DNA of 64,000 bases from a bacterium (GCA_965219955.1 OZ244799.1:1472001-1536000); one strand, 5' to 3'. Shown: positions 1-64,000, counted from the first letter of the stretch. The notes: generated by a model not told the origin, from the letters alone. Made by a program: numbers and translations.

Positions 1-1081
1 CAAGAAACTGGTGAAATCATTCGGGCCCGAAGTGGCCGTGGCGGGCATCGACCTTTCCGTCGAACAGGGAGAGTTCGTCACCCTCCTGGGGCCTTCGGGC
101 TGCGGAAAAACCACGACGCTCCGGTGCATCGCCGGCCTCGAGCATCCCGACAGCGGCGATATTCAAATCGAGGGAGACTACGTCACTTCCGTGTCGAACG
201 AGGTTTTCCTGACGCCGGAGGAAAGAAACCTCGGCATGGTGTTCCAGAGCTACGCCGTCTGGCCGCACATGACGGTCTTCGACAACGTGGCCTACGGCCT
301 GAGGATCCGGCGCGAAACCAGGGCCGCCATCAAGGAGAAAACGACGAAGGCGCTCGACCTCGTGGGTCTGGGCCATCTCGCGGAGCGCTACGCCACCAAG
401 CTTTCAGGCGGGCAGCGCCAGCGCGTCGCCCTCGCTCGCGCCATCGTCTACAACCCCAAGGTGGTGCTCTTCGACGAGCCCCTGAGCAACCTCGACGCCA
501 AGTTGCGCGAGCAGATGCGCATCGAACTCACCCGCCTGCAGCATGACGTGGGCATCACATCGATCTACGTCACGCACGACCAGACCGAGGCGCTCGTGAT
601 GAGCGACAGGGTCGTCGTGATGGACAAGGGCGTGATCCAGCAAATCGGCGACCCCGAATCCATCTACGCCGAACCCACGAACGCGTTCGTGGCGAATTTC
701 ATCGGCGTGGCCAACCTCATGGAAGGCAAGCTTCTCGGCCACGACGGGGAGCTGACGGACCTCGAAATTCCCCTGGGTGACGGCAGCGCTCCCATCCGCC
801 TGAAAGCCACCGGCGCGGAAGGGTCCCCCGCCGGGTCGAAAATCATCCTGAGCATCCGCCCGGAGGACATCCTGCTTCACCTCGAAAAACCGGCCGAGGC
901 GATGAACCTTATCGAAGGCGAGGTGATCGACACCGTGTATCTGGGCAACTTCCTCGACTGCCAGGTCCAGGTCGGCCCGCACGAGGTGGGCGTGCAAATC
1001 GACCACTTCGAGGAACTCGACACCGGACAGAAGGTGTATCTCTCCTTCACGCCCGACCACGGCCTTTGCCTCACCGAATAG
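1..1081 (+). CDS. ABC transporter ATP-binding protein, PotA/AfuC family with C-terminal TOBE domain (probably 5'-truncated by the window edge)
   Basis: Walker A GPSGCGKTT, signature LSGGQRQR, Walker B VLFDEP, H-loop VTHD; the frame is open to the window start. Confidence 0.92.
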   Translation, partial: KKLVKSFGPEVAVAGIDLSVEQGEFVTLLGPSGCGKTTTLRCIAGLEHPDSGDIQIEGDYVTSVSNEVFLTPEERNLGMVFQSYAVWPHMTVFDNVAYGLRIRRETRAAIKEKTTKALDLVGLGHLAERYATKLSGGQRQRVALARAIVYNPKVVLFDEPLSNLDAKLREQMRIELTRLQHDVGITSIYVTHDQTEALVMSDRVVVMDKGVIQQIGDPESIYAEPTNAFVANFIGVANLMEGKLLGHDGELTDLEIPLGDGSAPIRLKATGAEGSPAGSKIILSIRPEDILLHLEKPAEAMNLIEGEVIDTVYLGNFLDCQVQVGPHEVGVQIDHFEELDTGQKVYLSFTPDHGLCLTE

Positions 1082-1085
1082 CCCC

Positions 1086-2132
1086 ATGTCCCCCCGCGCT
1101 CAAGCAGGCCCCAAACTTCTGGCGGGTGGGGATATCGCTATCAACCGAGCGGAGGCGAAAGGCGCTTTCGGCAGGCTGATTCCCCTCCTCCGTGAAGCGG
1201 ACGTCTCTTTCGCCAACCTGGAACTGCCCCTTTCTCACGACGGAAAACCCGCGCCCGAGAAAATCTTGTTGCGCGGCGCGCCGGATATGGCCGGCGCCCT
1301 CACCGAGGCCGGCTTCGACGTCATGGCCTTTGCGAACAATCATGTGCTCGACTACGGAGAAGACGCCTTTGCGGAAACCATGTCGCTCATGGATTCTCTG
1401 GGCGTCGCCCTCGTGGGCGGCGGGGTGAACCTCGCGCAGGCGAGAAAACCCGTCCTCATCGAACGCGGGAATCTGGCGATTGGCTTTCTGGCGTACTGCT
1501 CCGTCATCCCGAGGGGGTTCGAGGCCACGGCGGCCGGGCCGGGCGTGAACCCCATACGCGCCCACACGGCCTACCGCCCCTGGCGCGACCTCTCGGAATA
1601 CCCGGGCACCCCGCCGCGAATCGAAACCTGGGCGGAACCCGCCCATCTCGCGCGCATGAAGCGCGACGTTCGAAGCCTCAAGAAAAAAGCGGACCTGGTC
1701 GTCGTGAACCACCACTGGGGCACGAGCATGACGCACGAGGTAATGGCTTTCGAGCGAGAAATCGCCCACGCCACCATCGACGCGGGCGCGGACCTCGTTT
1801 TAGGAGGCCACCCGCACGTCCTGCAGGCTGTCGAATTCCACAAGGGCGCGCCCATCGTCTACAGCATGGGGAACCTGATATTCGACTTCGACATCCCGTT
1901 TTTCACCGACGAGACGCACGACACCTTCCTGTTCGGCTGCGCGCTGACCAAAAAGGGAGTGAGAGACCCTTACCTGATTCCCGTAACGGCCGGCGTATTC
2001 TCCAGACCCAGGCTCCATTCGCCCAGGCGGGGCGAGGGCCGCCGAATCACGGGCGTCATGGAAGCGCTCAACGAACCCTTCGGGACGAAACTGGAAGTTC
2101 AAGGCGATCGGGTGCTGATTTCCGCACCCTAA
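1086..2132 (+). CDS. CapA-family metallophosphoesterase (PGA_cap domain)
   Basis: Motifs GDI, ANLE, ANNHxxDYG, HWG, GGHPHV, YSMGN typical of the CapA/YwtB family; 4 nt downstream of the ABC ATPase. Confidence 0.88.
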   Translation: MSPRAQAGPKLLAGGDIAINRAEAKGAFGRLIPLLREADVSFANLELPLSHDGKPAPEKILLRGAPDMAGALTEAGFDVMAFANNHVLDYGEDAFAETMSLMDSLGVALVGGGVNLAQARKPVLIERGNLAIGFLAYCSVIPRGFEATAAGPGVNPIRAHTAYRPWRDLSEYPGTPPRIETWAEPAHLARMKRDVRSLKKKADLVVVNHHWGTSMTHEVMAFEREIAHATIDAGADLVLGGHPHVLQAVEFHKGAPIVYSMGNLIFDFDIPFFTDETHDTFLFGCALTKKGVRDPYLIPVTAGVFSRPRLHSPRRGEGRRITGVMEALNEPFGTKLEVQGDRVLISAP

Positions 2133-2192
2133 GAATCAATCCCCCGCGAATATCGACAGCACCACCGGCGAGCTTTGCCTTGCAGGATATTC

Positions 2193-2552
2193 CTAACTCA
2201 GCACCCCGTCGGCGTCGCGAACCGGCCCCTTGATGATGATGGCCTGCATCTTCTCGCCCACGGCCGCCGTCTTGTGCTCCATGCCTGCGGGGATGAACGC
2301 CACCGCCCCCGGGTAGAGGTCGATTTTCTCGCCGTGCGTCTCCGTATAGCCCCGTCCGCTCAGCACCCAGATGACTTCCTCCTGTCCGGGGTGCGCGTGC
2401 GGCTCGTGCGGGGTGGCGGGGTCGTACTCGGTGAGCCCCACGCGCACGTGTTCGGAGCCGTTGGCGGCCGGGCTCACCAGGATTTTCGTCTGCCCCCAAT
2501 CCACGGGCTTGAAAGCCGCTTTCTGAACGTCCACCACTGATTTCTCCGGCAT
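2193..2552 (-). CDS. Cupin domain protein
   Basis: HxH..EE..VLSG and IPAGMEH cupin metal motifs. Confidence 0.85.
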   Translation of the reverse strand: MPEKSVVDVQKAAFKPVDWGQTKILVSPAANGSEHVRVGLTEYDPATPHEPHAHPGQEEVIWVLSGRGYTETHGEKIDLYPGAVAFIPAGMEHKTAAVGEKMQAIIIKGPVRDADGVLS

Positions 2553-2596
2553 TCCATTCTCCTATATTTTACTTGAATAATTTTTAATAACCCATT

Positions 2597-3652
2597 CTAT
2601 CTTAACCTGTTCCTTACGGCATCTGCGCATTCTTTCGTGGTCAATTTCCCTCCGATATCTCCAGTGCGCTCCCCGTGCGCGATAGCCTCTTCCACGGCGC
2701 GCCGGATGGCGGCTCCGCCCGCCCCGCAGCCCAGGTGATCCAGCAACAAAGCGCCCGTCAAAATGGCCGCCATCGGGTTGGCGATACCGCGCCCGTAGAT
2801 GTCGGGCGCCGTGCCGTGGACCGGCTCGAACATCGAGACGCCCTCGAGATTCACGTTCGCGGAAGGCGCCAGGCCCAGCCCGCCCACGAGGCCGGAGGTG
2901 ATGTCGCTCAGAATGTCGCCGAACATGTTGTTGGTGACGATGACGTCGAATTCTCCTGGATGCTGAATCACCTCCATCGCCACCGCGTCGATGTGCCTGG
3001 CTTCGGACTCGACGTCCTCGAAATCCGCGCGCACCTCATCGAACACGCGCCGCCAGATTCCGCCCGCGTAGCGAAGCCCGCTCGCCTTGTCCGCCATGGT
3101 GACTTTTCTGCGCTTATGACGCCTCGCGAACTCGAACGACGCCCGGATGACGCGCTCCACCCCCTTGTAGGTGTGCACCTCTTCCTGAAGAGCGACCTCG
3201 TCTTTCGTGCCCTCCTTGAAAAACCCGCCCACGTTCACGAACAAACCCTCGGTGTTCTCGCGCACGACGACGTGGTCGATGTCGCCCGCCCCTTTATTCT
3301 TGAGGGGCGTCAAATCCTCATGGTAGAGCCTGCAGGGGCGGATGTTCGCGTATAAATCCAGCCCGAAGCGAACCCCCAGAATCACTTCTTCCTGCACGAT
3401 GGAACCGGGAACCCGCGGATCGCCGATGGCCCCCTGAAAAACGGCGTCGAAACCCGCCCGAAGGGTATCGCAGCCGTCTTCGGGCATCCCCCTGCCCTGC
3501 TCCAGATACCGGTCGCTCCCCCAGTCGAAGTATTCGAACTCGACCGGAAACGAAGCGGCCTCGGCCGCCGCCCGGAGCGTCTCCTCCGCCTCGGGCATCA
3601 CCTCGTTCGCGATTCCGTCTCCGCGCACCACCGCTATGCGAGCCACTCTCAT
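2597..3652 (-). CDS. Isocitrate/isopropylmalate/tartrate dehydrogenase family protein
   Basis: GDGI, RENTEG, NMFGDILSD, FEPVHGTAPDI, ANPMA motifs; start moved to the ATG at 3652. Confidence 0.9.
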   Translation of the reverse strand: MRVARIAVVRGDGIANEVMPEAEETLRAAAEAASFPVEFEYFDWGSDRYLEQGRGMPEDGCDTLRAGFDAVFQGAIGDPRVPGSIVQEEVILGVRFGLDLYANIRPCRLYHEDLTPLKNKGAGDIDHVVVRENTEGLFVNVGGFFKEGTKDEVALQEEVHTYKGVERVIRASFEFARRHKRRKVTMADKASGLRYAGGIWRRVFDEVRADFEDVESEARHIDAVAMEVIQHPGEFDVIVTNNMFGDILSDITSGLVGGLGLAPSANVNLEGVSMFEPVHGTAPDIYGRGIANPMAAILTGALLLDHLGCGAGGAAIRRAVEEAIAHGERTGDIGGKLTTKECADAVRNRLR

Positions 3653-3825
3653 CTCTCCCCTGTTCCAGACAGCATTCCCGAAAAGAAGCGCATTTTGACA
3701 AAACGCGAGCGCAACCCGCAAGGCGAGCCGCAACCCGGCGCGACTTCCCGAAAAACGCATAGACGGGCTAATATGCGCAGTATTCACGGCATCATCAAAA
3801 TCAACATTTTTTCGAGGAGATGTTC

Positions 3826-4923
3826 ATGGTTGAGTCCGGTCCCCTGCCCGAAGGCACGGTGCGGTTTCCCGCCGAAGTTATCGAAGAGTTCGTCTACACC
3901 ATCTTCCGCAACAAGGACGTGCCCGAGGACGACGCCCGCCTGGTGGCGAAAGTATTGGTCAGCGCCGATTTGAGAGGCATCCGCAGCCACGGGGCGGCGC
4001 GGCTGACCTTCTTCATGGTTCGCATCGAGAACGGCGTGCTCAACAACAGGCCCGACATGAAGTTCTACAAGGGAAGCGACACCACCGGCCTTCTCGACGC
4101 GGACGACGCCATCGGCATCGTCGCCTCGAACCGCGCGATGGACGAGGCCCTCGCCATGGCGGAAAAGCACGGCTCCGGCTTCGTGACCGTGCGCAACAGC
4201 AGCCACTTCGGGTATGCAGGCTATTGGGCCCAAAAGGCGATGGAGGCGGGTTTCATCGGCATCAGCATGACGAACGGCGGACGGCGCACCGCGCCCACCT
4301 TCGGGGCGGAGGCGATCTTCGGCACAAACCCGATGAGCGTGGCGATACCCGGCGGGCCGGGAGGAACCGATTTTCATCTCGACATGGCCACCGCCGTAAC
4401 CGCCGTGGGTAAAATCGAGACGGCGCTGCGCGAAGGGCGCGAAGTCCCCAAGGGGTGGGTGCTCTCCTCGCTGGGAACGCCGACCCTGAACGAGAAGAGC
4501 ATCCTGAACTACGAGGTGCCGCTCGCGCCCCTGGGCGGCGAGGGAGACGAGACCGGCGGCCACAAGGGCTACGGTCTCCAGCTGATGGTGGATATTCTGT
4601 GCGGCGTGCTCTCGGGCGCGGGTCTGGAAAGCCGCCTGGCGGGCGCGGCAGGCAAGGCGAAATCCGCCACGGGCCACTTCATGGGCGCGATCAAGACGTC
4701 CGGCTTCAGGGACTTGTCCGCCATATACGGGGACATGACGAAACTCTTCGAGACCATCCGGGGGGCGAAAAAAGCGCCGGGCCACGACCGCATCTACATT
4801 CACGGCGAGCCCGAGGCCATTGCCGAGGAGGAGAACAGGCGCATCGGCGTGCCCATCACCCCCGCCGTCCTGGAGCAGATGCAAAGGCTGAACGAGGAAC
4901 TCGAACTCGGTTTCGAGCTTTAG
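3826..4923 (+). CDS. Ldh_2 family (malate/L-lactate/ureidoglycolate/sulfolactate dehydrogenase-like) oxidoreductase
   Basis: ADLRGIRSHG, NSSHFG, GTNP, LDMAT, GHKGYGL motifs. Confidence 0.9.
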   Translation: MVESGPLPEGTVRFPAEVIEEFVYTIFRNKDVPEDDARLVAKVLVSADLRGIRSHGAARLTFFMVRIENGVLNNRPDMKFYKGSDTTGLLDADDAIGIVASNRAMDEALAMAEKHGSGFVTVRNSSHFGYAGYWAQKAMEAGFIGISMTNGGRRTAPTFGAEAIFGTNPMSVAIPGGPGGTDFHLDMATAVTAVGKIETALREGREVPKGWVLSSLGTPTLNEKSILNYEVPLAPLGGEGDETGGHKGYGLQLMVDILCGVLSGAGLESRLAGAAGKAKSATGHFMGAIKTSGFRDLSAIYGDMTKLFETIRGAKKAPGHDRIYIHGEPEAIAEEENRRIGVPITPAVLEQMQRLNEELELGFEL

Positions 4924-4973
4924 GCTTTCGGCGAGGTTCAAGCGTAGGGGCCGCATACGGGATTGTCGAAAAC

Positions 4974-5040
4974 CCCTTCGTCCCGAGCAGCGCCCTCGTT
5001 CGCCTCACCCTGAGTAGCGGCGAAGCCGCGTATCGAAGGG
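4974..5040. repeat. REP-like palindromic element (CCCTGAG...CGAAGGG type)
   Basis: CCCTTCG at 4974-4980 is complementary to CGAAGGG at 5034-5040; internal hairpin GCGGCGAAGCCGC. Confidence 0.5.
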
Positions 5041-5454
5041 AGGTTGTTGAAAAAGCTCCCATTCCAGGGGGTCAGAGGAGACGCCCCTCTCGGCTTGAAA
5101 GGCCCCCCCTACCCCCCCTTGACAGGGGTTGTTGAAAAACTCAGGAACTCTGGATTTGTCGTATGTAACCAACCAACGAGAGAGAAAAATCACTCCCCCC
5201 TTGAGGGGGAGTCGATGAAGCCGAGCGGTTTGTGCGAAGGCTGAATCGGTGGGGGGAAATACGTTTTATCGCCATCCGAATTATACCCCCCACCGACTCG
5301 CTTTCGGGCTTACGCCCTTAGCTCTTCGACTCCCCCTCAAGGGGGGAGTGAACGTCAAAAACTTGCGCTCAACCAAAATCGGTCCACGGGGCTTTTTCAA
5401 CGGCCCCGGACAGGGGGGTAAGGGGGGGTTGCCTTTATCCCCGATGAGGGGTTG
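5041..5454. mobile_element. Nested non-autonomous repeat composite (REP + MITE-like), copy 1
   Basis: GTTGAAAAA...TTTTTCAAC termini; perfect 26-bp inverted repeat at 5190-5215/5326-5351; inner 11-bp IR at 5246-5256/5286-5296; shares sequence with 59236-59716; lies between convergent genes. Confidence 0.8.
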
Positions 5455-5499
5455 GGGCGCTTACGCGGGATGAGGTATCAGAGGTTCCGCGAAGCCCGC

Positions 5500-6087
5500 T
5501 CAAGACCCGGCCGCCCGCTTCAGGTATTCGACGATCGCGGGAGCGTCCCATTTGCGGGCGCCGATGATTTTTTGCAGGAGGCGGCCCTGGCGGTCCACGA
5601 TGAACGTCTCCGGCACGCCGGTCGTGCGGTAGAGCTTCTTGATGCTCCCGCGCGGGTCGAGCAGAATCGGGAACGTGAGGCCGAAGCGGTCGACGAATTT
5701 CCGGACCGCATCCGCCCCCAGGGCGTCGATGCTCACCGCCAGTATCTCGAACGGCGCGCCGTCTTTTTTCATCCGGGCGTAGAGGCGCTGCAAATCCGGC
5801 ATCTCATCCAGGCACGGGACGCACCACGTGGCCCACACGTTGATGAGAACCACCTTGTCCTTCCGGCTTGCGAGAGAGACGCTCCCACCACCCAGAAGCG
5901 GGTATTCAAAGGGGGGTACTTGCCGGCCGATTTCCAGATTGGTCACCGGCGCTTGCTCGACATGCTCCGTCGTCAGGCGCTCGCCCACCGCCCAGAGCAG
6001 CGTCAAGAGCACCGGCGCCAGAATGAACGAGAGAGCCAGCCGCTTCGCCTTTCGCTGGTCTGGCTTCGAGCTGTTAGACGCTGCCAT
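5500..6087 (-). CDS. TlpA/ResA-family thiol-disulfide reductase (CcmG-like)
   Basis: N-terminal TM helix, WATWCVPC active site, GVPET cis-Pro loop. Confidence 0.9.
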   Translation of the reverse strand: MAASNSSKPDQRKAKRLALSFILAPVLLTLLWAVGERLTTEHVEQAPVTNLEIGRQVPPFEYPLLGGGSVSLASRKDKVVLINVWATWCVPCLDEMPDLQRLYARMKKDGAPFEILAVSIDALGADAVRKFVDRFGLTFPILLDPRGSIKKLYRTTGVPETFIVDRQGRLLQKIIGARKWDAPAIVEYLKRAAGS

Positions 6088-6091
6088 ACTT

Positions 6092-6775
6092 TCAACTTTT
6101 CTCATCGAGCAAGTGCCCTACGAGAGCGAAGGCGGCCTCGCTGTCCCATTCGCGGGGTCCTACGCCGTAGCCCACTACCTGGCCTTGCCTGTCCAGGAGA
6201 TACGTCGTCGGCAGGCCCCGCACCTTGTAGAGCGCCTTCGCCTTGTGCTCGGGGTCGAGGACGATGGGGAAAGTCAGTTTCAGCTTTGCGACGAATTCGC
6301 GCACATCGTCTTCATTGCCCTGGTCCAGCGATATCGCTACGATCTCGAGACCACTCGGCTTGTATTTCGCATAAAGCCGCTCCATCGAGGGCATTTCCCG
6401 GATGCACGGCTGGCACCACGTCGCCCAGAAATTCACCAGGACGAGCTTGCCCGTATGCTGCGTGAGGGAATGATTCTGACCATCCAGGGCCTTGAGCATC
6501 ACGTCCGGGGCATCGGCGCGCTGGACCTGCTTCAGAAAAATCATGTCGCGGTAGAGTGAGTCGTCATCTCCTGCGCCTTCCTTCGGCATGACCTGCGCCT
6601 GCTTTCTTTCCACCTCTTGCGCCGGCCGCTCCCCCTGTTTTCCGAAATACACAATCATCCAGACAACCAGGACGAGGCTGATCACCATTCCAGTCAGCCG
6701 CCATTTGATGCTCCGGCGGGGTGGAGAGAATCCGTCGAGATTTCTGGCGAGTTCGGTTTTGGGATTATAATTCAT
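6092..6775 (-). CDS. TlpA/ResA-family thiol-disulfide reductase (second paralog)
   Basis: TM anchor, FWATWCQPC, GLPTT. Confidence 0.9.
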   Translation of the reverse strand: MNYNPKTELARNLDGFSPPRRSIKWRLTGMVISLVLVVWMIVYFGKQGERPAQEVERKQAQVMPKEGAGDDDSLYRDMIFLKQVQRADAPDVMLKALDGQNHSLTQHTGKLVLVNFWATWCQPCIREMPSMERLYAKYKPSGLEIVAISLDQGNEDDVREFVAKLKLTFPIVLDPEHKAKALYKVRGLPTTYLLDRQGQVVGYGVGPREWDSEAAFALVGHLLDEKS

Positions 6776-6806
6776 CGAATGCTCTCAGCGTGCGGAGTAT
6801 GGCGGC

Positions 6807-7295
6807 TCAGCCCTCGAAATCGCCAAGCTCGCGCTGCAAGCGATTGTCCAGGGGATCATCCGAGGCGGATTTTTGCGGGGCTTCTCCCCTCTCCTCGCTT
6901 TGCCCGGCGTCGTCTGGGCGCTTCGTCCACGCCCTCACCAGGACGAATACCACGCCGAAACCCGCCAGCACCCCCCCGAAAGGAAGAAGCCAGGCGGTAA
7001 GATAAAAACCCTCCGCCGGTGGTTTCGGCAGGACTTCCCGGCCGTACACTTCGACGAAATACCGGACGATCTCCTCTTTCGTCTCACCGGAGAATATCTT
7101 GCGGCGCACGAGTTCGCGGAGCTGGGCGCCCTCGCTGCTCGGGCAGTCGTGGAGCAGTTTCCCCGGGCAGACGGGGCTCATCAGGGCGCCCGCCACTTCG
7201 GAGAAGGTGGTCTTCGCTCCAGGCGAGGCGGCCTCCACAGCCGGGTGCGCATTGAAAGCGACTACGAGACATAAGGCGAGAACAAATCGCATCAT
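6807..7295 (-). CDS. ccmH: CcmH-like cytochrome c biogenesis protein (N-terminal domain only)
   Basis: Signal peptide, LMSPVCPGKLLHDC, YFVEVYGREVL..PP and AWLLP segments; ATGA overlap with ccmD. Confidence 0.75.
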   Translation of the reverse strand: MMRFVLALCLVVAFNAHPAVEAASPGAKTTFSEVAGALMSPVCPGKLLHDCPSSEGAQLRELVRRKIFSGETKEEIVRYFVEVYGREVLPKPPAEGFYLTAWLLPFGGVLAGFGVVFVLVRAWTKRPDDAGQSEERGEAPQKSASDDPLDNRLQRELGDFEG

Positions 7296-7426
7296 GGAGA
7301 ATCTCCCCCGGGGGCAAGTTTTTTCTCCTCCTCGATCAAAATATCCATCCGCGCCTTGAGAGTCCACCAGTAAATCGCAAAACCTCCCAAAACGACGATG
7401 TACGCCGCCGCCACGTAGCCCATCAT
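7292..7426 (-). CDS. ccmD: Heme exporter protein D (44 aa, MMGYVAAAYIVVLGGFAIYWWTLKARMDILIEEEKKLAPGGDSP)
   Basis: Single TM helix with YVxxAY plus charged tail; ATGA-coupled to ccmC and ccmH; appears only as the tail of ORF 7292..8185 in the track. Confidence 0.8.
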   Translation of the reverse strand: MMGYVAAAYIVVLGGFAIYWWTLKARMDILIEEEKKLAPGGDSP

Positions 7427-8118
7427 CCTTCCTCCCGCGCGGCGCGCGCCTCTTCCACCCGCGCGTTCAGACGCTCGATTTGCGCGCGCTTCCGGACGAA
7501 ACACACGAACAGGAGCGTAAAAGCCAGCAGGGAACTCCACAGCGCGACGTGCATGGAATCGGGCAGATCCCTCAGCCCGCCCGAGCGCATCACCACGGGC
7601 CTGGGATGGAGGGTGCGCCACCATTCCACCGACATGTGCACGATGGGCACGTTCAGAAAGCCCACAATCCCCATCACGGCGGCGAAACGCGCCCTCTGCT
7701 CCGGTTCCGTCATGTAGGCGCGCAGCATCAGATACCCCACGTATATCATCCAGAGAATGAGCGTGGTGGTGAGCCGCGCGTCCCACGTCCACCACACGCC
7801 CCATACAGGGCGGGCCCAGATGGGCCCGGTGATCAGCACCAGCGTGCAGAAAACCACCCCCGCTTCCGCGCAGGCGTGCGCGCGGATGTCGTCGTCCGGA
7901 TTCCTTTTCGCCAGATATTTGATCGAGAAAATGAACACCAGGAAAAAGGCCAGATACGCCACCCAGGCCGATGGCACGTGGATGTAGAATATACGCTGCG
8001 GCGGCCCCTGGAGCCTGTCGGTGCCGGCGATGAAGAAATCCGCGAAAATGGCGAAAGCGAGAATGCCCAGGGTGAGAACCGGCAACCACCCGAACACTCC
8101 CCCCTCGTTTCGGCGCAT
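7423..8118 (-). CDS. ccmC: Heme exporter protein C
   Basis: YIHVPSAW, WARPVWGVWWTWDARLT (WWD motif), WWRTLHP. Confidence 0.95.
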   Translation of the reverse strand: MRRNEGGVFGWLPVLTLGILAFAIFADFFIAGTDRLQGPPQRIFYIHVPSAWVAYLAFFLVFIFSIKYLAKRNPDDDIRAHACAEAGVVFCTLVLITGPIWARPVWGVWWTWDARLTTTLILWMIYVGYLMLRAYMTEPEQRARFAAVMGIVGFLNVPIVHMSVEWWRTLHPRPVVMRSGGLRDLPDSMHVALWSSLLAFTLLFVCFVRKRAQIERLNARVEEARAAREEG

Positions 8119-8197
8119 CAAGCGCTCCTCCCGGCGGCGCAGGACAGCGGCAATATATAAAGTGATTCAATAAATATAATAGCATAATTCATTGATA

Positions 8198-8887
8198 TTA
8201 TTCTTCTAATATGTATTCGAACACCATCGAAGCGGCCACCAAGAATACCACATCATACACCAACATCAAGCGAATCCAATCCCTGGAATCCGCCCATCCG
8301 CCGCCGCCGAGATGCGCTTCCGTCGCCTTGACGGCGGCGATCAGAACGGGCACGAGAACGGGAAACATCAAAACGGGCAGCAAGACCTCGCGCGTCCGCG
8401 TGCGCGCGCTCATGGCGGAGAACAATGTGCCGGCAGCAGCGACTCCCAAGGTGGCCGAGGCAGCGATGAGCGCGAGCGCACCGGCCGACTTCCACACATC
8501 CGCACGATAGAGAACCGCCAAAACGGCGAAGCCCACAAACTCCATGATTCCCATCAAAACGGCGACGGACAGCACTTTGCCCAGATACAACGCGGAAGGA
8601 TCGGCGGGGCTCGCGTACATGGCCGAAAAACCTGTGCTCTCGCGCTCCACGCCCATGGTACGGGACAGCCCGACGACGCAGGCGAACAGGAACGATATCC
8701 ACAAGATTCCCGCCTGGACGGCCCGCGCGTTCTCCCCGCTCCCTCCCCCCGGGCCGAAGGCGAAGCTGAACAGCGTGAGCACAAGCAGCGCAAAAACCAC
8801 CATGACGAGGAGACTTTCCTTCGTCCGCCATTCGAGGCGCAAGTCCTTTTCCACCACCGCTGAGAGGACGGAAAAAAAACGCCTCAT
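8198..8887 (-). CDS. ccmB: Heme exporter protein B
   Basis: KDLRLEWR, six hydrophobic helices, LLPVLMFPVLVPVLI motif, operon position. Confidence 0.92.
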   Translation of the reverse strand: MRRFFSVLSAVVEKDLRLEWRTKESLLVMVVFALLVLTLFSFAFGPGGGSGENARAVQAGILWISFLFACVVGLSRTMGVERESTGFSAMYASPADPSALYLGKVLSVAVLMGIMEFVGFAVLAVLYRADVWKSAGALALIAASATLGVAAAGTLFSAMSARTRTREVLLPVLMFPVLVPVLIAAVKATEAHLGGGGWADSRDWIRLMLVYDVVFLVAASMVFEYILEE

Positions 8888-9588
8888 GCCGAACCTCCGG
8901 GGTATCCATCGAGCGCGGCCAGCACTCCTTCTTCGCTCGAATTTTGAACATCCTCCTCATAGACGAGCCTGCCCCCGGCCAGAACGGCGATTCTCCCCGC
9001 CACCTCAAAGGCTTTAGCTACATCGTGCGTCGTGAACACCACGATGTAGTCACGAAGATCCCGCATCAACTCGATTACACTCTTCAAGCGTTCCACCGCG
9101 TTCGCGTCCAGACCGGAAAACGGCTCATCGAGCAGCACGACCTCGGGTGTATGCAAAAGCGTGCGCATAAACGCCGCGCGCTGTCTGAGCCCCTGGCTCA
9201 AGACGCGCACGGGCTCATCCAGGCGTTCCTCCATTTCGAGCGTGCCCGCCAATAGAACCATACGCGTCAGCATTGCTTTGCGCTCCACGCCGAATAGCCT
9301 GGCGAAGTATTCGAGGTTCTCCCGGACCGTCAGTCCCTCATAGAGCATGGGCTCGTGCGAGAGCAGGCCGATTCTGCCCCTCGCCTCGCGGGAGATTGGC
9401 TCGCCGGACAGGCGCACCGCCCCTTCGGTCGGCTGCAGCAAACCGGCCAGCGTCTTGAGAAGGGTGGTCTTGCCCGAGCCGTTCTTGCCGAGAAGAGCCA
9501 GCGTTTCTCCCGGGGAGACGGACAGGTTCAACTCCTTGAGCGCCCACCTCCACCCGTAGCGCCTGGATACGCCAAGAGCCTCCAGCAC
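8884..9588 (-). CDS. ccmA: Heme exporter ATP-binding protein
   Basis: GKNGSGKTT, LSQGLRQR, LLDEPFSGLD; GTG start inferred at 9588; overlaps the ccmB start. Confidence 0.88.
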   Translation of the reverse strand: MLEALGVSRRYGWRWALKELNLSVSPGETLALLGKNGSGKTTLLKTLAGLLQPTEGAVRLSGEPISREARGRIGLLSHEPMLYEGLTVRENLEYFARLFGVERKAMLTRMVLLAGTLEMEERLDEPVRVLSQGLRQRAAFMRTLLHTPEVVLLDEPFSGLDANAVERLKSVIELMRDLRDYIVVFTTHDVAKAFEVAGRIAVLAGGRLVYEEDVQNSSEEGVLAALDGYPGGSA

Positions 9589-9601
9589 GGCATCCGCCCT
9601 C

Positions 9602-10504
9602 TTATTCCGAGAGTTCTTTGAGGCGCTCGAAGCGCGGGGCGCGCTCCCGGGCATATTCGCTTGAGGTGATTTCTCCCGACGCGAGCCTGTCATCGAGTGA
9701 AGCGATGGCGCGCAGTATCTCCTCGCGCTCCACCTGAGCGGAGTAGGCCGTGTTCCTTCTTTTGCGGATGTAAAGCCCAAGCCCCAGACTCAAGACGACC
9801 ACGACGCCTCCTACGACGTAGAATACTCCGAGGCCGCCCATCGAATCGGGCGCCTGCATGTCGATGCGCACCAGCGTACCCGCTCTGGCCGTCCCCACGA
9901 AACGGTTGTATTCGCGGCTCTGAAACTCGACGGCCGGCTGCGCGGCGAAACCGATAGCCTGCGCCTGCACGCGGTCTTTCTCCGGCAGGACGGCGAAGCT
10001 CGGCGTGTCGTAGAGAATCGGCCTCTCCACCCTGATGCCGCCGAATTCATCCTCCAGGCGATAGAGCAGGACGATGAATTTCCGCCCCGGCGGGATAGGC
10101 TCCGTCGTGCGGAGTTCATCCCCCACCGAAGTGAGGAATTTGGGGTCGAGTCCTGCGGGCGCAGCGCCCCAGCGCGCTCTGGGATTTCTGATGTTGCTGC
10201 TTCTGGGCAACGCAAAGCGCAGCGTGGGAGCGCCGCCTTTCGAGACGATGGTGGCGCTGCCCTCGTTCTCGAAATCCATCATTTCCATGACTTCGAAAAA
10301 ACCTTTCTCCAGCCGGACGGTGAGGATGTTGCGCTTGAGTTTGAGCCGGGAGAGGTCCGTCGTCGTGGGACCCGAGACTGCAGTTTTCGTTTTGGGCGGC
10401 GCAGCCTGGAGCTTCGCCGATCCCGCATAAGACAAGGAGGGCGAAGAAAACAGCCAGAACATGCCCAGGGCGATCAGGCAGCATGTGGCGGCGATGCGTT
10501 TCAA
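9602..10504 (-). CDS. Hypothetical exported/membrane protein within the ccm operon
   Basis: Signal peptide, beta-rich periplasmic part, C-terminal TM and IASLDDRLASGEI..EY..ER helix; overlaps the upstream gene. Confidence 0.7.
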   Translation of the reverse strand: MKRIAATCCLIALGMFWLFSSPSLSYAGSAKLQAAPPKTKTAVSGPTTTDLSRLKLKRNILTVRLEKGFFEVMEMMDFENEGSATIVSKGGAPTLRFALPRSSNIRNPRARWGAAPAGLDPKFLTSVGDELRTTEPIPPGRKFIVLLYRLEDEFGGIRVERPILYDTPSFAVLPEKDRVQAQAIGFAAQPAVEFQSREYNRFVGTARAGTLVRIDMQAPDSMGGLGVFYVVGGVVVVLSLGLGLYIRKRRNTAYSAQVEREEILRAIASLDDRLASGEITSSEYARERAPRFERLKELSE

Positions 10505-11109
10505 CTGAGCCGGCGCCCACAGGCGGCGCAGAAATTGTCTGCTTCTTCAACCGCGTTTCCGCAAGAAGCGCAAAACCGGGGTTTCATGCTTTTCTCTTGC
10601 TCATCCGGTGACGGATCGGCTGGCTCGTCCCCCGATTTGCCCAGATTTTTTCTGTAGCCCAGGATCTCCGCCTCCAGGCGCTCATCGAGCGTGGGTGGTT
10701 TCTCGACCGCGGCTTTCCCGGAAGGCGGATGTTCGGTTTCGAGCCGGGCCGCCGCTTGAGCCGCCTCTCGCTCGTTCATCTGCAGGGGCGCCATCCCCTC
10801 CTTCACTCCCCTGGCGTCGAGGCGTCTCAGCACCTCCACCGCCTGCGCCCGGGCGGGCGCCATCATCTGGGCGTAGTCTTCATCCGAGAGCTTGCCCATT
10901 TCCCTGTCGAACTCGATGTCCATGATGTTCTTGTAGGCCTGCTCGCGCTCCATAAACAGCCGCGTCAACTCGCGGTTCGAAAGCGGCTGCGCGCTATCCT
11001 CATCCGGCAAGACGCCCTGGGCCGTCTGAGGGCGCATGATGGGCCAGATGGTGTAGAAAAATGCCGCGCCCACGGCTCCCAAAGCGATGACGGCCCCCAG
11101 GATTTCCAT
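10501..11109 (-). CDS. CcmI-like N-terminal domain + double zinc-ribbon protein
   Basis: N-terminal TM, DIEFDREMGKLSDEDY, C-terminal CASC...CAAC. Confidence 0.75.
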   Translation of the reverse strand: MEILGAVIALGAVGAAFFYTIWPIMRPQTAQGVLPDEDSAQPLSNRELTRLFMEREQAYKNIMDIEFDREMGKLSDEDYAQMMAPARAQAVEVLRRLDARGVKEGMAPLQMNEREAAQAAARLETEHPPSGKAAVEKPPTLDERLEAEILGYRKNLGKSGDEPADPSPDEQEKSMKPRFCASCGNAVEEADNFCAACGRRLS

Positions 11110-11112
11110 GGC

Positions 11113-13077
11113 TCAAGCCCGCTTTTTTCTTCGCCTGCCCCAGCGCTCCGGCAGGAAGCAAACGATGGAACCGAGCGTGAAGACGACGCCTCCCGCCCAC
11201 ACCCAGTTCACCAGCGGGTTGACCATGAACTTGAACGTGGCCGTTCCGTCAGGGTCCGCCTCGGCGAAGACCGCGTAGATGTCCGAACGCGCCCCCCGGC
11301 GGATGCCGGGCTCCGTCGTCGGCTGCGGGGGCGTGAAGTAGAGCCTTTTCTCCGGCTCCACCTCCCCGATGCGGTACCCTGCCCGGTAAACGCCCAGGCG
11401 CGCGAAGGCGGAGCGGTATTGCGGCGTCGTGTTCTCGCGAATCCCCTCGTAGCGCATCCGCACGCCGTCGAGCGCGAAACTCTCGCCCAGGCGCAGGCGC
11501 ACCTCGCCCACCTCCTGATAGGCGGAGGAGGCCGCCACGCCCACGAACAGGATCGCCATCCCCAGGTGGACGATGTAGCCCCCGAAGCGCCTCTTGTTGC
11601 GCATGGTGAGCTCCCACGCGGCCCGGGCGATGCGCTCTCCCTGGTGACGCACGCGCGAGGAGATGCCCCGCCAGTACTCCAAAGCGATCGTCCCCACAAC
11701 GAACGCGGAAAGCCCGAACGCGAGCGCCGCGTAGACGTGGTGAACGCCGAAGAGCACCAGGACGAGAAGAGCGCCCAACGCCACCACGGAGGGATAGACG
11801 AAACTCCGGTTCATCTGTTTCCGGGAGGTCCTGCGCCATGCGAAAAGAGGGCCCGCGCCGCAAAGCAAAATCAGCAGAAGACCTATCGGCACGTTCACCT
11901 GATTGAAGAACGGCGGACCCACGGTGACCTTGACGCCCTTCACGGCTTCCGAGACGACCGGGAAAATCGTCCCCCAGAAGACGGCGAACGTGATGCCGAC
12001 GAGCACGACGTTGTTCAGCAGAAAGCTCGCTTCGCGCGAGAAGAAGCTCTCCATCTCGTGTTCGCTCTGGAGCCGGGGCAGACGCCAGATCATCAGCCCG
12101 AAGGATATGACGAGGGCCACCAGCAGATAGACCAGAAACGCCCAGCCGAACGATGAGTTCGCAAAGGCGTGCACGCTCGATATGATGCCGCTTCTCGTGA
12201 GGAACGTGCCGAAAATCGTGAGCGCGTAGGTGATGATGATGAGCGAGACGTTCCAGACCTTCAGCATCCCGCGTTTTTCCTGGATCATCACCGAGTGGAG
12301 AAAAGCGGTTCCCACCAGCCAGGGCATGAGGCTCGCGTTCTCCACCGGGTCCCACGCCCAGTATCCGCCCCAGCCGAGTTCCTTGTAGGCCCATGCGCCG
12401 CCGAGCAGGATGCCGACTCCGTTGAAGAACCAGGCGAACAGCGTCCAGCGGCGCGTCGAGGTGATCCAGTCGGTGTCGAGCTTTCCGCTCGCCAGAGCGC
12501 CGATGCAAAAGGCGAACGGGACGGCGAAACCCACATAGCCCAGGTACAGGTTGGGCGGGTGGATCACCATCCCCCAGTCCTGGAGCAGCGGGTTCAGGCC
12601 TCTTCCGTCCGCAGGCGGGGCGGCGAGGGTATCGAAGGGCGGGGTGACGAAGTTCAGGATCACCAGGAAGAACAGCGCCGTGGCCATCAGCGTGGACGTC
12701 ACATACGGCATCAATTCGAGATTTCTGTCGCGGTTTTGCCGGATGACGACAAACGCGTAAACGCACAAGAGCAGGAGCCACATCAGCAGGCTCCCCTCCT
12801 GCCCTCCCCAGAAAGCGCTGAAGCGATAGAAGCCGTTCAGCGTGTTGTTGACGTGCCCCGCGACGTATTCCACGCGGTAGTCGCGCACCATGAGCAGATA
12901 GACGAGACACGCGCTCGCGCCGCTCACCAGCCAGAAAACACCGACGGCGGCGTTTCTGCCTGCCGCGACGAGGTCTGCCCTGCGCCTTAGCGCGCCGAAA
13001 ATGGAAGCCCCGATCCCGAACACCGCCAGGACGAGCGACGCCAGCAAACTGTAATGTCCGAACTGAATGGCGATCAA
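11113..13077 (-). CDS. ccmF: Cytochrome c heme lyase CcmF
   Basis: WGGQEGSLL, GLNPLLQ, IHPP, LGWGGYWAWDPVENAS, SSVHAF, HLG motifs. Confidence 0.97.
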   Translation of the reverse strand: MIAIQFGHYSLLASLVLAVFGIGASIFGALRRRADLVAAGRNAAVGVFWLVSGASACLVYLLMVRDYRVEYVAGHVNNTLNGFYRFSAFWGGQEGSLLMWLLLLCVYAFVVIRQNRDRNLELMPYVTSTLMATALFFLVILNFVTPPFDTLAAPPADGRGLNPLLQDWGMVIHPPNLYLGYVGFAVPFAFCIGALASGKLDTDWITSTRRWTLFAWFFNGVGILLGGAWAYKELGWGGYWAWDPVENASLMPWLVGTAFLHSVMIQEKRGMLKVWNVSLIIITYALTIFGTFLTRSGIISSVHAFANSSFGWAFLVYLLVALVISFGLMIWRLPRLQSEHEMESFFSREASFLLNNVVLVGITFAVFWGTIFPVVSEAVKGVKVTVGPPFFNQVNVPIGLLLILLCGAGPLFAWRRTSRKQMNRSFVYPSVVALGALLVLVLFGVHHVYAALAFGLSAFVVGTIALEYWRGISSRVRHQGERIARAAWELTMRNKRRFGGYIVHLGMAILFVGVAASSAYQEVGEVRLRLGESFALDGVRMRYEGIRENTTPQYRSAFARLGVYRAGYRIGEVEPEKRLYFTPPQPTTEPGIRRGARSDIYAVFAEADPDGTATFKFMVNPLVNWVWAGGVVFTLGSIVCFLPERWGRRRKKRA

Positions 13078-13150
13078 CTGAGAACTCCCGGGGTGGAGCG
13101 GATTTTCAAGACGACATGAGGGACATGGTCCGTTTTCGCGGGCTTTTCAG

Positions 13151-13627
13151 CTACCTGGCCTCTGACATCTGCTTGCGCTTCGCGGCATCTTTCATCAAGG
13201 CCTCGTGATCCGTCGGCATGCTCTCACCCGCATCTTTCATCTCCTCGAACTTCGAGGGGCACGCGACCATCAGGTTCTTCGCCACCAGGACCCCCTTGGC
13301 GTCCAGCTTTCCCTCGGCGATGACCGGAAACCCGTTTTCGAGCAAATCGGGGGGAACCCCCTTGTAGCTCACGGGCAAGGTCCCCTTCTCACCCTGTATA
13401 TGAAAGGCGAGCAACATGGCGTCGGGATTTTTCTGAAGCGTTCTGGGCACGATCTTGCCCTGCACCCTGATGCCGCGGCCGCCCAGGGTCGGCGCCTTCC
13501 GGGACACCTCATCCACGGTCAGGAAATACACCAGGTTCTCGCTCTGAAAACCCGAGATGGCCAGATAGGCGAACGCGCTCAGGATGACTGCGCCCGCGAT
13601 GAGAAATTTGATTTTCTGAACGCTCAT
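13151..13627 (-). CDS. ccmE: Heme chaperone CcmE, Cys-type variant (CPSKF)
   Basis: TM anchor, LVYFLTVDE, V.YKG.PPDLL, IAEG, then ACPSKF in place of HxxxY. Confidence 0.88.
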   Translation of the reverse strand: MSVQKIKFLIAGAVILSAFAYLAISGFQSENLVYFLTVDEVSRKAPTLGGRGIRVQGKIVPRTLQKNPDAMLLAFHIQGEKGTLPVSYKGVPPDLLENGFPVIAEGKLDAKGVLVAKNLMVACPSKFEEMKDAGESMPTDHEALMKDAAKRKQMSEAR

Positions 13628-13741
13628 CCATTCCCTCTCGGCGGCCAAGAAAAGCGTCTTTCAAGAATACGACGCTCCTTCGTTTCTTTCAACCGGTTCG
13701 AGAACATAGCCCCCAGGCAATTCGACATTTTTCAAAGAAAT

Positions 13742-13770
13742 ACCGGCGGAGCCGCACGAACTCCGCCGGT
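13742..13770 (-). terminator. Possible terminator hairpin downstream of ilvC
   Basis: ACCGGCGGAG/CTCCGCCGGT 10-bp stem; only a weak U tail on the minus strand. Confidence 0.45.
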
Positions 13771-13793
13771 CGGGACGTCTCCCGAATTCTCTC

Positions 13794-14831
13794 TTATTTC
13801 ACTTCCCGTTCCTCGATCCACGGCATCATGGCGCGCAGACGGCGGCCGACGATCTCGATGTCGTGCTCCTTCTCCTTGCGCACCACCGTGTTGAACGTCG
13901 GGCGGTTCACCATGTTCTCGTTGATCCACTCGCTGGCGAATCTCCCGGTCTGGATGTCGCGCAGGATGCCGCGCATCCGCTCGCGCGTCGCATCGTCGAT
14001 GACGACCTTGCCCCGCGTGATGTCCCCGTACTCGGCGGTATCGGAAACCGAATAGCGCATCATGGTGATGCCGCCCTGGTAAATCAGGTCGGTGATCAGC
14101 TTCACCTCGTGCAAACATTCGAAATACGCCAGCGCGGGCTGATAGCCGGCCTCCACGAGGGTTTCGAACGCGACGCGAATCAACTCGGTGATGCCGCCGC
14201 ACAGCACGGCCTGCTCGCCGAAGAGGTCCGTCTCGGTCTCCTCCTCGATGGTCGTCTCGATGATGCCGGCGCGGGCGCAGCCCACCGCCTTGCCGTAAGC
14301 CAGGGCGCAGTCCTTCGCCTTTCCCGTGGCGTCCTGGAAGACGGCCACCAGCCCCGGCACGCCGCGCCCGTCCTCGTACTGGAACCGCATGGTGTGGCCC
14401 GGGCTTTTGGGCGCGATCATCACGACGTCGATGTTCTCGGGGGGAATGATTTGCCCGTAATTCAGGTTGAACCCATGGGCGACCACCAGGGCGTCGCCGT
14501 CTTTCATGTTGGGCGCGATGTCCGCATTCCAGATAGCCGGCTGCAGGTGATCCTGTGTGAGGATGACCACCATGTCGCCCGCCTCGGCCGCTTCGGCCGT
14601 CTCCATCACCTCGAGGCCGTCGTCTTCGGCCTGCTTCCAGCGCGGAGAGGTTTTCCTGAGACCCACGACGACGTCCGCGCCGCTGTCCTGTGCGTTCAGC
14701 GCATGGGCGCGCCCCTGGCTTCCGTAACCGATGACGGCGATTTTTCTGTTCTGCAGCAGATTCAGGTCCGCATCGGCGTCATAGTAGATTTTCAGGTCTT
14801 TCAACAACTGTTCTTCATTCACTTCACTCAT
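13794..14831 (-). CDS. ilvC: Ketol-acid reductoisomerase (class I, short form)
   Basis: [55 protein letters not shown]. Confidence 0.98.
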
Positions 14832-14956
14832 GGCCTTTGGCCCTCCAGGATTCGCAGCCCTCGCCGCGCCATCAAAAAACGATCCACATGGTTCGGAAAA
14901 AACACCTCATTATAGAATTCGGTTTCTTGCGGAAAACCGCTGAAAAAAGAGACCCT

Positions 14957-14985
14957 AATCTAGGAGCAGGAAGCGGGAGCGTCAA
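14957..14985 (-). promoter_or_regulatory. Putative sigma70 promoter for ilvC
   Basis: Minus strand TTGACG-17 bp-TAGATT. Confidence 0.55.
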
Positions 14986-15121
14986 GGCGCTCAGAACATC
15001 GGGCGCGAATTCCAAAAACACCCGGTCCCCCTCCCGAACCCGCCCCCTCGAAAGCCCCCGGCGAATACCACCAACCCTATGACGGAAGCGTCTCGCTCCT
15101 CACCAGAGGCCCGGGAGACGC

Positions 15122-15155
15122 AAAAAAAGCCGAAGCAATGCGCCCCGGCTTTTTT
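15122..15155 (-). terminator. Rho-independent terminator (likely bidirectional) after the desaturase
   Basis: AAAAAAAGCCG...CGGCTTTTTT hairpin with A/T tracts on both sides. Confidence 0.75.
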
Positions 15156-15166
15156 CGAGTTGTCTT

Positions 15167-16573
15167 CTATACCGCAGAGGAAATGACGGGCCTTTCGATT
15201 CCCTTGAACGCAACCGCAATCTCATCGGCCGCCTTGGAGGCCGCATCGCTCGCTTCCTGCGCGAGCGACTTCGCTCTTTCAGCCGCCTGATGGGCGGATT
15301 CCGTCGCCCTGTCCTTCGCATCCGCCAGATACGCGCTCGCCTGTGCGGAGAACTCGCCGGCTTCCGCCGCGGCGTATTTCGCCTGCTCGACGGCCGCCAT
15401 CGCCATGTCCTTGCCCTTCTCCAGCATCTGGCGAACGGCCTGATCGGCGTCGTCTTTCTTGTGTTTCAGCGCAACGGAGGCGTGCGAGAGCGCCGCATCG
15501 ACCGATTCCATGGCCTTCCGGGCCGATTCCACCGCGGCCTCGCTCGCTTCCGTCAAAGAAGGCATTTCGGGGACTTCGAGCGGCATCGTCGGATCGGTCA
15601 TCGTGTGGAGCACTTCGGCGCGGGCGTCCTCTGTATCCAACCTTCTCGCCTCGGAGGCGCGCAAGCCCTCCTCGTCCACCATGATGTCGAGCCTTTTCGC
15701 CACGACCCGCTGGCTCGGCTCCCTCACCCCCCAGACAAGGCCGAAGAGTTCCATGATCTTGATGAGCCGGTAGGTGATGTCCACCTCGAACCACCTCTGG
15801 CCGTGGGCGGCCGAGCGCTGATCCGCATGGTGGTTGTTATGCCAACCCTCGCCGAAGGAGAAGATTGCGACGAGCCAGTTATTGGTGCTCTCCTCGTCCG
15901 TGTTGTAGTTTCGGTAGCCGAAGGTGTGCGTCACCGAATTCACCGCCCAGGTGCAGTGCCACAAAACGACCGTTCGCACGAACACGCCCCAGACGAGCCA
16001 GGACATGCCCAGGCCGCCGTACACTTCCCCGGCGAAGTAAATGGCAACCGCCGTCAGGACATAGATGGGGAAAAAGAACATGTCGAAAAAGCGCTGCCAC
16101 TTGTCGCGGTGCAAATCCTTGGCGAAGCGCGAATACTCCTGGTAGGTGTGCGCGTCCGGCAGGCTGACGAAAAGCCATCCGGCGTGCGCCCAAAGAAAAT
16201 TCACGAGCGGGGAATGGGGGTCGGGCTCCTCGTCCGATTCCTTGTGGTGAATGCGGTGCATCGCCACCCATTCGATGGGTCCGCTCTGAAGCGCCTGGCA
16301 GGCGCAAAACGTCAAAAAATACTCCACCGGTTTATACGTCTGGAAACTCCTGTGCGTCAGGAGCCGGTGGTAGGACATCGTCACGCCCACCATACCGGCG
16401 ACGAAATACATCACGATTCCCAACACGAGGCCGGAAACGCTGAAATAGCTCGAGTCAAAAGCCATCAGGGCGAGCAGATGAATCACCCCGATGATGAAAA
16501 TCGTCTCCCACTGCAGCTTTCTTTCGGCTTTTCGGTGAATCGCGAGGCTGGGTTTCTGCGGCGCGGTAGACAA
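15167..16573 (-). CDS. Delta-9 acyl-CoA/acyl-lipid desaturase with Ala/Glu/Lys-rich C-terminal extension
   Basis: Three His boxes HRLLTH, HRIHH, GEGWHNNHH; DPHSP; TM helices. Confidence 0.92.
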   Translation of the reverse strand: MSTAPQKPSLAIHRKAERKLQWETIFIIGVIHLLALMAFDSSYFSVSGLVLGIVMYFVAGMVGVTMSYHRLLTHRSFQTYKPVEYFLTFCACQALQSGPIEWVAMHRIHHKESDEEPDPHSPLVNFLWAHAGWLFVSLPDAHTYQEYSRFAKDLHRDKWQRFFDMFFFPIYVLTAVAIYFAGEVYGGLGMSWLVWGVFVRTVVLWHCTWAVNSVTHTFGYRNYNTDEESTNNWLVAIFSFGEGWHNNHHADQRSAAHGQRWFEVDITYRLIKIMELFGLVWGVREPSQRVVAKRLDIMVDEEGLRASEARRLDTEDARAEVLHTMTDPTMPLEVPEMPSLTEASEAAVESARKAMESVDAALSHASVALKHKKDDADQAVRQMLEKGKDMAMAAVEQAKYAAAEAGEFSAQASAYLADAKDRATESAHQAAERAKSLAQEASDAASKAADEIAVAFKGIERPVISSAV

Positions 16574-16901
16574 ATTATTTCCCCCATTCTCAAATATCTG
16601 TCAGGGTATCGTGGAACTTCATTTTAGATATGATCGGGCGATGTGCCGAGACAACCTTTCATCGACCTCAGACACTGTGATGATTCGCGGTTATCATGGG
16701 CCAGAAGGAAGCAGAAATCAAGCCCCCCAGAAGAAACCACTCCTCCTGCAGCCGAATCTTTCACTCATTTTCACCAAAGCCGATCGTGTGGACTCGACAC
16801 AGGGCAAATAAGGAGAATTCGGCGTTCCGCATTGTCATTTTGCCGATTCTCCCGTAAGAAACGAATTTCATAACCACACGTCATCCTGCGAGGAGAACAC
16901 C

Positions 16902-17786
16902 ATGCCCGAAGTGAGAACAAACGGCGTCAGTCTGTATTACGAAGCCAGCGGCGAGGGCGCTCCCGTCGTCTTCGTTCATGAATTCGCGGGCGACTGCCGC
17001 AGCTGGGAAGACCAGGTTCGCTATTTCAACCGCAGATACAGGGTCATCACCTACAACGCGAGAGGATTCCCGCCCTCCGAGGTGCCTGAAGACCCATCGC
17101 AATACAGCCAGGACATCGCCGTGAACGACCTGGCCGGTCTCATCAGGGAATTGAACCTAGCGCCCGCCCACGTCGTGGGACTGTCGATGGGCGGCTATGC
17201 GACGCTCCATTTAGGCCTCCGGCACCCCGAGCTTGCCCGCTCCATCGTCGTGGCAGGCTGCGGCTACGGCTCCGAGATGGACCAGCGCGAACGATTCCAG
17301 AAAGACGCGAACGAAGTGGCCGACAGGTTCCTGAACGAGAGCATGGATAAGTTCGGCCCCGTCTACACCGCCGGCCCCACGCGCATGCAACTGAAGAGAA
17401 AGGACATGACCGGCTATCAGAAATTCATCGACCATTTCATGAGCCATTCCCCCCTGGGCTGCGCCAACACGATGCGCGGGGTGCAAAGCGCGAGACCTTC
17501 GGTCTATGAACTCGAAGAACAGATGAAGAACTGCTCCGTCCCAACGCTCGTTCTCACCGGAGATGAAGACTTTCCCTGCCTGGAACCCGGGCTGTTCATG
17601 AAGCGCAACATCCAGACGGCCGCCCTAGTCACCTTCCCCAACTCCGGCCATCTCATCAACCTCGAAGAACCCGCCATGTTCAACCGGGTCGTTCTCGAGT
17701 TCATCACCGAGGTGGATGCCGGACGCTGGCCGACGCGCGATCCGCTTTCGATGGGAGAATCCGCGCTCCTGCCGGATGAGGAATAG
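16902..17786 (+). CDS. Alpha/beta hydrolase
   Basis: VHEFAG, GLSMGG nucleophile elbow, GDED, SGH. Confidence 0.9.
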   Translation: MPEVRTNGVSLYYEASGEGAPVVFVHEFAGDCRSWEDQVRYFNRRYRVITYNARGFPPSEVPEDPSQYSQDIAVNDLAGLIRELNLAPAHVVGLSMGGYATLHLGLRHPELARSIVVAGCGYGSEMDQRERFQKDANEVADRFLNESMDKFGPVYTAGPTRMQLKRKDMTGYQKFIDHFMSHSPLGCANTMRGVQSARPSVYELEEQMKNCSVPTLVLTGDEDFPCLEPGLFMKRNIQTAALVTFPNSGHLINLEEPAMFNRVVLEFITEVDAGRWPTRDPLSMGESALLPDEE

Positions 17787-17808
17787 TATGCAACACCAAG
17801 GAGAAGAC

Positions 17809-18570
17809 ATGCCGGGCAAGCTGGAGGGAAAAAGAACGATCATCACGGGCGCCTCATCCGGCATCGGCGCGGCCATCGCGCGCAGATTCAGCGCGGAGGG
17901 CGCATCCATCTGGGCGGCGGGCGGCTTCAACCAGGAGCGCCTCGACGGAGTCATCGCCGATTGCAGCGCGGGAGTCGGCAAAATCGACGGACGGTGCTAC
18001 GACTTGAGAGACGCGAGAAAAGCGAACGAACTCATGAGCGACGGCGCACAATTCCTGGGCGGTCTCGACATCATGGTGAACTGCGCCGCCATGCGGGGAC
18101 ACAAGAGTTTCCTGGAGTTCACCGACGAGCAGATAGACGAGTTGTATGAGGTGAACGCGAAATCCGTGTTCATCGCCACGCGCGAGGCGGCAAGGCTCAT
18201 GGCGCCCCAGGGCAAGGGAAAGATCCTGATGATAGGCTCCATCGACGGGGAGCGCGGGGTGCCCGGCAACGCGCTCTACTGCGCCACGAAGACCTCCATG
18301 CACAATTTGACGCGCGCCCTGGCCGTGGAACTCGGCCCTCTGGGGCTTCGCGTCAACTGCCTCATGCCGGGAACCACCGAGAGCGAGCGCGTGAAGGAAA
18401 TTCACGTCAACGACCCCGAGCGCGCCAGGGCGAAACTGCCCCGGATACCGGTGAACCGCTTTGCGACCCCCGAGGAGATGGCCGAAGTCTCGCTCTTCAT
18501 GGTTTCGGAGGCGAACGATTTCATGAACGGCGCCTTCATCTCATGCGACGGCGGCACACTGGCGATGTAG
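17809..18570 (+). CDS. SDR family oxidoreductase
   Basis: TGASSGIG, NCA, YCATK, RVNCLMPG. Confidence 0.9.
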   Translation: MPGKLEGKRTIITGASSGIGAAIARRFSAEGASIWAAGGFNQERLDGVIADCSAGVGKIDGRCYDLRDARKANELMSDGAQFLGGLDIMVNCAAMRGHKSFLEFTDEQIDELYEVNAKSVFIATREAARLMAPQGKGKILMIGSIDGERGVPGNALYCATKTSMHNLTRALAVELGPLGLRVNCLMPGTTESERVKEIHVNDPERARAKLPRIPVNRFATPEEMAEVSLFMVSEANDFMNGAFISCDGGTLAM

Positions 18571-18653
18571 CCTCACTGCGGTCCCCGGGAAAAGGAATAC
18601 CCCATCCATACGAGAGCATCACGATTTGCCAACCCACGGAGGTTTATCGAGCG

Positions 18654-20024
18654 ATGAAGAAAGCCCCTATCATTTGTGAGGATGTCACGCCCGCTTTCCC
18701 GTCCTACCCGTTGGCGGTCAAGGCCGGTGAGCTTCTGTTCGTCTCGGGTTTAAGGCCCACAGGCCCGGCGGGTTTCGCGGACCTGCCCGAAGCGGGCTGT
18801 GAGCAGATGCAGGGCTATCTGCTCGCCGACCTCACCGAAGGCCGCGTAGTCGCTGACTCCTGGGCGGTGCACGACAGCCTCGAGAAAATTCTCGTCGCGG
18901 CGGGCACGCATCGCGACCAGGTGTTGCGCCAGCACATCTGGCAGCGCGACAAGCGCTATTTCCCCAGCTACGAACACGTCCGGGTGCATTGGCAGCCGAC
19001 GCCCGCGCCCAGCAGCGGACTGGGCGTGACGGACGTCATCGGACGCGGCAGGCACTGGATCGGGGTCGACGCCATCGCCGCCTGCATACAACCCGGCGGC
19101 GTGTTCGGCGGACGCCAGGTGCTGACCGACGTCTACAACCCGGATCTGCCCGCGGCCTCGCACTACTGCCAGGCGATACGCTCTGGCGCCTTCGCCTTCT
19201 TCGCGGGCCACATCCCCATCAAGACCGCGGAGCCCGGAAAACCGCTGGTCAACTCTTATGACGACGTGCCGGAGGAGGGTCGTTTCCTCTCGACGGGGCG
19301 CAGCCACCCGGACAGCCGCCACGGCCCCATCGCGTCGCAGACCTGGTACGTCTACAACGAACTGAGTCGAACGCTCGCGGGCCACGGCATGGATATGGAA
19401 GACGTCGTGAACGTGTCGATTTTCCTGAGCGACCTGCGTGATTTCTCCACGTTCCACCGGGTGCACACCCATTTCTTCCCCGAAGTCCAGCCGTCGCTTT
19501 GCGTCACGGGATTCGACGAGGTGGGCCACCGCGGCACGCGCATCGAGATCGAAATCACCGCCATGGACCGGCGCAGCGGTCTCGCCCGCCAATCGTTCCC
19601 CTGGCCGGGAACGGCGCCCTTCGCGGCGCCCGCCGTCACGCAGGCGGGGCCGGTTTGTTACTTCTCGGGCATGGTGGGCGTCGATGAGGCGGGAGCGATC
19701 GTCCGGAGCGCGGACGCCCTTCCCGAGGCGGGGCGGCGCGCCGTGTCGGCCATGGAAGATATAGAGCGGCGGCCGGGTCTCGCCGCGCAATGCTGGATGG
19801 CGTGGGAGCAGCTTCTCGCAAGCGCTTCAGGTGCGGGCATGGAGCTGGCGGACATCGCCATGACCAGGGTGTACCTCTCCGACCCGGCGGACCTGGCGGT
19901 CTACGAGGCGGTTCGCGAGACCATCATCGACGAGGACCTGCCCGCTTTCGAGTGCGTGATCGTGCATGGCCCCGGCCCGGTCGCCGAAGCGCTGATCCAG
20001 ATTGACGCCATCGGTGTGAAATAA
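18654..20024 (+). CDS. Protein with three tandem RidA/YjgF-like domains
   Basis: Three repeats of Y/A..AV.AG...F.SG ... I.ID/E.A fold motifs. Confidence 0.8.
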   Translation: MKKAPIICEDVTPAFPSYPLAVKAGELLFVSGLRPTGPAGFADLPEAGCEQMQGYLLADLTEGRVVADSWAVHDSLEKILVAAGTHRDQVLRQHIWQRDKRYFPSYEHVRVHWQPTPAPSSGLGVTDVIGRGRHWIGVDAIAACIQPGGVFGGRQVLTDVYNPDLPAASHYCQAIRSGAFAFFAGHIPIKTAEPGKPLVNSYDDVPEEGRFLSTGRSHPDSRHGPIASQTWYVYNELSRTLAGHGMDMEDVVNVSIFLSDLRDFSTFHRVHTHFFPEVQPSLCVTGFDEVGHRGTRIEIEITAMDRRSGLARQSFPWPGTAPFAAPAVTQAGPVCYFSGMVGVDEAGAIVRSADALPEAGRRAVSAMEDIERRPGLAAQCWMAWEQLLASASGAGMELADIAMTRVYLSDPADLAVYEAVRETIIDEDLPAFECVIVHGPGPVAEALIQIDAIGVK

Positions 20025-20054
20025 AAAAGACAATCGCGCCGACGATTTACGGGG

Positions 20055-20738
20055 TCAGAACCAGGCCCACAAATCTTCCTTTGCGCGCAGTTCTTCACTT
20101 GCGCCGTCGAACACCACGCGCCCGCCTTTGAGCACGATGGCCCGCTCGACGACGTCCAGGGCGGCGAGCACGTTCTGCTCGACGAGGATCAGCCCGGTGC
20201 CGAGTTCCGAGTTGATGCGCGAGAGCGAGCCCAGCACGTTTTTCACGATTGCAGGTGCGAGGCCGGCGGTCGGCTCGTCGAGGAGGAGAATTTGCGGCCG
20301 CGTCATCAAGGCCAGCGAGACCGCGAGCATCTGCTGCTCTCCACCGCTCATGTCGCCTGCGAGCTGGTCCTGGCGTTCCCGCAGCAGCGGAAAAAGGGCA
20401 TAGGCCTCCTCGAGAAACGAGGAGTCTGACTTCGAACCCGCAATGTGGAGATTCTGCTCGACCGTGAGGTTCGGAAAGACGTTCTGGACCTGCGGCACGA
20501 AGCCGATTCCCAGCATGACGTTGCGGTGAACCTGATCGGCGACAATCGGCGAACCACCAAAAGCCACGGCGCCCGAGACATCCCTGACGCCGCCGACCAG
20601 GCATTTGAGAAGCGTCGACTTGCCTGAACCGTTGTGGCCAAAAATCCCCATCCGTACACCGGTATCGAAAGACAGCGACACGTCGTTCACGGCGACAAGT
20701 GGCCCGTAGCGGGCCGTGAGGTTTTGGATTTCGAACAT
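20055..20738 (-). CDS. Branched-chain amino acid-type ABC ATPase (LivF-like)
   Basis: GHNGSGKST, MSGGEQQM, LLDEPTAGLAP, LVEQN. Confidence 0.92.
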   Translation of the reverse strand: MFEIQNLTARYGPLVAVNDVSLSFDTGVRMGIFGHNGSGKSTLLKCLVGGVRDVSGAVAFGGSPIVADQVHRNVMLGIGFVPQVQNVFPNLTVEQNLHIAGSKSDSSFLEEAYALFPLLRERQDQLAGDMSGGEQQMLAVSLALMTRPQILLLDEPTAGLAPAIVKNVLGSLSRINSELGTGLILVEQNVLAALDVVERAIVLKGGRVVFDGASEELRAKEDLWAWF

Positions 20739-20754
20739 CGTTCTCTCTCGATTC

Positions 20755-21522
20755 CTACGGGTGTTCGCCGCCGAAATACAGGTCCGTGAGTTGCGAATCG
20801 CGCGTCAGTTCGTCGACGGAGCCGCTGGCCAGAACGCAACCGTTGAACATGAAAACCGTGCGATCGCTGATGTCGCGTATGAACGAGATGTTGTGCTCCA
20901 CCACGCAGACCGCGCGCCCGGCCTGGGCCTCTTCGCGGATGACGCGGATGATCGTTTCATACGCCTGTCCCTCGACGCCCGCCATGGGTTCATCCAGCAA
21001 CAGGCACGCCGCGTCGCTCATCAGCGCCCGGGCGAGGCCGATCCGCTTCTGCTGGCCGTAGGAGAGTTCGATCGCCATCTCGTGCATCTTGTCGGCGAGA
21101 CCCACCCGCTCGAGAAGCACCATGGCCTTCTCCGTCGCTTCCTGGCGGAAGGCGTCGACCGAGCGGCGGCGGAACAGAATGCGCGCCAGCGATTCTCCGG
21201 GGTAGCGACGCGTCGCTATCAGCAGGTTGTCGATCACCGACATCGAGTGAAACATGCGGGTGTTCTGCCAGGTTCGGGCCAGCCCGATCCGCGCGCGGTG
21301 GTGCATGGGCAGTTGATCCACGCGATGGCCTTCCAGGGTGATTGAACCCGCATCGGGGGGAATCACGCCCGAGATCAGGTTGAACAAAGACGTCTTGCCC
21401 GCCCCGTTGGGTCCGATGAGGCCGACGATCTCGCCCGCCTCGAAGCTCAGGTTGACGTCGTCCGCCACCACGATTCCGCCAAAGCTCTTGTGCAGATCCT
21501 CGATCCGGACGATTGCGCTCAT
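20755..21522 (-). CDS. Branched-chain amino acid-type ABC ATPase (LivG-like)
   Basis: GPNGAGKT, LSYGQQK, LLDEPMAG, VEH; start at MSAIVR overlapping the livM-like stop. Confidence 0.92.
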   Translation of the reverse strand: MSAIVRIEDLHKSFGGIVVADDVNLSFEAGEIVGLIGPNGAGKTSLFNLISGVIPPDAGSITLEGHRVDQLPMHHRARIGLARTWQNTRMFHSMSVIDNLLIATRRYPGESLARILFRRRSVDAFRQEATEKAMVLLERVGLADKMHEMAIELSYGQQKRIGLARALMSDAACLLLDEPMAGVEGQAYETIIRVIREEAQAGRAVCVVEHNISFIRDISDRTVFMFNGCVLASGSVDELTRDSQLTDLYFGGEHP

Positions 21523-22433
21523 TCCGCATCCCTCCTCGCCCTGAAGGCCGCGCTCGCGCTCCAGGCCTCGAGCCCTCCGCCGCCCCTGGTGCCTCCCGTC
21601 AGGCCCTGGGGCCGGGCGAAGAGGAAGAATATGACGAGCGTCGTGTAGATGACGCCCTGAAGCGGCGCCATGATGGAGACGGGCAGACCGAGAAACGTGA
21701 TGGCCTGCGGAAGGGTCGTCAGGAGCACCGCGCCCACGAGGGGGCCCCAGGTCGTGGCGGCGCCGCCCACGACCACCATCGTCAGCAGGGCCGCTGAGGT
21801 GAATATCCCGAACTGCTCGGGCGTGACGTAGGCGAAATAATGGGCATACAGCGCGCCCGCCAGGCCGGCCATGCCCGAGCCGATGGCAAACAGGACGATC
21901 TTGATGTTCATCGCGTTGCGGCCCAGGGCGCTGAAGGCTTCCTCGTCGTTGCGCATGGCGGTGATGGCCCGCCCGTAATCCCCCTCGACGATCCAGCCCA
22001 CAAGCAGGACCGCGCAGGCGGCGACGACCGCGATAAGCAACACGAAGACGAGGCTTCTCGACGGGCCTTCGTTCAGCACCGGAATGTTGGTCAGCCCGCC
22101 GGCCGCGCCGGTGAATTCGAGGTTGTTGATGACGTGCAGGATTCCCAACTGGAACCCGATGCTGGCGATGACGAGGTAATCGCCCGACACGCGAAGCGAG
22201 GGCAGCGAAACGCCGAACGAGAGCACCATCGCGATTCCTGCCCCCATCAGGATCGAGAGTGGAACCGGAATTTGCAGGTGAATCGCCAGAAGCCCCGAGC
22301 AATAGGCCCCGAGCGCGTAGAAGATGGGATGGGCGACGCTCATCAGCCCGCCGTATCCCAGAATGAGGTTGAAGCTCGTAGCGAGGATCACGTTGATCCC
22401 GATGAGCACCATCACTGTCAGGATGTATTCCAT
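21519..22433 (-). CDS. Branched-chain amino acid-type ABC permease (LivM-like)
   Basis: NLILGYGG..S..H..FYALGAY, GDYL.IASIGF, MVVVGG. Confidence 0.92.
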   Translation of the reverse strand: MEYILTVMVLIGINVILATSFNLILGYGGLMSVAHPIFYALGAYCSGLLAIHLQIPVPLSILMGAGIAMVLSFGVSLPSLRVSGDYLVIASIGFQLGILHVINNLEFTGAAGGLTNIPVLNEGPSRSLVFVLLIAVVAACAVLLVGWIVEGDYGRAITAMRNDEEAFSALGRNAMNIKIVLFAIGSGMAGLAGALYAHYFAYVTPEQFGIFTSAALLTMVVVGGAATTWGPLVGAVLLTTLPQAITFLGLPVSIMAPLQGVIYTTLVIFFLFARPQGLTGGTRGGGGLEAWSASAAFRARRDAE

Positions 22434-22440
22434 TTCCGGC

Positions 22441-23388
22441 TCAGTCTCCCGCAGGGTCGGCCACCGCCACGGCGGCGGAGCGTCCCGATGGTCTCACCAG
22501 CCCGCTCAGCTTGCGCGGCAAGGCGAATCCGCGCGGGAAGAAGATGATGACGACGAAGATCAGGATATAGGCGAGCAGCGCCTGCCATTTGGAGGCGATG
22601 ACGAGAATGCTGAACGCCTGTATGAGGCTCAGCGCGACCGCCGCGATCCCGGCGAGAAAGATGTTGCCGATGCCGGCCAGAATCGTCGCGATGACGGCGA
22701 ATATCAACAGATGCTGGAGCGGCGTGGAGGGAAACAGCGCCGCCTTGGTCCCGAAAAGATACATGCCGGCGGTGATGAGCACCGCGGCGATGGAGATCGA
22801 AACGCCGTAGGCGCGCTTTCGGCTGATGCCGTATATCTCGGCCAGATTCTCGTTATCGGCGACGGCGATCAGATACCGGCCGTAGCGCGTGCGGTGGATG
22901 AACAGGTAGAGGAGCAGCATCAGCACCGCCGTCACCGCAATCGCCATCAAGTCCCAGTGGCTGATCGCAATGCCGGCGTATAAGTCGACGGGCCACAACA
23001 GGCTCGGGTAAAGCGTCTGCGGTTCGGTTCCGAAGATTAGCTCCATGAGATAGACCGAGAACTCCGAAAACACGATCGTGAAGATGAACAGGGTCAGGAT
23101 CGAGGAGTTGCGGTCGCGGAACACCATGAAGGCGCAGCGCTCCAGGGCGAGCGAGACGGCGAGCGTTATCAGGAGCCCGAAAACCAGGGCGGGAACCAGC
23201 GGCAGGCCCCAGCGCCGGAACGCCACGAGCAGGGAGTAATAGGCGAACACCATCACCCCGGCCTGGGCGAAGTTCCATATCTTGTTGACCTTGAGAACGA
23301 GCGAGAAGGCGACCGCGAACAGGCAGTAATAGGTCGCCGCGGCGAACCCCGTCCACAGGAGCTGCCCCAAAATCCCCCAGGTCAGCAT
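22441..23388 (-). CDS. Branched-chain amino acid-type ABC permease (LivH-like)
   Basis: NFAQA, RTRYGR..AVADN..LA..GI motifs, multiple TM helices. Confidence 0.9.
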   Translation of the reverse strand: MLTWGILGQLLWTGFAAATYYCLFAVAFSLVLKVNKIWNFAQAGVMVFAYYSLLVAFRRWGLPLVPALVFGLLITLAVSLALERCAFMVFRDRNSSILTLFIFTIVFSEFSVYLMELIFGTEPQTLYPSLLWPVDLYAGIAISHWDLMAIAVTAVLMLLLYLFIHRTRYGRYLIAVADNENLAEIYGISRKRAYGVSISIAAVLITAGMYLFGTKAALFPSTPLQHLLIFAVIATILAGIGNIFLAGIAAVALSLIQAFSILVIASKWQALLAYILIFVVIIFFPRGFALPRKLSGLVRPSGRSAAVAVADPAGD

Positions 23389-23462
23389 GGCTTGAAGTCA
23401 CACACGATAAAATCCCGGTGGGCGCGCCCGGCGGCGCGCCCACGCAGAGGAAGCATACGGGA

Positions 23463-24647
23463 TCAGTCCTTCTGGGAGCCGATAAGCGTGAATTTGCCGC
23501 CCTTGACCTGCCAGAAATAGACCGGCTTCTTGACGGTGTGGTCGTCGTTGATGGTCACCGTGTTGGTCAGGGGTTGCTCGAACGTCTTGATTGCCACGAG
23601 CGCCTTGCGCATGTTCTCGCCGGTGATCGGCAGCTTCTTGTCCAGCACCCACTTATAAAGCGCCGCCACGATGTAGGGCGCATCGTAGAAATACTGCGTA
23701 TAGGGCAGCCCGATGGGCATGCGCTTGTACGCCTTTTTCCAGCGCTCGATATAGGCGGGCAGGTTCTTGTTGTCCTCCACGCTGGGGGCCAGCGCGGTCA
23801 CGATGATGCCCTCGGCCCCCTTGCCCAACTGCTGGATCATCTTGGGGTTGAAAGCCGTCTGGTAGCTGGTGATCTGGGTCTTCACGCCGAGCTGGCGCAT
23901 CTGCGCGACGACGGCCGTGAAATCGCGGATCACGCTGTGGATGTGGATGATGTCGGGATTCGCCGCTTTCACCTTGAGCACCAGGCCGGTGAAGTCCGAA
24001 CGCTCCTGCTCGTAGGACTCATAGACGACGACTTTGCCGCCGGCCTTCTTGAAGCTGTTGCTGAAGACCTTGGCGCCGTCGCGGCCCGTCTCATGGTTGA
24101 CGTGGAGAACAGCGGCGCGTCGCTTGCCCATCTTCTGATAGGCGTATTTGCCTAAAGCGTTCATGTCCACGTCGGCCAGCGGGAAAGTCGTGTAGACGTA
24201 ATCGCCCAGCCGCGCGATGGCCGGCGCGTTTGCGCCCACGCTGAGCATCAGCACCTTCTCGCGGTTGGCGATGGGCGCGACCGCCTTGACCACGTTGCTG
24301 AACGCGGTGATGTATACCGGCACCTTCTCCACGTGGACGAAGCGGTTGACCACCGCGATGCCGACCTCGGGCTTCGCCTGGTGATCCAGGATGATGGCTT
24401 CGAGCGGATGGCCGTTGACGCCGCCCTTGGCGTTGATGTCGTCGACCGCCCAGCGGACCGCCTGCATCTGATCCTTGCCGAAAATCGCGGCGGGCCCGGT
24501 CAGCGGATCCGCAACTCCGAAGCGAAGCGGTTTCTTCTTGGCCGCCAGCGCGTCACCGGCGAGCGGCCCGCCCAACAAACCAATCGCTACGACGAGCGCA
24601 ACCCAGAAGGAGGCACGTTTCAGATAACGCGAAAAGATGTGGTTCAT
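23463..24647 (-). CDS. LivJ/K-type substrate-binding protein
   Basis: Signal peptide, PLTGPAA.FG, INAKGGVNG. Confidence 0.92.
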   Translation of the reverse strand: MNHIFSRYLKRASFWVALVVAIGLLGGPLAGDALAAKKKPLRFGVADPLTGPAAIFGKDQMQAVRWAVDDINAKGGVNGHPLEAIILDHQAKPEVGIAVVNRFVHVEKVPVYITAFSNVVKAVAPIANREKVLMLSVGANAPAIARLGDYVYTTFPLADVDMNALGKYAYQKMGKRRAAVLHVNHETGRDGAKVFSNSFKKAGGKVVVYESYEQERSDFTGLVLKVKAANPDIIHIHSVIRDFTAVVAQMRQLGVKTQITSYQTAFNPKMIQQLGKGAEGIIVTALAPSVEDNKNLPAYIERWKKAYKRMPIGLPYTQYFYDAPYIVAALYKWVLDKKLPITGENMRKALVAIKTFEQPLTNTVTINDDHTVKKPVYFWQVKGGKFTLIGSQKD

Positions 24648-24793
24648 CGACTTTTCTCCCGTGTAGATGTGAACCCGGATATTCGGTTGTATGGCAGTCC
24701 AAAAATTACAACACGGCCTTTTGTTCCGTGTCAACGTTTCCGCGGGGCAATCAACAGGCGCGGCAGAAATCCCGATGAGCGGTGATTCGAGCG

Positions 24794-25867
24794 TCATCTC
24801 CCGTGGGCGCGGTGGTACGGGTCGGCGACATAGGCCTCATCCATCACGCCGAGCGCTCCGGCCGCTTTTTGCGGCCAGTAGGGCTCGCGCAGCATCTCGC
24901 GCGCCATGAAGACGATGTCGGCCTCGTCGTTTCGGACGATCTGATCCGCCTGCCACGCCTGGGTGATCATGCCCACTGTGGCAGTTGGAATTTCGGCTCC
25001 CGCGCGCACGGCTTGTGAGAGCGGCGTCTGGTATCCAGGCCCCACGGGAATCTTCGCCAGCGGCGTTCCTCCGCCTCCGCTGCAATCGATGAGGTCGACT
25101 CCTTCGGTTTTGAGGATTTTGGCGAGTTCTATCGTTTCATCGAGCGTCCAGCCGCCCTCGAAATAGTCGGTGCACGAGAGGCGGATGGCCAGCGGCTTCT
25201 CTTCCGGCCACTGTTCCCTCACGATTCGAACCGTCTCCAACGTGAAGCGGATGCGGTTCTCGAAGCTCCCGCCGTAGTTGTCTTCTCTTTGGTTCGAGAC
25301 CGGGGAGTGGAAGCCGTGGAAGAGATACCCATGCGCGCCGTGGATTTCGAGCCACCCGAATCCCGCCTCATCAGCACGTCTCGCGCCCTGGCGAAACGCT
25401 TCCTGAATCACGGCGATCTCCTCGACGCTCAGCGCCCTGGGCACGCGCGCCTTCTCGTGAAACGGAACGGCGCTCGGCGCCACGATCTCCCAGCCGCCCT
25501 CCTCGTCCGTGAGATAGCCCCCGCCCTCCCAGGTGGGCGCGCAGCTGCCCTTGCGGCCCGCGTGTCCTATCTGAATCCCGGCGACGGCCCCCTGGCCGGC
25601 GACGAAATGCGCGACCCGCGCCAGGGGTTCTACGTGCTCATCCGACCAGATGCCCGAGCACCCGCGCGTGATGCGTCCGCGCGCCTCCACGTTCGTCATC
25701 TCGACCATCACCAGACCCGCGCCGCCGACCGCGCGGGCGCCCAGGTGCACGAGATGCCAGTCGGTGAGCTTGCCGTCCTCGGCGCTGTACTGGCACATGG
25801 GGGAAACGCAAATCCGGTTCCTGAGCGTCACGCCCCGCAAAGAAAATTCATCGAAAAGTTTCGCCAT
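24794..25867 (-). CDS. NADH:flavin oxidoreductase (old yellow enzyme, YqjM/NamA type)
   Basis: NRICVSPMCQYS, QIGHAGRK, EIHGAHGYL, YGGSFENR. Confidence 0.95.
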   Translation of the reverse strand: MAKLFDEFSLRGVTLRNRICVSPMCQYSAEDGKLTDWHLVHLGARAVGGAGLVMVEMTNVEARGRITRGCSGIWSDEHVEPLARVAHFVAGQGAVAGIQIGHAGRKGSCAPTWEGGGYLTDEEGGWEIVAPSAVPFHEKARVPRALSVEEIAVIQEAFRQGARRADEAGFGWLEIHGAHGYLFHGFHSPVSNQREDNYGGSFENRIRFTLETVRIVREQWPEEKPLAIRLSCTDYFEGGWTLDETIELAKILKTEGVDLIDCSGGGGTPLAKIPVGPGYQTPLSQAVRAGAEIPTATVGMITQAWQADQIVRNDEADIVFMAREMLREPYWPQKAAGALGVMDEAYVADPYHRAHGR

Positions 25868-25962
25868 CTTTCCTCTCATCCTTGAGAAACTGAAACACAA
25901 GAAAAATCCTCCGGGCGGTGTCTGGAAATCCCGCCCGGAGGAGAAAACGCGTTAGTCGCTTC

Positions 25963-26751
25963 CTACGGCGTCGCCCGGCGGCTGCCGCCATCCATGTAGA
26001 GGGAACTGCCGTTCACGTAAGAACACGCGGCGGAGGCCAGGAACGCCGCTACGTTCGCCACTTCTTCGGGCTCGGCGATTCTGCCGGCGGGCGTCCTCGC
26101 GCCGACTTCTTTCAAGAATTCCTCGACGTCCTTGCCCGCCTTGTCCGCGGGGCCCTGCATGAGGTCGCGCGCGCGCTGCGTGTTCGTCATGCCCGGGCAG
26201 ACGGTGTTCACCTGAATCCCCTCTCCCGCCACGGCGTCGGAGAGCGCTCTCGTGTTGTTGAGCACCGTGATGTTCGCTGCGCTCGTGGGAATGTTCCCCC
26301 GCGCCGGACTCGCGCCCGCGCCGCCCGCGATGTTCACGATGCGGCCCCAGCCGTTCTTCTTCATGTGGGGGATCACCAACTGGGACATGCGCAGATACCC
26401 GTAGGTCTTGAGCGTGAGCGCCTCGGTAATGAATTCCGCGTCGAGTTCAAGAATGTCTCCGCCCCGCGCCGCGCCCGCGCTGTTGATGAGGATGTCCACG
26501 CCGCCGAAATTCGCGACGCACGCATCGACCACCTTCTTGCAGCCATCGAGAGAGTTCAGATCGGAGGAGACGAACATGCCCTCGCCCCCTGCGGCGTTCA
26601 CATCTTCCACCGCTGTAGACAAAAGCGCCTCATCGCGCGCCGTGACGCAAACGCGGGCGCCCTCTTTCGCCAGCGCGATGGCGCATTCGCGGCCGATGCC
26701 GCGGCTCGCGCCGGTAACGATGGCAATCTTTCCACTCAGACCAAGATCCAT
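25963..26751 (-). CDS. SDR family oxidoreductase (atypical active site)
   Basis: TGASRGIG, NSAG; the YxxxK position reads TSAAN. Confidence 0.85.
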   Translation of the reverse strand: MDLGLSGKIAIVTGASRGIGRECAIALAKEGARVCVTARDEALLSTAVEDVNAAGGEGMFVSSDLNSLDGCKKVVDACVANFGGVDILINSAGAARGGDILELDAEFITEALTLKTYGYLRMSQLVIPHMKKNGWGRIVNIAGGAGASPARGNIPTSAANITVLNNTRALSDAVAGEGIQVNTVCPGMTNTQRARDLMQGPADKAGKDVEEFLKEVGARTPAGRIAEPEEVANVAAFLASAACSYVNGSSLYMDGGSRRATP

Positions 26752-26798
26752 CCTTTTCTCCTTAGAAAATCATGAATAAAACGATGAAATGCCGCTGC

Positions 26799-27887
26799 TT
26801 AAGCCAGCACGAGCTGGCAAGGATTCGTGGCCCGATATTCGGCCTTCTTGTTAGTGATCTCCATCACACGGGGCAGGTTTTCGATGCCGTGCTCCTCGTG
26901 CGTGATGAGAGAGTTCACATCTATCCTTCCGCTGGCCACCCATTGTCCGCCCAGAGCCACGGTGTCCGCTCCATGGCCTTCGGGGTAAATCCACTGAACC
27001 CCCTGGGCGCGCATGAAGACGGGGTCGAATTTCACGTCGCCGATGAGACCCGCGACCTGGATGACGCGCCCGCCGATGCGCACCATGCGCGTCGCCTGGT
27101 GAAGCGTGGTGTGGCCCGAGAGGCCCTGATCCGCGTTGCCGCCCGCGCACTCGAAAACGAGGTCGACGCCCTTGCCCGCCGTGATCTCCATCACCTTCTC
27201 GACGGGATCATCCACTCTCGCGTCGATGACTTCATCCGCACCGAACTTGCGGCTCAAGGCGAGGGCCTCGTCTTTCACGTCGCTCACATAGACGGCCCCT
27301 GCTCCGCAGGTGCGCGCGGCCTGCAAGGCGTAGAGACCCATGACCCCCTGACCGGTGATGGCCACCGTCTCGCCCGTCTGGATCTTCGCATCGCGCATGG
27401 CGGCGACCGTGGAGGAAAGCGGCTGGAGACATGCGATGGATGTATCGTCCAGCGTCTGCGGCGGCCTCACGAGGCCGTGCGCGGGCAGCGAGATGTATTC
27501 GGCGAACGCGCCCGGGGTGTTGATGCCCACGTGGAGCTTGTCGATGCAATACATCTCCCGCCCCTCGCGGCAGAAACTGCACTTTTGGCACGGAACGTGG
27601 CCGGAAGTGCACACCCTGTCACCGGGCCTTAAGTGCTCGACGCCATCGCCCACCTCGACGACTTCCGCGCTCATCTCGTGCCCCAGCAACTGCACGGGCG
27701 CATATTTTTCGAGCATTTCCCTCAAAAGCGCCGAATTGATGGTTCCGATGCCCAGGGACCTCTGCACGTCGGTGATGCTCGGCTGCACACGCCGCACCTT
27801 GCACACGGCCCAGCCCGGCTTCACCTCGGGATCGGGCACCTCATCCAACCGCATATCGCCAAAGGCGTAGAAACGCCACGCTTTCAT
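26799..27887 (-). CDS. Zinc-binding (MDR) dehydrogenase, atypical catalytic site
   Basis: LGHE, structural Zn CxxCxxC-x7-C, GQGVMG; start at MKAWRF. Confidence 0.88.
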   Translation of the reverse strand: MKAWRFYAFGDMRLDEVPDPEVKPGWAVCKVRRVQPSITDVQRSLGIGTINSALLREMLEKYAPVQLLGHEMSAEVVEVGDGVEHLRPGDRVCTSGHVPCQKCSFCREGREMYCIDKLHVGINTPGAFAEYISLPAHGLVRPPQTLDDTSIACLQPLSSTVAAMRDAKIQTGETVAITGQGVMGLYALQAARTCGAGAVYVSDVKDEALALSRKFGADEVIDARVDDPVEKVMEITAGKGVDLVFECAGGNADQGLSGHTTLHQATRMVRIGGRVIQVAGLIGDVKFDPVFMRAQGVQWIYPEGHGADTVALGGQWVASGRIDVNSLITHEEHGIENLPRVMEITNKKAEYRATNPCQLVLA

Positions 27888-28013
27888 GCTTGCGAACCCT
27901 CCACTTGTAAAGGCAAACTCACCGCAATAGCTCTTAACACTCTTTTCCCCATCCGCCAAGACTGGGCGGGAGATTTGTTTGCGCGCGGCTTTCCGCCCGC
28001 GCGAGGAGAAAAC

Positions 28014-29063
28014 ATGCCGGACATCAAGGTTCATGCAAAAAATCTTCATGCCTATCTCGCGCGCGTCTACCAGGCGCTCGGCCTCCCCGAATCGGACGCC
28101 AACGCGTGTGCGGCCCAGATTGTGGACGCCGAACTGAGGGGCGTGGGTTCGCACGGGTGCGTTCGCTTCGGGGTCTTCGTGGAGCGCCTCAAAAACGGGA
28201 CGGCGAACCCGAAGCCCAGCGTGCGAACCATCACCGATCTGCCCGCTTTTACCCTCCTGGACGGAGACTACGGCATGAGCGCGGTCGTCGCTCGGCGCGC
28301 CATGGAGGCCGCCATCGAGAAGGCGAAGGCCGGCGGCATCGGCGCCGCCGCGATCCGCAAATCCTCCCACACGGGCCACATCGGCTATTTCGCCGCCATG
28401 GCGCTCGAACACGGGATGATCGGCATGGTCATCAGCGGCGCTGTGGGAAACCTTGCCCCGTGGGGCGGTTTCGAGAGAATGATCGGGAACAACCCGGTGG
28501 CCTTCGCGGTTCCCTCGAACCAGGAATATCCCATCCTCTTCGACATCGCCACCTCCAAGGTGGCGAGAGGCTACGTGCTGCTGGCCGCCAGGACGGGGGA
28601 GCCGATCCCTGAGGGCTGGGCGCTCGACCCTTCAGGCAACCCGACCACGGACGCCGACCTCGCCGCAAAGGGAACCATGCTGCCCCTGGGCGATTACAAG
28701 GGATACGGCCTGGCGCTCATGTTCACCTTCCTGACGGGGGCGCTTACGGGCAACGGTTTCGACGCCGACCAGCCCGATTGGCTGGAGACGGATAAACCAT
28801 TCGGCCTGCCCATGTTCGCCATGGCGATAGACCCGGAGAGATGCCTGGGCGGCGGCTACAAAGCGGCGGTGAATGAGGCCGTGGCGCGGATCAAGGCCTC
28901 GGGCCTGGCGCCGGGTTTCGATGAAATCCGCATCCCCGGCGAAGGCGCTCACCGCAGGTACCAGGCGGCACTGGCCGAGGGCATCCCGATCAAAGAAGCG
29001 CTCGCTCAGGATCTGGACCGGATCGCGGCGGAAGTCGGCGTTTCGCCGTTGCCCGGAAACTGA
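28014..29063 (+). CDS. Ldh_2 family oxidoreductase
   Basis: AELRGVGSHG, SSHTG, GNNP, FDIATS, YKGYGL, RIPGE. Confidence 0.9.
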   Translation: MPDIKVHAKNLHAYLARVYQALGLPESDANACAAQIVDAELRGVGSHGCVRFGVFVERLKNGTANPKPSVRTITDLPAFTLLDGDYGMSAVVARRAMEAAIEKAKAGGIGAAAIRKSSHTGHIGYFAAMALEHGMIGMVISGAVGNLAPWGGFERMIGNNPVAFAVPSNQEYPILFDIATSKVARGYVLLAARTGEPIPEGWALDPSGNPTTDADLAAKGTMLPLGDYKGYGLALMFTFLTGALTGNGFDADQPDWLETDKPFGLPMFAMAIDPERCLGGGYKAAVNEAVARIKASGLAPGFDEIRIPGEGAHRRYQAALAEGIPIKEALAQDLDRIAAEVGVSPLPGN

Positions 29064-29205
29064 ACGGGATGAAAACCCCCGTCTTTGTTGAAGTGTTGGC
29101 TCCCATGCGCTAGGTTTATGGCTCGTTGATTGGACGATTCTCAATTATCCGTCACATGGCTGGGTGCGAGGCGTTTTCGCGCCCTGAATTTTTGAAGGAG
29201 AAGAT

Positions 29206-29499
29206 ATGCCGGTAACTGCAATGATCATCGAAGAAGGAGACAACGTCGCCACCTGTCTCGAAAAGGTGGCGAAGGGAGGCTCCGTCCGCCTCATGCTCAA
29301 CGGAAAGATGGGCAAGACGCTCAAGGCCAACCAGGCGATTCCCTACATCCACAAAATCTGCATCAAGCCCCTGAAAAAGGGCGAGCACTGCATGAAATAC
29401 GGCCTGTCCATCGGCGTGGCGAGCAAAGACATCAAGGTGGGCGACTACATTCACGTACACAACATAGAGAGCGCCCGCGGCCGCGGCGACCTCGAGTAG
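29206..29499 (+). CDS. UxaA/SuyA-like SAF-domain small subunit
   Basis: DNVAT, IP..HK, KYG..IG.A..DI..G..IHVHN. Confidence 0.88.
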   Translation: MPVTAMIIEEGDNVATCLEKVAKGGSVRLMLNGKMGKTLKANQAIPYIHKICIKPLKKGEHCMKYGLSIGVASKDIKVGDYIHVHNIESARGRGDLE

Positions 29500-29514
29500 A
29501 AAAGGAGGTCCAGG

Positions 29515-30726
29515 ATGGCCAGAAGAAACGGAAGAGGCGCAAGCTCATCGAAACGTCTGAGAAAAACCTGGTGGGGATATCCCCGGGAAAACGGCGACGT
29601 GGGCGCGAGAAACTACCTGCTCTTATTGAGCGGCACGCTTTACGCCAACCCCACGTGCGAGCGCGTCGCGAGGACTTTAAGGCATAGCGTCGCCCTCACC
29701 CACCCGCTGGGCCGCTGCCAGATCGGCCCCGACATCCAGCGCACGTTCGAGACCCTCGTCGGGCACGGGCAGAACGCCAACGCGGGCGCCGTCATCGTCA
29801 TCGACCATCACCGCGAGGAAGGCTGCACGGCAGACGAGATAGCCCATGAAATCGCCAAAACGGGGAAACGGGTGGAAGCGATCAACATCCGCGAAGACGG
29901 CGGCGCGATAGACGCCACCGCCAAGGCCACGCGCATCGGGATGGAGATGCTGAGAGAGCTCACGAACGAACGGCGCCAGGAAGTTTCCGTGAGCAAGCTC
30001 CTGTTGGGCCTCAACTGCGGGACGTCGGACACCACCTCGGGCCTCTCCCACAACAAGGCCACCGGCTGGGTGACGGACCAGGTGGTCAAGCTGGGCGGAC
30101 GCGCGCTTTTGGCCGAAACCACGGAGATGATGGGCGGCGAGGGCGTGCTGGCCGACAAATGCGTGCGGCCGGCCCTGGGCAAGCGCATCTGGAGGATGGT
30201 GGAGGAGATGGAAGAGCGCATCCTCGCCTGCGGCGTGGATCTCCGGGGCAGCCAGCCCACGGGCGACAACATGGAGGGCGGCCTGACCACGATTGAAGAG
30301 AAATCCCTGGGCGCCATCCAGAAGGCGGGCTCCGCCCCCATCGTGGACGTGATCCCGTGGGCGAAGCGCGCGAACCGCAGAAACGGGCTCCACGTGATGG
30401 ACACCCCGGGCCACGGGGGCGAGTCCATTACCGGCATCGCGGCGGGCGGCTCCCAGGTGCTCATCTTCTCCACGGGCGGCGGCCATACCATCAACCACCC
30501 CCTGATGAGCACCATCCGCATCACGGGCAATCCGCTCTCGGCGAGGCTTCAGGCCGACACCACGGACGTGGACGTGACGGACATCTTCGAGGGTGCTCCC
30601 ATCGAGGTGGCCGGACGCCGCGTGTATGACGAGGTGCTCGAAGTCGCGAGCGGGAAGATGACGAAGGCCGAAATCCTGCACGAGGACAACGCCTTCGCCA
30701 TCAACAGGAATGGGCCCAGCGTCTAG
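29515..30726 (+). CDS. UxaA/GarD/SuyB-like dehydratase large subunit
   Basis: GY.RENG.VG.RN, CGTSDTTSG, GGLTTIEEKSLG, FSTG, VASG..TKAE. Confidence 0.88.
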   Translation: MARRNGRGASSSKRLRKTWWGYPRENGDVGARNYLLLLSGTLYANPTCERVARTLRHSVALTHPLGRCQIGPDIQRTFETLVGHGQNANAGAVIVIDHHREEGCTADEIAHEIAKTGKRVEAINIREDGGAIDATAKATRIGMEMLRELTNERRQEVSVSKLLLGLNCGTSDTTSGLSHNKATGWVTDQVVKLGGRALLAETTEMMGGEGVLADKCVRPALGKRIWRMVEEMEERILACGVDLRGSQPTGDNMEGGLTTIEEKSLGAIQKAGSAPIVDVIPWAKRANRRNGLHVMDTPGHGGESITGIAAGGSQVLIFSTGGGHTINHPLMSTIRITGNPLSARLQADTTDVDVTDIFEGAPIEVAGRRVYDEVLEVASGKMTKAEILHEDNAFAINRNGPSV

Positions 30727-30862
30727 GAGATTCATCATCAGCCCCCGCAGGTTGCTCTCCGGGGGTTTGGTTCACGCGGCGTTGCGGGAGAATTCTCTCG
30801 CCCAAGCGGTCCGATTTCCCACGGAAATCACTGAAGTTTCCCCTCGCCAGCGGGATTAGGTG

Positions 30863-31435
30863 ATGAAATCCCTGCCCTACGCCGAGTCCATCGCAAAGCT
30901 CGCCGAAGAAGAACGGGGGGACGGCTGGCTCGCATTCTGCGAGAGGGAAAACCTCTATCAGCTTCCCGTGGTCGAATGGCTGGACGCGCTGGCAGAGGAA
31001 ATCCTGGCCCTTGCTCCCGAAACGCCTCTGGAAGTGGGGGCCGGGAACGCCGCGATCGGAAAAGCGCTGCAGGCGCGCGGCGTGAACCTGAAGCTCACGG
31101 ACCCGGCCGAAGGCGAGGGAACCGAAGCCCTGGACGCGCGGGAGGCGCTCCTCGCCCATGCGCCCGATTTCGTGTTCTCCTGCTGGATGCCGTATGATTC
31201 AGGCGCTGAGCGACAGATATTGGGCGCGAGCGGCATCCGCTGGTATCTGGCGGTGGTGCAGCAGGGACCGGGCTACGCCGGGAGCGAAGCGCTGTGGGAC
31301 ACGCCCGGCTGGAGCGTGCGGGAGTTGAGCGAGGTGAACCGCTGGTCGGTTTCGCGGGCCGATTTTCTGGGCGAGGTCGATTCGGGCGAGCACGTCCGGC
31401 ACGGGATGGCCTATCTGTTCACGCGTGAGGAGTGA
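30863..31435 (+). CDS. Hypothetical protein with SAM-methyltransferase-like motif
   Basis: LEVGAGNA (motif I-like), CWMP; stop abuts the next start (TGAATG). Confidence 0.6.
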   Translation: MKSLPYAESIAKLAEEERGDGWLAFCERENLYQLPVVEWLDALAEEILALAPETPLEVGAGNAAIGKALQARGVNLKLTDPAEGEGTEALDAREALLAHAPDFVFSCWMPYDSGAERQILGASGIRWYLAVVQQGPGYAGSEALWDTPGWSVRELSEVNRWSVSRADFLGEVDSGEHVRHGMAYLFTREE

Positions 31436-32485
31436 ATGAGCGGACACACGACGGGCGAGAAGCTCCACACTTTTTTAGAGCGGGTCTTCAGCAAGCTGGG
31501 CATGCCGGCTGAGGACGCCGCATGGACGGCGGATACGCTCGTGACGGCCGAGTTGCGCGACGTCACCAGCCACGGCGTGATCCGCATGCCGCACTACGCC
31601 AGGCGTCTGGAGGTCAAGCTGGCGAATCCGGCTCCCAATTTCAAAGTCGTCAAAGACGCAGGCGCACTCGCGCTCGCAGACGGCGACAACGGCATGGGAC
31701 AGGTGGTCTCCAAACGCGCGATGGAAGAGGCCATCGACCGCGCGCGGCTCCATAACGTGGGCGTCGTCCTGCTCAAGGAGAGCAACCATTTCGGCGCCGC
31801 CGCGACGTATGCCGCCATGGCTCCAGAAGCCGGCATGGTGGGCCTCGTGACGACGAACACGCTGCGCGTACTGCCCCCGGCTGGAGGCAAGGAACCCAGG
31901 ATCGGCAACAATCCCGTCTCTATCGCCCTGCCGAGCGACCCGCCCATGGTGCTGGACATGGCGCTCTCCGTCGTGGCCCGGGGCTACATTATCGAGGCGG
32001 CGCGCGCGGGCGAACTCATCCCCGAGGGATGGGGGCTGGACAAGGAGGGAAGACCCACCACCGACCCCCACGAGGTTCTCGAAAGCTCCCTCCTCTCCCC
32101 GATTGCGGGCTACAAGGGGAGCGGGCTTTCCATCGCGATCGACGCCATTCTGGGCTCCCTCTCGGGTGGAGGCCACAGCCACGAGATCGTGGGCATCAAC
32201 GAGTTTCACGGGAAAAGCCGCGTCACGAGCATTTTCGTCGCCATCAACGTCGAGGCGTTACTCCCTTTGGGGGAATTTCGCTCCGCCGCCAACGCCTTCA
32301 TCTCCATCATCAAGGCAACGCCGAAGGCCGCGGGCGTCGAAACGATTTTCATGCCGGGAGAGATCGAGCATCAAAGCGAGACGAAGCGCCGGCGCGACGG
32401 GTTCGAGCTGTCGCCCGAGCGGCTCGCGGAACTCGACGAGATCGCCCAAAGGCTCGACCTCCCCCCGCTGGAGCGCGGGCGATGA
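31436..32485 (+). CDS. Ldh_2 family oxidoreductase (third paralog)
   Basis: AELRDVTSHG, SNHFG, GNNP, LDMA, YKGSGL, MPGE. Confidence 0.9.
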   Translation: MSGHTTGEKLHTFLERVFSKLGMPAEDAAWTADTLVTAELRDVTSHGVIRMPHYARRLEVKLANPAPNFKVVKDAGALALADGDNGMGQVVSKRAMEEAIDRARLHNVGVVLLKESNHFGAAATYAAMAPEAGMVGLVTTNTLRVLPPAGGKEPRIGNNPVSIALPSDPPMVLDMALSVVARGYIIEAARAGELIPEGWGLDKEGRPTTDPHEVLESSLLSPIAGYKGSGLSIAIDAILGSLSGGGHSHEIVGINEFHGKSRVTSIFVAINVEALLPLGEFRSAANAFISIIKATPKAAGVETIFMPGEIEHQSETKRRRDGFELSPERLAELDEIAQRLDLPPLERGR

Positions 32486-33384
32486 GCGACCCTGCTCCTC
32501 AGGTTCTGGCCGAGGCGGCCTCTCGATTCGCCCGCGAGGCGGGAGAAATCCTGATGGGGCTTTTCGGCAAGCAGGTGGAAGTGGACTACAAGAACAAGGC
32601 CGAAACCGACCCGGTGAGCGAAGCCGACCGCGCGAGCCAGGAGTTTCTGACGAAAGCGATAAACGAAAAATTTCCGGCGCACGGCGTCCTGGGTGAGGAG
32701 AAGCCCGAAGACGAAGAAGAGGCCAAACGCCAGGGCGCGCTCGAGGTGCCCGAATATCTTTGGGTTCTGGACCCCCTGGACGGCACGAAAAATTTCCTGA
32801 ACGGACTGCACGTCTGGGGCTGTTCCGTGGGGGTCCTGAAGCGCGGACGCTCGATTGCGGGCGCGATTTTCACGCCGGAGGACAAAGGAACCATCTACCA
32901 CGCATTCGAGGGGGGCGGAGCGTTCCGCAACGATCACCGAATCGAGGTGGCGAAAGAGGAGAAACCCACGGGAAAGCGCATCGTCGCCCTGCCCGGCTCC
33001 TACTGGACGCAGTTCCGCCCTACGGGGCCGCTCAAAAAGAACCTGGGCGAGGTGCGCGCCACCGGATCGATGTGCTACGAGCAGGCCCTCGTGGCGCGCG
33101 GAGGGCTGCACTACACGCTCTTCGGCGTTCCCAGCATCTGGGACGTGGCGGCGGGCGCCATCATCGTGAAACAAGCGGGGGGCATGACGCTCGCCCGGCG
33201 CGACCGCACGAACAGGTGGAGCGAACTGGATAGCTTCTTCTCCGGGGAGAACACGCCCAAAGACCTGGACGCAGCGCGCAAATGGCGTCAATCCCTGCTC
33301 ATCGGCAACCCCGGCCTCGTGCAATACATCGCGAAACACATCAAGAAAGTGAACCGGCGCAGACCCGGGCGCAAGAATCGCTAG
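32482..33384 (+). CDS. Inositol monophosphatase family protein
   Basis: LGEE, WVLDPLDGTKNF, WDVAAG; ATGA overlap with the upstream gene. Confidence 0.9.
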   Translation: MSDPAPQVLAEAASRFAREAGEILMGLFGKQVEVDYKNKAETDPVSEADRASQEFLTKAINEKFPAHGVLGEEKPEDEEEAKRQGALEVPEYLWVLDPLDGTKNFLNGLHVWGCSVGVLKRGRSIAGAIFTPEDKGTIYHAFEGGGAFRNDHRIEVAKEEKPTGKRIVALPGSYWTQFRPTGPLKKNLGEVRATGSMCYEQALVARGGLHYTLFGVPSIWDVAAGAIIVKQAGGMTLARRDRTNRWSELDSFFSGENTPKDLDAARKWRQSLLIGNPGLVQYIAKHIKKVNRRRPGRKNR

Positions 33385-33463
33385 CAACCGCTCAGAACGA
33401 AGATGAGCTTATCTCTATTCTACTTTAAGATAGATTGATAACATATTGATATTCAAAGAACAT

Positions 33464-34789
33464 TTAATTCAGATCCGGCACTCGGACCGGCGCGAAGCGA
33501 TCACTCCGGGGGCCCTTGCCTCTCCCGCCCAGGCCCTCGATTTCCATGACTCGCTCCTCCTGGGGGTTCCGGTACGCGGAGCCGGATATCACTTCGAATT
33601 CATACCGGGGAGCGGGGCTGCCTCTTCTGGGTGATTTCCCGCGTATGGGAAATGAAAACGAGCGACTCTCTCCAGGCCTCAATCCTCTGAGCCAGTGCCT
33701 TGTGCGGCAGCATTTTTTTCCGTTCCGGGTGAGTTCCACCAGCAAGCCAACGTCGAAGGAAAAATCCGGATCCGCATTATGCAGCGTGCCTTGGGCGCGC
33801 AGATAGGGACTGCAGGATTTACACCGTGGCTTCCTGAACACCTCGACTTCGGCGTTTTCCACGCGCACCCACCGATGGACCTGTCGATTCCTTTCCCTGG
33901 CCATCGAGTTGATGGAGGAGAGGACCCGCTCCTTGTGGACCGAAGCCGGGTAGCGCTCAAGAAATTGCTCGAGCGCCGCAACGCGGCCCGAGCGCTCGGC
34001 TCCTTCCAGCGCCCGCGCCTCCATCCGCTGCTGCATGAGAGCGGCTTCTTTCGAACCTTTGAATCTGCGGATAAAAGCCTTCCAGTCCGCTTCAATCTCC
34101 GAGCGTATCGCCTGCCTGAACCTCGCAGCGCGCAAAGCGTCCTTCGCCTCGGGAAGATATGAACTCAGAGGATTGTCAAAGACGAACCTTTCGAGGCCGA
34201 GAACGCTTCCTGAGGCTTTCGCCGCGTCGAGCAGGAGTCTTTCGAGGCGCTGCGTCGCCGCTTCCGTCCACTCGCTCCGCGCCTTTTTGTATTTCGCAAT
34301 GAAGGCCCTGTAGGAGGAGACGTCGTCTTTTTCTCCCAGCGCTTCATATTCACTCTTTTGAAGATCGACGTCAGGAGGCTGCCGAAACCAACCTTCGGGA
34401 AAGCGCTTTAGAAATGATTCAAGGGCGCCGGGCGCCTTCGATGCAAGCGCTTCCCGGTACATGAGTTGCTCCCACCGGTAACGCGCCCGGCGGACGTACC
34501 TGCCGTCAAAATGATAGTCCAGATACTCCTTGTAAGCGCGGGCCGTATGCCTCCGGGTCGCACTTTCAAAATCGTACTCATCGAGTTCTGCGAGAAACGC
34601 TTTCGATTGGGGATGACCGGGGTTGTCGTGAACGAACCAGCGTTTTTCGTTCATCACGTCGCGCGGCGCTTTCCTGCGCACGCGCGGGCTCTCCAGGCAT
34701 CCGACGAGAGTCAGGGAGAGAATGAAGCAGAAAAGCAAGAACAACAGCCGATTCCCGGTCAGGTTCCTATGGACGCTCATCGCCTGCAC
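33464..34789 (-). CDS. Hypothetical lipoprotein with helical-hairpin repeats
   Basis: Hydrophobic leader with LVGC lipobox; recurring ..F...[YF]P repeats. Confidence 0.65.
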   Translation of the reverse strand: MQAMSVHRNLTGNRLLFLLFCFILSLTLVGCLESPRVRRKAPRDVMNEKRWFVHDNPGHPQSKAFLAELDEYDFESATRRHTARAYKEYLDYHFDGRYVRRARYRWEQLMYREALASKAPGALESFLKRFPEGWFRQPPDVDLQKSEYEALGEKDDVSSYRAFIAKYKKARSEWTEAATQRLERLLLDAAKASGSVLGLERFVFDNPLSSYLPEAKDALRAARFRQAIRSEIEADWKAFIRRFKGSKEAALMQQRMEARALEGAERSGRVAALEQFLERYPASVHKERVLSSINSMARERNRQVHRWVRVENAEVEVFRKPRCKSCSPYLRAQGTLHNADPDFSFDVGLLVELTRNGKKCCRTRHWLRGLRPGESRSFSFPIRGKSPRRGSPAPRYEFEVISGSAYRNPQEERVMEIEGLGGRGKGPRSDRFAPVRVPDLN

Positions 34790-34825
34790 CTCAGCGCTTC
34801 ACCATTTTTCCGGGCGTTTTTGAAC

Positions 34826-35611
34826 CTATTCGAAATGCCAGTGCCGACGCCGGTATTCTTCGGGCGTCGGCAGGCACGGGTTCTTCCTGAAGCGAACCAC
34901 CCTTTCCAGAAAAATTTCCACCTCCTCGGGTTCGAGAAGATCGTCCATCTCACGCCTCAAAGCGCTGTCGCTATCTCGCAGGCCGGCTTCCAGCCTTTTG
35001 ACGTCGTTCAACTGCGCCTCGGGGAGGGAAACGCCCGCATAGTCCCAGATGACGGTACGCAGCTTGGGTTCCGCGTGAAACGTGAGGCCGTGGTCGATTC
35101 CCCAGACGCGGCCGTCTTCGGATTTGAAGCAATGGCCTCCCTTGCGATCCGTGTTGTTCACCATGATGTCGAATGCGGCGATCAGCACCAGTTCCGGGCG
35201 TTCCTCGGCGCGGAGCGTGAAATAGTTCGATTTCCCGTCATAGGGCACGCACAGCTGCATGGAACCCTCCCCGTGCGGGCCTTCGCGAATCACCGTCGGG
35301 GGAACGAGGTGCCACCCCAGATGATGGCTCACCAGAAAAGAGCACCTTTCCCGGAAATGAAGCGTTCCGTAGGGGAAATCCCACAGCGGCCTCTCCCCGC
35401 TCGCAGGCTTGTATATCCCCCAGAACTGGAAATCCTCCGCGCCCATCTTCACGGCGAACGTGTAGTTCGAGCCTTGCGGCACCAGCTCGCCGCCCAGAAT
35501 TTCCGAGTTCAGAAGAAGATTCTCGATTTCCTCCGGTTCGAATCGATACGCCTGCGATTCGGACGCATCCACCGTTTCCTGGGCTTCAGGAGGAGAAAAT
35601 TTCCGGGCCAC
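34826..35611 (-). CDS. SCO1664-family PI3/4-kinase-like protein
   Basis: YKP..GERPLWDFP.GTL..RE, NNTDRKGGH, IDHGLTF; GTG start inferred. Confidence 0.88.
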   Translation of the reverse strand: MARKFSPPEAQETVDASESQAYRFEPEEIENLLLNSEILGGELVPQGSNYTFAVKMGAEDFQFWGIYKPASGERPLWDFPYGTLHFRERCSFLVSHHLGWHLVPPTVIREGPHGEGSMQLCVPYDGKSNYFTLRAEERPELVLIAAFDIMVNNTDRKGGHCFKSEDGRVWGIDHGLTFHAEPKLRTVIWDYAGVSLPEAQLNDVKRLEAGLRDSDSALRREMDDLLEPEEVEIFLERVVRFRKNPCLPTPEEYRRRHWHFE

Positions 35612-35643
35612 GAGATTTCCCTGTCGAGTAGGATAGAGCCGAT

Positions 35644-36222
35644 TTAATGACGAAAATGCCCGTTCGTATTGGGGTCGACCTTGCCGGTGGCCACCATGGC
35701 GTGACGGGAGAGCGCATCCGTCCCCCGCCCGGAGGAGCATTCATCGAGGCTTTGGTTGATGAATTCTTCCAGCTTTGCATGCGCGAGACTCACTTGCAGC
35801 GCGGCGGGGCCGACGGCCTCCTCTTCGTATTCCTCTTCTTCGGAAGACTCCCCCTCCGAGGCGACCTCGTCCCGTTCATCGTAAAAAAAGACCGTGACGC
35901 GGTTTTTGCCCGGGCCATAAGCCAGCCCCAGACGGCTCACCTTGAACTCGATCAACCCCTCGGAACTCACCGGGGTGGAGCCGACCTCGGCGATGTCGGG
36001 AAAATCCGGCTCCTCGCCCGAGCGTTCCCCTTCCCCTTTCGCCTCCACCATCTTTTTCATCGCCATCGAAAGGCCGTAGACCTGTTCTTTTTCCAGCCAG
36101 AGCGTGGCGGCCGCCTTCGTCGGGCAATCGATCAGAATGCGGAAAATCCTCTTTCCCGCAACGCCGATCGCTTCCGTTTGGATTTTTTCGACCTCGCCGA
36201 AATTATGTTTGGCAGAATCCAT
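35644..36222 (-). CDS. DUF3090-family protein
   Basis: AIG.AGKRIF, WLEKEQ, EFKV..LGLAY, C-terminal NGH; immediately upstream of the SCO1664-family gene. Confidence 0.75.
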   Translation of the reverse strand: MDSAKHNFGEVEKIQTEAIGVAGKRIFRILIDCPTKAAATLWLEKEQVYGLSMAMKKMVEAKGEGERSGEEPDFPDIAEVGSTPVSSEGLIEFKVSRLGLAYGPGKNRVTVFFYDERDEVASEGESSEEEEYEEEAVGPAALQVSLAHAKLEEFINQSLDECSSGRGTDALSRHAMVATGKVDPNTNGHFRH

Positions 36223-36407
36223 GTGAGATATAAAACTCCGCAATGCGATATGAGACGGCTCGTGATGGGTATACCATAAACGGATGTCCCAACCTTGTCT
36301 ATTCAAACTTTCTCGCCACCGCTTCTGGTTTCATCGACGAGAAATTGTGGTTATAATCACCAACAGAGCCCGCCGTATATTTTCTTGATGGCCCGAGAAT
36401 CCACCAC

Positions 36408-36569
36408 ATGGCGAAAAGAAATCCCAGAAAACCCGCCGCCGTCAAACACGGCCTGCTGGAATATCTGCTCCTGAGCGTTCTCGTGCTAGTCGTCGTCGTG
36501 ACGGCGTGGACGCTCTATGACAACGGCATCATCGACACGTTCATCGAACTCATCATGGGTGCTCGCTAG
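36408..36569 (+). CDS. 53-aa Flp/type IVb pilin-like membrane peptide (MAKRNPRKPAAVKHGLLEYLLLSVLVLVVVVTAWTLYDNGIIDTFIELIMGAR)
   Basis: Translated by hand (below the ORF-track cutoff): basic leader, GLLEY, hydrophobic helix; TATAAT at 36352-36357 upstream. Confidence 0.6.
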   Translation: MAKRNPRKPAAVKHGLLEYLLLSVLVLVVVVTAWTLYDNGIIDTFIELIMGAR

Positions 36570-36734
36570 AGAACGATGCGCCCAGGAGTCGCGCCTCTTA
36601 TCCTCCGAAGTCCACACCACCCTTAATAATTCGACGCGTCAAAAGCAGACGAACGAATCTCCATACCACGGATTCGGAGCAAACAAATCCGCCGGCCAAA
36701 AACCCCGAACCGGCTACACACCTTTATCTAAAAA

Positions 36735-37583
36735 ATGGTAGCCTCCCCAAAATCGCCACACATCAGAGGTTGCTCATTGGTCCGGCTCATATCCAAAACA
36801 CTGCCAACTCCCGACGGCCCGCTCGCCTATACCGAAGCGGGAGCCGGCGATAAAGAACCCCTGCTCCTCGTGCACGGCGGCTTCGGGGCGGCGAACCACT
36901 GGGCGAAAAACCAGGCCTTCTTCGCCGAGCACTACCGCACTTTGGCGATCGATCTCCCCGCCTTCGGGGAAAGCTACCGGCCGCCCAGGCCGCACACGGC
37001 CGCATCCGTCACGCAGGGCATCGGTCGGCTGCTCGACGGGCTTGGAATCGAAGAGTGCTCCTGCGCGGCTTTTTCCTTCGGCGCGACGATGAGCGTGACG
37101 TATTGCCGGGAAAACGCCCCCAGGTTCAAGAAACTCGTTCTGCTGGGACCGGGGGGATTGGGGATCACGGGCGACGTCAAGCTCGGAGACGAGCGCCGCG
37201 CCACCAGGGAGATGAGCCCCGAGGAGAAGCACGCGGTGTTCGTTCACAACCAAAAAGCGCTGATGTTCAAGAATCCGGAGTGCGCGGATGAGGCGTACCT
37301 CTCACAGGCATGGACGAACCTCAAGAATTCGAGGATGAACATCTACGCCATGAACCGGGAACCCTACCTGCCCGATCTGCTTCCGGCGTGCGCCATGCCG
37401 ATGCTGATATTGTGGGGAGACGCAGACGTCATCGCCTATCCCACGCCGGAGGAACGGCAGCGCGCTTGCCAAAAAGCCGCCCCCCATGCAGAACTAGGGA
37501 TTATTCCGGACGCCGGGCACATGGCCCAGTGGGAGCAACCCGAGGTATTCAATGAACGCGTATTGAAATTCTTGAGATCGTAA
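36735..37583 (+). CDS. Alpha/beta hydrolase (MhpC/BphD-like; start uncertain)
   Basis: LVHGG, DLPAFGES, AFSFGA elbow, WGDAD, AGH..QWE. Confidence 0.85.
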   Translation: MVASPKSPHIRGCSLVRLISKTLPTPDGPLAYTEAGAGDKEPLLLVHGGFGAANHWAKNQAFFAEHYRTLAIDLPAFGESYRPPRPHTAASVTQGIGRLLDGLGIEECSCAAFSFGATMSVTYCRENAPRFKKLVLLGPGGLGITGDVKLGDERRATREMSPEEKHAVFVHNQKALMFKNPECADEAYLSQAWTNLKNSRMNIYAMNREPYLPDLLPACAMPMLILWGDADVIAYPTPEERQRACQKAAPHAELGIIPDAGHMAQWEQPEVFNERVLKFLRS

Positions 37584-37612
37584 TGGTTCATCATCGTTAA
37601 GGAGAGTGTTTC

Positions 37613-38380
37613 ATGGGCAAAACGAACTTTGATTTTTCCGGACAGGTCGCCGTCGTCACGGGCGCGTCGCGCGGCATCGGCAAGGGGTCGGCGGAGAAGT
37701 TCGCCGAGGCGGGCGCCAAGGCCTATCTCGTCGACGTCGACGTCGAACCCGGAGAAGCCGCCGCGGCCGGCATCCGCGGGAACGGGGGGGACGCCACATT
37801 CATCGACTGCGACCTCACGGACTCGGTGGCCGTGAAACAGATGATAGAGCGCATCGCGAGCGAGGCGGGTGCCATCGACATTTTCGTGAACTGCGCGGGC
37901 GGGTTTCACCAGCAGCTTTCCATGGGCGATACGTCGGAAGACGAGTGGGACGCCGTGGTGGACAGGAACCTGAAGAGCGTGTTCCTGACCTCGAAGCATC
38001 TGACGCCCGTTTTCGAAAAACAAAAAAGCGGCTGCGTGATCAACCTGGGCTCCATGTCGGGAATCACCACGCTCCAGCCGTCTTCCCCACCCTATGCGGC
38101 GGCCAAGGCGGGCGTCCACGCCCTGACCCGCGTGCTCGCCTACGACCTGGGGCAATACAACGTGCGCGTGAACGCCATCGCGCCCGGAACGACGGCGACC
38201 GAGCGCGTCATCGCGGTGCGCTCCGAAGAACAGCGCGAGATGATCGGCAAGGGCACGCTCTTGGGCCGCATCGCCGAGGTGGACGACATGGTGGGCTGGG
38301 TGCTCATGCTGGCCTCGCCCGAATCCGCCTACCTCACGGGCCAGACCATCGTCGTGAACGCGGGCCGGTACATGTCGTAG
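37613..38380 (+). CDS. SDR family oxidoreductase
   Basis: TGASRGIG, NCAG, YAAAK, VNAIAPG. Confidence 0.92.
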   Translation: MGKTNFDFSGQVAVVTGASRGIGKGSAEKFAEAGAKAYLVDVDVEPGEAAAAGIRGNGGDATFIDCDLTDSVAVKQMIERIASEAGAIDIFVNCAGGFHQQLSMGDTSEDEWDAVVDRNLKSVFLTSKHLTPVFEKQKSGCVINLGSMSGITTLQPSSPPYAAAKAGVHALTRVLAYDLGQYNVRVNAIAPGTTATERVIAVRSEEQREMIGKGTLLGRIAEVDDMVGWVLMLASPESAYLTGQTIVVNAGRYMS

Positions 38381-38423
38381 ACGGCGTGAATCTTACGCGC
38401 TTACAGCCATTTTGAGGAATTCG

Positions 38424-39047
38424 ATGAGCGAATACCTGGAATTCGACCCCGACGAGATAGAGCGGCGCGAGATTTACCGCCTGCTCACGGGCTCCATCGT
38501 CCCCCGCCCCATCGGCTGGGCGTCATCCGTCAGCAAGGAGGGGGTCCACAACATCGCGCCATTCAGCTTCTTCACCTGCGTTTGCGTGGCGCCGCCGATG
38601 ATATCGCTCACCGTGGCGAGAAACCCCGACGGCACCAGGAAACACACCCTCATCAACGCGGAGGAAACCGGGGAATTCTGCTTCAACGTCGTCACCCACC
38701 GCCACTGGGAGCAGATGGTGGACACGGCGAACGGCATTCCTGCGGAAGAAAGCGAATTCGACGCCACGGGCCTCGAACCGATACCCGCCAGGAAGGTGAA
38801 GGCCCCCCGCATCAAGGACGCGCCCATCCACTTCGAGTGCAAGACCCACAACGTGTTCGAACTGGGGCCGAACAAGCACCCGCTCCTGATCGGAGAAGTC
38901 GTCTACTTCCACGTCAACCCCGACGTCATGACGAACGGATACATCGACATGAAGAAACTAGGTCCCATCGGCCGCCTGAACGGCTTCTGGCAGTGCACGC
39001 TCGGGGAGTTCCTGGAGAGAAGTTTTCAGGACGGCCAGCCGAGATAG
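38424..39047 (+). CDS. Flavin reductase-like FMN-binding split-barrel protein
   Basis: IVPRPIGW, NIAPFSFF, K.T..N....GEF..N, FECK. Confidence 0.9.
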   Translation: MSEYLEFDPDEIERREIYRLLTGSIVPRPIGWASSVSKEGVHNIAPFSFFTCVCVAPPMISLTVARNPDGTRKHTLINAEETGEFCFNVVTHRHWEQMVDTANGIPAEESEFDATGLEPIPARKVKAPRIKDAPIHFECKTHNVFELGPNKHPLLIGEVVYFHVNPDVMTNGYIDMKKLGPIGRLNGFWQCTLGEFLERSFQDGQPR

Positions 39048-39118
39048 GGCCGAGAGCGAACCAGAGAAACCAAGAATCTACTTGATATATAGCACTTAAC
39101 TATCTGTTAATTTGTGCT

Positions 39119-39325
39119 TTACTCTGCATCAAACCCTGCGTCCTGAACGGCGGCGCGCAAGGCGTCAAGGCTCGTCGTCCCCTCATCGAAAACGACCGTC
39201 GCCCTGCCTCCTTCCAGGTCGACGGCGGCCTCGGCCACGCCATCCACGCCGCTTAACGCCTCCTGGACCGCGGATTGACACATCCCGCAACTCATACCGC
39301 CTACGATTATCTCCACTTTGGCCAT
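39119..39325 (-). CDS. copZ: Copper chaperone (HMA domain)
   Basis: GMSCGMC; directly downstream of copA. Confidence 0.85.
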   Translation of the reverse strand: MAKVEIIVGGMSCGMCQSAVQEALSGVDGVAEAAVDLEGGRATVVFDEGTTSLDALRAAVQDAGFDAE

Positions 39326-39361
39326 TTCATGTTTCTCCAAGAAAAAATCGAGTAGGTTGAC

Positions 39362-41794
<2,433 letters not shown>

Positions 41795-41803
41795 GTCATA
41801 CTC

Positions 41804-42952
41804 CTAGCCCAGGGCCTGAAGCTTTATGCTTATGCTCATCTCGCTACCCTCGCGCATCAGGCGCACTTCCACCACGTCGCCCACCTTGTGCGCATCGAGG
41901 GCGTCCAGCAGGTCATTGAGCGAAGTGATGGAGTGCTCCCCCACGCCGACAATCACGTCGCCGAGCACGAGGCGGCCTTCCCGGTTCCTCCCGGTGCCGC
42001 GCAACCCCGCGCCTTCCGCCGCGCTGCCTTTTTGCACGCGGATGATCAGTACGCCCCGCACGCCCAAGCGCTGCGCCGTACCCCTGTCCGCCACATGGAT
42101 GCCGAGCCCGGGCCTGATGACGCGGCCATGACGGAGCAACTGGGGCACGACCCGGTTCACCGTATCCACGGGAACCGCGAAACCGATGCCCGCGTTGGAG
42201 CCCGAGGGGCTGAAAATGGCGGTGTTGACGCCTATCAGGCGCCCGGCGCTGTCCAGCAGAGGCCCCCCGGAATTGCCCGGATTGATCGCGGCGTCGGTCT
42301 GGATGACGCCGCTGATCTTGCGGCCCGACACGGCGTTGATCTCACGCCCCAGGGCGCTGATGATCCCCGTCGTGAGCGTCTGGTCCAGCCCGAAGGGGTT
42401 GCCGATGGCGAACACCCGCTGGCCCACTTGTAAATTGGCGGACTGGCCGACGGAGATAGGCTTCAAGCGATCCCTCGGCGCGTTGATGAACAGAACCGCC
42501 AAATCCTGATCCGGCGCCCTGCCCACCACGCGCGCATCCCACTCGGAATTATCCGCCAGGGTGACGCGCAGGGCGCCCGCCCCCTGGATGACGTGAAAGT
42601 TCGTGATGACGTGGCCCTGATCGTTCCAGACGAAGCCCGAACCCGTACCCTGGGGAATCTCGAACAAGTTGAGGCTGAACCCATCGCGCCTCATTGCCAA
42701 TCTCGTGATGTATACGACCGACGGGGAGGAGAGGCGGAAAAGCTCTATGTTGGATTTTTCCTCGGCGGCGAGATCGCCTCGCGGGGTGACGACGCGGGGC
42801 ACGGCGTCCGGATCGTGGAGGTTGTCGAAATAGTCCCCCGCGAACAGCCATGCGAGAGCGACACCCAGCAAAAATACGCACCAGACGAGCCATCGCCATC
42901 CGCCGGCATACGTGGGACCTCCGCGCCTGAATTCCCGACCTCCCCCGTTCAT
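41804..42952 (-). CDS. HtrA/Deg-family serine protease with PDZ domain
   Basis: TM anchor, TNFHV, DLAVL, DAAINPGNSGGPL. Confidence 0.93.
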   Translation of the reverse strand: MNGGGREFRRGGPTYAGGWRWLVWCVFLLGVALAWLFAGDYFDNLHDPDAVPRVVTPRGDLAAEEKSNIELFRLSSPSVVYITRLAMRRDGFSLNLFEIPQGTGSGFVWNDQGHVITNFHVIQGAGALRVTLADNSEWDARVVGRAPDQDLAVLFINAPRDRLKPISVGQSANLQVGQRVFAIGNPFGLDQTLTTGIISALGREINAVSGRKISGVIQTDAAINPGNSGGPLLDSAGRLIGVNTAIFSPSGSNAGIGFAVPVDTVNRVVPQLLRHGRVIRPGLGIHVADRGTAQRLGVRGVLIIRVQKGSAAEGAGLRGTGRNREGRLVLGDVIVGVGEHSITSLNDLLDALDAHKVGDVVEVRLMREGSEMSISIKLQALG

Positions 42953-43581
42953 GTCGACTCCTCGCTCCGCGTCCAGGGCAGGCTCATGAAAGCACGCTCG
43001 CAGTCTGCGCGCAAAGATGGCTCATCCCGGGAGCACCTCGCGATGATATGCGCGCCCTGAATCTGGGAGAAATAAGAACGCGCGAATACAAGCGGGGTGA
43101 TACGCCCCGGAAGGTCTCCTTCTTTTTGGGACTGCGCCAATACGAGGGCAATTCTCTCGAAAACGCCGTCCCACACCTTTTTCAGCTTCACGCGCATCTC
43201 CTCGTCCAGGGCGCTGAGCTCGAGCGAGAGGTTCCCGATGGGGCATCCGCAGCACGGGGAATCCTGAATCGGCATGCGGGCGTAGGACTCCGCCAGACGC
43301 CGGATTTTCTCACGCCCCCTCGCCTGAATATCAAACGATGGAGAGAGGTAGTTTTGATGAAGAAGCGATTCGTAATGATCGATGACGGCGAGCCCCAGGT
43401 TCTTCTTGGAGCGGAAAAAATAATACAAACTCCCCCGGTTCACCCGGGCGGCCTGCGCGACCATGTCCAGTGAGGTGGCGTGAAAACCATTTTGATAGAC
43501 GAGCCGCGCGGCCGCATCTATGATTTTTTGTTTCGTCGCGGACGCCTTGGGGCCTTTGGGCGTCGCCGTTGCTGATTCCAT
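42949..43581 (-). CDS. TetR-family regulator (NemR/ComR-like, CCGCP motif)
   Basis: N-terminal HTH (GFHATSL..VA....V.RGSLYYFF.SK); ATGA overlap with the protease gene. Confidence 0.9.
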   Translation of the reverse strand: MESATATPKGPKASATKQKIIDAAARLVYQNGFHATSLDMVAQAARVNRGSLYYFFRSKKNLGLAVIDHYESLLHQNYLSPSFDIQARGREKIRRLAESYARMPIQDSPCCGCPIGNLSLELSALDEEMRVKLKKVWDGVFERIALVLAQSQKEGDLPGRITPLVFARSYFSQIQGAHIIARCSRDEPSLRADCERAFMSLPWTRSEEST

Positions 43582-43636
43582 TCCCTATTACTCCGATCCG
43601 TTGGAAACCGCCTGGTGAACAGCAGTCTACCGGAAA

Positions 43637-43670
43637 AGGATAATTTATTTTAGTTAGTCAGTCAACTAAA
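43637..43670 (-). promoter_or_regulatory. Sigma70 promoter with overlapping palindromic operator upstream of tetR
   Basis: Minus strand TTGACT-17 bp-TATCCT; palindrome TTTAGTT-N8-AACTAAA at 43649-43670 spans the -35 box. Confidence 0.65.
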
Positions 43671-43707
43671 TTTTGGGGCTGTTCGGGAAACTTGGTGCGC
43701 AAATCCG

Positions 43708-44646
43708 TTACGCCGTGAGTTCCCGCAAATGCGCGACGACGGAGCGCTCGAGAGCCTCGAGGTTGTATCCGCCTTCGAGCAGGCAGACAAGCCGCCCCTC
43801 GCAGAGGTTTTCGGCAAGCGCCTTCACCCAACCGGTCAGACGGGCGAACCCGGCTTCGGTGATCATCAGCCCCCCGAGCGGGTCGTCCCGGTGCGCGTCG
43901 AACCCAGCCGATACGACGATAGCCTCCGGCCCGTGCGCCTCGATGGCGGGGATGACGCTTTCCTGAAATTTATTCAGATATTCCTCCTCGGGCGTTCCCG
44001 CCGCGACGGGAATGTTGAGCGTCGCACCCTCGCCCGCTCCTTCTCCGGTCTCGCCCGCCAGCCCCGTACCCGGATAGTGGGGATGCTGGTGCAGGGAGAC
44101 GAAAAGCACGTCCGGATCGCTCCAGAAAATATGCTGGGTGCCGTTTCCGTGATGCACGTCCCAATCCACCACGGCGATTCTCCGGAGCCCGTGTTTTTCC
44201 TGCAGATACCGGACCAGGATGGAGGCGGTGGCGAACAGGCAGAAACCCATGGATTGATGGGGCAAGGCGTGATGGCCCGGCGGTCTGGCGGCGCAAAAGG
44301 CGTTATCGGCTTCTCCGGCCACGACGGCATCCGCCGCGCTCAGGGCCGCATCCACGGAGGCGAGAGCGGCCTCATAGCTACCGGGGCCCGCCAGCGTGTC
44401 GCCGCCATCGAGAACGCACCTGCCGCCGGCGCACGCCTCCCGCACGAAATCGTGGTGCGGTTCCTCATGCACCCTCAGAACCCACTCCCTGGCGTCGTGT
44501 GGCTGAATCTCCATGTGCCTGAGCGACGGGACTTGCGGGAGAATTCTCTCGGGCGTCAGGCGTCTGGCGCGCTCGACGTTCTCCACGTGCCGGCCGTTGT
44601 CGTGCATGAGCGATTCGGGCGTCCAGAAATACGCGGTCCGGCTCAA
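43708..44646 (-). CDS. Histone deacetylase-family amidohydrolase
   Basis: RPPGHHA, GFCLF, DWDVHHGNGTQ, SAGFDAH, LEGGY; TTG start overlaps the dppB-like stop. Confidence 0.93.
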   Translation of the reverse strand: MSRTAYFWTPESLMHDNGRHVENVERARRLTPERILPQVPSLRHMEIQPHDAREWVLRVHEEPHHDFVREACAGGRCVLDGGDTLAGPGSYEAALASVDAALSAADAVVAGEADNAFCAARPPGHHALPHQSMGFCLFATASILVRYLQEKHGLRRIAVVDWDVHHGNGTQHIFWSDPDVLFVSLHQHPHYPGTGLAGETGEGAGEGATLNIPVAAGTPEEEYLNKFQESVIPAIEAHGPEAIVVSAGFDAHRDDPLGGLMITEAGFARLTGWVKALAENLCEGRLVCLLEGGYNLEALERSVVAHLRELTA

Positions 44647-45560
44647 TGGAGTCTCACTCTCGGGTCAAGGACGGAATACATCATGTCAACGATGAGGTTC
44701 AAAGACACGAAAATCAGGGCAGTGATGGTCACCGAAGCCTGCACCAGCGGGAAATCCTTGGCGTAGACGGCCTGAATCAGGAGCCTGCCCACGCCCGGCC
44801 AGGAGAAAATCGTCTCGACGATCACGGCGCCGCCGAGTAAATGCCCGAATTCCAGGCCGATGATGGTGATCACCGGAATCAGGGAGTTTCTGAGCACGTG
44901 CAGGTTGACGACGACCCACTCGGAGAGTCCCTTCGCGCGAGCGGTCTTCACGTACTCATGGCGCAGCACCTCCAGCATGGAGCTTCGAACCACCCGCGCA
45001 TTTCTCGCAATCGAGTAGGTGGAAAGCGCGATGGCGGGCAGCACCAGATGCTCCCAGCCGCCTCTTCCGCTGACGGGCAGCCACCTCAGACCCACCCCGA
45101 AGACGAGGATCAGCATCAAACCGAGCCAGAAAACGGGCATGGATTGCCCCAGGAGCGCGAACAACATCCCCCCGTGATCATACGGAGAGCCGCGCTGCGT
45201 CGCGCTGATGATCCCTACCGGAAACGCCAGGATGATCGAGAGGACCAGCGCCACCAGGGCGAGTTCCAGCGTCGCCGGCAGACGCTCCATGATGAGTTCG
45301 AACGCGGGCTGGCGGTAGCGCAGGCTTTCTCCGAAATCACCCTGAACCGCCCTGCCCACGTAGAGCGTGTATTGAACGAACCAGGGCTTGTCCAGACCCA
45401 GGTCTTCTTTGAGTTTCTGAACCTCCTCGACCGTCCAGTCCTCGCCCACCATGGTGTCCGTCGGGTCGCCCGACAGGAACAAGACGGCGAACGAGATGAA
45501 GCTCACGCCGACCACGACCACGACGGCCCGAAGAAATCGTCTGAAGAGATAGGCGCCCAT
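44643..45560 (-). CDS. Peptide/nickel ABC permease (DppB-like)
   Basis: GLDKP...QY, GDFGES, RLPATLEL, TARAKGL, ETIFSWPG.G. Confidence 0.93.
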   Translation of the reverse strand: MGAYLFRRFLRAVVVVVGVSFISFAVLFLSGDPTDTMVGEDWTVEEVQKLKEDLGLDKPWFVQYTLYVGRAVQGDFGESLRYRQPAFELIMERLPATLELALVALVLSIILAFPVGIISATQRGSPYDHGGMLFALLGQSMPVFWLGLMLILVFGVGLRWLPVSGRGGWEHLVLPAIALSTYSIARNARVVRSSMLEVLRHEYVKTARAKGLSEWVVVNLHVLRNSLIPVITIIGLEFGHLLGGAVIVETIFSWPGVGRLLIQAVYAKDFPLVQASVTITALIFVSLNLIVDMMYSVLDPRVRLH

Positions 45561-45563
45561 CGT

Positions 45564-47111
45564 CTATTCTTTCGCCTCTTTCAAGCGGATCGTGGGCAGG
45601 TAGATCCTCTCGTCCGGCCTCGGCGTCCATTGCGTTCTGGCGCTCAAGCCGAAAAAATCATACTGGTTCCAGAGGAATACCCACGGGCTTTCTTCATGAA
45701 CGATGCGCTGCATCCGGTAGCTGATCCGCTTGCGCTCGGCGGAGTCGAACGTCTGGCCCAGCAACTTGTAATTTTGAATAAACTCCCGGTTTCTCCAGGC
45801 GGTGAGGTTCGCAAAAAGGTTGGGCCTCAACACGCCCAGGTCGAGTTCTTCGTTGAAGGCGGAGCTGAACCCGTGAAAATACAAGGGCGCCAGCGTCTTT
45901 TTTCTTCTTCTGGCGAGAAAAACGGACCACTCCAGGGGGATCACCTCCACGCGGACGCCCACGTCGCGGAAATAAGCCGCCAAAAATTCCGACATCTCCT
46001 TTCCTTTCAAATACCTGGAAGCGGGCACTTCAAGTTTCACCTCAAACGGCTTTCCATTCGCTTCCAATACACCGTCCCCATTCGTATCCTTCAGACCGGC
46101 CTCGGCGAGGAGGGCTTTCGCCTTTTGAGGATCGTAGGCGTACGCCTTGATATCCGGGTCGGCGTTCGGGGGGTTCACGATACTCTTCATCCGGGAGCCA
46201 TGACCCAGAAAAACGTTCCTGACGATGGCCTCGAAATCAATCGCGTGGTTCAGCGCCCGGCGAACGCGAGGGTCGCCGAGCACCCCGTGATCCGTGCGAA
46301 TCCCCAGATAAATCCTGCGTCCCCCCCGGGCGCCTTTGAGCTGGAGACCCTCTTCTCTCGCCAGAATGGTTTTCGATTGATCGGGCGAGATGTTCATGAT
46401 GACGTCGGCCCCGCCCGTCTCAAGCTCCCCGATGCGGGCCGAAGCCTCGGCCACTGGACGCCAAACCACTTTTTTTATGGCGGGCTCACCCCGCCACCAG
46501 TTCTCGTTGGCCTCCATCTCGACGTGATCGTCCTTGACCCATTTCACCAGCTTGTAGGGCCCCGAGCCCACGGGTTTTTTCAACAGTTCCTTGGGCGGGG
46601 TCGATGAATAATACCCGGGCGGTAGCATGAACGCGTTCACCATCCACACAGGCAGGGTGGCGACCGGGCGCTTCGTATGAATCTTCACGGTGTGGGAGTC
46701 CACTTTTTCCACCCTGTCCAGAAAAATCCTCCGGTAAACCGTGGTGCGGGGCTTGAGTTTCCTGTCCCGCATCCGCTCGAAGGTGTAGCGCACGGATTCC
46801 GCATCGAACGGCTCGCCGTTATGAAACTTCACACCCTTGCGCAGATGAAACGTCCAGACCTTTTTCGTTTCGTCCACCTCCCAGCGTTCGGCCAGGGCGG
46901 GCCCCAGCGTCATATCGCCGCGCCGCTCGATGAGCGGGTCGAACATGTTCATCAATATGCTCCACTCGATGGTGGCCGTGGCGAAATGGGGGTCGAGCGT
47001 ATTGGCTTCCACCGAGAGGAGAACCGTGAAGGGACCCTGTTTCGCTTCGCGGCCGCAGGCGGCGAGCGCCACGAGCAGCAGGCAAAATCCGCACAACAAG
47101 GCTCTTTTCAT
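45564..47111 (-). CDS. Peptide ABC substrate-binding lipoprotein (DppA-like)
   Basis: LAAC lipobox, LDPH, LR.GVKFHNG, GSGPYK, VRRAL.HAID. Confidence 0.93.
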   Translation of the reverse strand: MKRALLCGFCLLLVALAACGREAKQGPFTVLLSVEANTLDPHFATATIEWSILMNMFDPLIERRGDMTLGPALAERWEVDETKKVWTFHLRKGVKFHNGEPFDAESVRYTFERMRDRKLKPRTTVYRRIFLDRVEKVDSHTVKIHTKRPVATLPVWMVNAFMLPPGYYSSTPPKELLKKPVGSGPYKLVKWVKDDHVEMEANENWWRGEPAIKKVVWRPVAEASARIGELETGGADVIMNISPDQSKTILAREEGLQLKGARGGRRIYLGIRTDHGVLGDPRVRRALNHAIDFEAIVRNVFLGHGSRMKSIVNPPNADPDIKAYAYDPQKAKALLAEAGLKDTNGDGVLEANGKPFEVKLEVPASRYLKGKEMSEFLAAYFRDVGVRVEVIPLEWSVFLARRRKKTLAPLYFHGFSSAFNEELDLGVLRPNLFANLTAWRNREFIQNYKLLGQTFDSAERKRISYRMQRIVHEESPWVFLWNQYDFFGLSARTQWTPRPDERIYLPTIRLKEAKE

Positions 47112-47132
47112 GCGCGAGTTCCCTTCCGAAAC

Positions 47133-48065
47133 CTACATGTCATCGCCGAGGCGGGGGTCCATGTAGTCCCTCAGCCAGTCGCCGATGAGGTTGATGCTCA
47201 GAACCGTCGCCATGATGGCGAGACCCGGGAAAGTCGCCATCCACCACGCGCCTCTCAGATATTCACGCCCTTCGGCGAGCATGCCCCCCCAGGTGACGAC
47301 CGAAGGCGGAACGCCGAACCCCAGAAAGCTGAGCGAGGATTCGGAAATGATGTTTCCCGCTACGGCAAAGGTGGCGATGACGATCAGAGGCGAGAGGGTG
47401 TTGGGCAGTATCTGCATGAACAGTATGCGGTACAAAGGGTAGCCCAGGGCATGGGTGGCCTCCACGAATTCGCGCTCCCTTATCGAGATGACCTGTCCTC
47501 TCACCACGCGGCCGTACGCCACCCACCGGCTGATCCCCAGCACCACGATGATGTTGAACAGGCCCGGCCCGACGACCGCCATGATCGTGAGGGCCAGAAG
47601 CATAAAGGGAAACGCCAGTTGAATCTCGGAAAACCCGCTGATGAGATCGTCGATTTTTCCGCCGAAAAAGCCGGAAACAAGCCCCAGAACGATGCCGATC
47701 ACTCCTGAAATCACCACCGAACTCAAACCCACGAGAATGGAGACGCGGCCCCCGTACATGAGCCGGCTCAAAACGTCCCGGCCCAGCGCGTCTGTTCCCA
47801 GAAAATAGCGCGCGCTTCCGCCCTCCACCCAGACAGGCGGCTTCAGGCGCAGGTTGACGTCCACCAGGCTCGGGTCTTGCGGCACAATGAGAGGGGCGGA
47901 AAAAGAAACGACCACCAGCAGGATGAGAAAAACGCCCCCGAGCATCGCCGGTTTGGCGCGCATCAAGCTGCGGCGGAATTTCGCCCACCGGAGCTCCGAT
48001 TCCGGAATCATCGGGTATCCATCCGCATCAATAGCGGATTCGGACATTGTTCTATCTTCGGACAT
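47133..48065 (-). CDS. Peptide ABC permease (DppC-like)
   Basis: LGTDALGRD, ESSLSFLG.G, WGGML, W....PG, GDWLRD..DPR. Confidence 0.93.
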   Translation of the reverse strand: MSEDRTMSESAIDADGYPMIPESELRWAKFRRSLMRAKPAMLGGVFLILLVVVSFSAPLIVPQDPSLVDVNLRLKPPVWVEGGSARYFLGTDALGRDVLSRLMYGGRVSILVGLSSVVISGVIGIVLGLVSGFFGGKIDDLISGFSEIQLAFPFMLLALTIMAVVGPGLFNIIVVLGISRWVAYGRVVRGQVISIREREFVEATHALGYPLYRILFMQILPNTLSPLIVIATFAVAGNIISESSLSFLGFGVPPSVVTWGGMLAEGREYLRGAWWMATFPGLAIMATVLSINLIGDWLRDYMDPRLGDDM

Positions 48066-48284
48066 TCATCTATTCTCGCGCCTTGGTGACATATTTCGTG
48101 AGTTGAGACGCTCCGCATCCTAGCATAGCGGAACGCGCGTTGCAGAAGCCCCGGGGGTGAAATCGCCGCACCCCGGAATGTCGATTCATGTTGATATCCG
48201 CAAGGCTATCGAATTAGAATCGCCTGTTTCGATTTTGGAGCCGCCAGGGGATTCACGCTGATTCTCGAAGAAGGAAAGTTTTCC

Positions 48285-49721
48285 TTGCCTCGCCACACGA
48301 AAGATGATTTCAACGAAGTGTTGACTTCCGCCGTTCCGGCAGGCTCGACGTTCGGCTTTCAGGGCCTGCGCGCGGTCGATTCCATTACCGTGGAAAACAT
48401 CGTCCCCCTCGATTTCCTCATCGCCTGTGACTACGGGCTCGACGGTCCGGAGTGGGACAGGCGCCTGCGCTATTTCGCCGTGGAGCGCGGGCGGAACAGA
48501 CGAATCGTGTGGACGCATTCATCGCTCGTAGAGGCTTATGAAGGCGCCCTGGGCTCTCAAATCCGGGAGTTTCTCTCGCAAGGGGACGCTCCCCGGTACG
48601 TCATCCCCTACCGCTCCACGGAATTCCTCGGAAAGCTCGCCGAAGAAGCCGACGGCAGGCTCCACATTCTGGCGAACCCGGTGGAAATCAAGACGAGACT
48701 CGACGACAAGATATCCTTCCGCCGCCAGGCGATCGAAGCAGGGTTCGCCGTTCCCCCGGGCGACGTGGTGGCGCTGGGTGAACTCGGACTCAATCAACTC
48801 GAAGAATTCGGCCCCGTTATGATCATTTCGGAGCGAATCGGTTCCTCCGGCAACCAGACGCACTTCATCGACTCACCCGAGGCGCTCGCAACGAAACGGG
48901 ATGAACTCATCGAGAAACTGGGCCCCGATGCGCCGGTGATCGTGAGCGCGTTTCTAAGCGGCCCCGCCGTGGGAACGGCAGGGTTGATTTATGACGGCAA
49001 ACCCTGGATGTCCCACCCCTCGGTGATGTTCACGGGAATTCCCGGCTGCTCCATGCACCGCTTCGACTATGCCGGAAGCGATTATGCGGCGTATCGGCTG
49101 GTTTCCGGGGAGAGCCGGCGAAAAATCGAAGAATTCACCCTGAAAATCGGAGAGTGGATAGCAGAGGCGGGCTACCGGGGAATATACGGCGTCGATTTCA
49201 TCGTCCATCGGGACGAACCCTACGCCCTCGAACTCAATCCGCGCGTACTGGGGACAACACAACTGATGACCGAACTCGAGGAAATACACGGCGACGCACC
49301 CACCACCACCTACTGGCATCTGGCCGAATTCCTGAAGCCGGGCGCCGCTCTCGACGCGCGTCAGGACTTGCTCGCCGAACTCAGCCGGCCGGATTTATCC
49401 GGTTTCCAGCTCCTGATTCGAAACACGAGTCCTTCGAGAGTCCGAATCGGCTCCTCGCTGGAACCCGGCATCTACACTATCCAGAATGGAAAGCCCGAAT
49501 TCATCCGGCGGGGGTATCGCCTGAGCGACGTTCAAGACCAGGATGAAGTGCTGGTGACTTGCTCTCCCCCGGCGAAAGGCACCATAGTAGAGCCGAGGGG
49601 AGCGTTCTGTAAGCTCGAGGGCGTTTCATCCATCTATGAAGGGGGAGAAAAGCAGATATCTCCGCACGCCCGGGAAATGATTGACAGTTTCACGCGCCGC
49701 CTCGCGCTTTCTCCCGCTTAG
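48285..49721 (+). CDS. ATP-grasp fold ligase of unknown substrate
   Basis: LDDK..FR...EAG..VPP, GSSG..T.FI loop, GIYGVDFI, ELNPR. Confidence 0.8.
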   Translation: MPRHTKDDFNEVLTSAVPAGSTFGFQGLRAVDSITVENIVPLDFLIACDYGLDGPEWDRRLRYFAVERGRNRRIVWTHSSLVEAYEGALGSQIREFLSQGDAPRYVIPYRSTEFLGKLAEEADGRLHILANPVEIKTRLDDKISFRRQAIEAGFAVPPGDVVALGELGLNQLEEFGPVMIISERIGSSGNQTHFIDSPEALATKRDELIEKLGPDAPVIVSAFLSGPAVGTAGLIYDGKPWMSHPSVMFTGIPGCSMHRFDYAGSDYAAYRLVSGESRRKIEEFTLKIGEWIAEAGYRGIYGVDFIVHRDEPYALELNPRVLGTTQLMTELEEIHGDAPTTTYWHLAEFLKPGAALDARQDLLAELSRPDLSGFQLLIRNTSPSRVRIGSSLEPGIYTIQNGKPEFIRRGYRLSDVQDQDEVLVTCSPPAKGTIVEPRGAFCKLEGVSSIYEGGEKQISPHAREMIDSFTRRLALSPA

Positions 49722-49734
49722 GACATCGTGGAAA

Positions 49735-50904
49735 TTGAAAATAGATTCTTTCGCATCCACCGCCCGGGGTCTGTTCCTCTCTCCCGGGAGTCCGTATGCC
49801 TTTCAGGCGGATTTCACGCCCGACCCGCAGGCCGTTCCTTCCAACGGCATCTTCCTGGGTGAGGTCGTTGACGTTCCCGAAAACGCGCCCATTGATCGCC
49901 TGGAAACGCTCGAAGCTCTCCAGGGAACGCAAGACGCCTGGAAGACGAGCGAAATGAAATTGCGCGAAAAAATGAACTTGGTCGTGACAATTGGCGGGCG
50001 CTATGCGAATCGCAGCGTTTCGGGCCGTGCGCCGGACTCGCCCGCAGAGCCTGGCGTCATACTCGACCTGCTGAACGTCGGCGGCGTCTGCGGGGTCCGC
50101 ACGAACCCCGATACGCCGTGCGTGAAAATAGAGGTGAAAGGGGGCGTCGCGCTGCGAGGCGAACCCGCCACGCTTTCTCATCTCCCCGTCATTCCCGATA
50201 CCCGGTGCCCCGTGGATGAAGAGGGAATTCCCTGCGCTCCCATTATCCTGGTCACCGGCTCCGAGATGGACGTGGGCAAAACGACCTGCGCGTCTTCGCT
50301 CGCCTCCGCCCTTCACTCCTCGGGCATCCACGTCTCGTACGTGAAACTCACGGGAACGGGACGCATGCGGGATCTCATGCAGGTAAACTACGGAAGACCG
50401 CTCGGGTTTTTCGATTCAGCGAGACTCGGGTGGGATTTCGTCGATGCGGGTCTCGCATCCACATGCGGCGCCTCCCCGCGCAGGGTCAGGCGATGCGCCC
50501 AGAACCTGCTTCGCCACGGCTGCGCGAAGGCGGAGATCGTGATTGCGGAATTGGCGGATTCCCCGTCTTCCGACGCCAGCCTCCACGTGGCGAGCGACCC
50601 CTGGGTCAAAGACTGGCTCGCGCGCAGAGGTCTGATAATCTGCGCATGTGATACGCTGGAATCAACGCTCATCGTTCACTGGATACGGAGCCACCTGGAA
50701 GTGGAGGAGGAAAACATGCTCATTTCCGGAAAGCTCGCGAACGAAGCGCATGCGCGCGAGGAGGCGTACCGCATGACCGGCATCCGCGCCCTGAGTTGCA
50801 CAGCTCCGAATCCCTCCTCCCTCGCGGGCGAGAGGGCTGTCGGCGGAGCCATCGCGGACTGGGTGGCAAAACACTTTATGCGCCAGCGCAAGTCGGTCTT
50901 CTAA
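49735..50904 (+). CDS. DUF1611-like P-loop protein
   Basis: ILVTGSEMDVGKTT, KLTGTG..RD, DFVDAG..ST, AELAD; TTG start inferred at 49735. Confidence 0.7.
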   Translation: MKIDSFASTARGLFLSPGSPYAFQADFTPDPQAVPSNGIFLGEVVDVPENAPIDRLETLEALQGTQDAWKTSEMKLREKMNLVVTIGGRYANRSVSGRAPDSPAEPGVILDLLNVGGVCGVRTNPDTPCVKIEVKGGVALRGEPATLSHLPVIPDTRCPVDEEGIPCAPIILVTGSEMDVGKTTCASSLASALHSSGIHVSYVKLTGTGRMRDLMQVNYGRPLGFFDSARLGWDFVDAGLASTCGASPRRVRRCAQNLLRHGCAKAEIVIAELADSPSSDASLHVASDPWVKDWLARRGLIICACDTLESTLIVHWIRSHLEVEEENMLISGKLANEAHAREEAYRMTGIRALSCTAPNPSSLAGERAVGGAIADWVAKHFMRQRKSVF

Positions 50905-50916
50905 AAGAGAAAACCC

Positions 50917-52533
50917 TTGGCCTCATACAAGAGAGCAAATCATCCCCTCATCGCGCGAGAACCTTCTCTGTATCACCTCACGCCGGATGCGAGCGGCGGC
51001 GTCTGGGATCTGAACCGGTTGAGCCGGGAATTCGACTCGCCCACCGGCGACCTGAATGAAACCCTGATCGAGAGCCTCAACCAATGGGCGTCGCGCGAAC
51101 CTCGATTTGCGGACTTCCGCATCGTAAAAGACGCATCACCCACTCGACTTCCGGGAGAGATACTTTTGCTGGACGGCTCCCCGAGCCGGCTCCCCCTCAC
51201 CATGGAGACGGCGCGGGTGATGCGGGCGCACCTGAATCAACTGGGGTTGTCCATCCCCGTCAGGGTCCTGAACCGGCGCGAAGAACTTCTGGCGCGCGCC
51301 GCCAAGGCGCCGAGAGAACTGCTCGTCATCAGCCAGACCGCCCAAAGAAGCCTCTACGACGCAACCCTCGCAAAGGTTCTCGAATCGCGGGGAATCGTCG
51401 TGGTGCCCGGGCCTCTCACCGCTCCCGGCGGGCCGCTGTCCAACAAGAAAACCACGTACGAACTCCTGAACGGAAACGGCGCTGACGCGAAAAACCTGCA
51501 TGTGGACGGTCCCGGGCGTCACCTGACGGCCGGCTATGAAGTGGTGGAATCAAACGGAGGGCGACCTGCGGATACCGCCACAGCCATACTGGACAAGGCT
51601 TCCGCCTTGTCGAAGAAGTGGGGCGTCACGACTTTCTTCGTCAAGCCGCAGGAAGGCGGCGGCGGACGCGGATGTTTTCGGCTGGACGTCTACCCCAACG
51701 GGTTCGGGCTGCCGGATTTGAGCAGGCTTGGCGTCGCAACACGCCATGCGACTCCTCAGCCCTTATCTATCGACGCGGAAAACCACGACCACCTTCGGGC
51801 GATGGATTGGCTCGTTCATCGCTTCCAGGCCAGCCCGGCGACCTCGAATGCCTATATCAAGACCCGAATGGTGGGAGACGGCGCTCCCCCGGCCGTCCTG
51901 GGTCAGATGCTCAGAAACTGCGCGCCCAGACTCGAATCCGAACTGCGCGAATCCGCCCGATCACGCGAGGAATCGCTGCGCCTCCTGTCGAGCGCCATCG
52001 AGAACTACGAGCAGGTGTTCGACGCGCGCTACCTGCCGCTGATATGCGACTGGATAGATTTCGGCCTGTTCAGCGTTCGCGTTCACCTGAGGCTCAGCCG
52101 CGAGGGAATGGTCGTGGAAACGCTCTACGCCAGGCTCTTTCCGGTGGAATTCTCGGATGATTCGATCGGCGTCGTCGGCGTGGACAGCATCACGAACCGC
52201 ACGGAGGGGGGCATGGAACTGAACCGCTATACGCCTCTGGTCCCGCCCCTGGTCGCGTATGCGGGAGGGGCGGAGAGATTGTGCGAGAAGCTTCGCGGCG
52301 CCTTCGATGCGTTCGCGCGCTTTTTGACTCTCGTCGACCCCTCCGAGCGCGGCAGGATTCCGGTTCGGGCCGAATTCGACCTCTCGCCCCTCAACGGACT
52401 GATCGCCGAGGGCAACGCCGATCCCGTCCGCGCCCAGTGCGCGAACAGCCGCTGGGTGAGATTCTCCGAAAACAGCGCGCAGTGGGCGGAGGACGCCCTG
52501 TCGCTCTACTCATGGAAATCTCAAAAACTCTAA
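50917..52533 (+). CDS. Divergent ATP-grasp-like hypothetical protein
   Basis: SNKKTTYELL, FFVKPQEGGGGRGCF loop, late EFDL...IAEGN segment. Confidence 0.6.
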   Translation: MASYKRANHPLIAREPSLYHLTPDASGGVWDLNRLSREFDSPTGDLNETLIESLNQWASREPRFADFRIVKDASPTRLPGEILLLDGSPSRLPLTMETARVMRAHLNQLGLSIPVRVLNRREELLARAAKAPRELLVISQTAQRSLYDATLAKVLESRGIVVVPGPLTAPGGPLSNKKTTYELLNGNGADAKNLHVDGPGRHLTAGYEVVESNGGRPADTATAILDKASALSKKWGVTTFFVKPQEGGGGRGCFRLDVYPNGFGLPDLSRLGVATRHATPQPLSIDAENHDHLRAMDWLVHRFQASPATSNAYIKTRMVGDGAPPAVLGQMLRNCAPRLESELRESARSREESLRLLSSAIENYEQVFDARYLPLICDWIDFGLFSVRVHLRLSREGMVVETLYARLFPVEFSDDSIGVVGVDSITNRTEGGMELNRYTPLVPPLVAYAGGAERLCEKLRGAFDAFARFLTLVDPSERGRIPVRAEFDLSPLNGLIAEGNADPVRAQCANSRWVRFSENSAQWAEDALSLYSWKSQKL

Positions 52534-52622
52534 GTTAGAATCAACCGGCCCGCGTTCGTTTCTATTCGAGGAATCTCACGGGGCGGGAATCGCGCGAAAG
52601 ATCCTCATCCAGCGCTCTAGAA

Positions 52623-55600
52623 GTGAGCGAAATGGCGAAACTCCTCAAAAAAGTGTTCAGCATCCAGGAAGAGGAGTTGCTCGTCTTCTCGGTGTTCTTT
52701 TTCTTCTACTTCCTGATCGGGGTTCAGTTCTCCATCGGGCTCACCGTATCCGAAGCGTTGTTCCTCTCGGAAGTCGGCCCGGGGTTTCTCCCCTACATGT
52801 ACATATTCAACGCCCTGATGATCATCTTCATCAGCACGTTCTACTCCTCGCTGACCGAAAAACTCTCCATCCCGGCGATGTTCAAGACCGTCCTGATATT
52901 TTTCATCGTGCTCGTTTTCGGCATCAAGCTGCTCATCTTCGCGGATTTCCGCGCCTACGCGATGCCGATCGCATTCCCGCTCCTCCACACGCTGTTCGTG
53001 ATGTTCACGAACATGCTGCCGAACAATTTCCGCGCCCTCTACGGCCAGTATCTCGACGTCCTGCAGTCGAAGCGGCTGGTTCCGATCATCCTCACGGGCG
53101 GACGCTACGGCGGCATTGTCGGCGGCCTCGCCATTCCGCTGCTCATCCCCGTTCTCGGGAGCGTCTCGAATCTGCTCTACGTGTGGATTGGGGCCATCGT
53201 CGTCAGCATCGGGGTGGTGCAATACGCCGAATGGCGGCTCAGAGATCACCTCATCGACGATGCGCGTCCCAAAAAGCGCAAGGCGAAGAAGACGGCCTCA
53301 AAAGGCGGCAACATCGCATTGATGAAGACGAACAGGTACGTCTGCGCGTTCGCCCTGTTCAGCTTCATCGTGGTGATCCTCAGGAGTTTTCAGGATTTCC
53401 AATACAGCCTCGTCTTTCGCGAGGTCTTTCCCGACCGCGCGCAACTCGCCTCGTTCCTCGGGTATTTCACCGCCATCGGAAGCGCCTTCTCCCTGCTCGT
53501 CCAGACGTTCATCACCCCGCGCATCATCAAGCGTCTCGGCCTGGGCACGGCGAACCTCCTCTACCCGCTCACGACCATCATCGGCCTCGCCGGCATGGCG
53601 ATCTCGCCCGGCTTCTACTCCGCCGTCTTCCTGCGCTTCAACAACAAGAACCTCCAGGAATCGATTCGAAACGCCATCAACGCCCTGCTCTACAACGCCG
53701 TCTCCCCCTCGATCCGCGCGAGGGTCGGCGCGTTCGTCGCGGGCCAGGTGGTCGCCGTGGCCAGCATCGTCAGCGGCGTCGCCCTGCTCATCATCAAGCC
53801 CACCGGTCTCGCCCTCTTCCCGCTCAGCGCAGGCCAACTGGCGCTCATCTCCTTGTTCATCGCCTTCGCCTATCTGGCCGTCGGCTTCTTCGTGCGCCAT
53901 GAATACGGCGCGGCCCTGCGCCGGATGCTCGAGGAGAGGAACTTAGGGTTATTCCGCTACGCCCAGGAGGGGTTCGGCCCGGTTGACGACGAGAACATGG
54001 CGATACTCAGAAAAAACATCCGCGAGGGGGATGATGACCTTTGCGTCTTCACAGCCCGGATGATGGCGGAAAGCGGCAGAAGCGAGACCTTCTCTATTAT
54101 TCTCGGGGAAATCCCGCGGCGAAAGGGATATGCCGCAGCCGAGTTGCTCAAAATTCTCGCCAGGGCTCCAGGAGCCGAAGAAGGCGAGAAAATGCGGCCC
54201 TTGCTCGAGGAATACCTCACCTGCGGAGAACCCGTCCTGCAGTGCGCCGCCATGGACGCGGCGGAAACGGTCGGGCTCACCGATGAGACGGCGGATCTGG
54301 TCCATGAAAACCTGGAGAGCCGCTCGCCCGAGGTCAGGGCGCGCGCCGTCGAACTGCTGGTGCGCTCCGACGATCTGTTCTGGCTCGCCAACGGACTCCA
54401 AACACTGCACCGGATGCTCAACGAAGAAGACGCGGCGGCGAGGGTCTGCGCCCTGCGGTGCATGGGGGAACTTCAGAACCCGCGCTTCATCAGACGCTTG
54501 ATCCCCTATCTCTACCAGGAGGAGGAAAAAGTCCGCGAAGCCGCTTTGGAGGCGATAGAAGTATTGGCCCTGAATCAGGGGGTCGACGAGGAGAAGATGG
54601 AGGAAGTCATCCGGGTGACCACTTCGGATGAGAGTGCGGCCATCAGGCGCAGAGGCGTCAGGCAACTGGGCAACAAGGGCTCGAGGGAGAATTTCGAGCG
54701 CGTCCTGACCGCTCTTTCGGACGTCGATTCGCTGGTGAGGAGGCAGGCCGTCGATTCGCTCAAGAACATGAAGCGAAAAGGAACCCTCTCTCTCGAGGGC
54801 TCGGGTCTGATTTCATTCGCCGCCCCGCTTTTGTTCAGAAGCGCTAAAAACGGCTCCCGCGAAATGAGCGCGCAGGAAATCGTGGACTCCCTCTCCGGGT
54901 TCGCCGTGGAGCACCTGAAGGAAGTCTACGGCGTCATCAATCACCTCCACGTCATCGAAAGCCGGGAAAACGCATCCGCCTTCACGATGTTGAGAAAAGC
55001 GCTCGAAGACGTCGTCGCGGAAAGGCAACTGGTTCTGCTGGAATTATTGGGGGTGATAGGAGACGAGAAAACAGTGGACACCGTGTCGGAATCCCTCGCC
55101 CGTGGCGGATCGTCGTCGAGGGCAATCGCCATCGAGACGCTCTCGAACTTCTCCTCGTCCGGCAATACGAGAGTCCTCATTCTCGCCCTGGAGCCTCTGT
55201 TGCTGGGCAGGTCGACGGCCGACAAGGTTTCCGAGGGCAGGAAACTTTGGGAGATCCCCGATGAATCGATTGGCGAGGTGCTCTCGACATACATGAATTC
55301 CGAAAACGCGTGGCTCCGGGCCATCGCTCTCGACGCGGCGGGCAAGCACCTCGAAAGCGAAGCGGGTGGAGCTGCCGCCGAATGGCGCGAGCAGTTCAGG
55401 GCGCGGGCAACCGAGGACGACCCGTACGTCCGCGAGGCGGCGGTTGCCGCATTGAAAATTATCGGGAAAGATGAAGACGATGTTGAGGCGTTCTTGAGAA
55501 CCATGGAGAATGACGAGAACCAAATGGTGCGCATTCAGGTGCGCCGCGAGTTGCTCCGTTACGAGGACGGTGGGGAAAACTTATCCAGGCAGGAGAAAAT

Positions 55601-56030
55601 CATGCTCTCGACCATCGAAAAAGCCCTGTTTCTGAAAGGCGTCAACATGTTCGAGACGATGAGCGCGGATGAACTGAAAATACTGAGCAACATCTCCAGG
55701 GAAATCCAGATAGAGTCGGGCAAGGTTCTTTTCGAGCAAGGAGACTCTTGCGACTATCTCTACGTCATCGTGGACGGGGAAATCGAAATCATCCTCAATC
55801 AGGAGGACGCAGAGCCCAGGATTCTCGCCACGCTCGGCCCGCCGACCTCGTTCGGCGAAATCGCGCTCTTTGGCGACGAGGGCAGGAGCGCAGGCGCGCG
55901 AGCGAGCAAGGACACCTCTTTGCTCGGCATCGAGAAAGAACCCCTTCTCGAACTGATTCACGAGCACCCCACCATTTCCATCGCCATCATCGGCCAACTG
56001 GCCGGCATCATCAGAAGCCAGAACGAATAG
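52623..56030 (+). CDS. MFS/Npt-like membrane domain + HEAT repeats + cNMP-binding domain fusion
   Basis: About 12 TM N-terminal region (LFL..VG...LPY.YI, QSKRL.P), VR..A HEAT repeats, LFEQGD..D.LYVI..G and FGEIAL....RSA. Confidence 0.85.
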   Translation: MSEMAKLLKKVFSIQEEELLVFSVFFFFYFLIGVQFSIGLTVSEALFLSEVGPGFLPYMYIFNALMIIFISTFYSSLTEKLSIPAMFKTVLIFFIVLVFGIKLLIFADFRAYAMPIAFPLLHTLFVMFTNMLPNNFRALYGQYLDVLQSKRLVPIILTGGRYGGIVGGLAIPLLIPVLGSVSNLLYVWIGAIVVSIGVVQYAEWRLRDHLIDDARPKKRKAKKTASKGGNIALMKTNRYVCAFALFSFIVVILRSFQDFQYSLVFREVFPDRAQLASFLGYFTAIGSAFSLLVQTFITPRIIKRLGLGTANLLYPLTTIIGLAGMAISPGFYSAVFLRFNNKNLQESIRNAINALLYNAVSPSIRARVGAFVAGQVVAVASIVSGVALLIIKPTGLALFPLSAGQLALISLFIAFAYLAVGFFVRHEYGAALRRMLEERNLGLFRYAQEGFGPVDDENMAILRKNIREGDDDLCVFTARMMAESGRSETFSIILGEIPRRKGYAAAELLKILARAPGAEEGEKMRPLLEEYLTCGEPVLQCAAMDAAETVGLTDETADLVHENLESRSPEVRARAVELLVRSDDLFWLANGLQTLHRMLNEEDAAARVCALRCMGELQNPRFIRRLIPYLYQEEEKVREAALEAIEVLALNQGVDEEKMEEVIRVTTSDESAAIRRRGVRQLGNKGSRENFERVLTALSDVDSLVRRQAVDSLKNMKRKGTLSLEGSGLISFAAPLLFRSAKNGSREMSAQEIVDSLSGFAVEHLKEVYGVINHLHVIESRENASAFTMLRKALEDVVAERQLVLLELLGVIGDEKTVDTVSESLARGGSSSRAIAIETLSNFSSSGNTRVLILALEPLLLGRSTADKVSEGRKLWEIPDESIGEVLSTYMNSENAWLRAIALDAAGKHLESEAGGAAAEWREQFRARATEDDPYVREAAVAALKIIGKDEDDVEAFLRTMENDENQMVRIQVRRELLRYEDGGENLSRQEKIMLSTIEKALFLKGVNMFETMSADELKILSNISREIQIESGKVLFEQGDSCDYLYVIVDGEIEIILNQEDAEPRILATLGPPTSFGEIALFGDEGRSAGARASKDTSLLGIEKEPLLELIHEHPTISIAIIGQLAGIIRSQNE

Positions 56031-56156
56031 CCTGGGCAGGAGGTGGAAGCGGGGCATGGGCGCCCGCCTTCATCTTCGTGAACCACCTTGTGTTTTCTGC
56101 ATATTCCCGCCGCAAGCAGGCTGAATTGCGCTACGTTAAAACTACCCGCTCTGCGG

Positions 56157-56185
56157 TTGACGCCCGTCCTGCCCATACCTATAAT
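56157..56185 (+). promoter_or_regulatory. Near-consensus sigma70 promoter for the multiheme cytochrome
   Basis: TTGACG-17 bp-TATAAT. Confidence 0.75.
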
Positions 56186-56253
56186 CAGCCGGATTTTAGC
56201 CAAAGAACCCGGATTTTCCGCTCAGAACGCCGGTGGGGGAGCGTTTTTTCAAG

Positions 56254-59181
56254 ATGCAAGGTCGAGACTTCAAACCTCCGGAAGAAAAAACCAGTCCTAT
56301 ATCGTTTTTCATCCTAGGGCTCATCATGGTCGCGGTGACGTTCTGGACCGTCTGGGACGAAGCGTTCACGCGCAGACCCTGGAAGCAATACCAGAAACAG
56401 TTCAACGCTTATGAAAGAGCGCAGGTAGAGAAAGAGCTCGCCAGCCTCAAGAAAACCACCGGCTCGAAGGTTTCCGAACTCGACAAGAAGATCGCCGCGC
56501 TGCAACAAAAACTCGCGGGCGACGAAGAGTTGAAAAGCCTCAAGGAAGAACTCACGAAGGGCGAACTCGACGCTTTCGAGAAGGTGCAGGAGCTTGGCTT
56601 CAGAAAAGCGCTCTTCGATCAGTCCTACTTCTATCTCCAGGAAGCCATCCGGCAGGGGCACGACAAAAAAACCGAGCAAACCGAAGTCGACGAAGCCAAG
56701 GCCCTGCTCGATGAGATAACGCCCGTCGCGGCGAAGGCTGAAGCCGCGAGAGACGCGATAAAAGCGAAGATTGCGGCCAAGGAAAAAGAGCTGAAAACGC
56801 TCCAGGCGACGCGACGGAAAGTGGCGGGCGACATTTCCTTCCAGGAGCGGCGGCTGCAAGGCATCGCCGCCCGCCCCTATGAGATCAACCAGCTCGTCCT
56901 GCGCGAATACGAACGGAACAACTTCAACGAACCGGTGATGAAGGTGGAACGGTGCCAGACCTGTCACTTGGGCATCAACCGGGCGGGCTTCGAGAATGCG
57001 CCCCAGCCGTTCCGCACGCATCCCAACAGACGCCTTTATCTCACGACGCACGAATTCAACAAGGTCGGCTGCACGCTTTGCCACGGAGGACAGGGCTCGG
57101 CCGTCACCAGCCTCAATACGGCCCACGGCCATGTACAGTTCTGGGAAGACCCCCTTCTCCACGGCAGCGAAACACAAACCAAGTGCAGAAGCTGCCACAC
57201 CGAGATTTTCAACATCCCGGAAGCGCCCAAGATCTCGCGCGGAATCTCCCTCACCAGGGAGCTGGGCTGCAACGGCTGCCACACCCTCCCGGGCACGGAA
57301 GGCCTGCGCAAGGTGGGGCCGGACCTCTCGAGAATCCAGGAGAAAGTGGCGCCCGCCTGGCTCGTCTCCTGGGTCAAGAAGCCGAAAGACTACAACCCGC
57401 GCACCCGCATGCCGTATTTCAGCTTCACCGATCAGGAAGCGCTGGACATCGCCACGTACGTCTGGCGGCAGGGCCCGCGCAAGGTGGAATCCGCCAAGTT
57501 CCCGAGTCTCGATGACGCAGCGCTAATCAAAAAAGGAAAATCCATCTTTGAAGAAGTCGGGTGCCTGGGTTGTCACATCCGAAACGATAAAGACCTGGAA
57601 CCCGGTCCCCCGCTCGAGGGCGTGAACGGCAGGCCCATCGTGTACAGGAACCGCGATTTCGCACCGGCGCTCCAGAACATCGGCGCCAAGGTCCAGCCCG
57701 ACTGGCTGTTCCGCTGGCTCAAGAACCCCAGGTCGTACTGGCACGACACCAAGATGCCGAGCCTCCGTCTCACGGATGAGGAAGCGAGCGCGGTCACCAC
57801 TTACCTCGTCAGCCTCACGCCCCCCGCGAAACGGCCGAAACCCAGAAAACTGGGCGATGAGGCCTCGTTCGAGCGCGGCAAGAAACTCGTGGCGACGCGC
57901 GGGTGTTTCGGCTGCCACGTCATCCCCGGCACCGAGAAGCTCTCCAAAATCGGGCCGGACCTGACCCGCTTCGCGGCCAAAAAGCCGTTCGAGCTCTCAT
58001 TCGGCAACGTGGTCGACATGCCCCACACCTGGGAGTCGTGGACCTTCGGCAAGCTGAAAAATCCGCAACTCTACCAGACCGAGCGCGAGACGCTGCTCAT
58101 GCCGAACTTCGAATTCTCGGATGCGGAGGTCTCCGCCATACGCACCCTGCTGCGCTCCATGACGCCGCACGGCGCGCCGCACAGCGTCCACCAGGTGCTC
58201 GACACGCGCGCCAGGCGGATCGAAAACGGCCGCCGGATGATCGAGAAATACAACTGCAACGGCTGCCACGTCATCGAGAACTGGGGGGGCGACCTGCTCA
58301 GGCGCTATGAAGACAAGACGAACGGTCCGCCCCTGCTGAACGGCGAGGGCCGAAAGGTGCAGCCCGAGTGGTTCTTCGGCTTCCTGCGCAACGTCGTTAC
58401 GCTGAGACCCTGGCTCAAGGTGCGGATGCCCAGCTTCGAGATGCCCGAGAAAGACGCCGCGGCGCTCGTGGATTACTTCGCCGCGCTGGACTCGAAGCTC
58501 AACCCCTACATCCATTTCGACGCCAAGAGCGTGAGTGCGGAAAACCTCCAGGCCGGCAAAAAGCTCTTTGGCATGGCCGAATGCCTCGCCTGTCACGGCG
58601 AATGGCCGCCCCCGCCGGGCCAGGAACCCCCTACGGCGCCGAACCTGCTGTTCGCCAAGGAACGCCTGCGTCCCGACTGGGTCGTCGACTGGCTCATCTA
58701 CCCGGGCAGAATCCAGCCGGGAACCAAGATGCCCAACTTCTTCGAGGGGGCGGGTTCTCAGGCCCAAATCGTCAAAGGCGTCCGGGGCGAGAAGGAAGAC
58801 GACCTGTTCATCTACGAACTCGAAGCCACGGAAGAAGTCGAGTTGCCCGAAGAGCAATTCGCCACCCTTCGCGTCGGCGGCGCCACCCATCTCGTGAAGG
58901 TGGCGGAAATAGACGAGAAGAAGATGACCATCTCCTCGCCTGCCGATCTCGGAAAAACCATCGGCAAGGCGACGATAGAGAGCCACGGCGAGCCCATCGA
59001 CGAGGAACTCCTGGGCGGTGACGCGTACCGGCAAATCCGCGCGATGCGCGACTACCTGATGATCGAGACGAATTTCCTCAAACCCGCCGAGTCCAGCGCG
59101 AAGAACGACGCGCCTCAAACCGGGAAGCCCGAAAAAGAGGCCGAAGCCGAACAGGCCGATAGCGACGCATCGCCGAGCTAG
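56254..59181 (+). CDS. Membrane-anchored octaheme cytochrome c with coiled-coil stalk
   Basis: Eight CxxCH motifs: CQTCH, CTLCH, CRSCH, CNGCH, CLGCH, CFGCH, CNGCH, CLACH; N-terminal TM helix. Confidence 0.92.
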   Translation: MQGRDFKPPEEKTSPISFFILGLIMVAVTFWTVWDEAFTRRPWKQYQKQFNAYERAQVEKELASLKKTTGSKVSELDKKIAALQQKLAGDEELKSLKEELTKGELDAFEKVQELGFRKALFDQSYFYLQEAIRQGHDKKTEQTEVDEAKALLDEITPVAAKAEAARDAIKAKIAAKEKELKTLQATRRKVAGDISFQERRLQGIAARPYEINQLVLREYERNNFNEPVMKVERCQTCHLGINRAGFENAPQPFRTHPNRRLYLTTHEFNKVGCTLCHGGQGSAVTSLNTAHGHVQFWEDPLLHGSETQTKCRSCHTEIFNIPEAPKISRGISLTRELGCNGCHTLPGTEGLRKVGPDLSRIQEKVAPAWLVSWVKKPKDYNPRTRMPYFSFTDQEALDIATYVWRQGPRKVESAKFPSLDDAALIKKGKSIFEEVGCLGCHIRNDKDLEPGPPLEGVNGRPIVYRNRDFAPALQNIGAKVQPDWLFRWLKNPRSYWHDTKMPSLRLTDEEASAVTTYLVSLTPPAKRPKPRKLGDEASFERGKKLVATRGCFGCHVIPGTEKLSKIGPDLTRFAAKKPFELSFGNVVDMPHTWESWTFGKLKNPQLYQTERETLLMPNFEFSDAEVSAIRTLLRSMTPHGAPHSVHQVLDTRARRIENGRRMIEKYNCNGCHVIENWGGDLLRRYEDKTNGPPLLNGEGRKVQPEWFFGFLRNVVTLRPWLKVRMPSFEMPEKDAAALVDYFAALDSKLNPYIHFDAKSVSAENLQAGKKLFGMAECLACHGEWPPPPGQEPPTAPNLLFAKERLRPDWVVDWLIYPGRIQPGTKMPNFFEGAGSQAQIVKGVRGEKEDDLFIYELEATEEVELPEEQFATLRVGGATHLVKVAEIDEKKMTISSPADLGKTIGKATIESHGEPIDEELLGGDAYRQIRAMRDYLMIETNFLKPAESSAKNDAPQTGKPEKEAEAEQADSDASPS

Positions 59182-59203
59182 ACCTGAAGTTTCCAAACAA
59201 AAG

Positions 59204-59229
59204 AAGCGCCTCGCAAGGGGCGCTTTTTT
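59204..59229 (+). terminator. Rho-independent terminator
   Basis: AAGCGCCTC-GCAA-GGGGCGCTT followed by a T tract. Confidence 0.8.
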
Positions 59230-59235
59230 GGTGAT

Positions 59236-59716
59236 CAACCCCTCATCGGGCTTGTTGAAAAAGCCTTTGTCAAAAAACCAACCCCCCCTACCCCCCCTTG
59301 TCAGGGGGGCAAGAAAAAGCAAAAGCCCCTCAACCGGCGGTGGGCGTCGCCTTTTTTTACCCCCCTGACAAGGAACTGTTGAAAAAGCCCGAGGAGAGAG
59401 AAATCACTCCCCCCTTGAGGGTCTGGCTTCCCGAGGGGAAAGCCAGACGAGGAAGCCGAGCGTTTTGTGCGAAGGCTGAATCGGTGGGGGGGTGAATCGC
59501 GTTTATCGCCATTCCGAATTATACCCCCCACCGAATCGCTTGCGGGCTTACGCCCTTAGCTCACCGTCGGGCATTCCCCTCGGGATGCCCGACCCTCCAG
59601 GGGGGAGTGATTCCACTTCCTGCTTCCCTGGCAATGACCCTAAAGGGGAGAGTGATTTTTCTCTCGTCGATTGGCTACATATCCCAATTACGAAATCCCG
59701 ACTTTTTCAACGGCCC
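59236..59716. mobile_element. Nested REP/MITE-like composite, copy 2
   Basis: Same core as 5190-5351 (TCACTCCCCCCTTGAGG...GGGGGGAGTGA), GTTGAAAAA/TTTTTCAAC termini, CCCCCCTTGTCAGGGGGG palindrome; between convergent genes. Confidence 0.8.
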
Positions 59717-59726
59717 TCTTAACGTC

Positions 59727-59888
59727 TGTTGCAAAACCCCATCGGAGGGGGTAATAACGCCTGCGCCTCCGCCCGGTTTCGGATTTTGGCCGCCGCAGCA
59801 AACCGCCCCTGTCGCCTCCGTAACGAGGCCCGGATCCAGGCGGACGCGAAACGCATAGTCAAATCCGACCGAGAAGGGTTTTACAACA
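59727..59888. mobile_element. Second MITE-like element (162 bp)
   Basis: 13-bp terminal inverted repeats with one mismatch: TGTTGCAAAACCC / GGGTTTTACAACA; no credible ORF inside. Confidence 0.55.
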
Positions 59889-59957
59889 CCCGATACGCGC
59901 GAGCCGCCATTCGCACCCCCACCGTCCCGAATGCCCACCCTGCGCGGCGCTTCGACT

Positions 59958-60647
59958 TCATCGCGCCTTTCGCCTCACCCGCTCCTCGTTCACGCGCCTG
60001 TGGGCCGCGCGTATCACCTCGGGCAGGCGGAACCGGGAAGTGGCCGCAAGCACCCAATGGACAGAATCTTCGATGTCGATGAGGTGCCCGGGTGAGACGT
60101 ACACGGGCTTCACGCCCTTTCTCGTTCTGAGAACGGCGCCTATCTCCCGCCCATCGGGTGAGTGCAGGTACCGCCAGTCCCCTTTCTCATCTCCCGGCGG
60201 CTCGTCGGCGTCGCCGAACAAGCGGCTCTTGGCGCACCCGATGGAAGGCACGCCCAGGCGAAGGCCCAGGTGCGAGGCGATACCGAATCCCCTGGGATGG
60301 GCGGCGCCCTGCCCGTCGAAGATGATGAGGTCCGGTTTTTCCCTCAACCCCCAAAAAGCCTTCTCGAGCAAGAAACCCTCTCTGAAGGAGAGCAGTCCCG
60401 GCACGTAGGGAAACCGTAATTCTCCGCTGTGGAACGACTCGTCGATGGGTTGCAAATCCGGCCAGGAGAAAACGACCATGCCCCCGACGCCGAACCGCCC
60501 GCGCCACTCGCATGAGATGTCCGCGCCCGCAATCGTTCCCGGCGGGGACGACAGCGAATGCAGGGCAACGCGTTTTTGGAGCGTCTTTTGGATCTGAACT
60601 GCTTCGGCGGGCGCTATCTCCCAGGAGTGGCGCAGCAAGTCGGTCAT
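59958..60647 (-). CDS. nfi: Endonuclease V (deoxyinosine 3' endonuclease)
   Basis: AGAD.S, FPYVPGLLSFRE, DGQG.AHPRGFGIASH, IGCAKS, YVSPGH, RLPE. Confidence 0.96.
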   Translation of the reverse strand: MTDLLRHSWEIAPAEAVQIQKTLQKRVALHSLSSPPGTIAGADISCEWRGRFGVGGMVVFSWPDLQPIDESFHSGELRFPYVPGLLSFREGFLLEKAFWGLREKPDLIIFDGQGAAHPRGFGIASHLGLRLGVPSIGCAKSRLFGDADEPPGDEKGDWRYLHSPDGREIGAVLRTRKGVKPVYVSPGHLIDIEDSVHWVLAATSRFRLPEVIRAAHRRVNEERVRRKAR

Positions 60648-60752
60648 TTTCGCGTCATCGATTCACGAGGCGGGCGAGGTTTCCGGCGTCATTCGGCTCA
60701 TCAATGAAACATCCAGGATGCGCGCCACCCCGCCGAAACGGCGAAAAGCGTC

Positions 60753-62987
60753 CTACTCCGTGGGGATTTGCGGAACCTTCCCCTTGAGCGGGGCCACCTC
60801 GGGCGCAATGCGGTTGACGGAGAGGATGAATTTCTCGTCGCGAACCCTCTTGACGACGTCGTTGAGCTGGGCCAGGTCGTGCACCTGCACGTCCAGGCGA
60901 ATCTCCGCCTTGTCCTGAGCGGCCTCGGCCGCCACGCGGGAGATGTTCGCCTCACAACTCGCGATGGCGGCGCTCAGGCTCGCGAGAACACCCGGCCTGT
61001 CGCGCGCTTCGACCACGAGCGTCACCATGTGCATCTGGTCTTTGTCGACATCGCCCCAGGCAACCTCCACCAGGCGTTCCTCGTCGTCCATCAACGACTT
61101 GATGTTGGGACAACTCTCGTTGTGCACCGTCACGCCGCGTCCGCGCGTGATGAAACCCACGATCCCGTCGCCCGGAATCGGCTGGCAGCATTTTCCGTAG
61201 CGGATCAGGACGTCGTCCTGACCCTTGACGAGGATGCCCGCCCTGTTCTTGTGGCGGCTCACGCGATTCACGAGACGCCTGAGACGGGATTTCTCCCGTT
61301 TTTCCCTCTCCCGCACGAGTTGTTCGGGCAGCAATTTGTGCACCACCTGCCGCGCGGATACGCGCCCGAAACCTATTGAAATCAACAAATCTTTATCGCT
61401 TTGAGCCTCGAAGGACCGCGCGACCCCCTTCAATTCCTTCGGCTTCATGTATGAGGCGACCTCTTCTTTCGCCACACACCGTTCCAGTTCATTTTCGAGC
61501 AACTCGTGGCCGAGCGTGAGGGAGCGCTCCTTTTGCTCCTGCCTGATCCAGTTTCTGATTTTTTGTTTCGCCCGGGCGGTGACGACGAACTTCAGCCAGT
61601 CCGCACTTGGCTTGCGGTGCGGGTTCGTGATGATCTCGACGATGTCGCCATTCTCGAGCATCGTGCTCAGCGGCGTAATTTTTCCGTTGACCTTCGCACC
61701 CACGCTGTGGCTGCCCACCTCCGTGTGGATGGAAAAAGCGAAATCCACCGGCGTCGCCCCGCGCGGAAGGCTCTTCACCTCGCCCCTGGGCGTAAAGACG
61801 AACACCTCGTCCTGAAACAGATTGACCTTGACGGAATCAACCAGGTTCCTGGGGTCGGATTCCTCGTTCAGGCTCTCCACGATTCTCCTGATCCACTCGA
61901 ACTTGTCGGCCATACCGTCGTCGGCCTCGTCGCCCTCCTTGTACTTCCAGTGCGCGGCGATGCCCTCCTCCGCCACGCGGTGCATCTCCCTGGTGCGGAT
62001 CTGGAATTCCACCCTCTGGCCCTGCGGCCCCACGATGGTCGTGTGGAGAGACTGATACAGATTCGCCTTAGGCAAAGCGATGTAATCCTTGAAGCGTCCG
62101 GGAATGGGAGTCCACGTGGAGTGCAGGACCCCCAATACGGCATAACAATCCTGCACGGAATCCACGATGATTCTCACGCCGCAAATGTCATACACCTGAT
62201 GGAAATCCAGGTTTTGCGTCTGCATCTTCTCGTAAATGCTCGAATGGAGCTTGAACCTGGCGGACGCGGCGCCGTCGATGCCCTCCATCTCGAGAATCTC
62301 CTTCAATCGCTCCATCACGAGATCCATATACGCCTCGCGGTCTTTGAGACCGTCGCGGAGCTTCTCGTCGATTTCCAGGAATTCCCTGGGATGCAGGTGC
62401 TTGAACGCCACGTCCTCGAGCGCCCCCTTGAGCCACCCGATGCCGATGCGATTGGCGAGCGGGGCATATATTTCAGCCGTCTCCCTCGCAATGCGAACCC
62501 TGCTTTTCTGGGGAAGATGCTGGAGCGTCAGCGCGTTGTGGAGCCTGTCCGCGAGCTTGATGATGATGACGCGAATGTCTCTCGCCATGGCGATCAGCAT
62601 CTTGCGGTAGCTTTCCGCCTGGCGAACCTGGGTGTTCGAAACATCGATCTTCGCGAGCTTCGTGACGCCGTCCACGAGCTCGGAGACGTCTTTCCCGAAA
62701 TGCTCGCCAATCTCTTTGAGCGTCGTGGCGGTGTCCTCCACGGTGTCGTGGAGAAGCCCCGCGCATACGGTTTCGGGGTCCTGGCGCAACTCCGCGAGAA
62801 GCCGGGCCACTTCCAATGGATGGGAGATGTAGGGCTCGCCGGAAATGCGGGATTGGCCCTTATGGACCTTCGCGGTGAAGATGTAGGCCTTGGTGAGCAG
62901 ATCAGAGCAGTCCGGCGAGTATTCCTCGACCAGATCGACGATGTCCATGATCCGGGCCGGCGGGCGCGACGTCAAAACTGGAGGCAA
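60753..62987 (-). CDS. Bifunctional (p)ppGpp synthetase/hydrolase (Rel/SpoT type)
   Basis: HD domain LLHDTVED, KLADRLHN, RFKDYI, YQSLHT, EFQIRT, TGS, CC and ACT domains. Confidence 0.96.
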   Translation of the reverse strand: MPPVLTSRPPARIMDIVDLVEEYSPDCSDLLTKAYIFTAKVHKGQSRISGEPYISHPLEVARLLAELRQDPETVCAGLLHDTVEDTATTLKEIGEHFGKDVSELVDGVTKLAKIDVSNTQVRQAESYRKMLIAMARDIRVIIIKLADRLHNALTLQHLPQKSRVRIARETAEIYAPLANRIGIGWLKGALEDVAFKHLHPREFLEIDEKLRDGLKDREAYMDLVMERLKEILEMEGIDGAASARFKLHSSIYEKMQTQNLDFHQVYDICGVRIIVDSVQDCYAVLGVLHSTWTPIPGRFKDYIALPKANLYQSLHTTIVGPQGQRVEFQIRTREMHRVAEEGIAAHWKYKEGDEADDGMADKFEWIRRIVESLNEESDPRNLVDSVKVNLFQDEVFVFTPRGEVKSLPRGATPVDFAFSIHTEVGSHSVGAKVNGKITPLSTMLENGDIVEIITNPHRKPSADWLKFVVTARAKQKIRNWIRQEQKERSLTLGHELLENELERCVAKEEVASYMKPKELKGVARSFEAQSDKDLLISIGFGRVSARQVVHKLLPEQLVREREKREKSRLRRLVNRVSRHKNRAGILVKGQDDVLIRYGKCCQPIPGDGIVGFITRGRGVTVHNESCPNIKSLMDDEERLVEVAWGDVDKDQMHMVTLVVEARDRPGVLASLSAAIASCEANISRVAAEAAQDKAEIRLDVQVHDLAQLNDVVKRVRDEKFILSVNRIAPEVAPLKGKVPQIPTE

Positions 62988-63120
62988 CGAATTTCCCCCT
63001 CTTTCGACCTGCTCGGACTGCTGACAAAAAAGAGCAAAATCAGGCTCTTTCGATCAAATATAGAGCCTCGATGAATGAAAACGCTACCTGAGCCTCCATA
63101 CAGCGTCAAGGAGATGGCAC

Positions 63121-63148
63121 AAAAAAACTCCCCCGTGTCCGGGGGAGT
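63121..63148 (-). terminator. Rho-independent terminator after the ferredoxin
   Basis: Minus strand ACTCCCCCG...CGGGGGAGT followed by a T tract. Confidence 0.75.
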
Positions 63149-63169
63149 CCTCATATGATATGTCTCGTC

Positions 63170-63649
63170 TTAATAGGCGCGAAGCGGCGAGGTGACGAAC
63201 TCGTGCATGAACGGCGTCATGTATTCAGACTCGTCATCGTGCTTGGGCACGATGATCGCCCCCTTGTTGCAAATCTCCTCGCACAGACGGCAGCCGACGC
63301 ACGTGGACTGATCCACCACGGCCACCGCGCTGTGGTCGCGCTCCACCGAGGAGGGCGCCATGCGGATGCAGTCGAACGGGCAAACGTCCACGCACCAGAT
63401 GCAGCCCGTGCAGTTCTCCTCCAGCACGAACGCCTTGGGCATTTCCTTGTGCTTGATGTTCTTGATGATGTCGCCCGTATCGTCCTGAATGGAGTAGGCC
63501 GGGCAATACTTGCCGCACACGCCGCAGTCGATGCAGAGCGTGGGATCGATTTTGTAGATTTCGCGCGGCTCGCCCGTGATGGCTTTCGTGGGGCAGACGG
63601 GCTCGCACACGGAACACCCGATGCAAGCGTCGAAGATGAAATGCGGCAT
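63170..63649 (-). CDS. Polyferredoxin with four [4Fe-4S] motifs
   Basis: CIGCSVCEPVCP, CIDCGVCGKYCP, CTGCIWCVDVCP, CVGCRLCEEIC. Confidence 0.9.
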   Translation of the reverse strand: MPHFIFDACIGCSVCEPVCPTKAITGEPREIYKIDPTLCIDCGVCGKYCPAYSIQDDTGDIIKNIKHKEMPKAFVLEENCTGCIWCVDVCPFDCIRMAPSSVERDHSAVAVVDQSTCVGCRLCEEICNKGAIIVPKHDDESEYMTPFMHEFVTSPLRAY

Positions 63650-63891
63650 ATCTGCGCCTCTCGGATAATTCGATTCACAAAGGGCGACGCGCCGGATCTC
63701 CTCAGCACCTCCGGCGACATACTCTCGATATCAAAGGTATATCCATTCCGCGCGCCGGTTGTCAAGGCGTTTCGCCGGTGAAACAGCCGATATGCGGGAG
63801 CAAAACCCCTGATTCTCTTGCCCTCGGCCCGGATTTGCGTCAGAATAGCTGTGTTTCGTTTTACCGCCAATTCGAGAGAAAAGGATTCGAG

Positions 63892-64000
63892 ATGGAAAAT
63901 TTCCTGCTCATTCTGACGAAGCCCGACAACATCCCCATCGCGTTCATGATTCCCCTGGTGGCGTTTTTCGTCTGGCTGGCTATTTCTCAAGGTCTCAGGC
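63892..64000 (+). CDS. Partial membrane protein (MENFLLILTKPDNIPIAFMIPLVAFFVWLAISQGLR...), probably cytochrome b/b6 subunit IV-like
   Basis: Translated by hand; KPDNIPI + TM helix recalled from cytochrome bc subunit-IV-like proteins; runs off the window end. Confidence 0.5.
   Translation, partial: MENFLLILTKPDNIPIAFMIPLVAFFVWLAISQGLR

Follow-up and report, generated by a model that had tools for sequence, protein, structure and literature searches.

Positions 44643-56030 of the window (the whole stretch of bacterial DNA analysed, 64,000 nucleotides) hold an accessory block of about 11.4 kb, found in Nitrospinota and Tectomicrobia, that genomes gain and lose as a whole. Within it, a ligase operon, a cNMP-linked transporter and an importer dependent on a solute-binding protein (SBP) are inherited and lost together. 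The arrangement goes beyond chance, since it recurs in 31 related loci and its ligase pair, AG1-AG2, in 46 others. Building on the gene layout, the folds, the conservation of catalytic motifs and the co-inheritance and co-loss of both operons, we tentatively read the block as a system that would make, export and recapture a small amide-linked, peptide-like metabolite, and hold this reading with somewhat less than even confidence. Of the overall interpretation in the initial annotation, the enzyme trio, its co-occurrence elsewhere and the joint inheritance of the two operons have stood, whereas the role given to the deacetylase-like gene, the "twin" ATP-grasp enzymes and a DUF1611-based N-acylation have not. 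The combination had not been recognised as a described pathway, and none with these genes was found in the literature. The features are as follows.

43708-44646, minus strand: HDAC, putative HDAC-family Zn amidohydrolase (PF00850)
44643-45560, minus strand: permease B (BPD_transp_1 and BPD_transp_1_N)
45564-47111, minus strand: SBP (SBP_bac_5)
47133-48065, minus strand: permease C (BPD_transp_1 and OppC_N)
48066-48284: divergent intergenic region between permease C and AG1, 219 bp
48285-49721, plus strand: AG1, ATP-grasp_3 protein, 478 aa, TTG start
49735-50904, plus strand: PL, P-loop protein, 389 aa
50917-52533, plus strand: AG2, predicted orphan ATP-grasp ligase, 538 aa, TTG start
52623-56030, plus strand: MHC, membrane-HEAT-cNMP protein (HEAT_2 and cNMP_binding), 1135 aa

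Reading of the open reading frames recovered all eight genes as initially described. AG1, PL and AG2 are co-oriented with gaps of 13 nt (AG1/PL) and 12 nt (PL/AG2), MHC follows AG2 after 89 nt, and the divergent region measures 219 bp, in agreement with the 12-13 nt, about 90 nt and about 220 bp noted at the outset. The proposed coupling of permease B and HDAC also holds at the junction, where the TTG start of HDAC overlaps the TGA stop of permease B (TTGA); in the window, HDAC is probably co-transcribed with the ABC operon. The divergent region contains a sigma-70-like site on the plus strand (TTGATA-18-TAGAAT, 48191-48220, score 10/12), and zero Rfam families matched within 48066-48284 at E up to 1. 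A copper P-type ATPase gene lies nearby within the window. The window comes from a sponge- and coral-associated relative of marine nitrite-oxidising bacteria, and the hosts of the cassette are marine and live with sponges or corals.

Judged by its sequence, AG1 appears to be an ATP-grasp ligase of the carbamoyl-phosphate-synthetase (CPS), biotin-carboxylase, PurT and L-amino-acid-ligase type. It scores 28.7 bits against Pfam ATP-grasp_3 (PF02655), above the gathering cut-off of 23.2, and 67.4 bits against NCBIfam PRK06524 "biotin carboxylase" (NF005096), whose equivalog cut-off of 684 is not reached. A profile of 26 homologs matched CPS in the PDB (1e-9), then the BC domain of pyruvate carboxylase, PurT and BesA. 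Across these 26 sequences S187, G189, T192, D304 and N318-P319-R320 are invariant and E316 occurs in at least 90%; the E-x-N-x-R catalytic motif is present in AG1 as E316, N318 and R320.

AG2 matched zero Pfam and NCBIfam families at E up to 0.01, and its profile, run against 1.84 billion representatives with an E limit of 0.001, retrieved just 43 proteins and zero other ATP-grasp families. Its predicted structure (AF2, pLDDT 84.7, pTM 0.87) was aligned by VIA-align with ArgX (Z 19.5, rmsd 3.4, 275 aligned), DcsG (19.1) and LysX (18.8), further with Ddl (17.1), RimK (16.9) and GshB (15.4), and lower with TTLL/TTL (12.4-12.8) and RizA (Z 11.0), the leading alignments covering residues 80-535. 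Foldseek matches in the PDB numbered 184 at an E limit of 0.001, Ddl first (2.4e-6). By this model, AG2 is a sequence orphan with a predicted three-domain ATP-grasp fold, as had been supposed for this ORF, and the fold is like that of LysX, ArgX, RimK and Ddl. It superposes on LysX, ArgX and RimK over the whole ATP-grasp core, but it shares only 10-15% identity with them and adds a 78-residue N-terminal helical extension and a helical insertion. Residues K243-P244, G247-G250, G252, D488 and E498-G499-N500 do not vary among 25 sequences, the most distant at 33% identity; following the Ddl/GshB pattern rather than a ligand-bound model, we take the glycine loop to bind ATP and D488, E498 and N500 to bind Mg. 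The idea that AG1 and AG2 are paralogous twins was rejected, AG1 being of the CPS/biotin-carboxylase type and AG2 an orphan with a LysX/ArgX/RimK/Ddl-like fold. The broader claim that the tight operon encodes three enzymes of ligase type, all ATP-dependent, is supported by the folds, the motifs and the 13- and 12-nt gaps.

The third enzyme, PL, is modelled (AF2, pLDDT 84.0) as two domains, the first all-beta (about 1-160) and the second, C-terminal one of P-loop type (about 165-389). Its VIA-align matches are all tied: the DUF1611 structures 2g0t (TM0796, Z 14.1) and 2obn (13.5), CTP synthase (13.3), BioD (12.8) and the D-glutamate N-acetyltransferase DgcN (7xrj, 12.8). Foldseek returned CTP synthase and BioD at E about 2e-6, and the profile search of the PDB found BioD (5e-6) over the P-loop stretch only. 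The Walker A lysine-threonine is intact in a GxxxxVGKT of the BioD/DUF1611 type and K204 resembles BioD K37; the invariant residues are G175, G181-K182-T183-T184, K204, T206-G207-T208-G209-R210, D234, D237 and E272. At the family level, PL scores 16.7 bits over 44 residues against DUF1611 (PF07755; cut-off 25), an ortholog (locus L069) 21.3 bits and the nearest outside relatives at most 24.6 bits, and PL reaches 23.1 bits over 40 residues against BioD (TIGR00347; equivalog cut-off 83.3). Unlike these proteins, PL combines sub-threshold scores for DUF1611 and BioD with an N-terminal all-beta domain and has no glutaminase domain. Its family comprises 62 proteins, nearly throughout from Nitrospinota and Tectomicrobia. 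PL is best regarded as a predicted P-loop protein of the BioD, CTP-synthase or DUF1611 type, the three fold matches being tied; with the Pfam score under its cut-off, the earlier assignment to DUF1611, and the N-acylation drawn from DgcN, is not sustained.

MHC matches HEAT_2 (92 bits) and cNMP_binding (PF00027, 71 bits, cut-off 27.5), and its FGEIALFGDEGRSAGA presumably represents the phosphate-binding cassette of the cyclic-nucleotide-binding domain. The membrane domain, taken for MFS in the initial annotation, is not a typical MFS_1: the N-terminal part scores 17.9 bits under a cut-off of 33.4, and PF03219 (TLC) is present in homologs with 24-44% identity, which are annotated as Npt1/Npt2 family nucleotide transporters. 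Pfam gave no PF03219 match in MHC itself. From these relatives, residues 1 to about 450 appear to form a divergent TLC/Npt1-Npt2-type membrane domain, followed by HEAT repeats and the C-terminal cNMP-binding domain. Dozens of proteins with 22-29% identity, from Bacteroidota, KSB1 and other groups, share this architecture as Npt1/Npt2 (PF03219)-HEAT fusions with or without a cNMP domain; by comparison, MHC is too divergent for PF03219, and linkage to AG1-PL-AG2 is confined to its branch. TLC/Npt-family proteins are known as nucleotide importers, not metabolite exporters, and to our knowledge no HEAT-fused form has a tested substrate.

On the minus strand, permease C opens the divergent operon and is OppC-like (NCBIfam best Opp4C 295, DppC 257 and the nickel-type Opp2C 248, all under cut-offs) and permease B is OppB-like, its best match being Opp2B "nickel ABC transporter permease" at 342 bits (cut-off 350), ahead of NikB 304, Opp1B 297, GsiC 277 and DppB 266. 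The SBP is a family-5 solute-binding lipoprotein of 515 aa (SBP_bac_5, 298 bits), whose N-terminus MKRALLCGFCLLLVALAAC we take to be a lipoprotein signal; its NCBIfam scores (Opp4A 191, NikA 185, Opp5A_nikA 164, GsiB 155, CntA 143, DppA 132) are all far under cut-offs. No NCBIfam equivalog cut-off was reached by the SBP or either permease. ORF reading and Pfam revealed no ABC ATPase gene within the operon; the genome has eight OppD/F-type ATPase genes, two of them solitary, at 2.33 and 4.14 Mb.

HDAC (312 aa) matches PF00850 at 300 bits, and its nearest solved structures are HDAC6 domains, 5ji5, bacterial HDAH/APAH-like proteins and the "lysine deacylase" 5zmp. The motifs PPGHHA, DWDVHHGNG, GFDAH and EGGY are all present, which we assume to supply the His-His pair, the Asp/His/Asp zinc ligands and the catalytic Tyr of the histone deacetylase/acetylpolyamine amidohydrolase superfamily.

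Conservation was followed in 77 AG2 loci, 31 PL-type and 46 distant, with counts restricted to evaluable loci, and in 51 genomes of the phylum. AG1 lies directly upstream of AG2 or PL in 74/74 loci, and the adjacency of AG1 and AG2 holds in 29/29 PL-type and 45/45 distant loci from several phyla; the neighbourhood check suggested at the outset found homologs co-occurring elsewhere. Among PL-type loci, MHC directly follows AG2 in 29/29, permease B and the SBP are present in 27/27 each, permease C in 27/28 and HDAC in 24/25. Across the genomes, AG2 occurs in 35/51 and an SBP ortholog in 36/51, the two agreeing in 50/51, which speaks for the conservation of both operons that the initial annotation proposed to check. 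A single branch separates all PL-type AG2 sequences from the others, so that the PL-type counts are not independent, and shared descent accounts for part of the synteny among close relatives; independent of it are only L069, the order-level genomes G008 and G009 and the loss events.

In L069/G008 (38% AG2, 47% SBP identity), the ABC and ligase operons remain linked although the HtrA, TetR, HDAC and cytochrome genes are gone. This most divergent locus has a ZnuABC zinc importer at the place of HDAC. Two natural variants are informative about loss. In genome G040, TetR-HDAC adjoin the cytochrome gene with nothing between, giving the backbone without the cassette. In genome G021, of the same genus, separate deletions inside both operons amount to parallel decay: only fragments of both permeases and AG1 are left, the SBP gene, AG2 and MHC are lost, and HDAC and PL are intact. 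PL may consequently serve a separate function, unless its partners were lost only recently. HDAC itself is found in 43/51 genomes, being kept in 10/16 without AG2 and missing from 2/35 with it. It is a backbone neighbour and not an obligatory part of the cassette, contrary to its initial treatment as a dependable component, and the idea that the product is re-imported and deacylated is weakened by this decoupling.

As regards known systems, a precedent is rhizocticin, for which two sequential ATP-grasp ligases (RhiM/RhiC = RizA/RizB) are reported to build a tripeptide without ribosome or NRPS (PMC13579937). Paired ligases are common to both systems and RizA is among the structural matches of AG2 given above; no sequence kinship was shown, however, AG2 being nearer in fold to LysX/RimK/Ddl, and the cassette has a third P-loop enzyme and dedicated transporters but no phosphonate genes. 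Staphylopine (Cnt) loci follow the same logic, with three biosynthetic genes, an Opp/Nik-family importer that depends on an SBP and a membrane protein of the MFS clan, but their enzymes are unrelated, and the cassette operon is without ABC ATPases and without a sign of metal regulation. A search of the 94%-complete genome gave no match to the nicotianamine-synthase-like CntL (PF03059; control matched in 1/14 genomes), and that for the opine dehydrogenase CntM (PF10100) was uninformative, there being no match in the genome and none for the control anywhere.

For the make-export-recapture system, we infer substrates, product nature, step order, the direction of transport (export included) and the cyclic-nucleotide control exerted through the cNMP domain along the following lines. 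AG1 and AG2 would each spend ATP on activating a carboxylate as an acyl-phosphate, which is then coupled to an amine; the pair would yield a two-bond, tripeptide-like scaffold. PL would add a third, lineage-specific step, either amidation or ring closure via a phosphorylated intermediate, or acyl transfer. The TLC-type domain of MHC would let the product out, gated by the cytoplasmic HEAT and cNMP-binding domains, and the lipoprotein SBP and two Nik/Opp-type permeases would retake the product or a loaded form of it, powered by ATPases encoded elsewhere. Where present, the amidohydrolase of HDAC type may take the imported compound as its substrate, but it is not required. The operon gaps, enzyme folds and motifs, AG1-AG2 adjacency, conservation of MHC and the ABC genes, phyletic concordance, the G040 and G021 variants, the hydrolase and transporter accompanying AG1-AG2 in other lineages and the rhizocticin precedent all argue for it. 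Against it count the action of LysX and ArgX, the closest solved relatives of AG2, on a protein C-terminus and not on free amino acids, the importer function of TLC/Npt proteins, an ABC operon without ATPase, the absence of that operon beside AG1 in one locus (L022), the inherited share of the synteny and the intact PL in G021, which has lost its partners.

The LysX/ArgX likeness is the basis of an alternative, which we consider unlikely, in which a protein or peptide tail is modified. AG2, together with AG1, would extend the C-terminus of a carrier or target protein by amino acids, in the way that LysW is modified by LysX/ArgX, S6 by RimK and tubulin by TTL; in other phyla a MATCAP-like carboxypeptidase would remove them, and Nitrospinota would have lost this eraser and gained PL. 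ArgX, LysX and RimK are indeed among the best matches of AG2, with TTLL/TTL lower. Furthermore, an uncharacterised module of a MATCAP-like gene (PF08014/DUF1704) with AG1 and AG2 exists in Omnitrophota, Elusimicrobiota, Thermodesulfobacteriota, KSB1 and others, its AG1 (24-33% identity) and AG2 (30-38%) being orthologous, always adjacent and in the same order and strand. Of 35 evaluable distant loci, 29 have the gene of this metallo-carboxypeptidase immediately upstream of AG1, and the reading frames frequently overlap. Hydrolase and transporter are usually attached there too, CstA occurring in 24/46 distant loci; in Omnitrophota a radical-SAM (SPL-like) protein and a SagB-like dehydrogenase also lie upstream and CstA downstream. 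That module is, however, without PL, the TLC-HEAT-cNMP protein, the Opp/Nik-type ABC genes and HDAC. Conversely, MATCAP is found in 0/31 PL-type loci, and tblastn of the window's genome (E up to 1e-3) was negative for MATCAP, as it was for CstA, the radical-SAM protein and the SagB-like dehydrogenase; a Pfam search of that genome for PF08014 had no match, but its control also matched nowhere. A modifiable tail is likewise wanting: a scan of the 77 loci for conserved small ORFs (25-100 aa) up to 7 kb from AG2 found none, recurring "ORFs" being translated tRNA genes only, and no LysW-like small gene is near AG2, with LysZ, LysY, LysJ and LysK all absent from the locus. The MHC C-terminus is variable and not consistently acidic (final residue E, G, A, K, N, D or S), and co-inheritance with an SBP-dependent importer would be left unexplained.

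Less probable still is an intracellular compatible solute or storage compound, such as an NAGGN-like dipeptide amide, with the ABC importer scavenging it, MHC serving as release valve and HDAC catabolising it. Marine, sponge- or coral-associated hosts, three ATP-dependent amide-forming enzymes, of which the CTP-synthase/BioD-like one could amidate a carboxylate, and the accessory status of the cassette (35/51 genomes) would fit. Yet record titles place AG1-AG2 also in Omnitrophota, Elusimicrobiota and Tectomicrobia from groundwater and sediment; the cassette is without an acetyltransferase, HDAC is decoupled from it, and no tie of the genes to osmotic regulation is seen. It is very improbable that an ordinary peptide/nickel ABC importer merely lies beside an unrelated ligase operon, their joint inheritance going back to one ancestral insertion. 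Opp-type operons have many paralogs in the genome (tblastn matches: 16 for permease B and 11 for the SBP), L022 has AG1-PL-AG2-MHC with a methyltransferase-like gene in the place of permease C and no ABC genes beside AG1, and the single branch of PL-type AG2 deprives the counts of independence; but the link persists in L069/G008 with the other flanks gone, both operons suffered separate deletions in G021, and AG2 and SBP agree in all but one of the 51 genomes.

If the make-export-recapture reading is extended, the cassette might encode a chelator or signal of a new chemical class, which Nitrospinota living with sponges and corals would secrete and recapture, a prospect we regard as distinctly speculative. 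Hints in this direction come from permease B, which lies near the nickel model (342 vs 350), from the SBP matches to the NikA and CntA models, from ZnuABC at the HDAC place in the most divergent locus and from the nearby copper P-type ATPase. Such a compound would be built by ATP-grasp ligases and a BioD-like enzyme instead of NRPS, NIS or opine enzymes, would leave the cell by a TLC-type transporter under cyclic-nucleotide gating, and would be retrieved by a nickel/opine-type SBP importer.

The genes around the ligase operon form a real, conserved and accessory system (the cassette), whose general kind, a ligase-built small metabolite with its transport, is known, while its enzyme set is undescribed and includes an orphan ligase family. 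ORF coordinates in the window bear out the placement of the eight reading frames in the initial annotation.

Genes of the locus (coordinates, strand, identity)
47133-48065, minus: permease C, an Opp/Dpp/Nik-type ABC permease; first in minus-strand transcription order
45564-47111, minus: SBP, a family-5 solute-binding protein; second in that order
44643-45560, minus: permease B, of the same ABC permease type; third
43708-44646, minus: HDAC, an HDAC-family amidohydrolase; fourth
48285-49721, plus: AG1, an ATP-grasp ligase
49735-50904, plus: PL, a P-loop protein; TTG start at 49735
50917-52533, plus: AG2, an ATP-grasp ligase
52623-56030, plus: MHC, a 1135-aa membrane-HEAT-cNMP protein, after AG2

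AG1, PL and AG2 are three cytoplasmic ATP-dependent enzymes of the carboxylate-activating type, with intact catalytic motifs, encoded in one tight operon. The sequence confirms the 12-13 nt gaps claimed for it, with 13 nt between AG1 and PL and 12 nt between PL and AG2. A regulated, transporter-like membrane protein, MHC, lies immediately downstream after 89 nt. The divergent region between permease C and AG1 spans 219 bp and carries a sigma-70-like site upstream of AG1 (48191-48220, 10/12), and the HDAC start and permease B stop share a TTGA overlap. No riboswitch or other Rfam family came near its cut-off over 43000-57000, and no ABC ATPase gene is present in the permease/SBP operon. TTG starts are seen in AG1 (48285), PL, AG2 (50917) and HDAC (44646), and GTG in MHC; the PL start nearest the alignment is TTG at 22 of 29 full-length loci.

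Co-occurrence of homologs in other genomes, on which the initial annotation had made its proposal depend, was found in a survey of AG2 relatives with one genome per species. Among the 77 loci, 31 have the architecture of the window (PL-type), and the AG1-AG2 pair recurs in the other, distant 46. Counted over evaluable PL-type loci only, AG1 and MHC are each present in 29/29, permease B and SBP each in 27/27, and permease C in 27/28, a methyltransferase-like gene taking its place at L022. The flanking genes follow with HDAC in 24/25, TetR in 19/23, HtrA in 17/23 and cytochrome c in 23/24.

The limits of the cassette were defined by a phylum-wide survey of 51 species genomes (SBP ortholog at E <=1e-100, HDAC at E <=1e-60). 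AG2 is present in 35/51 genomes (8/15 genera) and the SBP ortholog in 36/51, and the two agree in 50/51; genome G050 has SBP only as a fragment. HDAC occurs in 43/51 genomes, including 10 of the 16 that lack AG2; G008 and G009 have AG2 without HDAC. In G040, TetR-HDAC directly abuts the cytochrome gene with nothing between. A decaying locus was found in G021, a 97% complete genome of the same genus (L081, G021:C1:2736000-2755900, ~9300-12900). Herein, HtrA, TetR and HDAC are intact, PL is still a 389-aa ORF, and remnants persist of permease B (residues 254-305), permease C (1-57) and AG1 (1-61 and 406-478); nothing is left of AG2, MHC or the SBP gene, and the locus runs straight on to the cytochrome gene. 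Locus L069 of G008 (AG2 38%, SBP 47% identity) unites the ABC genes, AG1-PL-AG2 and MHC but has none of HtrA, TetR, HDAC and the cytochrome gene. Therefore, the unit comprises permease C-SBP-permease B together with AG1-PL-AG2-MHC, and HDAC, which had been proposed as a component of the system, belongs to the backbone into which this unit is set. The SBP-dependent importer is inherited and lost with the enzyme genes. L069 is also the most divergent PL-type locus, and at the place of HDAC in the window a ZnuA-ZnuC-ZnuB zinc uptake operon and a LysR-type gene (1059-3683) abut its Opp-like operon.

The two ligases are of different types. AG1 scores 28.7 bits against Pfam ATP-grasp_3 (cut-off 23.2), and its profile of 26 homologs matches carbamoyl-phosphate synthetase in the PDB (1e-9), as well as the biotin-carboxylase domain of pyruvate carboxylase, PurT and BesA; D304, N318, P319 and R320 are invariant. 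AG2 is without any Pfam or NCBIfam family, and a search of 1.84 billion representatives with its profile retrieved no more than 43 proteins, with no other ATP-grasp family matched. The ATP-grasp-like character suggested for this ORF is supported by its AlphaFold model, which is predicted to adopt the full fold (pLDDT 84.7, pTM 0.87). The top structural match of the model is ArgX (Z 19.5, rmsd 3.4, 275 aligned), followed by DcsG (19.1), LysX (18.8), Ddl (17.1), RimK (16.9) and GshB (15.4), and Foldseek placed Ddl first (2.4e-6). Neither the glycine loop (K243-P244...G247-G250, G252) nor the triad D488/E498/N500 varies in 25 sequences whose identity goes down to 33%. The description of the enzymes as twins does not hold: paralogy of AG1 and AG2 was rejected because the profile-profile (hhalign) probability between them is 0.2%. 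A complex prediction for AG1 1-478 with AG2 20-538, from their own alignments, gave no answer (score 0.00) and weighs neither way.

The 46 distant loci derive from Omnitrophota, Elusimicrobiota, Thermodesulfobacteriota, KSB1, Auribacterota and bins labelled Planctomycetia, and none has PL, MHC, an Opp-type ABC system or HDAC. AG1 immediately precedes AG2 in 45/45 evaluable cases, and a MATCAP/DUF1704-family peptidase (PF08014, 147-161 bits) lies upstream of AG1 in 29/35, often with overlapping reading frames. CstA is downstream of AG2 in 24/46, and neighbours beyond the peptidase-AG1-AG2 triad vary by phylum. In Omnitrophota (L028, L036, L047, L051 and others), a radical-SAM spore-photoproduct-lyase (SPL)-like protein of ~470 aa is encoded ~5 kb upstream of AG2, along with a stand-alone SagB-type dehydrogenase (TIGR03605, 130 bits) on the strand of MATCAP-AG1-AG2-CstA, which suggests a peptide-maturation-like operon. 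At L060 (labelled Deltaproteobacteria), a 146-aa RF-1-domain (ArfB-like) ORF (2199-2639) sits between the MATCAP-like gene and AG1. A full-text literature search returned nothing on bacterial MATCAP/DUF1704 with ATP-grasp, matches for MATCAP and prokaryotes being microtubule reviews. In a FastTree phylogeny of 74 AG2 sequences (L040 dropped for an in-frame stop or X; L048, L071 and L073 for <85% coverage of AG2), the 31 PL-type rows (30 loci and the window) all fall on one side of one branch with support 99. The sequence tree allows a single origin of PL-type AG2 but does not prove it, because long branches meet at the dividing branch.

The PL family comprises 62 proteins, nearly all from Nitrospinota or Tectomicrobia. 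The PL model (pLDDT 84.0) predicts an all-beta N-terminal domain and a P-loop domain. As to the label 'DUF1611-like', the P-loop domain does match DUF1611 structures (Z 14.1 and 13.5), but these are tied with CTP synthase (13.3), BioD (12.8) and DgcN (12.8; identified by its PDB title), and PL falls short of the Pfam cut-off for DUF1611 (16.7 bits vs 25) and of the NCBIfam one for BioD (23.1 vs 83.3). Invariant residues are G181-K182-T183-T184, K204, T206-G207-T208-G209-R210, D234, D237 and E272. A full-text search found nothing on DgcN as a D-glutamate N-acetyltransferase, and looser DgcN/DUF1611 results were unrelated.

On the transport side, MHC combines a cNMP-binding domain with HEAT repeats and a membrane part so diverged that Pfam does not recognise it (MFS_1, 17.9 bits). 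Proteins related to it at 24-44% identity have a PF03219 domain and go by the name of Npt1/Npt2 nucleotide transporters; TLC-HEAT(-cNMP) is a widespread architecture. SBP has a lipoprotein-type N-terminal signal. The ABC components score highest against nickel, oligopeptide, glutathione and opine models, all below cut-off, with permease B 8 bits short of the nickel permease model Opp2B. The genome holds 8 OppD/F-type ATPase genes, two of them solitary (G000:C1 ~2.327 Mb and ~4.136 Mb), and at least six Opp-type permease operons without an adjoining ATPase, the window's included; several importers may have ATPases in common. HDAC retains all catalytic motifs and resembles bacterial HDAH/APAH-like enzymes and HDAC6 domains.

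The genome is a single 4.28-Mb contig, 94% complete, in which AG1, PL, AG2 and MHC are each single-copy and no MATCAP, CstA, SPL-like or SagB-like homolog was found. Metagenomes of sponge, coral and marine origin, from six studies, contain near-identical DNA. In one coral metatranscriptome library, short contigs at 90-97% identity fall on permease C, PL, AG2 and MHC, only a hint of their transcription, as the library may contain DNA; stretches left uncovered carry no weight. Downstream of the cassette, 56233-59181 (plus) encodes the backbone cytochrome, a 982-aa multihaem cytochrome c with FixO-like and cbb3-type modules and a strong promoter-like site (56157-56185, 11/12). A copper-type P1B ATPase (HMA and E1-E2 ATPase; 39362-41794, minus) lies upstream of HtrA-TetR; this aside, neighbours in the rest of the window are unrelated to a metal theme. 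Several ORFs of 190-441 aa at 33464-35740 (minus) and 30860-32209 have no Pfam family at E <=1e-4, one of them adjoining a DUF3090 gene (35644-36306).

Peptide-like metabolites built without the ribosome by ATP-grasp ligases are known; to our knowledge, few such pathways have been worked out. Rhizocticin is reported to be a tripeptide made by two sequential ATP-grasp ligases (PMC13579937). In the cassette, a small tripeptide-like scaffold may arise from two amide bonds, one made by AG1 and one by AG2, in both cases through an acyl-phosphate; PL would contribute a third, lineage-specific step. MHC would export the product under cyclic-nucleotide control, and the lipoprotein SBP would recapture it or its loaded form. 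We hold this scheme as a whole tentatively, at somewhat below an even chance, and a metallophore or a signal as the product is rather improbable. Metallophore loci such as Cnt reportedly follow the same logic, joining an importer and an MFS-clan membrane protein to genes for synthesis, but their enzymes are unrelated; the 94% complete genome has no nicotianamine-synthase-like gene. A glutathione-like role, or a non-orthologous glutathione pathway, is not needed in a genome that already encodes two ligases of the GCS2 type and gives a GSH-S_ATP match.

Alternatively, the ligases could modify a protein tail, as the likeness of AG2 to LysX, ArgX and RimK and the MATCAP partner in other lineages would favour. 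However, no carrier gene was found: a search near AG2 at the 77 loci gave no conserved small ORF, recurrent matches being tRNA genes, and a precursor or carrier peptide was rejected. In addition, an acidic tail on MHC was rejected as a ligase target since the tail is not conserved, and the importer would be left unexplained; tail modification is unlikely. Less well supported are an intracellular solute, which is more doubtful still, and an ABC operon that is a mere neighbour of the ligase operon, the least probable of the three.

Altogether, the new elements are the boundaries of the cassette, the co-loss of importer and ligases, and the placing of HDAC in the backbone. AG2 represents a ligase family that cannot be named from sequence databases. 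Over at least six phylum-level groups a second ligase accompanies it in every case, and its loci show one of two architectures, the one including a MATCAP-like peptidase and the other a BioD-like enzyme and transporters. The Nitrospinota deletion variants show that the genes for synthesis and those for uptake make up a single dispensable unit, which is the signature of a compound that is secreted and recaptured (a metallophore, a signal or a shared nutrient). Inside sponges and corals such a compound could be of importance, as it could for the metal or nitrogen economy of nitrite oxidisers, and it would also give the widespread TLC-HEAT-cNMP transporters a first testable function.
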